Shown here: positions 1 to 64,000 of the stretch, one piece after another
Layout: every line of letters begins with the position of its first letter
How positions within the stretch are numbered: the first letter of the stretch is position 1
NCBI GenBank assembly: GCA_000165425.1
Contig: CT868074.1
Location: 496,001-560,000 of the forward strand
Reading direction: 5' to 3'
Length of the DNA stretch: 64,000 bases
DNA from: Paramecium tetraurelia
Taxonomy: Eukaryota
Notes under the pieces: generated by a model
The model's database searches: none
What the model saw: the letters and a program-made list of their open reading frames with translations, nothing else
Told to the model about the DNA's origin: nothing
Made by a program: the position numbers and the translations under genes

Positions 1-3000
1 CCAGCATACTGAAATTCCCAATTAGACACTCCTTAAAGAGGATTTTTATTCCCATAAGAACAATTAATGTTAAGGAATACATTCTAGGCTGTTTGAAGAT
101 TACTTTTATATAGTGGAGTAGTGTTGTAACTTGTTTGAGAACTTTGATATATCCTGAGGGCTTCAATGTAGAAATTAGGTAACAAGATTCCTGAGTTATC
201 ACAACTCTTGGCAGCCTACTTGACATATTTCAATACATCCCTTCCCAAACCTACTGTGCCATTGACTCCATTTATCAAAGGATTGTAAGGATATGAAAAT
301 TTATATAATGTGGGGAAGTTAAATTAGAATCTTCTACGAAATATAAAAGTTACATTAAACATGAAATTGTAGTTCTCCTCATAAGATAAGGTTTGATCCA
401 ATTCTCTTATCAATTAATTATACAGTGGAAGTGAGACTTGCCATTTTTAATTCGAAAAGTCTGATAATTAAAATCTTTAGATTCCCCCTGCATTATCTAT
501 TTATTATTTAGTTATATCCTGTTTGGTTAGAGCTTTAATTTCCGATCTATCTCTTATAATTGGCAAATCTAATCCAAATAATTGACTGGATTGATAGAGC
601 TCAACGTTTAAGTTAGTGTCAACATTTACTAAATTAATAGTGAAGGTTCCACTTACAATTGGATTGTCTTAAGCAGCAGGATTAAGTGCAGAGAACAAAA
701 TTAGGGGACCAAAAATGCAAATTAAGATAAAAATAACAAAGAAAAAGAAAATGATTTTGCTTATCTTTGATATTTCTAATCCTAATTGTCTTTTCATTAT
801 CTTTTAGGAATTTATTTTTGTAAAATACAATTACCTATGGATATCCTCGAGAGTAAACCATTAATAAATATCAAGTGATGTGTATAAGCAAGTCCAATCC
901 ATCAATACCTTTAAATCATATAAAAATGGAATTGAATAGAACGTTAGTGCAAAGTAATAGCTCAGTGAATTGTACATATACAAAAATTGGTTTCTTATTT
1001 TCAATTCTCGATACCCATATCTAAGTTAAAGGGCAGATAAGTAAAAATAAGCACAAAACAATAGAAAATATATTACAATAGAGGTATCATATTCTTTATA
1101 ATTATCTATGTTTCTGTTCCAAAGCTACAACAAATAACAATAGACAAAACAGAATACCAATGTTAGAATCACTACTTGTAATACATACTCTTAAACAAAC
1201 TAAGTTTTGTATTTGTTCTTATACACTGCTTTTTCTTGATTCTTAATATATTTTTGATCTCCTCTCAATTCTATATATCTCTCAACCATCATAAACAACA
1301 TTTAAAACACCAATGCTAATACTAATTGAGCAGGCACTTAATTATATTTTAAGTAACCTTAAATATTCTGTGATTCTCCAGTCATGAAATTGAAAAAGAA
1401 CAACATATACAAAAATAAGATTACTTAAATGGAAGCGATAGATAAATAAAGATCTATTCCTGGTCTTGCATATTCATAAGACATTATCTTCTCAAAAAAT
1501 CCTGGTTTATATTTATCACCTAAGATTTCAGGATTAGCTGCAATCTTCCTTTCTAAATCATTGCCTATTTTCAACATCACACTCTCAGGCTCCTTCTCCA
1601 ACCCTGAATTTTCCAATTACAATTTTCCTTATAATTAATTCTCCAACTCTATTCTCTCTATTTCCGGATTGTCAACTCTACCTATTTCTGACTTAGATCT
1701 CGATCTCTGTATCTCTGATTCTTACACTATCTCTTCCACCATATCCTTATTAAAATTGTTTAATTTCAATCTGATATACCCTTGAAAGATATTTTCTATC
1801 TAGGTGAAAGGGTAATCGAAAATGCCAAATGACTTCTGCAAGAATACTTAGAATGTAATCAACCAAACTGCAAATATTTCATAGAACAATCCCAAAGTGT
1901 TACTATTATCTAATACGTAATACCATGGAATATACTATATAGGTTCAGTTGGCTTACTGTATGATACTCCATACATTGAGTCTACAAATATCATTACAAT
2001 AATGAAAAAGTATAATGAATATGAGATAACCCAAAATATCTTAGTATTTGCATCTATTAATCCCCACACGAACATGACTATTGGCAAGACCATTCCCAAA
2101 AGTGCATAGTTTTTGAAATAGTAACAAATAATGATGATGTTGGTTATAGTGTCCCATTTAATCAAACAATATTTAAATATATCTTGCAGAAACAAGCTAA
2201 ATAAATGCATCGTTTTCATTTATATCAACTTATTAATTGGATAGTTTTATTTTGTTTATTCTAAAACTATACGCTCCTTCTCATCTATGATATGAATGAA
2301 TCTAAGTTCCTTGCTTAAGTTATAATTCGTTTCATATTAGTTCACATATTTATTATATTATTAACCCTTATATGGTTTATACAATTTCTTATACTTATTC
2401 ATTGCTTTCTAAATAACCTTATCTAATGCTGCATCATTTAATTTATCTTTATTTTTACATATCTCCTGATAAAATCTTCTGTATATTTTCTCAAGACTTC
2501 TCATCTCATCTTCATAGGATGTAGTATCATTCATCAGATGATTCTCTAGTTTGATAAAGACATGTCTCTGTAGTCGTTTATTTTATTAGAGAATGTAATC
2601 CATCAAAATATGAAATGGCATAAACTTTATTTATTGATTGTCGTTTCTCATCCAAATTATCATTTTGATGTATATTTTCCTAAAAAATGATTATTCTTAA
2701 GGAATTTAAACTTCTGGATCTGTCATAAAACTGGCAGTCAATTGAGGATACTATTACACATTAATTGATTTTTCCTTTTAGATTGATTAGATCTATATTT
2801 CCCTTAATCTTTTCTTCCAAATAATCATCTTTCTTTCTATCGTGTCTGTAATCTAGTTTAGAAGGTTCTTCTCCTCTTGCAATTTTAATATTTTTTTATA
2901 TTGTTGATAGTTGTAATTGTAGGCAAGACCTCTTGATACCATCCTAGATCTTAATTTCAATTTGGATTAATAATTATCCTAAGTGCTTTTCACATGGTTG

Positions 3001-6000
3001 GATAATTATAAATCAAAATACAATGAAATGAAGAAGATTAAGAAGATCTGTCCATCAATTTTTAAATGAAAGGCCTCCATACAATAGAACTCTAATCCAT
3101 TCCCTACATCTAATCGAACAGTTGGAGCATTCACACACTATTCTAAGAAGGTTGGGATTTTCAATAAGGTAAATAGGGCAATTATGATGGCAGATAAAGT
3201 AAATATTGCCTGATAAAATGCTTTAATTTTTATCCTTTGAGAAAAAGCATAAGGCCATCTAAAATGGAATTCTGCAGCATATAAAAATCCAATCACTATA
3301 AGTAATTACAAAAGATTAAAAATTGATCTATTCATTTCACATAACCACAACACAAATCCAAAGAGAATCAAATGATAATTCATTGTCATAGTTTGTATCA
3401 AGACATGTCTGAAACTATAATTCTTCTATCTCCATAGATTATATGTAATAATGATTTGACTATCACTGTGATTACTTAGGACCTTTTTGCACACTATAAA
3501 TTCGTTCTTCATTTTGATAGATTGCTTATAAATTTGATTGCAAAACCACTCTAGCATTATAAAATATAAATAAATAAAGGATACTATGAGACAATTGAAT
3601 ACAATGACAATGTTTAGCAATTCATTAGTCTCACATTTCATATCTTAAAATGCACTTTGTTTGAGTTAATCGCAATCCATTATTTCTGTACTTTCAAAAC
3701 CTAAAAAGGCCAACCAATAATTAGATAAATCTGTTTTTGCCATTACATTAAAATCATCAGGAGTTAAATCAAAATAGTTCAATTTAGGTACATCATTTAT
3801 TGAAGGAGTCCAATTTAATAGATAAAGGAAATATTAAAATAGGATGGAGAATATTGCAACAGAATTTAACATTTTCGTGGTTTTTACTGTAGCACTCATT
3901 TAAAACAATATAACAGATATTATCAAGTAGACTAATGAAAATATGGTATTGACTAATAAAGTATTTGACAAGTAGAGTAAAACGAGGAATCTTTAGAATA
4001 TCTTAAACAATGATTCATGAAGTAAAATCTTTACAAATCTACTTTTATTTTTAAAGTAATTCAAAATTAATACTTCTCTATCAAATGAATTATATTCACT
4101 ATGACTTTTGACAAAAACGACAAAATCGTATTTTTAATCAAATATTTCTTTACTTTCTTCATAAGACTGATTCTAAATTCTTGATTCCTCTATTTTATTC
4201 ATTTCTTATGTTTCTTATAGATTTTCTATGTTTTTTGTTAAGTCATCTTCTAGAATCTTTGTGCAAGCAGTATCAATCACATTAACAAACAATAGAAACA
4301 AATAAAACCATGAAACCTACCACATATTTGATTCAGTTTGAACGTAATTATTCTCATTGCAATCATTATTATTTGATTCATAACCACAATAACACTAATT
4401 TGTAATTATGTATTATCTTGAATATGTTCCAAAAATGAAAAAACTAAGTACTGTATAATCCACCCATAAGGGGGGATCTACAATTACTGTAAATGACTCA
4501 GTTGATAGAAATTAAGAGAAGTATGAAAGTAAGATACAAAAGGCAGTGAAGTAGAAAGAGTACAACCAAATTTTTCTTTTGAGTTTGATTCTGGTGGTTA
4601 GGCGTAACAATTTGAATTGGTCATTCAACCTTTTAATGTTCTTGGGTTCATCAATATGAGATATATCTGAAGCAAACTCAAGGTACAACTATTTGAGAAG
4701 ATAAATTTCTAAATCTATATAACGTTTTACATTTTTGTAGTTTTGTTAAGCTTTATTACTCATCGAGAACATCTAATATTGTATTGTGAACACGATAAAA
4801 ATAACTTAAATACAAAGACAACAATATGAATGCTGCTATTGATCTCAGGTAAAGTACACAAGATATTACAATATAAATTGTAATTATATCAGTATTAATA
4901 TGAGCTATTCCAATCAAAATTGACTTAAGCCACTTCTACTAATCTAATATTCTTAAATCCAGAACATTTTATGTATTCGATTCATTTAAATTTTAATTTT
5001 GTTATTTCATTTACAATTTCTTGAATTTTGATAATTAATTCAATGCAAAGGCACCAAACAAAATGTTTAAAGTGTCTGCCAAATATTCCATTCTTAAATT
5101 ATCTGTAGAGTAGGCATATAGACCAACTTCCTAATAATATAATTAGAGGTTCTCATAAAATGTTTAAAATCCTTCTGATTTATCCTTTAAGTCTGGAACA
5201 CAACTAAGCTAATAAATTTTAAGATAATTTACAAAAATGAAAATAGATATCTATATGAAAAGGCAAGCAGCAATAATTACATGTATATATACCACATCAA
5301 TCTTAGTTTTATGTAATTAATCTAAGAATTTATTGATTTAACATGATATAAGAAAACAATACCTATATACAATAATAATACATTATTGAGATAACTGTAA
5401 GGAGTGAATAGCAAAAAGCATATATTAATTACATAAGCTGTCCATATCAATGAATGGCCATATAATGTTTCTAAAATTCCAAAATGATATCTAAAATTGG
5501 GTGCAGTTTCTTTCACACTCTCAACTTATGAGATGGTGGCAATTAATCTCTAAAATATGATGATTTATTTACATTTGAATATTGATCATACAAAGTAGTA
5601 TTATATCCATAATATTAAATGATGGTTAGATAAAATAAAAGCCAATTCAATACTAATTAATGATTCAGCATGTTAAGTCCTAAAACTTAAACAACAAAAT
5701 AATTTGAATAAACCCCAAATAAAGTGTATACATATTTAACGAAAGTGAGGACACTCATGTAAACCAAAAGAATTATCCAATATTTTTATTGAAAAGGAAC
5801 TTTCTTCCCTTTGTATTCACATTTATTGGATTAATTAACAATGAATATTATCAGAAGGAAAATCATTATAAACTAAATTATATTAATTTCATTGAAGCCA
5901 ACCCAATAGAGCAATATAATCACCATAAAAAAGCCAATTCTAAAATAAAATGCCAAAAAAATGTTAAACCATTTAGTCTTTCCTTCAATTTCGTTAGGTT

Positions 6001-7979
6001 AAGTTTGTATTTATTTTTCTCTTTCCTCCTACTCCTCTATTTATTTGATGAACAAAAAAAATAAACACAAAGTACAATTCATCAAAATTGAATTAACGAC
6101 TGAACTTTCCTAATAAAAGAATCCAAGTTTTTAACAGACTGTTGTTGGTAAATCATCTACACCTTTGTATTAACTTGAAGGACAAAATTAATAGAAATTA
6201 TCAGGTCTATCCAATCCTGTTATATTGCTGTAATAGAAAGTAAAAAAATTGATCAATAATGAAGGAATATTACAAAATATTGTAGCCAGGCGAATTATTT
6301 TAAAGTTTAATGTAAACCCTGTTAAAATAAGCCAACATACTAATAAAATTGAAAAATATGTCTATTGGAGTATGACTATACTTAAGGACAATATTTGTAA
6401 AATAATCAAAGAAATCAATGGTTTATCTATGGTAGTTTTAATAGTTTCCAATTATTCATACCATGCTTTCTCAATTTTATGAAAATAGGTTGCAGAAGAT
6501 TCATATTGATTTTGAAAGATTCTGTCGATTTTAGGACTTTCTTTTGATTCACGCTGCTCCTACTCTTCAATGTCTTCATCTGAGATCTCCTTACTCTCTT
6601 CAGAATCAATATCTTTAGAATCTTCTTCCTATTAATTCAAGTTCCCAGTTTTTCTTCTCCCTTGAGGGGAATCATTGAAATCTACGGAGATGTTACCCAT
6701 CTAAATTTTAATGAATTCTTAAAACTATTTAAAGTCTTTGTATTATTAGGAGATCTCTGTTACAGTGTAATTAAATTGATTTTTGATATTCTGTGTTTTT
6801 ATCTTCTCACTTACTAAGCAGAGCATATTGATTACAATAATAGAGAAGATAATGAATAGGATGGCTTGGGATTCATAATTTGAAAAGTAGCCAAATAATT
6901 AGAACCCAGTAAATTATAAAGTGAAGGATGCTGCTCTGCTATTTTAAAGGATAACCTTCTATATTGGTGTGCTGATGAAATACATAACAACTAATATTAC
7001 CATAATTACTATCTTCAAAATTATAAAATATTGTTTATCTACTAAATGATTGTTATACATTCTCAACAGCAACACCAATTAAAACCCCCACATGATAAGA
7101 CCTATTAGAGATTTGGTACAGCAAGTTAGGATGATCAAACTAAGTAACATAATCAGCTAAATATTAATTGCCAATTGCTTACAATAAAAAATTTGGTCAA
7201 TATAGGACTATCTGATAATTCATAGAATTCTTATTTCAATTCGACATTTCTGAAAATTAATATAACTATAGCCAAAGCTAACATTATGCAGTTTGGTGCA
7301 AATGCTAAGCCCTGTTCAGATGAAGACACAGTGATTTTACCATTTATTAGTGTGAAATAGACTTCCAGTCCTCTGAAGTTTTCAATTGACATCATTGCAT
7401 AACCCTTACTATATTAATTTAAATTACTCCATTTTTAGCTATAGGGTATAAGGTGAGCTTAACAACCAAAGAGATTGCGGAAACTATAACAAAAACATAC
7501 CAAAAGAACTTCTTTACATCATTAAGAACCAACCAATATTGAGTTATAAAGTTATTTTCAGATTGCTCCTAGTTCTAGTTTGTATTATGAAACTATTCTT
7601 ATTATGCAGCGAATTCTGCTAATGGATAAAGTCTCCCATCTTTAACCTAAACTCCTTTATAGCTACTAATATAGGAGTAATTTAAAATTAAGAGTAAACA
7701 GATCAAATAAATGGTTGAGTAATAAGACTGTATTAATATGCAATAAATTAATAATCCAAGCATTCCTATGATGTCTAAAGCTTAAATAATCTTCCTGTAT
7801 TTTTTTGGTTTAATAGCAAATTCAGAAATTGGTTTTTCAGGTGAATCCTCTTTTTCATTTTTTGAATTTGAATCTCTTTGTAAATCAGAATTATCACTTT
7901 CTGATGGCAATTGTGAGTTGCTTTTTCCAATTGGAGTGGGGATTTCAATTTCTCCCTTTGACGATCCTGAATTATACAT
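1..7979 (-). CDS. PIEZO: Piezo-family mechanosensitive ion channel (3' end runs off the window)
   Basis: With TAA/TAG=Gln, ORF-track fragments starting at 7979, 5516, 3641, 2219 and 1616 share one frame. Many TM segments. The C-terminal part reads RPGIDLY...MMVERYI...LRYGY...IPFLYDLKVLMDWTCLYTSLDIYQWFTLEDI...FGPLILFSALNP, matching the Piezo anchor/outer-helix motifs. Confidence 0.92.
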
Positions 7980-8025
7980 TTAATAAACTATTAATATTTT
8001 TAAACAAAATATAGAATGGATAATC

Positions 8026-10028
8026 TCATGGTTTTTTCTAAGAAGTCTATAGCCATTCTTCTTCTGACATTTTAAATATGTATAAATTGTTGGCTTCTCT
8101 ATCTAGGAAAGTATAAACTAAAGTAATTTACATATGATTTCAGGTTCTGGCAATTCATTTGGATTTGTCACATTGAACTCATCCTTGAATAACATAGGAT
8201 CGTAATGTTAAATCTTTGAAATTAAGTCTGGTCGTTCTATTTTTCATATAAATATCGTTAATACATAGTTATAGGAATGCTGTTTATAGATAACCCCAAA
8301 TATGTTTAGCTTATGGATTAATCATAAGGGCACTTAGATACAATCTTGCTGCATCCAAATATTCTCCCTTGTAAGAATAGGCAAATGCTAAATTGACCCA
8401 AACTCTCACGTAATTAGGTCTAAGATCCAATGCTCTATGATAGCAAAACATGGCTTAATCTGCTTCACCAAGATGTGCAAGGGTGGCTCCTAATTTGTTC
8501 CAAATCTAGTAATTTTTGGGTTCAATTTGAAGTGCCTTCTTAAAGATCTCAACTGATTTTTAATAGTTTCTTTCAATGAAATAAAGTACAGCTAATCCAT
8601 TCAACAATTCAACATCATTAGGTCCTTGTTAATGAGCTGCTTCAAATACTTAAATCATTCTTGCATTCATGCATTTTATTTAATCTAAAGTATAATCATA
8701 GATATTTGTGTTGTCTGGCACAATACTATCATCAACAGGCACCTTGTAATTTGGATTTCTAATTAACCATTATTTTAAAAAGGACATTGCTTTGACTTCA
8801 TCCAAAATGTTTGTGCAAGAGATACCTAAGGCACTCAAGGTATCTAATTCATTTGGGTTTTATTTCATAGCATTCAAGAAGGCAGCCACAGCTCTTTGAT
8901 CTTGATCATTTTCTTGATGTAATCTACCCAAAATTCTCCAAGCGTTGGAATCTGTTGGATTCTTTTAAATGTGAGCTTCCAAAGCAAGGATTGCTTCTGT
9001 ATTCTAACCTTGATGCACTAAATTCAAAGCTGCTTATAAAGGAAAATCCATGGCCAAATATTTGTTATTTTCTTAAAATCTATAAGTATCATTAGAATCT
9101 TTATAGAGTTCAAATTCCTATAAATCTGATGCTGCTTACCAGGCTTCAGAGAACATTTTATCAAAGTCTGTTCCTGTATCCATTTCCTTAAGTATTTATT
9201 AATAGGTATCTTCAAGCTTCTTTTAAAATTGATCTTCATTTTATAATTCACTTTCATATTTTTCTAGTTTTTCATCCCACATTTTAGAGAACTTCTCTTC
9301 AACTTCTGTTAGATCTGATTACTTTTATTCAACATTCTTTGTGGCCTAATCCCATCCTTCTTCCAATGTTTGGATTCTCTCCAAAGCTGACTATTCTACT
9401 TTATCACCCTTCTAAGTGAGCAATTCATTGCCCACTAATTTTAGATTTCCATTCTAGATATCCTTCATAAATCTCAAAAATTTAGACTATTGAAATCTAG
9501 GATCAGGATCCTTTTCTAGAGCTTAGACTAGGTCATCAGCAAACCTTTATGATTTTTCACTCTAAGCCTAGACATCCTCTGCATTTTCATATGCTTCCTA
9601 AAATAAATATTCTTGAGCCATTTGATCTGCTTGATATTAGATTTCTGCTTGTTGCCATTGAAAATCCATCATCATTTACTACTGTATCATTGCTTACTCA
9701 TATTTCCTTTGCTCTTCCACAAACATCTTTTCCATCATAAATCTTTATTCCACATTTGCTTAATCATATTGTTTGGCCATGGTATCCCATTATTGATTCA
9801 TGCTTTCAAGCAATCTTTAACGCTCTTGTAATTTCTATTGGACCATAGGATCTTATTGAACATTTATCTATTATTATATTTATCTAAGATTCTTATATTA
9901 ACGATATACTATTGTTATGTTTGGCCAAACAGCATTCTATCCATAAATTGCTTGAATGGATTTTGACTCATCTATTAAGTTCCATCAGCAGTGCAAGCAC
10001 CACCTGTATAAATATTTCTGAAGGCCAT
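8026..10028 (-). CDS. PEX5: Peroxisomal targeting signal 1 receptor (TPR protein)
   Basis: N-terminus MAFRNIYTGGAC...NPFKQFM has the conserved Cys. C-terminal TPRs (WNKLGATLAH, YHRALDLRPNYVRVWVNLAFAY, YLSALMINP). Tiny introns; TGA at 8026-8028. Confidence 0.92.
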
Positions 10029-10038
10029 TATTAATTAA

Positions 10039-12457
10039 ATGTTAAATAATTTATTTGAGTCATTATGTGTAACAAGTGCTTTGGAGATCAGGTCGAATCT
10101 TTATTTCTGCTCTCCTCCCTTTATATACATCAATGAATAGAAATACTAATTCAATGCTAAGACCATCTACCTGCTGGATAACGTCATTGTGATTTATACG
10201 ATAGATAATTGCATCAAATTTGTCAATTAAGACTTGGAAGTGCTTTCCTCCTACACACTTCCCCAAATACCATTAGCCATATATCCTTATAAGGATTTCA
10301 TAGTGCTGGACTACCAATACGAATATTAGGTTTGTAAAATCGATGAAATCGACAACCTGATAAAGAAAAACAAAATTGTGAGTTTTGCGCCAAATCCCAC
10401 CAATTAATTAACATATGTGATCAAACAAAAATTGATGGAATGCAATGTCGTCTACTCTCATAAATTTATGGATATAGAAATGGGTGTTGAACAGATCTAC
10501 TGCATATCCAAAACCTAACCTCACTTCCTCTACCAAAGCATTGTATTTCCCCAACTAACAATCATCGACTTGCATAGATGCGAAGAACTGTACCATATCG
10601 AATTTGGATCGTAAATCGAATAGATATTCCTGTATCATAACACCTTTTTACTTCAAAGTGAGAACAAATTGTTCCAAATGCAAAACCAAGAAATTGTTGA
10701 ATTCAACTCAAACATCTAATTCAGAATTAGCTGTGTAGTCGAATTCAACAATCAAACCTTTTTTGGATCCATAAACGATAATTCCATCCTCGTTAAGGAT
10801 AATTAGATTATTAAAGAGTTCTATAATTTGGGCTAAATAGTAGACATACATCCTTGTAATCAAATATGTTTCATAGCAAGTTACAATAAGAAATATCCAG
10901 TAAGTCTATTTAGAAAAGGAATTAATGAAAATGTCTTGGAAAGATACAAATTAACAAATGAATTGAGACCAAGGAAGATCTTCTACATAAATCCGTCCTT
11001 GATGATGCTTAGCTTCTCTTAGACCTCTGAAATCTACACCATCCCTCAATTCATTATTGCAGACATCAAAGTGATCAAGAATTAAAAGACACTCTTTATC
11101 CATTAACTCTCCAGTATGATGTTGTTACAAATTACATCCAATAAAGTGATATTCCTGCAATCATATGAAAATATCATATATCAAGAAGAGTTTTATTAGA
11201 AGATAAAGGATTGCAGATTAGATTTAGCTAATAAAGCCTTATATCTCTACTTAGGCAATAATGAATTAAGATTGTACACAGTCAACGATTCCAACATTAC
11301 ATTGATCTCTTAATAAGTAATCAATCGTCTTAGTGCATTCTAAATCATAAATAAGAAACTTCACTATAGCACTTGGTTTTAATTTGAATTACATAATTTT
11401 AATGACTAATAACATTATTCCATCAATAATATCAACAGTACTATTGTATCTATTGAATAAACTCAGAATTTCATTTTATTGGGTTTGATTGATGGTAATT
11501 TGGTCACTTTGGCTTCTGATACATACAGAGTTCACAAAATATTCTAAATTAGCAACACTCATCCTATTAAATTGATGAAATTTAACAATAAAGTGATAAT
11601 ATTTTCACATCATATTTACATGATTGACAATTAACTTTAATAAATTATTGTGAATTGGGATCATCTCTACGATATTAGCTTCCAAAATGACAAACTTATT
11701 GGGATTGTTTAAAATGAAATCTAAATGGTTACTTTGAGTTAGGGATCTAGTTCATAATGCAGAGAATTAAAATTCATCAAGAACTTAGAGATTAAAAACT
11801 TGAGATTTTTTAAGGATCATTTGATAGTTTTAACAACTTAGAATTTATTGTTGAGCTACTTCGATGATCAATTAAAAACACAATCTCAATAACAATTTTA
11901 AATAGAAAAAATGGAATAATATAATAACATATATTTGGCAGGATTCACAGAATCTTAATAAGGAAAAATCAATATTGTAAATGAATAGCTATAATTAATT
12001 TATAATTATACATATTCAGAACCAATCTATGATCTCAAATTCCATTAAAATGTTATCTTTTTTTCAACTGAAACTGCTATTCATTCAAATGATGGATAAT
12101 TTGTACACAATTTCAATGTTCCACTCAAGGGATTTGACATCAAAGATAAATACTTCTTAATATATGAGAATTTCAAAGTATTAATTTAACCTATATTTTA
12201 AGGGAGCCCATTTATTTTATTATGATGAAAAGATGATAGCCTTAGGAAGTTTGAATTGTCCTTGTCAATATGCTTCCTTTTATTACGACGATATCATTTG
12301 CTTCTCTGAAAATGATGTAAAAATTGCAAAGTTGAATTTGCTTACATTCACTATTAGTGAACAGATGGAAATTGCTGTATCAAACCCCATTGAAGTCACT
12401 TGCGTTAAGGATAGGTATTATGGAACTCTATATGGTGTATTAGGATATTATGAATGA
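10039..12457 (+). CDS. Divergent DDB1/CPSF1/RSE1-family beta-propeller protein
   Basis: Motifs FFGSINDNSILVK, EFYNLGQIVDI, SLFRKGINE, MMLSFSQTSEIY and terminal YGTLYGVLG parallel DDB1 (FVGSRLGDSQLV, TNLGPIVDM, SLRIIRNGI, LVLSFVGQT, FGTVNGMIG). One ~25-nt intron near 12178-12202. The start codon is inferred. Confidence 0.65.
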
Positions 12458-12508
12458 ATTATAATCATATTGTTTTTATTTTTAGATTCAAAATTTTAAT
12501 TTAAAATT

Positions 12509-15056
12509 ATGTATTAGGAAGACACCCTTAACATAAATCAAATTCAATTTAATCAACTCTTATTGGAGGCTCACAGTCAATTCTAACTAAGAGATATGAA
12601 TCAGGCAATAAGATTATATGAAGAGGCTTTGAATTGTCAAGAGGCTGGAAGAGGTAAAATCAAATATAAATTACAAGATATTGATAGAATGGCTATAATC
12701 CTTGCTAATTTGGGCATAATTTATTTTCATAATTGCGATTATAAATAAGCAACCGAAAAGCTAATTTAAGCATTCACAATGCTGGATAGAAAGAATGATT
12801 TCAAATGTGCATTACTAATTAAAATTTTAGTAAATTTAAATTCGATATCAATTCTAGGGAAATTTAGCTATTATCAAGTTAATAACAACAGAATTTTAAG
12901 AATGCAAAGATTATAATGACTAAGCAATTCAATTAATTTTATCAGCGTATAAGTTCCTAATTATTTTAGTTAACCCCCATTGTAATATCAGCTTTTTAAA
13001 GAGCTAATGTACATATATTACAGGTTTTAATCATTTGAAGCAATGGGAGATGGCAATTTCGAAAATCTAGAATAAAAGTGTACTGAAATTTATATAATAC
13101 TAATGTAGATGATGGACAGAGTTTAGCATGCTTTTATTCTTCTATGGGATTGAATCGCGAACTATGTGGAGACATGGCCCTAGCTTTTAGGTATCATCAG
13201 AAAGCTCTAAAATTATGGTATGAACTTAAAGAAAATGGATTTATTGTAATTACATTAAGAAGAATTTTAACAATAGCACAAAATGAAAGAATGGATTGTA
13301 AGGATTATGTGTAATAATTATAAAAATGTATGTAATCCCCTGAATTAAGGGGAATAAGCCCAGAAATTTTATTTAAGGATTGTGAAAAAAAATTATAATG
13401 TGCTAGAGAAGTATATATTTATTGCATTTTCCATTTAGATAACCACATCATTGCAAAAATTAGAATAATAATTGAATTATCAAAAGAATTAGTAATTATT
13501 GTCATAGCCGTTAACGGTTAAATAACAAGATGAATTTTGGAAACTAGCTCTAAAATTAAGACTCAAAAGAGCAATCTAATATTGCTACCATCAGTTGTCA
13601 TAATAGGAAGTTGAGAATGCATCTTTACTATAATAATCTATTACGTAACTCGAACATTCTTTAAAGTTATTGGACTAACAATAACCATATGAAAACTATT
13701 TATAGAACTTGCCATTTACAAAGGAATCAGTCAATATAATCAAATCTCATTTATTGAAATTCAATCGAATCTGTTTGAAAATATAATTACAACCCTTTCT
13801 CAACTATCTTTATTAGTTAAAACTAGAAGATGATTAAGGACAATAGCAATTTTAATAGCAGCAATTTAATTCAAAATTTTAGTCTAATTAACCATACAAT
13901 TAGTAAATTTAAAATTCGAATTATTAAACTTAACAATAACCATAGTCTTTATCTAATAGGTAAAGGTAACTTGACTCAATAAATTCATAATACAACTCTT
14001 AACAAAGTTAGGTTAATAATGAATAATAAAATTAATTGAATGTTCAATCCTATCACTCAACAAATGATTAATAAAATTATATGGTAAGAGGCTAAAATCC
14101 AGTTTAGTATTAAAATAATCAATACCAATAATTTAATAACCCTTTGCAGAGTAATTATCCACAAAATAACCAAATTGAACAGCAAGACTTCAAATAGCAG
14201 AAGTAATAAACAATGTATGCGAATAATTATGAATAACATTAATTAAAAAATAGTGGTTAATTTGGATCTTAAATTATTGGTGTTACTGGAAATAATCAAT
14301 CGAAGATTAATACTGCCTAATAATAATAATAATTATTATAGTAGTAATAATAATCTTAATACTAATCATAATAATAAACAAACCTAAAATTCTCAAAATC
14401 TTAATAGAATCCTTAACAAATAAAATAAGGTTAGAATATGACAGTTTCTCTAACAAAGTCATAAAAATTAAAAAATGTAGGTCTTCTTAACGCTGCCTAT
14501 AGAACAGTCATGTTGGGGGATTAACTTACTAAATGCAACAAGTCTTCAAACGGAAGAATAGAAAGATTTTTCATCCTAGCTAATGACGGCACTTTTAGAT
14601 GGGCTCAAAATAATAAACATATTAATGATCCAAAATCTGTGAACTCCTATTTAGTTTCAGATATAAGAGGTTTATTGTATGGAAAAGTAACTGATGTTCT
14701 TAGAAAATCATACAATGACAAATTAGAACCTTGGTTATGCTTTTCTTTGGTAATGAAAACTAGATCTATGGACTTCTATGCTCAACCATTATAAGTATAC
14801 ATGTACATTTCTACTTTAGATTAACTCATGGGTCTTTGCAATGTCTGAAGAAATAAAAAGAAGGAATCCATCAGCATTTGTGATTACACCAGGGAAAATG
14901 CTTTGGAGAAAAATAAAGATTATCTTACATTGGTATTTTGTGGATAAAAAAAAAGAAAAAGGAGGAAGTAAAAAAAAGAATTAGCGCGAAATTAGATTCG
15001 CAAAGCTATTGTTATTATATGCAAATAATCTATGTAGATTACCTTAAATATAATGA
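12509..15056 (+). CDS. TPR-repeat protein with Q-rich linker and C-terminal PLC-type PH domain
   Basis: N-terminal TPR-like helices (AIRLYEEALN, ILANLGIIYFHNCDYKQA). C-terminal GDQLTK...RFFIL...FRW...IRGLLYGKVTDVL...CFSLVMKTRSMDF...SWV resembles a PH domain. Several tiny introns. Confidence 0.7.
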
Positions 15057-15334
15057 TTATTCCATAGTTTTATAATAAAATTTTATTTATTGACACAGTA
15101 AATCCTAAGATTAGGCTGATAAATTATTTATGTTTTTTTCGATTGATGGTTACATCGGAATTATCTGGAATATTTGATAAAGTTGAAATAATTAGATAAA
15201 ATAACTGAAATCAATATGTTAATAAATGATTGAGAAATCAGATCAACACCAATGATTTTACAATTAAGATTATTGGTAAAAACCAATTAAGAGGTTAAGG
15301 TAATTTAATTTAACAATTTAATTAAAATTTATTA

Positions 15335-16387
15335 TCATCTTTATAAACTTAATCCTTAAAAATAGGATTGGTAACTTAAATCTTCAGCTTCAAAAACAGA
15401 ATTTCTTCGTATTTCTTTTTTACTTTTGGTTCTAAATAAAATTAAAGTTAGAATTATTGGCAAAAAGTATGTAAATAATTTTACCAATGCATGTATAAAA
15501 GCATTCAGTGAATCTGAGAAATTATATCCTTCATCTCCAAAATGACTAATTATTCTACAATCAGACGAAATCATATATAAAAAATTAACAATCAACAAAA
15601 TTACTGATCCAAACAGGCTTATATAACACAAGATTCTTAATAATAATATTCAATACTTTAACTAAAAAAAATGAGATTTTTATTGCTTGGTTTATTATTC
15701 ATTTATAAGAAGATTTTAAATATTCTACTAAAATCTTTTGTTTAATTTTTAGACAACTGCAAGAAATCCTATTTACGTTAATAAGCTAACAGATCTGAAT
15801 ACTGTAAATGAAATTTCTAATCTAATTTTAGATATTTAAACTTACGTTTACACATCATTTACTTAGATATTGCTTCTATCACAGACATAATAAAAGTTGT
15901 AATATCTAGGATTATGAGAACTACAAAGATAATTCGAATTATATTATAATTTTTTCTTTAAGTTGAACCTACAACTAATTTTTTTCCAAAATAGAATATT
16001 AAGCACGCCTAATATACTTAAAAAATCAATTCTTCAAGAAAATAATATGTTCTATGAATTCTTTTCAGATTATATATAAAATAAACTAATATTCCTAAAA
16101 TCTTACAAATGAGCGAAAACATAATCAGTACTAATATTTTCGTCGAATTGCTCTTTAATTTTCTGCATTGTTTCCTAAAAATTAGAACAATAGTAATTGC
16201 CAGACAAATCAAACTCATTATTTCTAAAATCCAAGCTCTACAATAATTAATAAGCTTTCTGATATTACAAACAACATTCAAGAACTAAAAAATCACTAAA
16301 ACATTCTATTGCTCCTTTCATTGTTGAAAATTCCTTGTAAATTAATTCCTGTTTAAAACAATATATATTTATTTTATATACAATCAT
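15335..16387 (-). CDS. Multi-pass (about 7 TM) membrane protein of unknown function
   Basis: Hydrophobic segments in ORF-track pieces 16018-16281 and 15356-15631, joined via Gln read-through and tiny introns. Both ends are uncertain. Confidence 0.55.
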
Positions 16388-16599
16388 GTCATAATATGAT
16401 AAGTTGTAAAATTCATTCTATAAGTTCTTGTCCAATTTAAATCTCTTGGTAACCAAGTTTAATTTTATACTTAATGGCTTTTTTAGACATATAGAAAAAA
16501 TTCACAAGTATGTAATGAGATAACGCAATTTAATTGACTAATTTTTCAATTTTAATGATCAAGTCATCTAGCTTGTTTGATCATATATATTTATGAAAA

Positions 16600-17290
16600 A
16601 AATAGATATGGTTTCTGAAAGACCTTCTCCATATAAGAAAAGTTTCATATATGATAAAAGTCAAAGCAAGATGATTACATTTTTAAAACACAATTAAAAT
16701 AAGGAAACTATATTTTATCAAAAGTGCTAGATATTATGCATTCTTCTCCCGATAAGGATTTCTGACGCAATTTCATTTCGTAGCTCAACACAACGAGGCT
16801 CTAATTGTGTTGAAAATAAACTATCCAAACAAATTAGAATAAAAATATAAAACAATAATCCAGAATCTGCAGATATAATTCACTTGCACTTTTGTTTAAA
16901 GTAGTAAATCATCTGTAGGGACATAGTTCAATAGTTCATAGAGGATTTTTAGCAAATTTAATCGATAATGTATTAGGATTGTTAACTTTTTTGGCAAGTT
17001 CGGATAACTTCTTATAGCAACAACTAATTTAAAAATCAGTTACAGGAAACCTGTTAAAACTAATGATGATTACATGACAACGGCAGAAATCGAGAAAATT
17101 GAAGGAAGGAAAGTTTTCCTCAAGGTGAACATATTTGACCAAAATAAGGCAATTTGCAACTGAAGCGACGGCTGTTTTTTGATAGTTAAATGGGAAGGAT
17201 ATATCTGGAAAATGCTTTAGATAAAATTAGGTCAGCGACTCATGTTGATGAAAAATAAAAAAATGAAGGTATTAATTCAATTTAGTTACT
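16600..17290 (+). pseudogene. Hotdog-fold (PaaI/THEM4-like) thioesterase pseudogene
   Basis: Recognisable LQGHSSIVHRGFLANLIDNVLG, NLKISYRKPV, EKIEGRKVFL and EATAVF, but frameshifts near 17010-17030 and 17160 are needed to connect them. 5' boundary is approximate. Confidence 0.7.
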
Positions 17291-17361
17291 GATGCTCTGT
17301 TAAATCATAAATCATGTGTATATTCGAATAAAAAAAAGGTTAAAAATTAATAATATTAAAA

Positions 17362-18726
17362 ATGAATATTTAATAATTGATTGACTTGTTTACTCAGAGA
17401 TATAATGGACTTCAGCCACAGTTTTTAGTTAAAGCCCCTGGAAGAGTTAATGTAATCTAATCATAAATGGTAGTTAATTGGTGAGCACATCGATTATATG
17501 GGGTATGGAGTATTACCATTCGCTTTAGAACAATCTTGTTTTATGCTATTTGCTATAGATGGAAACGACATACAGATTTAGCATGCTGATGACCAATAGT
17601 TTAAACAATTCAATCTTTCTGTGAATCCCAAGGAACAATACAATGAAATCTAAAATTATGTTAAATATGTACTTGCAGGATATAGGGCAGGGATTTAATA
17701 TGGTAATGCAAATTAAGGAATCAAGATGTTGATTAGTGGTAACGTCCCATTTTCTTCAGGATTATCTTCATCATCATCTTTGGTAGTGGCATCCTCTTTA
17801 ATGAGTTTATAAGTTAGCGGAAAAACCTAATAAGATATTGATAGACAATAGTTTGTTGATTAAATTATTAAATTTGAAAGAGAAGCAGGCACAGCTTGTG
17901 GAGGGATGGATTAGACCATATCAGTTTTTGGACAAGAAGGCTCTGCGTTATATATTGAATTTGACCCATTAAGATTAACTTAAGTCAACTTACCAAAAGG
18001 GTATTCATTCATCATTGCAAATTCATTGACAGAATCAACTAAGCTAGAAACACTTGGAAAACATTACAATAAACGAGTAGTTGAATGTAGAATCGGAATC
18101 AAATTAATAGAATTAACTTTAAATCTTGGGACGAATTTCAAAACGATGAAATAATTATAGGATTATTTACAATTATCACTTGAATCCATGGAAGAGCTTT
18201 GTAAATTTATTCCAAAAGGAGAAATAGATCTAGAATAATTGGAATATTTGCATTTGCCTGTGCTTTTAGCTGATATCCCTTACTTTGAATTAGTATTAAA
18301 TTAGAATAAAAGTGTAAATCCTTACAATAGATTGGTTCATGTGGTAAAGGAAGCTTAAAGAGTTATTAAATTCAAAAATATATGTGACTCTAAAATATCA
18401 GATGATGCTAAGGCAATATTATTAGGTTAGCTGATGAATCAAAGTTAAAAATCTTGCAAAGATTTATATGAGTGTTCGTCTGAAAACATTGATACATTAA
18501 CAAGTTTGTGTATTAAGAATGGAGCTTTGGGAAGTAGACTAACTGGAGCAGGATGGGGAGGCTGCACAGTTAGTTTAGTCAAAGAGGCAGACGCTAAGAA
18601 TTTCAAAAACAAAGTATATTTTACTCTTAATACTAGATAATTGAGTTCTTCTATAATCACATTGAAAACTAAGATCATATTTTTTCAACCTAACCATCTT
18701 AAGGTGCTTCCATCATAAAACTATGA
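17362..18726 (+). CDS. GALK: Galactokinase / N-acetylgalactosamine kinase (GHMP family)
   Basis: [14 protein letters not shown] signature (split by a 22-nt intron), [27 protein letters not shown]. Confidence 0.93.
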
Positions 18727-19180
18727 TTGTAATTATTCAAAGGATTTATATTATTTGGTTTTAATTTTGAATTTGAAACTTAAAATGCAAGTAATTTTTC
18801 TTTTCTTCTCTAAATATTTATGAAATTAGATCTACTCTAATTGTTTATATTTCTTATTACTAAATTTTATATATTTCAGTATTTATTAGCTACGATTATC
18901 ATTCCTATTATCGAATTCATTTATCAATAAACTTTAAATATCTCAAAACTAAATTTTAGTAGATCATGATTAGAAAAATAAAGTAATTTAAATATATTAA
19001 AAATTTTCAAAATAATTAAGATAGATTTTATTTAATTATACTTTTTAATAACTACTTACTATTTAAATTGTTAATTGCAGAAATTACTTTTGGCCAAGCA
19101 CTTTACTTTAGTAAACATTATAATAAATATTATTGTAGATCCAATTTTATTGATATTATATTATATCAATTATATTCGAT

Positions 19181-20327
19181 TCAGAATCTAAGGCGTTGTA
19201 TGAAACTTTTAGTTTCCATATCAAATCTGGTTTCAAAAATATCAATGCATTCAACAATAATTTCTAATTAAGCATTTCTATTTTGTTATTAATTAAATTT
19301 ACCTTTATTCGGTTTATTGTCTATGGGCTCTATCGGTGTCGCTGCAGGTTTAATCCCAATCTGCTTATTCAGTAGATTTATTGAAGATAATCTTAAATAA
19401 AAAATAATAAATACAGAATCTTGAATTGAAATGTCGTTCTTGATTTCTAATATTTTTTATCCAATTCTCTCATTAGCTGCATTTAAATCAGCCACACTAC
19501 CAGACAATCTTCGATTGGCCAAAAGTAATCTCTCTTTTTGAGTTAAAAAGTCTAATTCTCTTGCATCATCTGCTCTCATTTCTTCTTTTTGAACTTAAAA
19601 GATACTGTCAACAAGAGTATCTATGATTTTAACCACCTTTTATGCAGCATTTTCTTGAGTATTTTCTTCTTATAAAACAGTCAAGAGCACATTGACCATA
19701 CTATGGAAACCTTTCTTATTTGGGAAATATTTTAAAAAGTTTTGATGATGATTCTTAAGTTCAGCAAAACTATTCTTCTTCAAAGCCCCAATTCCTTAAG
19801 ATAAGATTTTCTTTGCTTCTTAAAGGGCAGAGACTAATCCTACCAATTCATCTCTTCTTTACTCAAATTCTGTCTAATGTAATTTTATAATTAATTACTC
19901 TTTAAGCATTTCTAGCTTCTTGTAATACAGAAATTCTATCCAAGTTTCTCTACTCCTCTCCTTATTTATCAAATAATTATTGTTTCTTATCATTTTATTC
20001 CTATTAGAGTAAGGGTAGTCTTTCTTCTGATGTAGCTTTACGTTCCTTAGCAATAGTTAATACAGCAGCTGCAGCACTTGAAGCATCTTAACATGTTTTC
20101 AATTGTCCAGTTATTCCTTCATCTTCAGCTCTTTATTCATTGTTTAGATCATCTTTCATTTATTTCAAGAGATGAACAACTGTGTCCGCTGGATGTTCTT
20201 GAGATAATTAGACTTAAAGTGTTTAGATAATTGTCTTTCCAAAATCACTATTTCGTAATTAAGCAAAAAAGCCTTCATCTCTAGCAAGTGTGGCTCCAAT
20301 CAAAAAAACCAATAAAATGATCTTCAT
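19181..20327 (-). CDS. Trichocyst matrix protein precursor
   Basis: Signal peptide MKIILLVFLIGATLA, then LRNSDFGKTIIQTLQVQL, heptad coiled coils, paired Cys, and a central KKNSFAEL segment typical of TMP/GRL proproteins. Three tiny introns. Confidence 0.8.
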
Positions 20328-20359
20328 TAATTAAAATATTCAAAAACGAATACACATAC

Positions 20360-22327
20360 TCATATCATAGATATTGATGACTCTTTCCTAGGCTATTGTA
20401 TATCTTATCCTTCTGATTCATCCACTTCAGATGGCTCCTCAGAATCAACTTCCTCTTCGTCCATTTAATCTTCATCCTCCTATCCATCTTCACCTTCTTC
20501 TTAGTAATCCTCCTCATCATCAGGATTCTCTTAAAAATTAGGCTAGACATTATAATCTTCATAAGAATACCATTAGTAAATCTGAAGGAAGTGTCTTCTG
20601 AACTTTTGAAGGACTAACACTCAGATCAACCTTGCTATTTTAAGACAATAAAACTGATATGCTTCTGGCTGCCTTTTCAAGAGTCTATATGGTTTTATTA
20701 TCAGCCACAACAGCACTTTTCGTTTTAGACAAAGTCAAGGATTTCTTAGCTGAAATTTATTGTTAGAAATTCATTTGCAATTGCTACAGCTAACCTGTTA
20801 GATTTGCCAATTATTGTTTCAATTTCCTATTTTTATCCACAGCCTCCTCATTTTCTGCTTCCAAAATTAAACTTTATTTTTTAACTCTGTAATTTTCGGA
20901 TTCTAAGTTCTTGATTTTCTCTCTTAATTACTTGATCTTTTGTTCAAGTGATTTCTATTAATATAAAATTATATTACGTTATTGTTCTCTAAAATCTATT
21001 AAAATTTGTCAGAACTTTGAGGAGAATCTGATACTAATTTCAAATTCCTTATAAATTTACACAATTAAAAGGTATTGATTGTCAAAGCATAATCTGGAAT
21101 TGTAGGATGAACACACAATACTAAAGAAATTTACAATTATGGCCATCTTAGAATTTATGTCAATTCCTTTCCTTTGTCCTTCATAGCTAAAGATTCATTT
21201 AAGCCTTCTTCTGCATTTTAAAACTACTTTTAATTCAGATTTGAATTTGATGTAAAAACTATGAACTTCTTGACTTGAGATTCTTTGTTAAATTATAATT
21301 CTGTTTCAATGTACAGTTTTCTTATTTTCACATATTTCTTACTATTATCTTTAATGGTCATTTTAAGTTTGTTGAGTATTATTAATCTCAATTTTGATAT
21401 TGATAATTCGATTTCTCTTACTTTGCTTTCATTATCTCTTTTACTTTATTCTTTGTTGATAAGCACTTCACTATCACTGGGATGCTTAGTCTAGCCATTA
21501 AAGAATTCTTCATATACAATCTTTACTGTTAATTATTTGTAATCTTCATTTTATTAAAAGATTTCAAACTGTTATTTTATTTGGCTTATTAAAGTATCGA
21601 GGTATTAGATTAGAAAATGCTTTTTATTTGTTCTTGATGCCCCATATATCAAAGATAATTAATTCGATAACAGAAGTCCTTTACCCTAATGTATACTGTG
21701 CTATCTATCCAATTATTGAAGCGAGTATTAGAGATCTTGACTTATGACATCGAAATGATAAGTGTCGAAATATGATTGTTCTAATCCTGATTTAAGCTAT
21801 TTGATTACTTTAACATTTTCGTATTTTCCTTTGATAATGTCTACAAAAGGAGATTTGAAATTTTGAGAACCTTTAATAAATAGCAAACTTGCCACATCTT
21901 TTGGATGATCTTTAGTAGACTTAAGAATAGCACTGGGATTTAATTGCTTTTAAGGTGTGCTATACTAAACAATTGATTTATCAAGTTTTGATGGTGATGA
22001 AATCCTTTGACGTAGTTGTCTTATTTCATTCTTCAATTTCACATTTTCTTATTATAAATTTGACAGTGTTTTATCATAATATTTCACTTGATTGTTTTGA
22101 ATCTATTTCAGTTGATTCTTGTTGTCTTTTTGCAATTATTTTATTTATTATGATTATTCTTTGCTAGTATTCTGTAAAGACTAAAATGCATCAATAGTAA
22201 TTCCTAATTATTAGAATTAAGAGAATTGAGAAATTTGGTTTTGCAAATCAAAATTTTATTGCTACAAATATTCAATATTCTTTTCTTGGTATTAGATTTG
22301 CTCCTCTAAACTCTTGAATTACATCAT
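20360..22327 (-). CDS. Coiled-coil protein with a degenerate kinesin motor-like domain and acidic tail
   Basis: Remnants in kinesin order: YHFDVI, LIYGASRTNKKHFL (P-loop position), VKIVYEEFFNGQ, LTQILR...SLVLCVHP...YALTINTFQLCKFIRNL. D/E-rich C-terminus. Confidence 0.6.
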
Positions 22328-22851
22328 TTAATTTGTTAAATAAATTTAATTTATTTCTCAAATTTCCAATACTTCAAAATAAAAATATTATATATTCCTC
22401 CTAAAAGAAGTCAACCGAACTAAAAATTACATTATAAATTGCAATTGTTAATGAGTAATGAATGAGTCCTTTTGCACCATTCAAAATTAAGAATAATAAT
22501 CGATATATGCTGAAAATAATAATAACAAAAAGTTAGATCAAATTATATTAGAAAAATATTTTGGAAACCAAATAATTTACAATAAAATATTGGTTATAGT
22601 TGTCAATTTGCTGATTATTCTAAAATTGCCTTCTCATAGAATTTCATGAAAATTTATTGTCCAGAAATCTAGAATTAAAGATCAAATATTATAATGATTC
22701 TGTGTAGTTAATAGAATGCAACAATAATAGAAAGGATTGATGAACCAATATGAAGAACTTAGATTATTAAAATTAAAGAAAAATAGCAATTTATAAGTAG
22801 TGTAATGAAATAAATCGTAAATAAATTTATTTTAGAAAATATCATTTTAAT

Positions 22852-23742
22852 ATGCTCCTTTCTACATCTAAACTTGCAACATCAAAATTATCCAGATCAT
22901 AATTATCAAGCCCATAAAGGTCGACGGTCAATTATCTAAGCCAAGATTTGGATTCACCATCAAGACAAAGAATCAAGTTATTATCTGATAAATGGAATCA
23001 CATTCAGAATGGAATTGACAAGGATAAATTGGAGAAGAGAGAAGTATTAGAGGAGAGAATTAAAATCATTGAAGATGTGTTATCATAAGAAAAACCAAAG
23101 GATGAGTAGAAATTTAAAATACTTAAGGATTAAGTGCTTAAATTACAAGATCATGCACATAATTAAAAATCTGAAAGAGAGGTAATCATCACATAATAAT
23201 AAAGGCATTTGACGATAAAAAAGAGAAAGATTTCAGAATATTATCAGACAATGTTGCACTTTCATTTGAGCAAGAGAAAAATGCTAGAGGATAAGCAGAA
23301 ACAAAGTTATAAAAACAAATAGATGAAAGATTTGCTTAAATTACATTAACAATCACTAGAAACACCCATCAATATGAAGATAGAAGTTAAGCCAAAATAG
23401 CTGAAGTCTTATAGCAAATCTCAGTAGTAAAAAACTAATTAGATCAAGAAAGATAATCAAGGTATTTTAATTATAAAAAATTAAATTAGAGAAGAGTCAG
23501 CAGAATCTTTATCTGAATAGATTGATTCTGAAATTAATAAGTTTTCTGATTAATTACTCGTAGAAAAGAAGGTTAGAGAAGAAACGTAGGGAAAGATATT
23601 TAGAATGATCGAGGATGTTCATGGTAAATTGCAATAAGACATCAATTTTGAAAGAAGGGAGAGAGAGGCCACAACTGAAGCTTTGTTAAAACTGTTGGAA
23701 GATGCATGCATCAAAATAGATAAAAATTTTAGATCATTTTGA
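22852..23742 (+). CDS. SF-assemblin (striated/kinetodesmal fibre protein)
   Basis: S/P-rich head followed by coiled coil with EKKVREET...ERREREATTEALLKLLEDAC ending. Two tiny introns. Confidence 0.85.
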
Positions 23743-23870
23743 TTTATCATTAATAATATATATTAATTAATTTTTAGTATACAATAATTCTTTTTTAATA
23801 TTGGCTAATATAAAGGAAAACTTTATTGATACTTAAATTAATTTTAATATAAAAATTCTTTTTTTAATAA

Positions 23871-24725
23871 ATGAACAAAGATCAACTTATTAAATGGATA
23901 TAAAATGTGATTAAAACAAAAATAATGAAGAAAGAAGATTAAACTATTTTCGAATTAGAAGCTAAAATTGGAAAATTTAAGGGTCAAAATGTCCATGCCA
24001 ATAAATATTTACAATCAATCAAAGGTATGGAATAATTGGATAAAAATAATTCAAAATACTAGTTTGAATCCAAGATAAATTTAAAGCAATATAATAACGC
24101 TTATGAGTATTTAAAATAAAAGGAAAACTAAGTTGTCATTAAAAGATTAGACTTTTCACTAAACAAACAACAAAGAAACTCATTTCAAATAATCAATAAC
24201 TAAATATCAGCAGTATTGATTGAAAAGCAAAAGAATCTATAAGAAAACATCGATATCATAAATGATAAAATTCATTTCAGAATATCTCTAAATTAGGAAA
24301 AAACTCTATCAAAGAGCTTAAAGGATATCATCGCTCAAATGCCTTCAAGAAAATAACATGCAAATTTTATAAGATTGAAGCAAACCTTATTTATTAACGA
24401 AAACCATCTAGAATTTGCACTTTCAAAAGTATCTTCAATCGTCAAATATGATCCAGAATTTTAAAAGATTCTTGATGAAATTTCTTCATCAAAATGCATA
24501 AATATTCAAAATAAATTAGAATAGATCTTTAAAGATTAGAATCTGACCGATTATGAATTTGAAATAGAAATAGCATAGATAAAAGATTTTAATGATGAAT
24601 AAATTGAGCAATTATCAAAAGATCTCATACACTAAATAGATGTATTTTGGGGCATATTAAATTTCAACCAAGTTGAGGATGAATAAAAACCTGAAAAGAA
24701 AGTCAGATTGAATGAAAATGAATGA
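23871..24725 (+). CDS. mRNA-capping RNA 5'-triphosphatase, Cet1-like triphosphate tunnel metalloenzyme
   Basis: Intronless 284 aa. ELEAKIG (motif A), FES, FRISLNQE, RLKQT and YEFEIE (motif C). Confidence 0.75.
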
Positions 24726-24774
24726 TTAATATTGTAATTATTGAGTTTGTTTTATTAAATTATATTAATAATTA

Positions 24775-25362
24775 ATGAGCATATAAACCACACTTTAAAG
24801 TACTTAAGAAGAATTAACAAAATTGCAATCACTTATATAGGAACTCTCAGAAAAAGGCAATCTTGATGAAATAACAGAGGGAATGAGTCACAAAGATTAA
24901 ATTGAACTTAATCTCAACTTGGCTTATACTCTGTCTTCACTCTATTATTGTAAAATGTACTATAATTATTTAGCTTATTTAAAATTAAACTCAGTCGAAA
25001 CCTCTGCTCATCCTATTATGAATGAGTTATCTAGAATATAAGAGGCTTTCCAAAAATATTTGCCTTCATAAGTCAAACAACCAGATTAGAAATAAATGAG
25101 TCTGGATAGAGATGCTGCAAAGAGATTTATACAACCTAATTTAAAGAGCTTAGATGATAACCAAAATTATTAACACAAACAAAAAAAATTAATCGAAGAA
25201 GATAAAAATAATACTACTAGACTTGAATAACCTGTAGATATATGGAAGAATGAAAAGGATTAATAGGATTAAAATAAACAAAAATTAATTAGAGGAAATC
25301 TCATCCCCTAAACAGGTCATTTGAATTGGAAAAATCAGATTGAGAAATTAATGAAAAAATGA
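24775..25362 (+). CDS. C1D/Rrp47 (Sas10/C1D domain) exosome cofactor
   Basis: LNLAYTLSSLYYSYLKLNSVETSAHPIMNELSRIQ...LDRDAAKRFI. One 24-nt intron. Confidence 0.85.
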
Positions 25363-26050
25363 CATGATTGTATTTATTTTAAATATTAAATTAATTCTAA
25401 AATATTAATAATAATAATCCAAATAAGGTACATCACCTTAAAAATAATTTCAAAATGAATGAAACCTTAGAATATAAATGATAGGTGTTTCAATTTTATT
25501 TTATAATATGCCAAAAAATGATTTAAATGCAATTTAATCAGCATAATCAAAAGTATATCAAAATTAGATAACCATTCAGAACGATTTCGCCATATACCTT
25601 AATTATTTAACCTCTTATTAAATAAAATCAAATGAGCACACTCATAATTATTCAATACATAATTTATTGAAACTAATATGATAAATATATATTGAAATTG
25701 AAATAATGATTCTAAAGATTTAAGTTAAATTCTATTTTAATCATAATATTTTCTAATTTGAAATTCTTCTCAGTAAAAAGAGATAATAGATAATATAAGT
25801 ATTATTATTATTGATATGAAAATTGAGAGGTGACTGTTAGATATTTTATCTCTCAAAGTCTCTATACCAAATTGTAATTTTTAGAAATATGAAGTTTTAT
25901 CTCTCTGTTTATAAATGAATAATTAATATTAAATAGTAAAGTAATTTAAGCAGTAAAACCTAGTTTTATTCTCAATAATAATTTTCTTATTGTTCAGAAC
26001 TATTTCTAATCAATCTGTTATTGCATATTATAAAATGATAATTTTATATG

Positions 26051-26349
26051 TCATTATTTGCCACTTGGCCCTGGTACGCAATTTAAAATATGAATCTTAT
26101 CCCAAGTGTCACATGTCTCAGACTTCCATTGTTTTAAGCATTTACCCTAAAATTTATTGTAGTTGTTCATACTGATCTGCAACAGACTTATGTCTCAAAT
26201 CCACAAACTACACCTCCGGCACTTTGACATCTATTTGTGCAATCTAAACTCCATGGGGCAAATTAATATTCGTATCTTAAATTGCTTTATGCATTCAACT
26301 AGCTGCAAATAACTAAACCCAATAGCAAAATGAAAACGCAAAATCTCAT
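26051..26349 (-). CDS. Small secreted cysteine-rich protein (90 aa, 8 Cys after signal peptide)
   Basis: MRFCVFILLLGLVICSQ signal, then DCTNRCQSAGGVVCGFETQVCCRSGKCLKQWKSETCDTWDKIHILNCVPGPSGKQ. One 26-nt GT-AG intron restores the frame. Confidence 0.8.
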
Positions 26350-26815
26350 AATTATTAATAATAAAAACGATATTATAATTTTTGCCTAATTTAAGAGTTC
26401 ATAACTTAAGGATAAGGCAAATGATAGTTGAATTTAAAGAGAGATATTATTACAAAAAAATTAGTAAATTGTCCCTGTCAACTTAATGTTAGAGTCAATT
26501 AAAAAAATGTAATTGTTCTAAGAAATTTTTTTGAATTTAAGTCTAAATTATTAAACAGAGTTTAGAAATATAGGTATTTATTTAGTATTTATTGAAGAAA
26601 AATATCTTTTTATTAATTCTAGACAATCCATTTAATTATTTATTTTATATAATATACAATACCTATACTATGAATGAAGAGATAAATGAAATGAATTGAA
26701 TTGAATTTATCCTATAATTAGAAAAATTATAATTCTATGGAAGTATAAGGGTTTCTAATAAATGAAAAATGTTTTAATTTATTATTAAAAAATTAGTTTT
26801 TATTGTAATTCTATT

Positions 26816-28018
26816 ATGAAACAATAGGAAAAAGAGCGATACTCAGTAACCTTAACAAATGGTAACACGTAGATTTTTAACTGTTAATCACTTAACCTCA
26901 AATATTAGATCTCAAAAGTTGATTCTACTATACCTTTTGAGTTTATGATGCTTGTCAATGATAAAATCAATTATGTTTTTCAATGTAACTTAGATTTGAC
27001 TAAGTCATTTGTGAAAACAAATTAAACAAATGAATTATATAATCTGAAGTTAGTTGACATGCAACAAGTCTTTAATGAAAACTTATAATTAAAAACTAGA
27101 AATAGACAAGTTCAAGATGAAATAATAGAATGTAAAAGGAAGAATGAGGAGATAAACAATGAATGTTAAGAATTAATGAGACAAAATTAAGGGCAATAAA
27201 ATTAATTAAATATAGCAAACAATAAGATAAGAGAGTTGGAAGAAATATTAGAACAAACCTCTCAAATCGGAATGAATGCTCAAAAATCTTTGGATTCAAA
27301 TTTATAATAGAAAAATAAAGTAATACAATAAAAGGAAGAAGAAATCTATGCATTGCAGCAAGAAGTCTCAAATTAAAAAATCAAAATTTAAAGTATTACA
27401 AGGTAATTTTAAGAAAAGGAGGATGAATATAAACAAAAAATTTAAGCTGTTGAATAATCAGAAAATGAAATTCGTGATAATCTTATAAAAAGTGTAAATT
27501 AAGTTTAGGAACTATAAGCATATATAACTAATCAATATAATTAATCATGTACTCTAAAATAAGAGTACGAAAACTTTTATTAATAGATGATGCCATATTA
27601 TTAGGCCTGTTTTGAATTAAATAAAGTAAAAGAAGAACAAGATACTTCGATAGCAGATAAGGATAAAAAGATAAAAGAATTATAAAGGGAGATTACAAGA
27701 TTGAAAGAAGAAGCTAAAGAAAATTTATAGTAACAATAGGATCATGATAAGGAATAGTTGGAAAATTAAAAAAAATCATCTGAAAGGCAATAATAAAAAC
27801 TTAATAATGATATCAATGAATTAAAAAACTAAGTTACAAATTTGAAGAATTAAGTTTCAATATTAGAAGCAGGGACTCAAGAAAGAGACTAGAAAATCAA
27901 AGAACTTAAAAAGTAGTATTAGAATGTAAAAGATTTAGAAAATGAAGGAATTCAATAGAATAATTTTTTTAAAATGTCAACTGGTTAACCAGTACCAGAG
28001 TACTTAAAGAAGAAATGA
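26816..28018 (+). CDS. Long coiled-coil protein of unknown function
   Basis: Open in code 6, rich in E/K/Q heptads, one tiny intron near 27400. Start is uncertain. Confidence 0.65.
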
Positions 28019-28361
28019 ATTAAATTAAAAGTGAATATTATAAATAATTGACAATTACAATTATAATTGTATTTATAAACAATTGATATTACATATATCA
28101 TATTAGGTTGTTTTCAAAATGTATTTAAACTATTATGTTAATGAGAATGAAGTAAAAAAGGATTTGAAAGTTATAATCATATTTAATAAAGGAAACAATG
28201 AATACACAAAATATATAAGTTGCAACACTATTAATTAACATGGTTCTCATTATTGAAGAAAAAAGAATCAAATTATACGAAAAAATTTGCTTTTATAATT
28301 GTTTAAAGATAAATTCCTCAGAATTTTAAATTTAATTAATGATATAATTTACAATTTCTTA

Positions 28362-29907
28362 TCAAGGAAATAATCTACTTGAATCTCTTGGAAACAAACT
28401 TGCGTTTCTAATATTTTTTAAATCAAAGTATAAATATAGGAATCTTTCTAAACCAAATGCACATCCTCCATGAGGATAGGATCCATACCTTTAGATATAG
28501 AATAATACTTCACCTGAAGGAATTAATGTAGTCTTTTAATAGTTGAGCATCTTATCCTATTCCTTTTAGTTAATTATTTAAATGTTCTGGATCATGAATT
28601 CTTTAATGGCCTGATGCTATTTCTTCTCCTCTCAAAAAGAATTTGTAAGATAAATTAAAATTAGGATCCACTTTACAAGGCATAATACAGGAATTTTAAT
28701 TTTCTCTTGGTAATCTATTCAGAATGAAAAAGTCAGTTCCATATTTCTCTTTTACTATCTTTCCTAATTACTTTTAATTTGTAATGCAAAAATAATATTA
28801 AGGACTTTAAACAATACCAACTTCTTGAAGTAATTTTATTGCATCAAAATATGTTAATTTGATAATAGGGTAACAAATCTTAATAGGTTAAAACTAAAAC
28901 TACTTTGCGATGATTTAAATTTCTTAATCAAACTTTTTCTCAATTCCCTTCAATATAAATAAACATAATTCTTCTGTCAGATCTAGCAATTCAGTATAAT
29001 TTTCTTTGATAACCATTTCTAAATCCATACATATAAATTCACACAATTCTCTATGAGTGTTACCATGAAGTGCCCGAAATGCTGGGGATACTTCAAAAAC
29101 TCTTTCAAAATCAGCCATCAGACACATTTATTTATATTTACAAGATGATTAGGATAAAAATGCTTGATAATTAAAGTACTATAATTTAAATTTGCAATAG
29201 TTATTTTTTGTATTAAATCCTAATAGTTTTGGAGTATGAATTTCAATAAACCCCTTTTCTATTAAAAATTATCTAAAAAGCAAAGCTATTCCTGATTTTA
29301 CTCGAAAAATGGCCTATTTTGCAGGAGTTCTTAAGTCAAGAACTCTATTATTTAATCTTTAATTTTGAGATATTTGATAATCTTGAATTTAGATTAACTG
29401 CTGTTGATCTTCATTCTACTTTTACTATTATAAATTAGGATAATAATCAATAATTTTTCTTGAAGCTTCTTCAATTTGAAATGGCAATTTAGTAATTGAT
29501 CTACTTATCACTCTAATAGTTTATATATGTAATTCAACTTATTAAGTACAATCCTTGATCTTAAAATTTGTTTATAAAACAACAGCTTCTATGTCAACTA
29601 CAGATTCCAAATTGATTCCTCCTGTGTATTTAATCATTTGCGAACCTATTTGTTCTCCTTTTGTTAAAACAGCTTAGATTGTATACCAATTTTCTCTGAG
29701 AACTAAAAAAGCAATTTTTCCTTTCATTCTAGAATTGTGAATCCTAGCTCTGAGTAAGATAGTTTTTCCAATTGTTGATTCATTGATTTGACTTACTTTC
29801 ATCCATTATCGATTTGTTTTCTAAGACTATTATATTAATGAAACATCCCCATATCTATCTCCGTCATTAATGTCTTACTATTTCTCATTCAATTACTAAT
29901 TAATCAT
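28362..29907 (-). CDS. Aspartyl-tRNA synthetase-like protein (eukaryotic cytosolic type, divergent active site)
   Basis: OB anticodon domain (RARIHNSRMKGKIAFLVLRE), RLNNRVLDLRT, EIHTPK, YKQMCLMADFERVFEV, RGEEIASG.QRIHDP, FGLER, FPRD. One 25-nt intron near 28489-28513. Confidence 0.9.
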
Positions 29908-30535
29908 TTAATTATTAGATCTCTTGAAATCTTTTAAAATAATTCTTTTATATAGTATAAGGACTTATTAAAATTATTGATTTATAAATTGTTGATACTA
30001 AATTAATTGTAATAAAATAGCAACCAATCCATTTCCATATTGAATGTCCTCCTAACATTATATAAGTAATAAAATTATTAAATAAATCCAATATCAAGAA
30101 CATTTGATAGTAGTAAATAATAATTTAATATTATGAAATTCGTATACAAAAAGCAAATCGTAAAACCAAATAGATAAGCTGTTTAAATTGCTTTGGAAAA
30201 TTTGCATTTATTGAATTATTCTAACTTTTACAAAATCACCCCAATCCACATTCATTTCCTAAATCAATAATTGACTTGAATTGACCTATATTCTAATGTG
30301 AGAACAATAATAGCTATGAAACGCAGCATAAAATTATTTCCAAATAAAAGTTATGAATAAGTTAAGAATCAGTTTAAAATTCACTATATTCATTATTATT
30401 ATTATTAGAGTTCCAGTTTTTTTAAAGATAATTAAGTTTCATAACCTTTAATCAAACACTTAATTTTTCTTTGTTATATCATTGATAGATTGGATATTTC
30501 ATTTTATAATTATTAATATAATTTATTTATAGTAA

Positions 30536-31170
30536 TCATAATTGGGAAGCCAGTTTTGGTGACTTTTGCAAGAACTATTATTATAATTTCTTTCTTTATT
30601 CTTGAAGTTGTCTGCTTTTTTGTTCTAATTGGCTTATTTTAAATTCAGACTGTATCAATTATTCTTGTAAATTTTGATATTAAGTTACTAACTTGTCGTT
30701 TGAGCATTCGTTATTCTCTTTTTCTCTTTAATTATGCAAAGGAGTTGAAAAACCAGTATCAGTTTGAATTCTATTTGATTAATTATATTGATTATTGGCT
30801 AAGCTCTACCTCTGTTAAGATAAAACATTTGGAGTAAGTGTCCTTGATTACACAACCTAATGCTTTGTTGGAGTTTAATTTAAACGTTAATTATATGGAA
30901 TTTTTTGTGGGGTCAGTGCTGCATTTTGGGGTTATTAAGAATATTTTATCACATTAGGACTTACTGAAACTTTGTTTGTGATTAATCTTATTGGAGAGAC
31001 ATTTGAAATTTACTAATCAATGTTCTATGACACTCTTCTCGTAGATTGCAATTAACTCGATTTATCTAATGGAATAATGATCGACTATTAATTCTATACT
31101 GGCATTCTAATTGCAGGTTATATTATTCTCTAAATACAAATCCTTATCATACCTAAGTATATTAAAACAT
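30536..31170 (-). CDS. Low-complexity Q/S/P-rich protein with C-terminal coiled coil
   Basis: Open in code 6 after a 23-nt intron following MFQYTQ; TGA at 30536-30538. Confidence 0.6.
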
Positions 31171-31415
31171 TTTTCAATATTCCAATTAACAGATAAATAA
31201 TTAAAAATATTTATGTATATTTTTAATTAATTACAGGCATAAGTTAGATTGAAATAATAGTGTTATTTATGCAAATAGCATTTATTCTTATGTGAAAATA
31301 ATGAATTTCTATCTAATGATAGTTATATATCATTAAACATTTTTAGAAGATTAATATTTATAAAATGAATAAAAAAATGTAATAAATATATATAACCAAA
31401 ATTGATTCACAAATT

Positions 31416-32603
31416 TCATTGATTGATAGAAGTTTTTTATTTTTAATTTAGATTTCGGCGTGCGCTTCCACTTCTACTTCTAGGTTGAGTTTATAGGGTT
31501 TCTAAAATTAGACAATAATATATTACGTTAAATAGTTTTTTGATGGAATTAAGAATTTTAAGAATTCTTCTTAGATGCATTGTAACTAAATAAGTTACCT
31601 TTCTTATCTTTAATAATTATTTATTATTGAATAGTGTCATTAATTGAGGATATCGAATTATGTTTGCCATGAAATGATTTTTAATATTCTTGTTGTTATT
31701 ACATTAACAATTACAATTATTATTACTGTTAATGATTTTATCCATATTGAAGGATATTAAAGTAATTTTATTTCAAAGAACCTTAAGATTAAGTAGGATA
31801 ATCTGTGCTTTCTTAAAGCTAACTACTTAATTTGTGTTCTGAATATGAACTAGTTTTATTGGTTTCCTTACTATTAGGCTTCTTTTGTATTAGTGCTTTA
31901 ATCTATTAGCTATTCTTATTATGCTTCTAAACTTCTTGATCTCTTTGATCATATTCAATTGTCTTTTTGTATACTTCATTTTCGTATTCTTATATTCGTT
32001 GCTTATAGTAAGCGATATCAGATTACAATTTAGTGTTTTCCTCGTAATAATTTTAGTTTTCCCTTTTGAGATTCTAATGGAAAATATTCACAGATGTTTT
32101 ACATTCATAATTTTCTTGGTGGTTTCCAGAAGCTCATTTCTCGTAGATTCACTCTCATCCAATTTGGCTTGGATTGATTCTGCGTACAATTTTAATTGTT
32201 ATTCTAGCTATTTTGAAGATAACAATTTATGTATACTCTAATATGATTTCTGATTTCGCCCTCATATTTAATCACAGTTTACTCCAATTTTTCGTATTCT
32301 TCCTCAGTTCTTAAACTTCTCAAGGAGGCATTTGGATCTACATCTTTCTCTAACTTTCTTAAATCATAAAATTGTTTACTTGACTTTTTTGTCAATTTTT
32401 AACATGAGATTGGTGAAAACTACCTTAATTATATTGACTAGTTGGGGTAGATTCTCATAATCTTTCAATTCTTTCTCAATTTCATTGAGATCATTTTTGG
32501 TTTCAATGTACTTTTCCAATTAAATTAAAATTCTCTCCAATAAATCCTTGAGGGAAGACTCCATTTCTCGATCGGAATATGAAATCAAACTAGTTTCACT
32601 CAT
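31416..32603 (-). CDS. Coiled-coil protein of unknown function
   Basis: MSETSLISYSDREMESSLKDLLERILIQLEKY...YEKLEQTVIKYEGEIRNHIR...LEQQLKLYAESIQAKL. Several tiny introns. Confidence 0.7.
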
Positions 32604-32874
32604 TAACAGTTTATTAATTATATTAAATACTTTTCATATATTTTGATTACATAATCAAATTTAAGATAAAGAAAAGGTATCAAATTACACTAACTTATTT
32701 TATTTCTTTATTTCTCAAAGGCAAAAAAACTGAAGTATATTTTATATAAATAAATTGATAAAATTACAGTTACACAATTACTCCACCCTTTGATTCTAAA
32801 ATGATGAAATTAGATAGGGATACACCAGTTTATAATTGTATTTAAGTTGAATACATTAAATTAATCAATAAATA

Positions 32875-34165
32875 ATGAAACATATTTCATAAAATTCATA
32901 GAATTAGTAACTAGTCACAAAGACCTACAATGACATCCCATTCACCATTTACAACCGCTATTAAGGAATTAAATTATTGGGAGCTGGATCATATGGAACA
33001 GTGTTGTTAGCTTTGGATACCCAGACCAACACCAAAGTTGCAATTAAAAAATTAAATCCATTAGAGGATATCATAGATGCCAGAAGAATGTTGAGAGAAA
33101 TAAGAATATTGAGAGCTATGACTCATCCCAATATAGTTGCAATCAAAGCAGCCATCTATGATAACGTATCATAAGAAAGCGATTATTTTGGCACTGTCTA
33201 TTTAGTGCAAGAATATTTTTAGGCTGATCTTCACAGAGTTCTTAAAAATCCAAAAGACCTCACTGATGATCATGTACAATTCATCATGTATTATATCACA
33301 TCCTATTTGAGGTATCAATTAACCAAGGCAGTGGCCTATTTGCATTCAGCATCCATCCTACATAGAGACATTAAACCATCCAATATCTTAGCCAAAGATG
33401 ATTGCTCTATAAGTTTATGTGATTTCGGTCTCTCCAGATAAATCGAAGAATACGAAGAAGAAGATAATAAAAAATCATAAAATTTCACAGAATATGTTGT
33501 CACAAGTATAAACAATCTAAAATCTTACTATAGGATACTACAGAGCACCAGAAATTATGGTTTCTTCTCAATAATACTCATTTCCTATTGACATATGGTC
33601 ATTGGGCTGCACTTTCGCTGAAATATTAAATGAAGGAAAAGTAAATTATTATACAAAAACTATCAGGTCCTCTTCAAAGGCAAAACTTATGTTTAAATGG
33701 TTAAGATGATCTTTGAAACACTCGGTAAGCCTGTCTAGGAAGACCTGGATTAATTCATTAAAAACAAAAACGCTATGGAATTTGTTCAATCTCTGCCAAG
33801 TGTTCCACCATAATCAATCAAAAAGATAATTGATTATCCCAATCCCCTAGCTATAGATTTATTGGATAAGATGCTTGTAATCAACCCTCACAAAAGAATC
33901 ACAGCTCATGAAGTATGATATATCATTAAATCAGGCTTTAAACCATCCTTATTTTAAGGAGATAAGAGAAAAGACTGAAGAAGCGCCTTATAAAGGGTAG
34001 ACTGACTTTACATTTGAAAATGATGACACAATTAGTTTTGAACAGATGAGAATTATGATCCTCGAAGAATTGAATAAATTAAGTGAAAAGATAGATATTC
34101 ATGATGAAATGGAAAGATTAAAACAACTTAAAGAAAAAAGGAGAGCCTAAAAGCATAAAAAGTGA
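32875..34165 (+). CDS. Mitogen-activated protein kinase (TEY activation motif)
   Basis: [48 protein letters not shown]. Four tiny introns. Confidence 0.95.
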
Positions 34166-34207
34166 TGATTGTGTTATTATTCATTATAATATTATAAGGC
34201 AAGCATG

Positions 34208-37200
34208 TCAAATTAATTATTAATTTACAAAAAAGCTCCTTGTATAACGGAGAAAGTTGTCGTCGCATACTATAGATCCTAAAGGCACCGAATATATAAA
34301 CTTTAACAATAATTCATATTTTGTGTATTCAAATTTGTAAGTAAAGTTCAGTAATACCAATCCATATAACACACCAAACACCAAAAAAATTATAATAAAC
34401 ATCTATTTAAAATATGTTGAAACTTTACATTATAAAAAAAAATAAGGTACAAACATTACTCTTACATGAGTTCGTAAAAACTCTCTATTAGATATTAAAA
34501 TGCTTAACTGATTATAATAATGCCCTCTAATTCTTATATTGGAAATAAAGTTCTATTTGTAAAATTTGTTGATTCAAACTCTGATCTAAAGGTATTCTTG
34601 ATATTTATTATGGTTGAAGTCAATCCTTTTTGTAAATTGCCAAAAAGGGAGCTGTTACATACTGTTGAATTTTGGTTAATTTCCTAATTATTATTATTAA
34701 TTTATACATCCAAGTAATTGCAAAGATTCCCTTCACTGAATTTACTGAAAAGCGGATTAAAATCCTTATCAATAATATAAGAATTAGATTAATAATTCCA
34801 TAAATTAGTAACGTAATCCTCCAACTCGTTGATACCTTATTCACAATTGTTATGATATTAATCTATGTCTGTTTAAGTGAAAAAAGTAAAGGTTTATTTA
34901 TAATACAAGACTTCTCTTGATGAATACATAACTAAAATATTGGTATTCAATCTCGTAAGTGATTAATAAAATTCGGCAGCATTCCGAATTTCATTATATG
35001 CATATCCCAACTCTATTTATAATCCTATGTATATTGCCAATAGGATTAAAAAATGAGATATAATAAGCAAGTATGATTTAATATTGAAAAAGTCTATTGG
35101 TAATATTACTTTTTTCTTTTTTTAACTAGATTTGGAAATCAACAATTTTAAATTTTAAAAATATGTGTCTTTATCTTAAAAATTAAATTGATATTGTAGA
35201 ATTTAAGTGAAGTCTCGCATAATTAACTCCTTAAGATTATGTAATCTCTGAATGTCTGAAATAATATAAGTGTGTTCTTAATTAAATAATAGTATTTTTA
35301 ATTCTTCTTTTTATAAACAATACGAATAATGAGAAATTGAGATCAATATTTGCATGATACTCATTAAGAGTAGAGTGTATATCATAATATTTAATAATTA
35401 ACTTTGATAATACTGAGAGTCTGATTAAAGTGAAAGTAAGGCCCCTGTATCAACTTTCTCAAAAGTTTATAATAGCAAATTAAAGTTTTTATAGACATAA
35501 AAAAAATAAGGACTCTTTGAATCAGCCGTTCCTCCATTACTATAGACGACTTTAGAATCATATTAATAATTTAATAAGGTGACTAAACTGTTTCTTAAAT
35601 TTAATTCCTCTTAAATCCCCTTATTTCCATACTCTAAGAATTCCAATTACAAAGAGATTCTAGAGTAATGTGTGAAAAATAATTATTGTTCTAATAAATC
35701 TGAGATTTCTTATTTTAGTTTATCGTAGCTTTCTAAAATTTTGGAATTAGGATATTCTAAATACTCTGACCACTACTTTTTTGTAATTAAATTAATGTAT
35801 AATTCAACATTGTAATTAATTATCGAAAATCTAATTAGAGTAGAAGTTGATATTGGATAAAAGATACTGTTTTTAAAACTAAGTAATTTGAAATCACTTA
35901 AAAGAAGATCAAAATTGCTAACCACTTAAAGATGCTAAAATATACATAATATTTTACTAATATAAATCCAATAATTGATATAATTAAGTAAAGCAATCTC
36001 TAAATTGTTTTTCTTAAGAAAATCTTTGGTGATTTTCTACAAGTTGATAAATTATAAACCAATGAAAATTACCTGTGATACTATGACTTTTAGACAGCTG
36101 ATAAAGATGATTATCTTGAAGCAGCCTCAGATTTCTATTTGTTTTCATATAATTTTTAGACAGTTTTTTAATCTCCCTCTTGGCTTAAAATATAATGTTC
36201 CTCATCTATCTTTGGAGTAAACAAGATATCATTTTATTAGAAATTATTATTGAGAATTTCATCTTATGTTATTCTCTCTGGCTTATTATTATTTTATTAA
36301 CTAATTAACTTATTGTGGATAAATTTTGAATTAAAATCAAAATGTTTGTTGGTATTAATTAATTCATCAAATCCATGAGAAGCATTTTATTGCTGTTAAT
36401 TTTCTATTCCAATCTCATCACTTTTGTTGATTTTTTTGATATTAGACAAATTTAGTTAATAAATAACAGTCCCCAATATCATTTATCTTTCCATTACTTC
36501 GAGATCGCATTTATATAAAATCATCTCCATCTTTGTGAGTAATGAATTCTCTTAATTTCTTTAACTCTAGTGGTTTAACTTCCTTTAATCGAAGAAACGA
36601 AAAAACTATGAGAAGTGCTTCTCATTGAATTTAATAGAAGCGAAATTTTCAAAAAGTACACTGATATCAATGCCATTTAACTATTTAGCAAATCTTGTAT
36701 CGATGTCAAATATTTTGCAAAATAGTTCTTCCTCTATATTAACAATTTATTTATTTTCATCTAAAAAGATACTGTAAGTACTTTCATTTTGTTTTTGAAA
36801 GAACAAAATCATTTCTATTGATTATAAATTTAATTGGCTTAAATCCATAATTAATTCTATTCTCTTGCATAGACCTGATGAATATTCAATGTAAGCTTAG
36901 TTAAGTTATTAAAAGAATTTATTCTCCATACCTGAGATAAACTTCTCAATTAAAGGGGAGTGGATTAATTTCATATAATTGGGTATCATTTAATCAAAGC
37001 TTAATTAAACTAATTCTGTTTATTAATCTTATTAATTATACTTATGCTTAATTATCTAAATATTATCTAAATCTTAAATAGCTACAGTCATATAGGACAA
37101 TTGATTTTAAAAATTCGAGTGAATTGTTTTTATTACATATTCATCCTCGGTATTCTAAGGAGAAACGATGGACTAAGCAGAGATTAAATCATTTAATACT

Positions 37201-38941
37201 TCCATGTAATAAAACCTTAGAATATTAGAATATCTTTGGGCTTAAATTTAGAATAATATTTACTTTGAGTTGATTAAAACGAAGCTTTGATTATTTTTAA
37301 TCCTTCCATCTATGTTTATATTGATTTTAATGCAATTTACTCTAAGTTTTTTGATTGATGTTTCTGATTTAAACATTGAAAAAATTCAATTTTTGTATCT
37401 ATGACATTTGATAGGCTCTATTTAATAAATTCGTTTTATTTTGTAATCTTTAAATATTCTTAAATACTAAGGTGATTCTACAAAGAATCAACCTTTAATG
37501 CTGCTTTTTATCTTTGAAACTGATTTTATATATCAAGCCTTTGAAGATCTTAAGCAACTTTTAAAATAAGAAGCTTGCTTAATGAGTTGATTTTAATAGT
37601 AGGTCTATTGGTTTCCAATTTCAGATTTTCTTATGACTTCGTTGTTGTTTCAAATATTATTCTAAAATAACGATAAACTAGAAGGTATTTCTTTTAAAAG
37701 AATAGCAATTATAGATAACTGAAAATTAATGATTCTGAAACGACTCTTTAAGATAATTGTTATTAATATTTGAATAACAGTTCCTTAAAGAATACTTCAT
37801 ATGAGACAGCTTAAAATTGTTTCTCTTAGAGTCTTAATCTGCACTTACATTTACAATCTTTGCAGATTACAGAATGTTTCTATAGAAACATTAAAAATAT
37901 CATATCTGATTGAAAAATTTATCTGCCTTCACTCATGCCATATATTATTTAAAATACAATGTGATTGCAATTTTTAAGGTTGACCGATAAGAAATTGATG
38001 AAATTGTTAATTAGATCTCTTTTTATATAATAAACAAAAACCCTATAAGGTATAATCGATAGCAGAATCCACAACGATTTAAATTGATAGTTAATAAAAA
38101 TTAGTTGAAACAAACACTGAAAACTTATCACCAAAGTCATAATGGTTATTATCAAAATTATTTAAAAATAAACTCCATAAATTAACAATTTCTGAATTTA
38201 GATTTAGTAGATCAACAAAATCGCTGATATCATTGGCAATAGTATCTGAAAATAATCAAGGTATATACTGCGTTATTCCGAAAAATACAAAATAATCATT
38301 TAAAAGAGTTTTATAAGTATTCTAATATACGTTAGTATGGAATCATTGATCGACAAATGTTCTCTTTTAAAATCTAAAGCCCAATTATAAGTGAACATAT
38401 ATGTTAAAAAAACAAGAGTTATTAGTATAGTAATTATATTTATTACATTTAATGCTATCTGAAAATCATCATCGAAGTTTGCTTTGATATTTTATAAACA
38501 TATTTCGATTGCCATAATTCCGAAACCATATTTTATCAAATTAATTGATATGTTTATGTATTTCATTAGTATCTTCTAACTAATATTTTTATTAAATGCT
38601 TATGATAATTTAATAAACGTATCAGCGGATCTAATTTTCATCATATAAATGAATATAAAGCAACATATGAAAAAAATACATAAATAGCCAGTTATTATAT
38701 AGGAGAGAATGGCATTCCGAGTTAAATAAGTATTAGGTCTTGAAATCGCTCTTAAAATATTATTTTCAGATGAACTGCTGAAAACCTGTTGTGTTGTTTA
38801 TACAGTAATGTAGGAAATATTTTGCATTTCATTTATTGCTCCTAAGGCATATAATATGATGATAGGCATATTCCAAATGAATTGTTCGAAAATTAATGAC
38901 CCTTGAACAAAATGTGATATTTAATTAGTAAATGAATTCAT
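34208..38941 (-). CDS. Large multi-pass membrane protein, TmcB/PAS-like ciliate family
   Basis: About 4.7 kb largely open in code 6. N-terminal TM cluster, helical region, a MIPNYMKLIHSPLIEKF segment resembling the PAS-like core of this family, and C-terminal TM segments. Confidence 0.6.
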
Positions 38942-39842
38942 TTAATCTTTATTAATAAAATTTGAGAATTTTTATTATAATTTTAAGCTTGAATTAAAAT
39001 AAAATAATAATGGCTAGTTATATTATTTCATAATATTTATAAGAAAACAACTAAATGATCAATACTTAATTCGTAACAACAATTTTTATGCTGTTAATTT
39101 TTCAGTAGTTATATTCTTAATACTTATGGATTTTTTATCATAATTTCTATGTTTCTAATTTGTAAGCCATTTTCTTTAAGGTTTCAAAGAACTCTCCTTT
39201 AATCTTAAAAAATTACTCTATTTTTATAATATATAAATGTAGACAACATCAAAATATTATTATTTTATTTCAGAATCTGTATAAAATGCATGAATCAAAT
39301 TTTATTTATCTAAGCTTGAGAAATCTTCCAGAAGTTTATTCAGTTTGGTGTATGGTTTATTGGTAATCGGTAATTAGTTATCCAGACAGGTATTTAAATA
39401 TTAAATTGCCATTATTAATGCTTTATTTAAATTTAAAGTTATGAGACTTTTTTATAGTTGTAACCACATTTAATAAGATTAAGAATTTTAATTTTATAGA
39501 ATTAAATAATAATTTTAGAGGAATTTAAAAGTGGAGTTTTTAGGGATAAAATATCTTGTTCTAAATTTAGAAACTCATTTCCTATTATTATTTCAATTTG
39601 TCTTCAATGAATACAATGTTAAGTTGATAATTTTAATCCTATTAAAGATATCTTTAGCCCACTGTTCATTAAGGATTTGCTGCTCTATCAACTCAATTTT
39701 AATTTCAAGGAGTAAAATATTATGTCCATACAGGTTAGAGAGACAATCTATTTCAATTAATAGATAGTTCAAATAAATTAGTTTGAAATTGGTTGCTTAA
39801 TGCTATAGTCGTTTAACCATTTTACTATTAAAATATTATAAA

Positions 39843-40781
39843 ATGGGTGCATGTTCAGGAGTATGCTAATAACAGGCAAAAACTATAGTAAATGAATCAG
39901 CAATAGTTACAGAAACAATCATATAGGCATTATAGGAGGATACTACAATAAGCAGACCAATATAGAGGGAAGAGAGATACTTAAAAATGGAAACAGGTGC
40001 AATATATGAAGGAGATCTAGTTAAAGGAATTCGAAGTGGTAGGGGAAGATAAGTATGGCCAGATGGTATTAATATGACAATTTAGGTTCTTATTATGAGG
40101 GGGATTTTGTGAATGATATGGCTGATGGAAAGGGAATATTGGTAAATGCTGAAGGAAGTGTTTATGACGGGGAATGGTTGGAAGATAAAGCAAGCGGTTT
40201 TGGGAAGTACCATAGCCATGATGGGTTATACTATGAAGGACAATGGTTGGAGGACAAATAGCATGGTATTGGAAAGGAGATCAATTAAAGAAGTTCTTAG
40301 ATAAATTAAATTGTTAGATGAATGCTATGAGGGCGAGTTCTTTAGAGGAGCTAAATAGGGGTTTGGGAAGCTGAGTTTAAATGATGAAGAATTTTATGAG
40401 GGCGAATTTTAAAGTGGGATGATGCATGGTAAAGGTAAGAAATTGAAATAGTAATATAGAATAGGAACTTATACTTGGAGGAGCAAAAAATCTTATACGG
40501 GAGAATGGAAAGAGGGACGGATGGATGGATTTGGGATAATGAAATGGGAGGATGGAAGATATTATGAAGGGGAATTTTAGAAGGGGAAATAACATGGAGA
40601 GGGTACATTTGTTTGGAAGGGGAAGAAGTATGTAGGAGCATGGATAAATGGATATTAGGAGGGGGAAGGAACTTATTATAATGAGTAAGGGGAGAGTAGA
40701 GTTGGTATTTGGAAGAATGGGAAGAGATAAGAATGGTTGGATTATTTAAGTAGCAGCAATAGTATTGAATAAACATTTTGA
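39843..40781 (+). CDS. MORN-repeat protein with predicted N-terminal acylation (MGACSGVC)
   Basis: Repeated YEGE/DW..G..HG.G units. Gly2 plus Cys4 and Cys8. Tiny introns. Confidence 0.9.
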
Positions 40782-40804
40782 ATTTATATTTATTATTAAA
40801 TATT

Positions 40805-43800
40805 ATGAGTTCGGCTCCATCCACAAATAATGTGATTATCACTAAAGTGGAGATTGCTAGATTTACGATTTATTTAGTGTCCTTAATGGTTTCAGTGCTT
40901 ATGCAGATGCGAATGGAAGATTAAGGTATAATGAATACATCAGTTTAAAATTCGATGTTTTCAGGAATTTAAAATGTGTTTAAGTTTAATAATCAGACTC
41001 GATTCTCAATGTTGAATTGGGTGGACAAATAGTTGTATCATGGTTATTCATTGAATAACAATTCTACGGAGATGTATAGCAGGTTGATTCCGGTGAGTTT
41101 CCTTGAAATTCAAACTAAATATGCCAAGATTGATAGTTTGGTGAATGTTTGGGATAAGGATTTGACTGAAGACAAAGCAAACTAAGGATTTCAATAGCAA
41201 TATATTTATCCGTTCATCCAGCGATTTCCGCCGTACCCTGTATTCAAGAATATCAGCTTCATCGATGATGTTAGTGGGATAACTCTGGATTCATTGAAAC
41301 TAATTGATACTGGGTTTTTGACATCGAATACTCACTCATTGAAGGCTCAAGCATCATATTACAGTCCCAATTTGTAGATGATTGTAAACATTATTCTTAT
41401 GACTAGTGTGTAGTCAGAATCAATATGGAATTCAGTGCTGCTGGCTAATCGTATCAATTCATTCAATATGACTCATTTAGATTGAGTTTTTATTTAAACA
41501 AAACTGATTATATCAGAATGGCTTTTGAGATTTTGTTCTCAATCATTTATATCAACTATTTATATATGGAGGGTTACAAGATATATTTCAAGGTTTAGTT
41601 GGCATCAAAAGAAGATGATTTAAAAGTATAAGCATAAAAAAAGAAAGAATAACGTTTGAAGTCAAAGAAGGAAGCTAAAAAAAGAGGGGGTGTTGTTTAG
41701 GGAGAAGAAGGAGAAGTTAAGCATCTTTCTGTTCTAGGGGATAAAGTAGAATCCAAAAGTCGAGAGAAAATGGAGAAGGCTCAAAGAAAAACAAAGATTA
41801 TCATCAACGTTGTTATTCAACATATTTCTGATATCTGGAGTGCTATAGATGTGTTGATCTTAGTTATTCTTGGAATTGCTGCTTCAGAGTACATCAAGGC
41901 CATTTCATCTTAGCCATATTCTGACTCTTTGAATAATCTATTGGAGAACACCTCTACTTATTAATCTGTTTTTGAACCTGTTTATAAAGATATGCTGACT
42001 GGGATCTAAGTTTCTTATACTTTGAATGATGAATTTGCAGAACAGGCTGATATTTTAAGATTCTACAGAAGGTTTTGCGCAGTCGCACTCTTAATAATGT
42101 GGATCAAGTTGTTGAAGTATTTCATTAACATCTTTTAACGATTAATAAGTTACTTGGAGATCATCTTGAATGTTATTGAGTACATGATATTTTATTTAGT
42201 ATTGTTGGGAGCAATTTTGATATCATTTTCATTGTTCTTTTACTTTCAATACGGAAGTTAAATTTTCATTACCTCGACAATTGGAAGATCATTGTCTTAC
42301 ATCTTAGGATTTATGATAGCTCAAAATGATCAATTTAATGAATTGTTCAAGTATGATGAAGTCATCACATTCATAATGACCATCCTTTACTATGTTATTG
42401 TCATTATCATATTGTGTAATATGTTTTTCGTCTTTGTTAAATAAGAATATAATGAATATTAGATGAAGCTTGAGAAACAATCCTAAAAAAATAACAATTC
42501 CAAAAAACATGATGAGATGGTTAAATATATACATCCCTACTGGTATTTCTATAACATTGCTGAATATTTTGTCATGAGATTTTGGTTCACCTTAAAATTA
42601 TAACCCTCGAAATTTGATGATTATAATGAAAACAAAGAATTGCAATATGTAATTAACGAGAGAGAATTCAAAGAAAATCCACAAACCATCGACTTTAACG
42701 TCGATTTTGCTAACTTAATCAACCAATCAGTTGATGATGATGATAAGAATCAGAAATTCTTGATAGAGGAAGAAAAGGAAAGAATTCTAAGTAAATAGAA
42801 GATGGAACTTATTAAACTGATTTGGAAAACAGTGCTATTATTATTGATATTGTCCTTGAATTTCATTTTACTCTAAGAATTTTATAGTCCTGCTGATGCT
42901 TATTTGCAAAGTGATTCCATCTCAAGGAAAATTAGATATGATAGGTCCAATGCATAAAAACAATTCAAAGATTTAAATACTATTCAAGATATGACGGATT
43001 GGCTAATTTATGGATTCCCAGATCTTTTTGAAGACAATATATTTGGATAGAATGAGTTGGCAATCCTAAAAAATCAAAACCCAACAATAAATTTTAACTC
43101 CTCTTCATCTGATACTATCCTGTAATATCAACTTCAAGAATATGCTTTTGATAGTCTAATTAGAACTAGTTCATTGAATACTTTCAATATAGTTGTCAAT
43201 GATGTAATTAGAGTAACTATCAGAAGATCTTTGATGGTAAATAATACATTGGAAGAATTCTCTACCTTTGCTGCTCAAACTATGCTCCTATTTTTAAATT
43301 CTCCAACTGACAACATAGATTCAGAAAATGAGAATTATGAGAGTTTTTACGATGCCGACACCAATTTCACTATTGATTACGATGAATCCAATGGATTTGA
43401 AGGGGAAGGAGGTTTAGTTATGTTGCTGGAACCAAAATAATTGAGTCCTGTAATAGATTCGTTGTAGAAAGTCAAATTAATTGATAGCATCAGTTCCATA
43501 GCTATTTAATTTGTAACATTCAATCCTATTAATGCAAGAGGATTAGCACACATTAAATTGTCATTTACAATAAATCAATGTGGTGCTCTTTCCTTCAAAT
43601 TAATCGATGTGCAAGGTATTAAAAAGAACTCCTTATAATCGGTAAGTGAAATCAGTATTTTGATCTTGTCAGTCTCACTTATTATTGCTCTTTGCTATTA
43701 TTTATATGTGACCATAAAGACTATGTTACACAAGAATTTTTCTTATGACAGATGGTATAGCACCTACATATTACTATCATTAAATAGATCATAATTATAC

Positions 43801-45540
43801 ATGAGAGAAAGACATATGCCTGAGTTTATAAGAAAATCGCTTTTTTTAATGGATATCTCATAGTTGCTCAATTTATTGTTTTTGACTCTTCTAGGAGCTC
43901 AGATTACATTGATATTGTATTACTTCTTTTAGGTGAATACTTTGATTTAAGGATCTCAGATATTCAGTACTTCAATCAATGATTTATTGCCTTCAACATT
44001 GTTTTCTGTGAATTAGAATGTGGATAAGTATGTTTTCTTTAGTTAGGTCTAGAAAATTGGAGATAATAGTAAGTTAATTGGGGCATTTGGCTCATGTGCA
44101 ATTTTGGTGTTGTGTTTAGAAATTTTATATTTACTTTCACACAATAAAGATTTTTAAACCTTGACAAACTCAATAAAGTACACCTTATCTCATCTACCAT
44201 TCATTTTAATTATCCTATTGGGTATAATCGTGGCTTTTTCATCGATGGCTCACTTAGTTTTGGGCACTGATCTCATTTAATATTCTACATTCTTTGGAAC
44301 TATTGTTAAAATGCTTGATTTCATTTCGAAAATAGATGATATATCATTCTTTCGTCTCGATGATAGAACCTTAGAATTCTATCTCATGATAATACCTTAC
44401 ACCATCACCGTTAGATTTATCATCATGAATATGTTCTTTGCTATCACATTAAGAGGTTATTTGCTAAGCAAAGAAAAATATGCTGAAGAATAACAAAATC
44501 AGAAATCGCATCCTTTGTCATTAACTTCTCAAGAGTTCGTTATGCTATCTATTCAAATGTTTACATTTAAGGAAAAACTTATTAAGGTTGGATCTGATTA
44601 ATATTTAATGCAAATTATTAAGTAATTCCAGCCAATCAAGGTTTATACTTCAATCAAGGACAACATAAGAAATCAGACAAACTTAACAGCCATGAAGGCT
44701 TGGGCTGAAGAATGTGCAAAAGAGATTAAGGATGAGAAGGAAATAAGGAAACCACTTGATGTTGCCTGTCATGAATTGTTGTAGGCTTACATCGATCAAA
44801 ATAACAAGGGGGAATTTGATATCCTACAAAGATTGAATACCGATCCAAAGAGAAAATTAATTGAATTCTCTTTGAAATTGACATACATAAATTATTTTAG
44901 ATTTGCTATTGATTAATTAGATAAATTTACAGTCTTTTTTACAAAGAAAAGAGAACAAATCAGATCTATCTTGTTTTCTGACAGCAAAGGAGAAGATTAC
45001 AAAAAGATGGTCTACATTTGTTCTTTGGAAGCTCAACTGGAGGAGAATATTTAAAGCATGACCTTTATAAAATAAGAACTCTTAGCCTTGGGATTTGATA
45101 TTGGTGAGGCAGGTGAAATTGACAGCAAAGAGAATGTCATCAAAGTCAAACAATAAAAATAACAAACTTTAAAAGCCTCATTTTAAAATCCCATGTCTGA
45201 TAGGATATTCTAGTTGACCAAATTAAAACCAGATAACACAAAAGATCTGAAAAACTCCCCTGAACCATCAGATAATGAACCTGATCAAGATAACTAATTT
45301 GCTGAATCACGTATATAACAAACAATTAAGCCTTCCACGTTTAAATAAGCACAAACTATTGAAGTAAAATAGGATGATCCAAGAATAAAAGAGAACAAGG
45401 ATCAATAATAAGGTGAAACTACAGAAAAGTCAACAGATGAAAAACCCAAATCTGATCAGCCAGTATAGCCAGAATAGAAAGTTGGAAAGGGGATCGTTAA
45501 AAACATGTTTTAAGTGGGAGATAAGAAATCAAAAAAATGA
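40805..45540 (+). CDS. Polycystin-2 (PKD2/TRPP)-like cation channel with two tandem channel modules
   Basis: Module 1: S1, TOP-like (YYSPNLQMICVVRINMEFSAAG), IWSAID, LIMWIKLLKYF, S5-pore-S6 ending LCNMFFVFV. Module 2: S1, FKDLNTIQDMTDWL, QFVTFNPINA, S5 AFSSMAHLVLG, YSTF, S6 IIMNMFFAIT. Confidence 0.8.
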
Positions 45541-45675
45541 CTAATTAGAATATACAATTATTTATTCATATCTAAATTTTATACAGACTGCAATAAAAAT
45601 TCTAATTTTGATATTAAAATACACTAGGTATATAATAATAAATTATTAATTATTAACGAGTTTTTATTTCTTCAA

Positions 45676-47236
45676 ATGCTACGAAAAGACAGTTCTTACA
45701 GAGAAATATCCTTAACGGACTCCATAGAGCAGAAATCATTTTTAAACTTAACCAGAAAACCATCCAATGCTGATTTTAAAGGAAAGACACCCTTAGGTGT
45801 CTAAAACAAAGATAATAAGGAGAATTCATCTGCAAGAATTCATTCTGATACACCTCCATAAGACTTTTTTTTTAAAAGAGAAGTCATCAAATCGGAGAAA
45901 TAGTTACCCAATGAGAAAACAGCAATATATAATGATGCATCAAGATTTTAATCATCCAAAACGTATATGGAATGCAGGATGGAATAAGTAGAACAGCGCA
46001 GAAAAACCTAAAGTCCATAGTTATTGTCCATGACTCCTGTTCAGAATAAGTAAATCATTCAAGAAAGTTATAATCATCTCCAATAACCATAATAATAATA
46101 ATAACAAACAGTTTAAAGTTCGATCAATTTAACTAGAAAGGCTTCAGTTGTTCCTTCAAGAGGGTTATCTACCTTATCTTCCCCAACTCCTAAAGAAGGA
46201 GATTTTAATATCTATAAACAGCAGAGCAGCATACCAGCATCATATTTGGATTCAGTTGTTACTAATAGAAATAACAAAAATTATACTGTTCCGGAACAGT
46301 AATAATAATAATAACCACAATAACAATAATAATAATAATATTTATAATAATAATAGTAACAATAACAACAATAATAAGAATAGAAAAATCCCTCTCTAAA
46401 ATTATACTACATTACTTCGCTAATTAAGGCTTTTAAAATGAAAGGTCCAAATTCAGCAAAAGAGCATCTCATTCATAATATGCAGGTAAAAATTGATCAC
46501 ACAATTTAAGGGAATCATAATCGCTAAGAAGCTAAAAGTACCCCCAGTTAAGAAAGCCATAACATTGCCAGTGACTGACAAGAAAACTCTGCTGTTTGAC
46601 TTGGACGAAACATTAGTGCATTGTAACTCAAATAGTTTTATCCCTGGAGATGTTTTACTCAATATAAATCACGAAGGAGAGAAGATGGAAGTATAGAAAC
46701 AATATAAAAATATAGGCTTCTTTGAATATTAGACCTTATACCTCTCATTTACTTTAGTCGTTAAGTAGAAATTTCGAATTGATTGTATTTACTGCTTCTC
46801 AATCACATTATGCTAATGCGGTGATAGATTATTTAGATCCATAGAAAAAGTGGATAAGTCACAGATTCTATAGAGAACACTGCATACCTACAGATGATGG
46901 ACATTTCATTAAGGATCTTCGTATTTTTACAACAAGAAAACTAAGTGATATGTTGTTAATTGACAATGCTCCTCATTCTTATCTTTATTAAATTTAAAAT
47001 GGGGTGCCAATCATACCTTACATCGACAATAAGTCAGATGAAGTAAATATCAGTTTTTAATCAATTAGGAATTGAAATCGTTATTGTAATATTTGATGTA
47101 ATTTAAGAATGTTAAGGATGTGAGAGAATTGAATATGTAGCAAATGAAATTGCATCGTTTTTCAGAATATGATGACCCTCAAGAACTATTAAAATGTGAA
47201 TTTAATGAATACTAATTATAATCCGTTTTATTATGA
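45676..47236 (+). CDS. CTD small phosphatase-like (FCP1/SCP, NIF family) HAD phosphatase with Q-rich N-terminus
   Basis: KKTLLFDLDETLVHC, IRPY, VFTAS, FYREHC, IKDLR, IDN, QNGVPI. Several tiny introns. Confidence 0.92.
46295..46380 (+). repeat. TAA/CAA trinucleotide tract encoding poly-Gln inside the CTD phosphatase gene
   Basis: In-frame runs of taa/caa/tag. The ORF track misreads them as poly-Asn in another frame. Confidence 0.8.
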
Positions 47237-48488
47237 TTAAATCACTTTTTATATGTGCCTTGCTTATAGGATTGAGTGTAGCCTCACTCTCAGAAGAAGG
47301 TGAAGTTATAGCCAAATTGACATAATTGGAACAAAGTGAATTTGGTCGATATTTGATTCACACAATTTAACTGGAGATGGAAACATCTGACAGTTTAGAC
47401 CACTTAATCAACGTACTAGAAAAGTTAGAAGGACGTTACTAAGATGATTAAAAAGAAGATGATGCAAACAATAGACTCTATTAGGATTAATGTGACTCAG
47501 ACATTGGTTCACTTGATAAAGACATTGCCAATAGCTAATATTCAATTCTACAACTTGAGGCAAAACTAGAAGGTAATCTCATTCCTGCTAGATCAATCCA
47601 ATAAGGTGTTGAAAAGGCTAAATCGGCAGAAATTAAGCGTAATATTTCCCTTTTAATTTAGAATACACCCAAGAAATATAAGAACTCGACGAGGAGAGAC
47701 AAGAACAAAATGAAGTTTATGAAGCTAAAATTGCTGAACATTATGAAGCCTCCAAAATCATCAGAGAAGCTCAAGCAATTATTAAGGATGGACTCTAAAG
47801 ACCCTCTTTGGCAGAAGTGAAGAAGAATGGCAAAAATGTTCTTAGAATAGCTCCCAATGTTTTAGCTTAAGTATCCTCAAGTTTGGGTGGATCAATTAAT
47901 AAGATCAGATAAACTCACAGATTTACTAAAGCTTATGCAAGCATTTTCAAGGTGTTGTTAACAATCATGAATAAATCTGAATCTACTGCTGATGAAGGAT
48001 CTGTTGAGAAGTATTTTAATACATTTATATTGAACACTCTAGAATAATTCAACTCTGCAGTGATTTATTGGCCAAGATTGATGACAGTACTAACTTAGAA
48101 AGATTTGCTGAAGACAAGAGAGTTTAGGCTTATGAAAAACACAAGCATTTATTAAATAGAGATTTATAATCTGCTTAATCTATTTTAGCCAACACTCAAG
48201 CAACTTTATAAAGGTTATTCTCATTTTTAAATATTTAGTTTGAATGATTAAATTTAACAGGCCCAAAACTCCATTGCCACCATATAATAAAGATTAGATT
48301 ATTATTAAGATACTAGATAATAAAGATACACTGAATGCGAGGAAGCTGCCTATGATTATCAATAGGCTAGAAGTGCCAGAGATAACAATAAACAATTAGT
48401 ATCTGACTTAATTGGTTTAGTCAATAAACACCTAAGAGTTCTCAGAGAACAATTAGCACTTAGAGTTGCAGCTGGTGATAATATATGA
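47233..48488 (+). CDS. Trichocyst matrix protein precursor
   Basis: Signal MIKSLFICALLIGLSVA, then LEQSEFGRYLIHTIQLEM, EDDANNRLYQDQC, coiled coils, central PSLAEV segment and late EC.....DY...R. Three tiny introns. Confidence 0.8.
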
Positions 48489-48617
48489 AATACATTTGGA
48501 TTATTTCTATTATAATTAATTGAACTCTTCTTTTATGGGGCTAGAAACTATGACACTTGCATAATATGGCATCTCATAAAATACTTTCTATTCAAATTAA
48601 TATAAATATATTAATAA

Positions 48618-49103
48618 ATGATAAATTAAGACAGTGCAGATCTTGACATATAACAGGAAGGCTTTGATTTTTAAAAATTCTTTGACAAAAAATGTTCGAA
48701 TTAAGAACCTCAAAAGGAAGAGGTCCATAAATCTAATTAGTCTGAAAGCTAATAACAATGTTAAGGGGATACTTTAAGGGCATTAGTCAAGAATATTAAA
48801 ATTGAAAAACAAGTAGCGGGAAGAAATAAGAAAAATAAAAAGATTTAATGGAATGAAAAGAACACCAAGATATTTAAAGATCTCTATTAATAATATTCAG
48901 GCAATTTGGATTAAATCCTTTTATACTTTTAACAAAACAATGAATTAAAAACAAAAATTGATATTAAATAAATTAAAGTATAATCGTATAATTATAATTA
49001 CTAGAATAAATTTAAAATAGAAAAGAAAAAAAAAAACTTGACTTTGCTCTCAAAGTCTCAAATAATATCCAAAAATCTTAATTACTAGCTAAAATTGGAC
49101 TGA
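48618..49103 (+). CDS. Small SANT/Myb-like protein (BDP1-type SANT)
   Basis: WNEKNTKIFKDLYQQYSGNLDQI...KQIK|NKFKIEKK resembles the BDP1 SANT pattern (W...ET..F......G.DF..I...RKQIKNKFK.EEK). Confidence 0.55.
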
Positions 49104-49199
49104 ATTAAATTGATTTTAATTAAATTATATATTCCATCTGATATTTTTCTGACTATTTTTAAAGTACATAATTTTTTACATTTTCAGAATCACTAAATA

Positions 49200-50626
49200 A
49201 TGAATATTGTATAGAAAAAGCGGGAAGAATTTTCAATCAACATCAGGAAGTAAAAGAGAGAAGAATTGTTTAAATCCAAGAGAGTCTCTAATACCCAATA
49301 TTTACCATTTTCTGATACTACGACAATGCTATCAGAAATTTATTAGAATGCATATTACCAAAAATAGTGTCCAAACAATGTTTAACTTAATGAAACTATC
49401 TAAAAGATTTTCAAAATATCTGAATTAGCAGATGCATTTAATTAGCATGATTGCGAAAAAAATTATGATACCTCTTCTGATGTTGAAATTATATTTGACA
49501 TCATTGGCAAAGGATATCCAGTCTTAGATGTATTAAATTATATGTATTTAAGAGAGCCTGCTTGTAGATATTGTTATCCTTTACACTTCCAAGTCATTTG
49601 ACATGCAAGCCAATTTTAAAGTATATTCCTACTTTGTTGAAATTTTTCAACGAAACTCAGTATGAGGAACTCAAATAGACAGTTCTGTTTATTTTCTCAA
49701 ATCTAGCAGCCGACTGTTATTAATGCAGAGATGCCATTTTAATTTATGAAATACCTTAAGCAGTATTCTAAGCAATTCATTAAACCACAAATGAATTAAT
49801 GAATGATCTAGCTTAAATTCTAATTAATATCTCAAGAACTCAACCTCTAATGTCGAATTTCAACTAAATTTAAATGATTAAATTATGTTGGCAACTATTT
49901 CCGTTTTTATAGGGCCATGAATATATAGCTGGAATTTTGTAACTCATTTAAAAAATTTGTTTGAAGGATAAAAATTTATTAGATATGAATTTCCTCAGTG
50001 GTATTTGTTAAGATTACTCAAATTCTGATCTTTATTTAAATGAAATATTGGCTTTGATTAAAATAATGTCATATTTTGACAGAAACAGATATGAGCAAAT
50101 TGAAAACAACATTCTAAATTTTCTAATAGTTAAAGTAAATTAAATTCTTTTGAATGGAAATTTAGATAAACATTTTCAAAAGTAGATCAACAAAGTGTTG
50201 AGTATTTTCACAAATATGATTGTTGAAAACCCTAAATTAATCTTTAATGCCCTTGATACGAATATCATATAATTATTTAGATTTAATGAATAATTATAAG
50301 AAACCTATGATGAGATCTTTTGTAGCATTTATTATTATTCCTTTTATTATTAGACCATCAACAATTTAAACTAAAGCCAAATAAAATAATTTATATAATT
50401 GTTTTAGCCGATATAATAAATGATAAACTTGTTAGATTAAAATATGAATAATTAGGATATTATCATCGATATTTTAAGAATCTTAGAGATGATTTTACAA
50501 AAAGACATAGAATCTATTGCTGTGTTTATAAAGCTAAATGGGGAATAATATTTAGCTGAATTATCCTAACATGAAAATGAGGAAGTGTATAAAATATGTG
50601 AAAAGATTTTTGAAATCATTAATTGA
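49200..50626 (+). CDS. Importin-alpha-like ARM protein (divergent)
   Basis: IBB-like KKREEFSINIRKQKREELFKSKR, then NLAADCYQCRDAIL and C-terminal LSQHENEEVYKICEKI. Confidence 0.75.
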
Positions 50627-50835
50627 ATTTATTTTATTTTTGAATTTTTGAATATAAACAATTATTATTCTGATAGTATAGAATTATTCTGTCAATATCT
50701 GTTCATTATGAATTCCAATTTAGGGGCAGATCTCACTTCTTTGATTCAAAAAGAAGTGAATTAAAGATTGCTTGAAACCTTCTGGGCTTTCTCTTAATAT
50801 TTAACAGATCAATTAATTAATTTATATAACAATTC

Positions 50836-51144
50836 ATGGATGGGACTGCAATAACATAGCTGAAAACTTAATTATAAAAACTAAAAGAGGAAAAAGAAGA
50901 GCTATAGAATGATGTCTAAGAAGAAAGGACAGTCGTTGCTCAAATGTAATAAGAATTAGCATAACTTAAATAATAATAATAAATGTAAGGAGGATAATTG
51001 CGAGATAAAGAATTAGCACTTTAGGATTACAATCGTATGATAAAGGAAAGTGAAACTATATTGAAAAAGTTAATCGAAACATCTAGTAATTTTTTAAAGA
51101 CTTTGGAAGGGGAAACAAGTAAGTTAAAGAATCAAAAAAAATGA
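50836..51144 (+). CDS. SSNA1/DIP13/NA14-like microtubule-associated coiled-coil protein
   Basis: 102-aa coiled coil ending DYNRMIKESETILKKLIETSSNFLKTLEGE, parallel to the SSNA1 C-terminus. Confidence 0.7.
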
Positions 51145-51461
51145 AAATATCAAAAAATATTTATTACCATCATTCTATTTAATATTAAATTTCTTTTGTT
51201 TATATTTCAAAGAACTTTGGATTTTAAATTTCATTAAATTATCCACTTTCTTAAAATTTCAATTGCAATAAATAATTTATTTTAATAAGAATTGATAAAA
51301 ACACATATAATATCAAATTTCTTTGTGTTTGAATATCATGAGCAATTTAGAATTGAAATGAATAGAGAAAAAGAAATATCTCTAATTTATTATAATAGTA
51401 CTAATATAAACTCACATTTCAAATAAATAAAATCAAATTGAATTGTTTTCTTTCGAAAAAA

Positions 51462-51803
51462 ATGTCTTAATTTTAAACTTTAGACTTGGGGGTTTCTAGT
51501 GAAACTAAATCTATAATCCATAAATCTATACTGAAAAATCCATAGCGGTGTTTTAATCAAAGTAAAGTTAGATTGGATTGGGCAGGGAATTAAGTAGTCA
51601 AAGGTGGATTACATAAAATAGTTTTCTTAAACTAAGATGATACTCCTCGAACATTTATGGATATATTAACTAATGATTTTACGGAATCATGTGATACTGT
51701 TATTCACAAAAAAAAAAAAAACCTTAATTATTAATAAGCAGAAAATTATATCAAAAATCAGTGTGAAGAAAGTTAATAATCTAATTGTTGTTTAATTTAA
51801 TGA
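51462..51803 (+). CDS. 113-aa protein with SILK, RVxF-type (KIVF) and C-terminal CaaX (CCLIQ) motifs
   Basis: Intronless in code 6: ...HKSILKNP...RLDWAGNQVVKGGLHKIVF...SNCCLIQ then TGA. Confidence 0.7.
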
Positions 51804-51944
51804 ATTATTTTTGACTATTTGAATATTGTATTAAATAAATTTAGAATAGTTCTTCAACTATGTCTTGAAACATTATATTTATTTGTAGTAATTATATATG
51901 ATAAATAAAATACAATATAATAATAAAAAGTTCCATCAATTCAT

Positions 51945-53664
51945 TCAGAGTAGGCTCTGTTTTTAAAAGAGTTATTAGAATAACTATTTTATAAGGATCA
52001 ATCTATACGATGTTTCGTCATCAGTAGTAATCCATAATTAATTTTATTATAAATTTCTTAAGGTAAGAGGTTATTCAAATGAGTGATACTTATTAAGGTT
52101 TTCTGAGGCTTCGTAATTATTAAGAAGCAAGATTGATTCTTTGATTTTGCTGGAATCAGTTTCTTAGTACTAAAAACTGTATTTTATTTCATCAATAGAT
52201 TTACAAGTTTAATTTTTACTTTCTGATCTTCTTGTCTATAGATCCTTAAAACCTAGGAATGAATATGCAAGAGACGTATATAGATCTGTTTACTTTTTAT
52301 TTTTTATTGCCATTTTAAATATTTCTGAATTCAAATTGTTTCCTATTTTCTTCACATGGATGTTAATCACTTGGATCAAATTTAATAAAGGAGCTGATAT
52401 GTATCTTATTAAACTAGTGGTTATAAGTACTAAGAATATGCATATTCCAACATAAATTTACACATCTTGGATCAGACTCTTCCTAATTGTATCAACCAGA
52501 TCTTACAATTTTTCCCCAATTTCTATTTCATAACTCATATTTTTGAAACTTAAAAATACTTTGATCATCTTACACAATTAAAGTTAGGTTTTCCTTTTCA
52601 AAGTTAAAAGCATTTACAAAGACAGGTTTCTTAAAAATTTTATTCTCAAGATAAAAATTAGTTTCTACTGCATTTTTCTACTTGGAATTCTTTTATACTA
52701 AGTCCCAATCCGACTAATTAAATCCTGTGTATGTTTCATTTGTGATTGTAATAAGCACATTAGTTTTTGATATAGATGGCATTGTTGTCAAAATAATATC
52801 CCCATTTTAATTGACCAAAAATATACTCATAGGTATACTTTGGATATTTTTATCGTAAATTTCCTACAGTTAGGAGGTAATTCCAAATAAGGTTGAATTA
52901 ATAATCAAGGAATATGTCAGTGAAAAATACGGCATAAAACTTCTTACTGATGTGTAAATTGGAGAGTAAAAATATTCTGATTTTGGATTAATCTCATATT
53001 GGGCAATATGATTCGTATACCTAAATATTATTTCAATATTACCAAGGTCGAGTACTTGGGACATAATTTTTGTATTTATACATTCGAGGATATTGTGCGA
53101 ATATTTAATTATTTGGTACATCAATAAATGAAATCTTATTTTATTCATCCCCTAGAAACAGCTATGAGAATGGAATCAATAAGGAAATGGTTTAATTGAG
53201 CAAAATTGCTTGACTGTCATATTATTTTGTGTATAATCCTTAACAAAAAATGTCTGAATTATAAATTATATTATCCTCACTAATATCCTCCTATTCAACA
53301 CAATCTTAAAACTAATTCACTTTGATTTAGAACTAGGACTGCTTCTATATCAATTAATAAAACATTTATTACGAATGCCATAGATTTAAAATTGCTAATT
53401 ATAATTGCCATAATTAATACTCTGATAATTTTTCTATTGAATGTAAATTCGCAATTCTCTAGAGATATTATTTACAAGACTCTTCTCTTATTTTAAAGTT
53501 AATGCTTGTTCCACTTCTTGAACGTAAGAGAAGAATATCGCTTATTGTATATGTCCTGTTGTCATGACAAGTAAAACGGCAAGTATTATTATCAACAGAT
53601 TAACTATTATTATCTAGTTACTCATTCTGAGATTCTTAAACCACAAACTTAGTTTATTGAGCAT
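51945..53664 (-). CDS. Two-TM protein with a large extracytoplasmic, possibly Cache-like domain
   Basis: N-terminal TM (QIIIVNLLIIILAVLLV), long loop containing YFYSPIY, and a second TM followed by a HAMP-like start (ISAPLLNLIQVI). The domain call is tentative. Confidence 0.5.
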
Positions 53665-54523
53665 GAATAATTTAAATATTTATATTACAAGATTTAATAA
53701 TGAGTCATTAAATATGTAACAATATAATTTATACGTTATTATCTTATTATTGAAGAGTCTAAATAATATTTATGAATCTTCTTTTGAATAAAGTGTTTAG
53801 ACAGTATTATTTACCTAAACTTTGTAGGGAAATTAAAATTAGAATTGTACTGTAATCTCAATCAGAGAATGGCAGGGACTACCATGAACATAAAACTTAA
53901 ATAATTAATGTTAAATTTCATTTATTTTAATAATAAAAATTATTTATAAATGATATTCTATAACTACTTAAAAATTTCCTGTAATCAAAAGTAACATTAC
54001 TATTTCACTTCACATTATAAAAATCTGATATTTTTTTTGGATAACAAAATAAAGTCTTCAATCTCAAAAGCTTATTAGTATTTTCATCTTTATTCTTATT
54101 ATTGCAATATATTCTCCTCCTAATTTTTTCTCTCATGGATTCAATATGATTTATTTTATTCATCAGCACTAGGAATATAAACTCAAATCTAGAATTGAAT
54201 GTAAGAATAATTATTAGTCATTTTATACTGTACAAAAATTAATTATATTTTATTAAAGTTATATAAACATCTAATTACTAAAATAAAAAATTAATTCATA
54301 AAACCTAGATTTTTATTGGTAAACTCTATTTTTATGACGGATAATCACATACAGATTATCGACTTGTTTTATAGTTAAATTCCATTTAGAGATTTATTCC
54401 CATTACAAAATAGTGTTATATAAAAATCTAAGAAATTATAATATAATTAGTTATAAACATATTTTAACTTAGAAGAGAATTGGAATTTGGAGTATTTTTT
54501 AAATTATTTTTTTTGAATATAGT

Positions 54524-55521
54524 TCATTCTATTTACTATTCAATTAGGTTGGCATAATTATTTTATTGATCACTTTACCTTCCAATGAAATGCATGGTTT
54601 CATTGTGATGAACGAATGGAGTCTTACATTCCTAAAATTCATTGAAGTAGGATGTATGATCTGAAATAGAATACCACCAAAGACTGTTTGAACATGTGTC
54701 ATCTTCTACCAATCCTTATTAGCAAAGCTTGAAGGAGGTGTTTTCTTCATTATACCACACTTCTTATGGGAGATGGGAGTAATAAAAATTCATTGGAGGT
54801 GTATGAACAACAGTATCTGCATTATGAGTAACTCTCCAATATTCCTTGGGGATTACATAATTAATAAACCAAGTGGCAAATTCTATGTTGCCTACTCTTG
54901 GGGCACCATATGTGAAAAAGTTGTCTACTTAAATTCCGAGCCTTGTGACGTCAACTGCCATCAATGCTGCAATAGCACCTCCTAATGAGTGACCAGTAAT
55001 TAAGACTTTTGATTTGGGATATTTCTATCTGAGTGTTTTAGTGCAATTAATCATTTCATTAGAAATTGCTGTGTAGGTTTCCCAGAATCCAAGATGAACA
55101 GCACAATCTTTACAATCTCCAAATTCTTATTTAAAGAACTTTACATTGTTGATCCAATTGGTCAAATCCTAAGTACCTAATTTGATTCATATATTCAATT
55201 ACTTCTATAAACTAATACAATGTAATTTTCTTTTGGATTATAACCACAATAGGCTTAACTTGAATAATTTCCTGCGAAAGCCTGAACATCGACCATATCA
55301 GGATGTTATTGACAATAATATCCACAATCCCAATTAGCTATTTCCTCAGGATGACATACAGCAATCTTGGTATAATGAAAGAATTGCTAAGCCAAAGAAT
55401 GTGAATATATTTGATTCTCATTAGATTTATGTTTAAAGGCTTTTTCAAATAATTACTCGATAAATCCCTTCTCTGCATAAGAAACGCAAAAGAGAAACAA
55501 CAGTACAAATAAATGTTTCAT
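54524..55521 (-). CDS. Secreted class 3 lipase
   Basis: Signal peptide, VHLGF, ITGHSLGGA, TYGAPRVGN, RVTH.AD.VVH.PP, DHTSY. Confidence 0.93.
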
Positions 55522-55833
55522 TCTAAATATTTAATTTCTTATTAATTGAATACAATAAATTACTATTTTATCACATACTTTAAACAAAATTGCAATAGAA
55601 CTATCAGAAATTCTTATTAAATAAATAGAAAAAGGTTGGATCAAGTCCTCTTTAAATAATTTAGTAGGATATAAACACGTTTCTTCTTAGATCTCATAAT
55701 AAATAAACTTATCACACAGCAGATAAGGCTCATATTGCGCTTAACATAACATTCAAAATTTTAACATTTTCTATATATTTGATTAATAAAATTTGATTAT
55801 GTATTATTTAAATGAATATATTCTTAATTAAAT

Positions 55834-58800
55834 ATGAAGACCACCTTTTTTCATAAAATTAAAAGATTCTTTAGAGGGTATTATTGATCTATAAATTCAT
55901 TAGTTCTCCAACTGAATGGAAAAATCTACCAAAAAGAGTAATACGTCCAGGATTGGCTGATCAACTTATGCCAAATAATAGAGTAATCACTAGCAAATAT
56001 ACTATTTTCACTTTCCTTCCTCTAAACTTGGTGGAATAATTTAGCAAGATGGCTAATATTTATTTCTTGATCGTTGGAATATTATAGATGGTTTTAGATC
56101 TCTCTATCATTAGATTCCTGCAATTACAGTGTCTGATGGGTTACCGACTGAATATACTCCCCTAGTGGTCATAGTAATAGCAACAGCAATCAAAGATCTT
56201 TTGGAAGATTTACAAAGACACAAGGCGGACAGAAAGGAAAACAATACAATAATATCTGGCAAAAAAAGCTAAGATATAAGAGTTGGAGAGTTTATCAGGA
56301 TTAATCCTAATGAGTAGATCCCAGCAGATATTTTATTATTGAATTAAGAATGTTTTGTTGAAACCTCCTAATTGGATGGGGAAACAACTCTTAAACCTAA
56401 GTAGCCAATAACTGAGAATATTGAATATATTGAAGCAGCAGGGCCAAACCCATATTTATATTAGTTTAGTGGTTCCATAAATGGGTAGAAGCCATTAAAC
56501 GAACACAATCTATTACTTAGGGGTTCTTGTTTAAAGAGTCTAGATCCAATTGATGGGATTGTAATCTACACTGGGCATCAGACAAAGATTCTGCTGAATT
56601 CACACAACCCAAGAGGTAAGTCAACAAAGATGTAATAGGTTATGAATAGATTGATTTTATACTTATTTATAGGCTAATGGCTGTTGTGCATTTTCTGTGC
56701 TTCTTATTTTACAGTAGCTCTGAGCATCAAGAAACAAGATTTAGATTATCTTTATTTAAATCAACCTGAAGTTACTTCTTTACTTTACTTTAGTAGTTTT
56801 TTCTAGAGTGTTGGAAATTGGTTTTTGCTTTTTGTAAACTTTGTTCCAATAAGTTTGATGTTGACTTTGGAGATGATCAGATTGTTTTAGGCATATTTTA
56901 TAATAAAAGATCCAGAGATGGGTCCAAATACAAAGGTTTAATCTTCCAATTTAAATGATGATCTCGGACAAATCAATCATATTTTCTCTGATAAAACTGG
57001 TACTTTAACAGCCAATTAGATGACCTTAAGATAATATATATTTAAAAACTAAAATATTGATTTGCAAAGAGAGGATCCTCAATTAATTTTTAATGAGGAG
57101 AACATTATTTATTTACTTCAATTCATACTTTGTAATGATATCAAAGTAAAAAATGGGAATGTACTATCCTCATCAAGTGATGAAATGGCTTTAATCAACT
57201 ATTTCTTAAATCAAGGACTCTAAATATCAGAAGACGGTAAAAATTACCTCATCAATATATAAAATAAAGTGTATTATAGAATTGAAAAGGTCTATCTAAT
57301 ACCTTTTAGTAGCGATAGAAAGCGAATGTCAATCGTGTTAAGATTTTAAGAAAAACTCTACATATTTTGCAAAGGAGCAGACAGTATTATCTTGTAAAGA
57401 ATAAAATCAACTGCAAATCATTAAGATACTATCGTCTCTTTTAGTTAAGCCTATGCTAATCAGGGTTTGAGAGTGCTGTTATTCTCTTTCAAAGAATTAG
57501 AAGAATAGGAATTTGCTGAATGGCTAGAGATATACGAAAAATCTTTAATATAATAGGATGAACGGATGCTGGAATAGTTGCAAAATCAACTTGAAACCAA
57601 TCTTGTTCTTTCAGGGGCAAGTGGTGTTGAGGACATTCTAAGTGAGCATGTTTAAGAGACTATAATCGAACTCTAATATGCTAATATCTAAATATGGATG
57701 ATTACTGGAGACTCTTTTGCTACAGCTAAGGGAGTAGCCAAGAAAATTGGATTGATGAATTCAAGATCGAAATCTATATTAGTTGAACATTAAACAATTA
57801 GTTAAATTGAGAGTTTAGTATTAGAGTCAGAGAAAAATGTTTGCAATTAATATGAAATTAGTTTAGTGATTTTGGGTAAAATCCTAATCGATTATTCGAT
57901 GGAAGATAAGTTTAGATTAATAAAGTTAGCAAAGGAATGTTAATGCGTAATTTTTAGTCGTGTCTCCCCTAAATAGAAGAGAGAAGTAGTAGAATTATTT
58001 TAAAAATGTTTTCCAAAACTTTGCACATTAGCAATAGGAGATGGTGCCAATGATGTTAACATGATAACTGAAGCGAATGTGGGAATAGGAGTTTGTGGTG
58101 TTGAAGGGTTATAGGCTGCAAGAGCATCAGATTATGCGATTCCTCTATTTAAATGTTTATAATAGTTGCTTCTATTTCATGGTAGAGAATGTTATAGAAG
58201 AAATACTTAAGTTGTGACCTACAACTTTTACAAAAATGTATTGTACTTGATACCCTAATTTTGGTTTGGCTTATATAGTCAATTCTCAGCATAATCGATC
58301 TATGATTTTTATGTGTTTCAATGCTACAATTTCATGTTTACCTCATTGCCTATTATCGTCTATGGAGTATTCGATATTAAATTCAATGACACTATGCCTA
58401 ATAAGTATTAATTTGGACAACAAGGGGGGTATTTGAATTTTAAAGTGTTCATCCTATCGTTATTAGAAGGAGTCTATCAAAGTTTGATAGTCTTCTTCTT
58501 TTGTTTCTATTTCTTAAACACATCATCTTCGAATGGATTCGAATATGGATTGTTGGTTCAAGGATAAATAATATTTTTCATTTGCATTTTTGTGGCCAAT
58601 ACCAAAATTCTACTTCTTTCACATTAAATTCAAGTTTTGTAGATTGTCATACAAACACTGTCATATGTATCATATATATGTACGATTTTGATATTCAATA
58701 ATGTGGTCGAATATCAACTCTATGGAGTGCTTTAAGTGATTTTAACATAAGGAATCACTTATATAATAGTTCCACTTGTTTCCTACTTGGCCATTAGTGT

Positions 58801-58897
58801 TATAATATATCAAAAGAAATACTAGTTATTTAAGACCTTACAAAAAGTCTAGGTGTCATAATCAACAGCAATAAATGCCTCGTTGATAACTTTATGA
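55834..58897 (+). CDS. P4-type ATPase (phospholipid flippase)
   Basis: [63 protein letters not shown]. Confidence 0.95.
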
Positions 58898-58934
58898 AGA
58901 TTTTGATTATGCAAAATATATACATATTATCATT

Positions 58935-59368
58935 TCATTTAGATATGAACCCAAAGACTTCTAAATCGGAGTAAGTGATGTATAGGAACCCATCATCTGG
59001 ATCCTTCTTTTTCTAATAAATATCCGCCAACTTGACATCTAAGAATAACATTCAATTCATTACACCTTCAGGCAACAACTAATTTCCTATGTGAAAGTAA
59101 AGAGATTGCTTAGGAGAAATCTATAGAGTGCATTTTAATGTATCTCGAAATTGGATTAACTTAAAACTTTGAGTGACTAAATATCAACATTATAGAGATA
59201 AATGTACAATTAGTTTTTCAAGCCTTAAATTTTAGATCTGGGATGTTTCTCCAAAATGATCGGAATCATTTCTGGGTTCTGATTCAACTTCTCTTTGAAC
59301 TTAACTTGCCTTTCTTAAATTGAATACATTTCTTTAAAATTTTTGTAAGTCTTTTAAGTTTGCTACAT
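58935..59368 (-). CDS. ATG8: ATG8/LC3-family ubiquitin-like protein (first intron acceptor atypical)
   Basis: FKEMYSIQER, PEMIPIILEK, SLYFHI, LADIYQKKKDPDDGFLYITYSDLEVFG followed by a short tail FISK. Confidence 0.85.
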
Positions 59369-59419
59369 ATGAATTATACTTTGGTATTATTATTATTAAT
59401 ATACATAAAATAAAATACA

Positions 59420-61458
59420 TCAACGCTTATATTTTTTACCATCAAATGCTCCTTGGATTTAAGAAAAGGTGGCCTGTTTATCCCATTCCAATAAGATGTA
59501 GTTTTAGTTGCCTACATTCAAGCAATTCAAGATCACATAATTGTGATAAATCAATGCATAATTGTCCACGATATCCAACTTTTATCCTGCATCCTTCTTC
59601 TCTGGTTACAGCATCTTGCTGAATTCTTGCTCCTTCACTTCTTTAGGTGGCACTCCTCTTTGATGAAGCCTTATGAAATGATTACTATGATAATTTAATA
59701 GCAACTCTTACTTAGTAAATAATAACATTCTTTTGCTATCTTTGTTGTCAGTGATTGCTCCTCTTATTGGATCCTTTAGGAGAGAAACATTGAGGGGAGA
59801 ATGCATCATATGCTCCTTGGAATAAGAATTCATTTGCCATAATTATTCTTTGAAATCGTAATTGTAAATTGCAAAAATGTGAGAAGCATAAGTAACTAAT
59901 ATTTTCATGCATTTGCCATTGATTATCAATATATTAGTGACATAATTTTGATTAGATCTACAGTCAATTTACTCAACGGTGTTGTTAATGACATTCACAG
60001 AAACGAACTTTTACAAATAAGGGTAGGTGATAATTAATGTTTTTTTATTGACAAATTTCATTAATTTTGGTTATCCATGAATTAATTAAGCTATAAATTG
60101 AGATTGTCCATTGATTTTATGTTTGAATAGCTTATCATCTTTGTCAATACTATAAAATGTATTCTAAGAGTGATCAAACTCCATACATTTGAAATGTGGA
60201 TAAACTTGATATTTTTTAAATTGCTTATCCACTTCATTCATGATAACAGTCTAGTCACTCTATCCATAACACAATAGGTTTTTAGTCAATTTAATAAAAT
60301 GAGCTGGTTTTTAGAGTTTGAATTCGCACCAATAAATAGGATCAGATTCAATATCATAGGATAACAAATCTATAGAATCATATTTGTTAATTGCAATATA
60401 CTGATGATTACATATGAACTGCTCACTTCTGGGAATGGTGAAAATATGTGTAAACTAATTCTATTAAAGTAGTTAACCATTTAACATCCAATTTATAATA
60501 ACAAATATCAGTATTCAAACCTCCAGATATAAGGATGTTATTCTTAATAATTTCAAAAGCATAAACATCATGGGATTGCCCTCTTATTTGTTAGGTTATT
60601 TGGTATTGTGATCCATTGTATGATAAACAAACTATTTTACTATCTACTCCACTCACATAAACATTATTTAGATTTGGATATAAAGTAAGAATATCTGACA
60701 TGTGTGTTTGTATTTGTTGAATTTCCGTATTAAATTAAGTCTCATAAATAATGATACTGCCATTGGATGATCCAATGAATAGATTATTATTGCAAATACA
60801 TAATTTCCAAGGAATAATAACATTGGCCTTGGCAATTTTGGAACTGCTTATATTGAGTTGCCATGTTTACTGTTGTAGTAATGTCTTTTAAGTTAATTAT
60901 CTGATAGATCCATTAGAGAAAGATGCATAAACATATTCTTTATTGATGGCAATTGATAAACATTGGCAATCTAATTGTTGTGATTGTTGAATTTGATATA
61001 CTTTATTGTTTTAATAATCGAATTTTCTGATTGAACCATCACTACAAGCGCATAAAAAGTATGTGTCAATGGTGGGTATGGATTCATAGATATTAATATT
61101 ATCTGGCAATTAAAAATTATTTAGAGGTTTATAATCGTGAATATTAAACAATGAAATTTGACCACTTAAATATGCACAAATGAAATCTAGATATATTATT
61201 TACATAAGTACGTTCTTCATCAATCCAAAAGAGTGAACGAATTTAACTATTGATGGAACAACAAATTGAAATTTGAGTGTATGTTGGATAAGAATAGATT
61301 TCAATCACTCCATTTTCTTTACCAACCAGCAATAATTGCTAAATAGGATTATTTGAGAGAGCTGTGATGGTGGATGGTAAATATGGAATTTGTTTATGAT
61401 GCAAAGAAACATGAGCCTTTTCATATTACTTTTTAATCTGTGGTTGCTCTATTTACAT
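59420..61458 (-). CDS. UTP4: U3 snoRNA-associated WD40 protein UTP4/cirhin
   Basis: LHHKQIPYLPSTITALS...LLVGKENGVIEIY, ACSDGSIR, GSSNGS, QTHMSDILTL, SGVDSKIV, RGQSHDV. Confidence 0.75.
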
Positions 61459-61485
61459 TATTTTAATTTATATAAAATATATATG

Positions 61486-62595
61486 TCATGGTATTAATGA
61501 CTCATTTAGCAGTTATTATTCTTCCGTTTTAGACTCCTCCTCTTAATTGTCCGTAGCACTTTCTTCAACGAGCATTTGATAAGGGGGCAATGCTGGAGGA
61601 TGTAAAATATAGCTGATTTCCATGTATTAGAGTACAGTGTCACCACCTAAATAGAATTACAATGCTTACGTGTTCCATATGCACAATGATAAGTCGATGA
61701 TTTCTTATCAACATATTCACCTCCGACTTTGACGTAGAAATTACCAGCTCTACTATGCACATCGAATCCTGTGATTCCCTAGGCCAATACATTCTAATGA
61801 GATTCGAAAATAAAAGTAGAAGGAACTTCTCTCTCAAATCTTTGTACTCTTAATTTCATCCTATTTTCATTATCCAAAAATTAATTAAACGCATTGTCTG
61901 AACTACCCAAAGTTCCCATTATAGTAGAGTAATCTGAAGAAATAAAGTAAGCTATTCTAAGAGTATTAATATGACATCTGTCTCTTGTTAAGAATCTTAC
62001 AGCAGTGGCACTTCCTGTTGGTTTACCCAACTATATTTAAATGGTTGTTGTCAATGAGTCGTAGACTTCAATTTCAGCACCTACAATGAATGCCACTACT
62101 CTTGGTGTTGGATACTTCAAGTAATATTAAACCATGAAATCTTGGAATCGAGTTCCAAAACCTTGTCTCAATCTAATCAAATCTTCAAATTAATAGTTAA
62201 CGTATTGCACTTCTGCTTCTGAATCCACGAATGCTACCCATCTTATTCTTAACACTGGAATGATTGCTGGACCATTAATTAAATAGTTTATATAGAACCC
62301 TTTTACAGTCACATCAGAAACAAAAGTCTGATAATTGATATTCCTATTTTTATTCCACTCTATTTCTTCGTGCATCAATAAAACTTATGGGCGTCTATTC
62401 AAATATTTATTATTCTGACCTGCTGAATTATCTTGGAAATTGCACTCGAGTGAACATTTGCAATGGAAAGACAGGTTCAACGAATTTGTTTTGTCTATTG
62501 ATGGTTCTATCAATCCCAGATTGCCATTCTGTATAACCATCATAGCCTAACTATCCCAAAACGCTAACACATAAAATTGCTGCAATTATAAACAT
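61486..62595 (-). CDS. Secreted protein with tandem H-type lectin-like domains
   Basis: Signal peptide; VQFPRQF..PQVLL...VSDVTVKGF....IRWVAF, with two further similar units (PRVVAFIVG; PLFGIRGFD...GDT...MEISYI). Confidence 0.65.
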
Positions 62596-62614
62596 TAATA
62601 TTAAAAAAACGATA

Positions 62615-63226
62615 TCAATTAGATAATAATTCTGCAATCAACTCCACCAAGGCCATTGTGTTTTACATAAAGATATCAAAAATTTCTCGTTTTCTTTACT
62701 ACAACTAATAAAATTCTTCCACCCAGTCTTCGCTTTTAATACATTTAATTAATAACTAAAGTTCTTCCAAATTCATCAATTTCTCCTTGACTTCTTCAGC
62801 ATCCACTTCTACTTAATTTTAATCATAATTGGCTCTTCTTTTCCCGTAGATAAGATGAGTCATCACCTGTTGTAGATCGTACTTATTATGAATCATGGCT
62901 TAAACGACATCCTCTCTTTTATAGCCCTATTCAATCAATTCCAAGACCTTCTTTTTATAGTCTTCAGCATTATCTAATATCATCTCTTATAATTCAATTA
63001 GTTTCGACTTTTTTCGTTCTTTGATTGTTTAGATTATCAGATCTCCCTCTTGTACATCTTAATTAATCAACTATAGTTTTGGTTAAAGAATTCTGTTTTT
63101 ATGAATGTAATTATATTCCTCCTTTGTGTTGCTGATGATGTTATTGAGATCTTCGACGGTGATTTATTGAGGAACTGTAACTTTGAGGTTTTCCCTCGGA
63201 GAAATTTTAACAATAATTTAAATCAT
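62615..63226 (-). CDS. UBL-UBA shuttle protein (RAD23-like, 203 aa)
   Basis: N-terminal ubiquitin-like MIQIIVK...TVEDL...YIHKNRIL...VQEGDLI; UBA-like VLELIEQGYKREDVVQAM...YDLQQVMTHLIYG. Intronless. Confidence 0.7.
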
Positions 63227-63402
63227 TAATAATTTATACGTACGAGGGTGAAATGTAAGTCATATCATATGGTGATTGGTAAATCGAGAAACACTGAGAG
63301 ATCGACTCGTTAAAGGGAAATAGGATGATATCGAAATACTGGATTAAAGATTTGATTAAAGCTTGAATATAAATTAAGTTGCTAACATAATAAATTTTAT
63401 TG

Positions 63403-64000
63403 ATGAAATATTAACAACAAAATGATATCGAGGGTCAGAAGCATTCTCTGTTGAGCGTCGAGGATCTCACTGATTTATTTATCCTTAACAAAATCAACGA
63501 TGGATAAAGTTTAAATTAGGTTAAATCATTTGGAGACGATTATGGTTTGGCTCGTAAACTAAACTCAGACATAAAAGTATGTAAAAGAGTCTAAAAGCTA
63601 TTAGTAAGGACTCAGCACAGAAGCTGATGTGTAAAAGAATAGAGAAAGCTTTGGAGACAACACACCAGTGGAGAAAGAACCAACGACTTTGTGTGAATTG
63701 ATAATGGAATGTTTGGAAGACACCATGCTTCGAATACTGCTATTAGCAGCATTGGTATCAACAGTGATTGGGATAATAAATGAAGGAGTGGCCACAGGAT
63801 GGACAGAAGGGTAAGTTAATTATTTGATCATAATAGGGCGACGATTTTTTTTGCCATATTTTTAATCATTTCAATCACCGCAGGAAATAATTATTTGAAA
63901 GAAAAACAATTCAGATAGTTGAGAAGAAGATTAGATGATGGAAAATGTCAAGTTATCAGAGGAAATAAGGTAACGGAAATTGCAACCAAAGATCTCGTTG
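63403..64000 (+). CDS. Plasma-membrane-type Ca2+-ATPase (PMCA), 5' part
   Basis: GLARKLNSD...RESFGDN...LEDTMLRILLLAALVS...GWTEG...TAGNNYLKEKQFRQL...VIRG...DLV. Two tiny introns. Confidence 0.92.

Follow-up and report, generated by a model that had tools for sequence, protein, structure and literature searches.

The gene studied here occupies positions 29907..28362 on the minus strand of the window, by which we mean the whole 64,000-nt stretch of Paramecium tetraurelia DNA that was analysed, and it consists of two exons and one intron, with the ATG at 29907-29905 and a TGA stop at 28364-28362. Exon 1 (28514..29907, minus strand) opens with the mRNA contig's first ATG and holds codons 1-464 and two bases of codon 465, and exon 2 (28362..28488, minus strand) takes up the third base of codon 465 and continues through codon 506 to the TGA, carrying motif 3 and the C-terminal tail (Pfam PF00152 positions 274-307). 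Joined, the exons measure 1521 nt and encode 506 amino acids and a stop; the product is identical to database protein P0003, that is, P. tetraurelia GSPATT00007566001 / A0CH59, a cytosolic-type aspartyl-tRNA synthetase (AspRS) paralog. The sequence-only reading had taken the gene to be intact and free of frameshifts, and it was right in this as well as in coordinates and strand, but made no mention of the 25-nt intron.

The gene is expressed and spliced. An assembled, spliced mRNA contig of 1615 nt (run X17, record 10) covers 28326..29965 on the minus strand, and the GT..AG intron (28489..28513, minus strand) was exactly removed in contigs of all three RNA-type runs, which come from three studies (X20, RNA on record, X17 and X18), whereas its 25 nt are retained in the single DNA run, X16. 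The read aligner placed the gap at 28487-28511, which is equivalent owing to a GT repeat and gives the same product. A contig in run X16 that apparently skipped 28049..30067 was dismissed as a chance match, as the support on one side is an AT-rich 26 nt carrying two mismatches. The RNA contig extends over 58 nt of 5' leader, in which no upstream ATG was found; there were likewise no tRNA genes within the 64,000-nt window and no meaningful repeats around the gene.

Paralogs and orthologs were collected by protein searches, and orthologs were obtained from P. octaurelia (CAD8150445, 87% identity) and P. sonneborni (CAD8081948, 66% identity); where three states are given below, they refer to P. 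tetraurelia, P. octaurelia and P. sonneborni, in that order. The protein shares its domain order and fold (OB domain, hinge and class II core) with canonical cytosolic class IIb AspRS (human DARS1, 4j15; yeast DPS1, 1asz; GSPATT00014863001; GSPATT00038118001). Its class II core matches PF00152 (Pfam, E 4.7e-41), and its best Foldseek matches are eukaryotic AspRS (E ~1e-48). The OB-fold anticodon-binding domain (amino acids 46-140; 29488..29772, minus strand) is intact, with a pLDDT of ~85-93 and a PF01336 score of 25.6 bits against a cut-off of 27, and the earlier impression that this domain looks normal is borne out by the retention of 10/10 invariant OB residues in all three orthologs. Motif 1 and the KQ of QSPQxxKQ are likewise shared with canonical AspRS, as are D.EM, GEEI.SG and GLER, which had been listed, together with YKQ, as kept, and were found so by alignment. 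Canonical AspRS has a Lys-rich helix at its N-terminus that is missing from the Paramecium copy, which has also lost SEGG, Pro and Gln from QSPQ, Glu and His from motif 2, Arg from RPFY and Asp from SYD, and which falls below the cut-off of the NCBIfam AspRS equivalog TIGR00458 (368.4 bits), with 355.2 bits for P. tetraurelia and 354.6 for P. sonneborni, against 449.9 for the canonical protein P0125.

Alignment to human DARS1 (4j15, E 4e-107) and to nine canonical Paramecium AspRS established that the motif changes described in the sequence-only reading are all real. In the former flipping loop (FNTKNNYC, amino acids 231-238; 29194..29217, minus strand, as are all motifs given here) TSEGGTNV has become NTKNNYCK; in place of SEGG the three species have TKNN, TKDS and TQN(D)N, with N, S and N at position 236, and the loop of the P. 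sonneborni copy carries an indel. QSPQ has become QSSC (amino acids 253-256; 29140..29151), with C, F or Y at position 256. Both SEGG and QSPQ are invariant in 115/115 non-Paramecium AspRS. In motif 2 (amino acids 277-291; 29035..29079) FRAENSNTHRH has become FRALHGNTHRE; the Arg is kept in P. tetraurelia and P. octaurelia, Glu280 is replaced by Leu (Leu, Leu, Ile) and the loop His287 by Glu (Glu, Gln, Glu). Further on, DDLDT has become YYFCIT, and RPFYTMP has become QNSCIMP (amino acids 404-410; 28678..28698), whose N-S-C triplet occurs in P. tetraurelia alone, P. octaurelia having P-F-Y. The segment SYK...GEEIASGHQR (amino acids 420-436; 28600..28650) shows the changes SYD to SYK and SGAQR to SGHQR, with D422 as K, K and V, E429 as E, E and A, and R436 as R, R and K. 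Motif 3 (GGCAFGLERF, amino acids 472-481; 28440..28469) keeps its Arg in P. tetraurelia and P. octaurelia and has Lys in P. sonneborni. The roles of the SEGG Glu and of the motif 2 Glu and His, the latter two contacting ATP/adenine, are taken from PMC12262901. The monomer model has low pLDDT at the flipping loop and at the motif 2 loop, although this is not diagnostic since the same loops are disordered in apo human AspRS.

These changes are far beyond chance. The possibility that canonical ciliate AspRS carries the same substitutions had been named as a check; none of them occurs in the canonical copies, and the two canonical P. tetraurelia AspRS genes retain every motif altered in the divergent one. 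At 12 key catalytic positions, changes are seen in 0/115 non-Paramecium AspRS. Conservation across these 115 sequences reaches at least 99% at 88 positions; of these, canonical P. tetraurelia retains 86 and the three divergent orthologs jointly retain 59, and 20 of the 29 altered positions vary among the three species. Constraint is also domain-specific: with invariant residues defined across 22 canonical AspRS rows, 0/10 are changed in the OB domain versus 30/86 in the catalytic domain (p 0.028).

Catalytic residues are, in other words, lost from the divergent AspRS, and because these include the acidic residues for adenine and Mg2+, the protein would most likely be unable to make aspartyl-adenylate. 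Residual or altered ligand binding is possible, judging from the motif 2 and motif 3 Arg (R278 and R480), Lys259, Asp295 and Arg436, all retained in P. tetraurelia and P. octaurelia. The same five residues could be read as belonging to an active ligase with a rebuilt pocket, one that would activate a different substrate, or let Lys422 stand in for Mg2+, and charge either tRNA-Asp or some other acceptor. Degenerate AspRS copies from other eukaryotes lend this idea something, insofar as replacements recur there (280 turns hydrophobic, 422 becomes Lys or Arg, and 282 becomes Gly or Ala) and the three arginines are mostly retained, being changed in 1, 0 and 0 of six other groups. However, the P. 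sonneborni copy has Gln at the motif 2 Arg (R278Q), Lys at the motif 3 Arg (R480K), Lys at R436 (R436K) and Ala at E429 (E429A), its flipping loop carries an indel, and the pocket differs from species to species (positions 256, 236 and 422), when a tuned pocket would be expected to be conserved. We regard an active ligase as improbable. Of three options put forward in the sequence-only reading, a changed specificity is thus disfavored, P. sonneborni having also given up the Arg of motif 2 and that of motif 3, the Arg that binds Asp, and a Glu of GEE; a tRNA-binding pseudo-enzyme and a dimer partner are favored by the OB invariants, the predicted interface and the lost and drifting catalytic residues.

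Is the gene simply on its way out? Minimum dN, estimated from protein differences, is 0.059 between P. tetraurelia and P. octaurelia and 0.205 between P. tetraurelia and P. sonneborni. Set against dS values of 0.214 and 1.007, which are genome means and not locus-specific (Sellis 2021, S6 Table), this yields estimated omega values of ~0.28 and ~0.20. The copy has 117 codons one step from TGA and no nonsense change is observed, when neutrality predicts 8.3 for the closer pair (probability of none 2e-4) and 39-43 for the more distant one. Differences between P. tetraurelia and P. octaurelia are scarcer at family-conserved sites (18/229 vs 46/260, p 0.0012). On an estimated dN/dS of ~0.2-0.3 the gene is under purifying selection and not decaying. 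A decaying pseudogene, which the sequence-only reading had proposed to recognize by a dN/dS near 1 and missing expression, is rejected: there is no frameshift or stop, RNA contigs are spliced, and dN/dS is well removed from ~1.

A slower death deserves more weight. The job of the duplicate could have been lost long ago, and the constraint that remains could come only from selection to avoid a dimer partner that misfolds or acts in a dominant-negative way, and not from a function of its own. The divergent copy evolves ~8-30x faster than the canonical copies (87% identity between P. tetraurelia and P. octaurelia versus 98-99.6%), its catalytic positions are still drifting, and the step from P-F-Y to N-S-C at 405-407 was taken in P. 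tetraurelia alone. Among P. primaurelia and P. pentaurelia proteins the same search found no ortholog of the divergent copy, and found canonical AspRS and the neighbor genes, so that the divergent AspRS would seem dispensable in some lineages. Loss of genes after whole-genome duplication is described as slow, ongoing and marked by asymmetric relaxation of one copy in PMC9206413 and PMC10195154, and an omega of ~0.28 is near the piN/piS of 0.33 given in the former for P. tetraurelia paralogs with loss-of-function alleles. On the other hand, the frame has stayed open in three species across a dS of ~1, omega is low, OB and predicted interface residues are retained, and the gene is transcribed and spliced. 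Its rate is merely ~1.5-2x that of an ordinary single-copy neighbor, the C1D-like gene (93% identity between P. tetraurelia and P. octaurelia, 78% between P. tetraurelia and P. sonneborni), and the branch pattern suggests that the split between canonical and divergent copies predates the aurelia radiation. On balance we hold a slowly dying duplicate to be unlikely, if less so than an active ligase.

The surface through which class II synthetases pair bears on the reading as a dimer partner. A predicted heterodimer of divergent and canonical AspRS scored 0.93, with 0.00 for the best of three controls, although this score may reflect likeness only because AspRS homodimers have already been solved. 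The mark applied to such scores is attained by 51/78 solved complexes and 2/108 mismatched pairs, and in this prediction the runs share at least 79% of contacts, with a partner pLDDT of at least 80. Of 65 interface positions taken from the predicted model, 53 are identical in all three orthologs versus 149/254 elsewhere (p 0.0005), and the excess persists when stratified by family conservation (Mantel-Haenszel OR 3.3, permutation p 0.0001). The predicted dimer-interface residues are, on this model, retained in the divergent copy.

Where did the gene come from? In the maximum-likelihood (ML) tree the three divergent orthologs form a clade with 100/100 support that is sister to canonical Paramecium AspRS, and a 37-row tree gives the same placement at 100 SH-aLRT. 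This suggests a duplicate of the cytosolic AspRS gene that arose in the Paramecium lineage before the aurelia radiation. Synteny was uninformative about an origin by whole-genome duplication, the adjoining C1D-like gene being single-copy in every species. A different history, namely an ancient AspRS-like paralog family shared with Tetrahymena (perhaps wider) and partly homogenized by gene conversion in Paramecium, would account for derived states common to the degenerate copy of T. thermophila, XP_001011634 (L-H-G in motif 2, SYK, IASG and RDS for RDP), and a tree uniting it with the three Paramecium copies is retained by the AU test (delta lnL 17.9, p-AU 0.153). Against this history stand both placements above, as well as the identities, which favor the canonical copies of each lineage: the divergent Paramecium copy shows 57-58% identity with canonical Paramecium copies, 46% with canonical Tetrahymena AspRS and 41% with the degenerate copy of Tetrahymena, which is itself nearest to canonical Tetrahymena (44% vs 39%). 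Divergent and canonical Paramecium copies moreover have Paramecium-only states in common (GGCAF, M.LEMVI, RLFP), and elsewhere a degenerate fungal copy groups with fungi (99) and a rotifer copy with animals (93). We consider a shared ancient origin very unlikely.

Taken together, our results favor the hypothesis, probable in our view, that the product is AspRS-like but non-catalytic and still dimerizes and binds tRNA-Asp. On this view the protein would have shed its N-terminal Lys-rich helix, its flipping loop and the acidic residues for adenine and Mg2+, and purifying selection would have preserved the hinge, the class II dimer interface and the OB-fold by which the tRNA-Asp anticodon is read. 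Most likely it would work as a dimer, pairing with a second copy of itself or with canonical AspRS, and bind tRNA-Asp without charging it, as a silent subunit or as a tRNA-Asp holder, much as SLIMP does with mitochondrial SerRS. In AspRS each tRNA is held chiefly by one subunit, and a dead subunit would therefore not obviously aid a live one. Other identities fit poorly. A mitochondrial AspRS is rejected on the short, acidic N-terminus and the degenerate pocket, and an AsnA-like asparagine synthetase on the presence of the OB domain and an NF005052 score of 76.8 against a cut-off of 368. The sequence-only reading had also remarked on the organism's reassigned code, noting that no link to it was shown; AspRS has no part in the reassignment of UAA and UAG to Gln, and nothing in the data links the gene to it.

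To our knowledge, few dead paralogs of class II synthetases have a proven role (SLIMP, HisZ). SLIMP is a SerRS-like partner of the insect/invertebrate mitochondrial SerRS2-alpha (PMC10570016; PMC9437257), and it resembles the Paramecium protein as a paralog of a class II synthetase in which the active site is ablated, the tRNA-binding domain and dimer interface are kept, and selection maintains the copy. It differs in synthetase family and in being mitochondrial where the Paramecium protein is cytosolic-type, and the heterodimer proposed here is a prediction. Two AspRS-derived proteins, asparagine synthetase A (AS-A/AS-AR) and ErdS, likewise descend from the AspRS catalytic core, and within the text available of that 2022 review (PMC9437257, Table 1) they are the sole ones listed. 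AS-A has no anticodon domain and retains adenylation, and in ErdS an active AspRS is joined to DUF2156; the Paramecium copy, in contrast, retains the anticodon domain, carries no fused domain and has a degenerate pocket.

Literature searches on the gene id, on Paramecium aspartyl-tRNA synthetase and on AspRS-like or paralog proteins returned nothing specific except a 2020 screen for recurrent sequence evolution (von der Dunk and Snel 2020, PMC7414715, Table 1). Its table flags AspRS duplicates of the aspS1/aspS2 type, with P = 14 independent duplications and the differentiation given as unknown; the parts of the paper available to us give neither residues nor function for them, Paramecium is absent from its main text, and one supplement has no match for aspS2, Paramecium or Tetrahymena. 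We found degenerate AspRS copies in Tetrahymena, three dictyostelids, the rotifer Adineta vaga and the fungus Podila humilis, altered at the same formerly invariant positions. Positions changed in the Paramecium copy are also changed in at least three of six other groups in 23/34 cases, versus 13/77 for unchanged positions (OR 10.3, p 4e-7). Some residues may themselves be convergent, with RDS arising from RDP at the interface, Gly or Ala from Ser282, and Lys or Arg from Asp422.

AspRS duplicates seem to reach this aspS2-type fate repeatedly in eukaryotes, and the Paramecium copy alters the same positions as the degenerate copies of other lineages, its independence being backed by the ML trees, with a shared Tetrahymena origin retained in the AU test. 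We tentatively propose, while thinking it rather doubtful, that eukaryotes have repeatedly and independently made the same kind of dead AspRS subunit, one that loses its flipping loop and the acidic residues for adenine and Mg2+ and keeps the OB fold, three active-site arginines and the dimer interface, the Paramecium gene being one independent instance. The mapping of recurrent AspRS change onto active-site loss and OB/interface retention was made in the present analysis.

In conclusion, public records label A0CH59 an aspartate--tRNA ligase, and this annotation misleads, since the protein is, by its sequence, almost certainly not one. Chemistry lost and tRNA-reading and pairing surfaces kept, at the same positions in several lineages, gives the 2020 observation a testable form. 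Paramecium is amenable to feeding RNAi and to tagging by microinjection. If the reading of a recurrent dead subunit is true, it would point to a selected role, such as an asymmetric AspRS heterodimer or a tRNA-Asp holder, and the Paramecium gene would be an experimentally tractable case of it.

The AspRS paralog lies on the minus strand at 29907..28362 (first ATG to TGA), read in the ciliate code with TAA and TAG as Gln. A 465-codon frame reads up to a TGA; next come a 25-nt GT..AG intron and 41 further codons before the stop. Joined by script, the exons give 1521 nt (506 aa plus TGA), and the product is identical to P. tetraurelia protein P0003 (GSPATT00007566001 / UniProt A0CH59), named aspartate--tRNA ligase in the database. 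The gene is expressed, as exactly the 25 intron bases are missing from its contigs in three RNA-type runs from three studies (one RNA-Seq on record, two presumed RNA), although such contigs show presence and not expression level. One 1615-nt contig of an RNA-type run carries the whole spliced message (28326..29965, minus strand), and a contig of one DNA run retains the intron. In this DNA run, X16, one contig seems to link 28049 with 30067, omitting the gene; one side of this join consists of 26 AT-rich bases with two mismatches, so that chance or a paralogous sequence is the probable explanation. The protein contains the class II D/K/N core (Pfam, E 4.7e-41), and its OB anticodon domain scores 25.6 bits, slightly below the Pfam cut-off of 27. 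Its closest solved relatives are the cytosolic AspRS of human, Entamoeba and yeast (E 4e-107 to 4e-89), and an AlphaFold model (mean pLDDT 73) matches structures of eukaryotic AspRS.

Every motif change on which the sequence-only reading had based a rewritten amino-acid/ATP pocket proved real in alignments with human DARS1 and with nine canonical Paramecium AspRS from five species. The canonical copies (GSPATT00014863001 and GSPATT00038118001 in P. tetraurelia, with counterparts in P. octaurelia, P. primaurelia, P. pentaurelia and P. sonneborni) are near-identical to one another and keep every motif intact, and the substitutions are therefore not a habit of ciliate AspRS. None of 115 non-Paramecium AspRS is changed at any of the 12 catalytic positions taken as key. 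Canonical P. tetraurelia AspRS keeps 86 of the 88 positions that are conserved to at least 99% across this set of 115, whereas 59 are kept by the divergent copies in all three species. Plasmodium AspRS structures, as described in PMC12262901, place the SEGG Glu at the aspartate amino group, the motif II Glu at the adenine amino group and the motif II His at the adenine; in the divergent copies these positions are Lys or Gln, Leu or Ile, and Glu or Gln, respectively. The same source has Mg2+ coordinated by a Glu (E554 in PvAspRS). The P. sonneborni ortholog has additionally lost the motif 2 Arg (to Gln), the motif 3 Arg (to Lys), the Asp-binding Arg (to Lys) and a GEE Glu (to Ala). The Lys-rich N-terminal helix, which in human AspRS is described as binding tRNA non-specifically and handing it over to EF-1alpha (PMC3824080), aligns in canonical Paramecium AspRS and is missing from the divergent copy. 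At 28678-28698 (aa 404-410) N-S-C occurs only in P. tetraurelia, and P. octaurelia retains the canonical P-F-Y; three adjacent changes on so young a branch could be a compensated frameshift.

Of the positions conserved to at least 99%, 29 are changed, and 20 of these differ between the P. tetraurelia, P. octaurelia and P. sonneborni copies, so that the pocket, judged from these alignments, looks abandoned rather than retuned. This variation disfavors the changed specificity that had been offered as one option, and a ligase with a rebuilt pocket is in our view improbable. No link between the paralog and the reassigned code was found.

Constraint differs between the domains. When residues invariant in 22 canonical AspRS rows were scored across all three divergent orthologs, the OB domain, which had been said to look normal, kept 10/10 and the hinge 11/13, but the catalytic domain kept only 56/86 (OB versus catalytic, p 0.028). 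When the paralog was modelled together with canonical P. tetraurelia AspRS, the predicted complex scored 0.93, against 0.00 for the best of three controls, on a scale whose mark is reached by 51/78 solved complexes and 2/108 mismatched pairs; the runs share at least 79% of contacts, with partner pLDDT at least 80. This prediction should be interpreted with some caution since AspRS homodimers are already among the solved structures, and it shows likeness to these rather than binding by the paralog. With the 65 predicted interface residues standing in for the class II interface, and the remaining residues of 188-506 as comparison, 53/65 interface positions are identical in all three orthologs versus 149/254 others (p 0.0005). 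Stratifying positions by their conservation across the family leaves the excess in place (Mantel-Haenszel OR 3.3, permutation p 0.0001); within the top two conservation strata, 32/32 interface positions are kept and 79/124 others. Our results favor, as the probable reading, an AspRS-like protein without catalytic activity that still forms dimers and recognises tRNA-Asp. A mechanistic precedent is the pairing of SLIMP with SerRS2-alpha, as described in PMC10570016.

That the gene is instead a slowly dying duplicate we consider unlikely, and its rate of change bears on this. P. octaurelia and P. sonneborni each have a divergent ortholog (P0004 and P0005, respectively); the search yielded none from P. 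primaurelia or P. pentaurelia, although the same protein collection contains the canonical AspRS and the C1D-like neighbour of both. Across 495 alignment columns common to the sequences, identity between divergent copies is 86.9% (P. tetraurelia-P. octaurelia) and 66.5% (P. tetraurelia-P. sonneborni), compared with 98.2-99.6% and 94.7-95.6% for canonical AspRS. The rate control, a Sas10/Utp3/C1D-family gene (24775-25362, plus strand) with a single copy in each of five aurelia species and in P. bursaria, shows 93% and 78%; the paralog is therefore fast, yet only ~1.5-2 times a normal gene. Counting the minimum nucleotide changes per amino-acid difference from P. tetraurelia codons against the ortholog proteins, dN is at least 0.059 for P. 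octaurelia (69 changes over 1208 non-synonymous sites) and at least 0.205 for P. sonneborni. With mean synonymous divergences of 0.214 and 1.007 (Sellis et al. 2021, S6 Table), omega is ~0.28 and ~0.20, values that are only estimates because dS is the published genome mean and not that of the locus, and that are not near 1, as a decaying duplicate would be. Independently of omega, 117 codons lie one step from TGA, and neutrality predicts ~8 nonsense changes between P. tetraurelia and P. octaurelia (probability of none 2e-4) and ~39 to P. sonneborni; none has occurred. Differences from P. octaurelia are also rarer at family-conserved sites (18/229 versus 46/260 elsewhere, p 0.0012). The paralog is alive and no relic. 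Elsewhere in the window, 32875-33591 (plus strand) holds the beginning of a gene for a protein kinase (Pkinase, E 6e-36), which extends past the frame, presumably across introns.

In a 30-row ML tree the three divergent copies form a 100/100 clade, sister to all canonical aurelia AspRS within a 100/100 Paramecium clade, with a long stem (0.62) and crown branches of 0.26-0.37 versus canonical tips of at most 0.064. From the length of the canonical stem we infer that the duplication predates the aurelia radiation; the recent genome duplication has been dated to ~320 Ma (in PMC9206413). Canonical pairs cluster by species group (P. tetraurelia with P. octaurelia, P. primaurelia with P. pentaurelia) and not by copy, which suggests gene conversion between the duplicates. 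One of the two canonical copies in P. tetraurelia (P0129) and in P. primaurelia (P0124) is annotated with ~30 extra N-terminal residues rich in Arg, Leu, Ile and Phe; they resemble a mitochondrial presequence and would fit dual targeting. In P. octaurelia the divergent gene and its C1D-like neighbour lie on contigs of equal length (690,422), and in P. sonneborni on contigs of unequal length (617,368 and 632,937), which points to rearrangement or retention of different duplicates.

Comparable copies occur in other eukaryotes. When 1.84 billion representatives were searched exhaustively, the best 150 matches left 149 to screen once the query itself was excluded; all 12 key positions were covered in 117/149, with 105 unchanged, five with one change and seven with at least five, and including partly covered rows 11 had at least four. 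The ten of these 11 that were looked up include Tetrahymena thermophila XP_001011634, three dictyostelids (among them Dictyostelium discoideum), the rotifer Adineta vaga and the fungus Podila humilis. In a 37-row tree the Paramecium copies remain with their canonical counterparts (100), the fungal copy stands beside a fungus (99), the rotifer copy beside an animal (93) and the dictyostelid copies form one group (88); the placement of the Tetrahymena copy among other long branches (95) is suspect. Pairwise identities fit separate origins, but the AU test did not reject a single origin for the Paramecium and Tetrahymena copies (p-AU 0.153). That all belong to one ancient paralog family whose history gene conversion has obscured we hold to be very improbable.

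The degenerate copies have changed in similar ways. Of the invariant positions changed in Paramecium, 23/34 are also changed in at least three of six other groups, against 13/77 of those unchanged (OR 10.3, p 4e-7). RDP to RDS, Ser282 to Gly/Ala and Asp422 to Lys/Arg recur, and the motif 2, Asp-binding and motif 3 arginines are mostly retained. These recurrently changed positions agree with the genome-wide screen of von der Dunk and Snel (2020; PMC7414715), whose Table 1 lists 14 independent duplications with recurrent fates for the aspartate-tRNA ligase aspS1/aspS2, an entry that comes without a functional explanation. If this recurrent fate of AspRS duplicates has a common function, the interest of the Paramecium gene rises.

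Follow-up and report, generated by a model that had tools for sequence, protein, structure and literature searches.

Textbooks describe TRP channels as tetramers of single six-transmembrane (6-TM) subunits, and fused twofold and fourfold channel designs are known for TPC, Nav and Cav. A gene in the 64,000-nucleotide stretch of Paramecium DNA analysed here (the window) raises the question of whether two complete polycystin-2-like (TRPP) modules can reside in one chain and, if they do, how such a chain would form a pore.

The gene and its transcript

The coding span runs on the + strand, as do all of the features detailed herein, from an ATG at 40,805 to a TGA stop at 45,538-45,540. Translation used NCBI table 6, the ciliate code. 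Under this code, the list of open reading frames contains two + strand frames, of 238 aa (40,769-41,485) and 1410 aa (41,308-45,540), and a 23-nt, phase-0 intron (GTA...TAG; 41,384-41,406) links them codon to codon, yielding a spliced product of 1570 aa. Exon 1 (40,805-41,383; aa 1-193), delineated from the reading frame and hydropathy, opens with the start codon and encodes S1 and the greater part of the first TOP-like loop, and its N-terminus is matched by the N-termini of the orthologues P0001-P0003. Exon 2 (41,407-45,540) encodes aa 194-1570 and the stop. Given the base composition of the window, about 25 TGA codons would be expected among its 1377 codons, and the probability of encountering none is about 1.5e-11.

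The RNA data comprised three raw oligo-dT runs bearing the same species label and one run of contigs, X3; that X3 represents RNA is a guess, and the argument for it is the absence of the intron. An X3 contig of 4692 nt aligns to 40,804-45,518, beginning at the ATG and ending 20 nt short of the stop. Its sole gap is the 23 nt at 41,384, and on this ground the existence of additional in-frame introns was rejected. The genes flanking the channel gene are on X3 contigs of their own. Raw reads are sparse, with an X21 depth of zero in five bins within the gene and thin cover at 42,170-42,543; the continuity of the transcript therefore depends on the single X3 contig. This contig passes without a gap through 42,460-42,800, the interval between the two proposed units for which the original prediction had called for RNA evidence. 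Orthologues of nearly the same length exist in P. pentaurelia (1570 aa, 92% identity) and P. sonneborni (1561 and 1568 aa, 86% identity), all aligning along 100% of exon 2 and all annotated automatically as “polycystin cation channel”. The open reading frames, the intron sequence, the spliced contig and these orthologues agree with the frame and the intron near 41,385 that had been read from the DNA letters. A single gene, which is expressed, encodes this membrane protein of 1570 aa, and no second gene bearing a polycystin module was found elsewhere within the window.

Anatomy of the encoded chain

Hydropathy peaks (threshold 1.5) occur at aa 15-33, 333-351, 418-436, 453-471 and 512-530 in the first unit and at aa 664-682, 942-960, 1005-1034, 1083-1101, 1123-1141 and 1188-1206 in the second. 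About 12 transmembrane helices had been anticipated; the five and six peaks account for them except for the S2 of module 1 (aa 229-252), which falls under the threshold and was located through alignment with PC2 instead. The two units are homologous. With hhalign they pair from S1 through S6 along 473 columns, at a probability of 100 and E 1.4e-54, and the S3-S6 portions of the query itself are 25% identical by BLASTP (E 7e-4). Both the peaks and the alignments agree with the extents originally proposed for the units, about 40,805-42,460 and 42,800-44,490.

Module 1 begins with S1 (aa 13-35; 40,841-40,909), assigned by hydropathy and by its alignment with S1' of module 2. Alignments to PC2 and to profiles mark the S1-S2 loop (aa 36-228; 40,910-41,511) as similar to a TOP, or polycystin, domain; it harbors six N-x-S/T sequons, and its final strand, CVVRINMEF, corresponds to CVVRLLVEF of PC2. 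Alignment and hydropathy then place S2, an insert (aa 253-328) and S3 (aa 329-352, including W337 and D341) at 41,512-41,883. The insert is rich in Lys and Glu and has the lowest conservation in the channel part of the protein, with 64-80% identity among the Paramecium orthologues. S4 (aa 416-438) and S5 (aa 450-472), from hydropathy and the PC2 alignment, occupy 42,073-42,243, and the pore loop (aa 473-508) and S6 (aa 509-540, with N531-M-F), from the PC2 and family alignments, occupy 42,244-42,447.

The modules are joined by a 120-aa linker (aa 541-660; 42,448-42,807) that is presumably cytosolic and holds the aromatic stretch YIHPYWYFYNIAEYFVMRFWF. Such a linker is found across the family, but its sequence is poorly conserved, and no Pfam family matches that of the query at E-values up to 10; only sub-threshold DivIC and FAM195 matches (E of at least 0.3) lie nearby. 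We considered and rejected a thirteenth helix hidden in the linker, which would flip module 2: the query shows no hydropathy peak of at least 1.5 from the end of S6 to the start of S1', and among 43 relatives an extra peak was evident in none except P0091, whose close peaks at 564 and 587 resemble a split S6. Both modules should therefore have the same orientation.

The hhalign comparison to module 1 defines S1' (aa 661-684), a TOP-like loop (aa 685-940) and S2' (aa 941-962) of module 2 at 42,808-43,713. This second loop is 256 aa long with three sequons, versus 193 aa and six in the first, and positions 157-269 of a profile made from module 2 only correspond to residues 342-454 of PC2, i.e., the C-terminal half of the TOP domain and S2. 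The clustering of sequons in both loops is in keeping with an extracytosolic location. Hydropathy and the family alignment position S3' (aa 1005-1035), S4' (aa 1081-1103) and S5' (aa 1120-1142) at 43,840-44,253, and the Pfam PKD_channel match and alignments position the pore loop (aa 1143-1181) and S6' (aa 1182-1212, with N1201-M-F) at 44,254-44,463. The C-terminal tail (aa 1213-1570; 44,464-45,537), defined by the family alignment, is common to the family until about aa 1425, with W1292, E1346, I1397 and E1401 conserved; its last ~140 aa are Paramecium-specific and of low complexity. Neither an EF-hand nor any other Pfam family was detected in the tail at E-values up to 10.

The alignments between the modules and to PC2/PKD2L1 bear out the claim that each unit has S1, a TOP-like loop, S2-S4 and S5-pore-S6, and the two S6 strings are present as described (LCNMFFVFV, aa 529-537; IIMNMFFAIT, aa 1198-1207). 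We are nearly certain that the chain consists of two full S1-S6 modules in tandem, each with a TOP-like loop, with a non-membrane join of ~120 residues.

Kinship, family and origin

The protein encoded by exon 2 matches the Pfam family PKD_channel with 26.9 bits (curated cutoff, 22.4). Two matches each to this family and to Polycystin_dom (PF20519) had been expected. Both units did match PKD_channel, module 2 above the cutoff (29.8 bits, E 5e-7) and module 1 below it (18.8 bits, E 1.2e-3), but the query has no match to Polycystin_dom at E-values up to 10. Among the members of the family described below, 33 of 34 match PKD_channel and 18 of 34 match Polycystin_dom. Module 1 finds human PC2 by phmmer (E 8.6e-5); the same program found no channel in the PDB with module 2 alone, for which the matches came from profiles only. 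A profile of the whole family matches PKD2L1 in two stretches (E 8.8e-80), PC2 over all of module 1 including TOP (E 3e-72) and PKD1L3 (E 5e-40). The module-2-only profile matches PC2, including half of TOP, at E 1.4e-41, compared to just 3e-9 for TRPML1 and 2.7e-7 for TPC3. Both S1-S2 loops are positioned, and aligned by profile, as the TOP domains of PC2/PKD2L1. By these sequence criteria, both modules are of the polycystin-2 type (TRPP, group II TRP).

Each module shares with PC2/PKD2L1 the order of S1, a large TOP-like loop and S2-S6, the S5 “FG” glycine and the N-M-F...Y of S6; the W...D of S3 and K-x-x-K of S4 are shared by module 1 only. The Paramecium chain departs from those proteins in having two modules rather than one, in filters that lack L-G-D, in a tail without a Pfam EF-hand and in the Lys/Glu-rich S2-S3 insert of module 1. 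To TPC1-3 it bears a different likeness: a 2 x 6-TM chain that would need to pair, with unlike halves and sensor charges in only one of them. Just one voltage sensor is active in TPCs. However, the TOP-like loop found in both Paramecium modules is absent from TPCs. PC2, PKD1L3 and the top-scoring chains of Cav and TRPML1 all match the module-2 profile better than TPC3 (6v1q) does, and the 60 best matches of the whole-family profile include no TPC. The Pfam family Ion_trans matches 22 of 34 relatives and, at E-values up to 1, not the query. The Paramecium protein is thus classed as TPC-like in build only, not as a member of the TPC family. In the mixture-model tree described below, the doubling arose within the TRPP branch, so the likeness to TPCs would be convergent.

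A search with the query returned 124 representatives at E-values up to 1e-3. Two-module proteins number 34, made up of the query plus 33 cluster representatives (50% clustering), a parse that is partly circular in that the first- and second-module HMMs were built from the same rows. Members include Tetrahymena thermophila XP_001022905.2, Symbiodinium “pkd2” CAE7308693.1, Vitrella CEL92129.1 and a Biecheleria protein; homologue searches with the family alignment or the Vitrella protein yielded no apicomplexan members. As judged from these homologues, the doubled build marks an old family of ciliates, dinoflagellates and chromerids and is not specific to Paramecium or to ciliates. We found no description of a doubled polycystin in the accessible portions of the literature searched, including the Paramecium Pkd2 papers, nor did we encounter a fused 2x or 4x TRP channel in that literature.

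The first tree of the modules (87 rows, LG+G4) did not divide them into clean clades: four changes were needed for first modules and nine for second modules, the second modules of myzozoans were drawn to the side of the first modules (support 28), and three of the first modules joined the second modules (95*). Because this tree left the deep branches unresolved, an AU test and a smaller mixture-model tree were added. A tree constrained to group the 34 second modules as one clade was not rejected by the AU test (87 rows; p 0.615) and was 4.6 lnL better. In the mixture-model tree (47 rows), a branch (SH-aLRT 89) has all 20 second modules on one side, the first- and second-module halves contain mirrored sub-clades, and module 1 clusters with canonical single-module polycystins, not with module 2. 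The module trees are compatible with one early duplication or fusion, followed by parallel evolution of both modules.

Pores, assembly and significance

The original prediction held that the two pore loops differ strongly, and their filter residues do: the filter region reads I-A498-Q-N500-D501 in module 1 and S-K1168-I-D1170-D1171 in module 2. The selectivity filter of PC2 is L-G-D, a motif seen in its alignments with module 1 and with the family profile. As read from the query and family alignments, this canonical motif is missing from both filters; A498 and K1168 occupy the column of the filter glycine, followed by acidic residues at D501 in module 1 and D1170 and D1171 in module 2, although the alignment of the filter loop is gapped and could be shifted by one residue. 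Of the 34 family members, 21 retain the glycine in the first module and 25 in the second. With L-G-D missing from both filters, conduction through the Paramecium pore is not assured. Both modules retain the S5 Gly and the N-M-F-F of S6 (from N531 and N1201), with a Tyr ten residues past the Asn. All 34 second modules have the S6 Asn, as do 27 of the 34 first ones; the dinoflagellate members have lost it from module 1. K427 and K430 of module 1 occupy the columns of K572 and K575 of PC2, and this module, with W337 and D341 in S3, retains an S3 Asp and an S4 Lys-x-x-Lys like those of PC2. In module 2, N1015 stands in the S3 Asp column, and E1098 and Y1101 stand in the two S4 Lys columns. Among the Paramecium orthologues, identity is 97-100% in the pore region of module 1, 97% in the pore loop and 93-96% in S6' of module 2, and 79-90% in the C-terminal tail.

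A P-loop cation channel requires four pore domains around its axis. With two of them per chain, four chains per pore are unlikely, and the functional unit is most likely a homodimer. By analogy to the two-pore channels, then, we somewhat favor a homodimer that would form a two-fold pseudo-tetramer. To the lining of its pore, each of the two chains would contribute one module-1 loop (A498, N500, D501) and one module-2 loop (K1168, D1170, D1171). In both S6 helices, the N-M-F precedes a Phe at the gate position of PC2. Module 1, by virtue of its S3 Asp and S4 Lys-x-x-Lys, could be the sensing or gating half, with module 2 devoid of these residues. A non-selective cation channel is the likely product; it would pass Ca2+, Mg2+ or monovalent ions and would sit in the cell membrane, the ciliary membrane or an internal store.

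Other readings of the locus and its product have to be weighed against the homodimer. That two adjacent genes were misread as one is barely credible; the thinly covered stretch of raw reads is the only weak point, and the improbably long unbroken frame, the single spliced contig and the recurrence of this build across distant taxa (33 other representatives) all speak against it. It is rather improbable that only one module conducts, with the other a degenerate PKD1-like sensor or scaffold and the protein an accessory or receptor subunit. The lack of the canonical glycine from both query filters, the loss of the S3/S4 charged residues from module 2 and the uneven retention of the S6 Asn, gone from the dinoflagellate first modules, would suit this arrangement, yet both pore loops and S6 helices rank among the best-conserved parts of the protein in Paramecium, and neither module has lost the Gly of S5 or the N-M-F and subsequent Tyr of S6.

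Polycystins form heteromers, and asymmetric polycystin pores made from unlike 6-TM units are known from PKD1-PKD2 (1:3) and PKD1L3-PKD2L1. Those pores are formed by separate chains, and PKD1 has 11 TM segments and a large ectodomain; the Paramecium protein fuses two PKD2-like units. According to the portions available of Valentine et al. 2019 (PMC6627415), no PKD1 homologue is reported for Paramecium, the polycystins listed are PKD2a, PKD2b and PKD2L only, and Pkd2-FLAG gives bands of about 110, 100 and 70 kD (section 3.3). These band sizes imply that Pkd2a/b, from the same organism group and superfamily, are single-module proteins, and identity of the 1570-aa two-module protein with them was rejected on this mismatch in size; the rejection covers Pkd2a/b, not PKD2L. 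One two-module chain might combine with two such Pkd2 subunits in a mixed assembly that would vary the 1:3 theme of PKD1-PKD2, an idea with which the established heteromers and the clustering of module 1 with single-module polycystins accord. We consider it unlikely: the doubled family also occurs in lineages without evidence of single-module partners, and the strong conservation of both pores is equally predicted by a homodimer. A little less probable still is a polyprotein, in which the linker is cleaved after synthesis and the halves assemble as separate subunits, e.g., 2:2. Precedents from the published passages at hand are the Toxoplasma protein TgTRPPL-2, which is predicted at 237 kDa and 14 TMDs, runs mainly at ~150 kDa and is called “likely cleaved” (PMC8216714), and the PKD2 of Chlamydomonas, cited as cleaved in PMC6627415, and the poor conservation of the linker sequence would also fit. 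Against it, the fusion is retained in 34 of 34 parsed two-module proteins, and separate genes would serve equally well were covalent linkage unimportant.

The TrpP homologues of apicomplexans have 12-19 predicted TMDs (Prole and Taylor 2011; PMC3194816, Table 2, in the part available), and TgTRPPL-2, in the accessible text of PMC8216714, has a cation conductance of ~55 pS and is important for growth. These alveolate, polycystin-like proteins with many TMDs were compared through their published descriptions; two repeats or a stoichiometry were not found in that text, and the words “tetramer” and “dimer” are absent from it. We put forward tentatively, and with slightly more doubt than belief, that the family is an alveolate-wide TRP counterpart of the two-pore channel, spanning ciliates, dinoflagellates, chromerids and probably apicomplexans: a covalent PKD2-PKD2' tandem with a single origin before these lineages split, forming a two-fold dimer in which module 1 would serve as the PC2-like sensor and module 2 would be its partner with the invariant S6 Asn. 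If so, the 2 x 6-TM design was invented independently within the TRP branch, and the currents of TgTRPPL-2 would arise from such a pseudo-tetramer.

As a natural concatemer in which the order of subunits is fixed, a TRPP tandem that is conserved and expressed would suit questions of ion selection and gating in asymmetric, PKD1/PKD2-like polycystin pores, and it would illustrate how channel evolution took the step from one domain to two a second time. Paramecium and Tetrahymena are both amenable to RNAi, tagging and electrophysiology. If the apicomplexan relatives also have the doubled build, the finding bears on the assembly of a channel that is studied as a possible drug target.

A single transcribed gene and its neighbors

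The channel gene lies in a window that is AT-rich (GC 0.23-0.34) and reads as ciliate DNA. Translation with table 6 yields two plus-strand frames, of 238 aa (40769-41485) and 1410 aa (41308-45540). The start codon (ATG, 40805) and the stop (TGA, 45538-45540) were read from the sequence on the + strand, and a 23-nt intron on the same strand (GTA...TAG, 41384-41406) falls between codons 193 and 194, leaving both intact, so that the spliced product is 1570 aa long. Base composition predicts about 25 TGA codons for exon 2 (aa 194-1570); the probability of finding none is about 1.5e-11. Orthologues are annotated in P. pentaurelia (a 1570-aa protein with 92% identity) and in P. sonneborni (1561 and 1568 aa, with 86% identity); they cover 100% of exon 2 and bear the automatic name "Polycystin cation channel PKD1/PKD2 domain" protein. 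As to annotation, the gene is ordinary.

RNA was mapped over 40300-45900 using the contigs of run X3 and three raw oligo-dT RNA-seq runs, X21-X23, of the same species label. A single X3 contig of 4692 nt aligns to 40804-45518. Its only gap is the loss of exactly 23 nt at 41384, which confirms the intron predicted near 41385 and rules out further introns in the gene. No listed run covering this stretch is recorded as RNA; the absence of the intron shows that the contig derives from spliced RNA. Of the neighboring X3 contigs, one ends at 40724 and the next begins at 45705. The raw runs contribute 191, 258 and 153 reads, respectively, over the whole 5.6 kb; nearly all pairs, and every one in X21 and X23, have the first mate on the minus strand, depth increases toward the 3' end, and no clustered molecule starts or ends are listed among the mapped reads over 40300-45900. 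Depth in X21 is zero in five bins inside the gene, 42170-42543 among them; this cover is thin, and thus continuity is unproven by the raw reads alone.

A MORN-repeat gene (39897-40778, +; MORN E = 1.5e-21), with RNA contigs separate from the channel's, has a frame that stops 24 nt before the channel ATG. On the other side, a Gln-rich open frame (45541-46578) is found upstream of a NIF/FCP1-like phosphatase (46442-47072, +; PF03031, E = 1.5e-38), which is spread over two frames and therefore contains one or more small introns. At 45828, within the downstream gene, RNA reads show A>T (5 of 11 reads in X21), perhaps an allele or strain difference. Elsewhere in the window, 3-4844 (-) encodes the C-terminal portion of a mechanosensitive channel of the Piezo type (Piezo_THU9_anchor E = 1.5e-48, Piezo_cap E = 1.9e-19); the gene runs past the window start and probably continues into the same-strand frames at 4678-7219. 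The frame at 5516-7219 (-) has no Pfam match, and assigning it to the Piezo gene is conjecture. Also present are a P4-type phospholipid flippase ATPase (55961-58894, +; PhoLip_ATPase_C E = 1.2e-56), a TPR protein (8182-9984, -), a galactokinase-type GHMP kinase (17381-18820, +), a class II (D/K/N) aminoacyl-tRNA synthetase (28513-30093, -) and an H-type lectin domain protein (61308-62675, -).

Two polycystin modules in one chain

The original prediction held that this chain contains two successive TRPP units, and the two modules are real. Using an alignment of the query and 41 relatives, cut at query aa 1-560 and 645-1235, hhalign matched half to half with a probability of 100 (E = 1.4e-54); the match spans 473 columns and takes in S1, the loop and the helices up to S6. 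The query's own two halves are 25% identical across 218 residues (E = 7e-4). Two matches each had been expected from the Pfam models PKD_channel and Polycystin_dom. The former matches both halves, module 2 at 29.8 bits (E = 5e-7) and module 1 alone at 18.8 bits (E = 1.2e-3), which falls short of the 22.4-bit cutoff; the latter has no match in the query. About 12 membrane helices had been expected; 11 hydropathy peaks were found, five in module 1 (aa 15-33, 333-351, 418-436, 453-471 and 512-530) and six in module 2 (aa 664-682, 942-960, 1005-1034, 1083-1101, 1123-1141 and 1188-1206). S2 of module 1 (aa 229-252) was located via the alignment with polycystin-2 (PC2).

Module 1 matches human PC2 (8hk7) directly (E = 8.6e-5), the match including the last strand of TOP, the S1-S2 extracytosolic loop domain (CVVRINMEF vs. 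CVVRLLVEF), S2, and S4-S6; module 2 alone matched no channel in a phmmer search of solved structures. A 34-sequence family profile matches PKD2L1 in two stretches (E = 8.8e-80) and PC2 (E = 3e-72) at profile positions 21-626, that is, all of module 1 including the TOP domain. A module-2-only profile of five sequences matches PC2 with E = 1.4e-41, placing positions 157-269 on PC2 342-454 (half of TOP plus S2) and 341-518 on PC2 479-654, and reaches only 3e-9 with TRPML1 and 2.7e-7 with TPC3. These profile matches identify both units as TRPP-type, with loops that are TOP-like at the profile level.

No hydropathy peak of at least 1.5 occurs between S6 and S1' (the first helix of module 2) in the query, nor was a peak seen there in 43 relatives of at least 900 aa, except in the family member P0091, where two close peaks resemble a split S6. 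Because no membrane peak intervenes, both modules should share one membrane orientation. N-x-S/T sequons are concentrated in the two S1-S2 loops (six in module 1, three in module 2).

A conserved alveolate family and its history

A HMMER search of 1.84 billion representatives returned 124 proteins at E<=1e-3, of which 54 reach 1e-10 and 8 reach 1e-30; many of the 124 are 1200-1650 aa long and aligned over both modules. In 34 proteins, the query included, the first unit scores best as M1 (module 1) and the second as M2 (module 2), a count that is partly circular, given that the module HMMs were made from the rows parsed, and that omits three near-identical Paramecium orthologues and extra cluster members. 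Single modules or fragments make up 19 other rows. Family members include Tetrahymena thermophila XP_001022905.2 (1469 aa, E = 1e-94), Symbiodinium "pkd2" CAE7308693.1 (1491 aa), Vitrella brassicaformis CEL92129.1 (1515 aa), a Biecheleria cincta protein (1573 aa) and an MMETSP transcript. Pfam finds PKD_channel in 33/34 members, Ion_trans in 22/34 and Polycystin_dom in 18/34. The two-module build is a conserved TRPP variant across alveolates.

This build appears to be undescribed in the literature searched: full-text searches of freely available articles yielded no report of a doubled polycystin. Kung and colleagues note that Tetrahymena and Paramecium possess 6-S TRP genes (PMC2571970). In the portions available, the apicomplexan TrpP homologues tabulated by Prole and Taylor have 12-19 predicted TMDs, with no remark on repeats (PMC3194816), and PMC9799330, PMC12749960, PMC12849547 and PMC7312350 contain nothing on a doubled build.

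A first tree (87 module rows, 504 columns, LG+G4, quick search) clustered modules by position well above shuffled labels, and still required four changes among first modules and nine among second modules. It placed myzozoan second modules on the first-module side (support 28) and three first modules beside second modules (95). A single clade of all 34 second modules was not rejected by the AU test (p = 0.615), the constrained tree being 4.6 log-likelihood units better. A second tree, under a site-mixture model, comprised 20 two-module proteins and seven canonical single-module rows, leaving out five long-branch proteins and all fragments. One branch (SH-aLRT 89) sets apart all second modules; the canonical rows form one clade (99), first modules group with canonical polycystins, and sub-clades are mirrored between the two halves. 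The best reading of these sequences is that one duplication or fusion preceded the ciliate-myzozoan split, and that both halves have evolved together since.

Pores and assembly

Identity among Paramecium orthologues is 97-100% in pore loop 1 and 97% in pore loop 2, compared with 64-80% for the S2-S3 insert and 79-90% for the tail; neither pore is decaying. PC2 numbering here was read off alignments of query module 1 and the family profile. Module 1 retains D341 in the column of PC2 D511, and K427 and K430 in those of K572 and K575, PC2 positions with functional roles; module 2 has N1015, E1098 and Y1101. The S5 glycine is kept in both query modules and in 32/34 members per half. Both query modules have the S6 motif N-M-F-F, whose asparagine occurs in 27/34 first and 34/34 second modules. 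The filter glycine, present in 21/34 first and 25/34 second modules, is A498 in query module 1 and K1168 in module 2, followed by N500-D501 and D1170-D1171, respectively. In the dinoflagellate proteins P0120 and P0093 (Symbiodinium, Biecheleria), module 1 has Q-Y-L in place of N-M-F in S6 and module 2 retains N-M-F; in this lineage the function of one half may have shifted.

How such a chain assembles admits rival readings beside the dimer model given below. It could join single-module Pkd2 in a mixed complex; the accessible parts of two papers treat Paramecium Pkd2 as a six-helix protein of ~110 kD and list PKD2a, PKD2b and an unstudied "PKD2L", with no PKD1 homologue said to exist (PMC6627415, PMC8535419). 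Alternatively, the chain could be cleaved into two subunits. The 2191-aa TgTRPPL-2, with 14 TMDs and a cation conductance of ~55 pS, is reported as likely cleaved, and neither "tetramer" nor "dimer" occurs in the available text of its paper (PMC8216714). One of the two modules could also be silent.

In this protein a single chain carries two TRPP modules that should face the same way, and both are under constraint. The dimer model, likely but unproven, is that two chains together would form a four-domain pore, as two-pore channels do. Module 1 would be the half with the charged S4, and the resulting pore of this alveolate polycystin would be two-fold symmetric, with a mixed lining.
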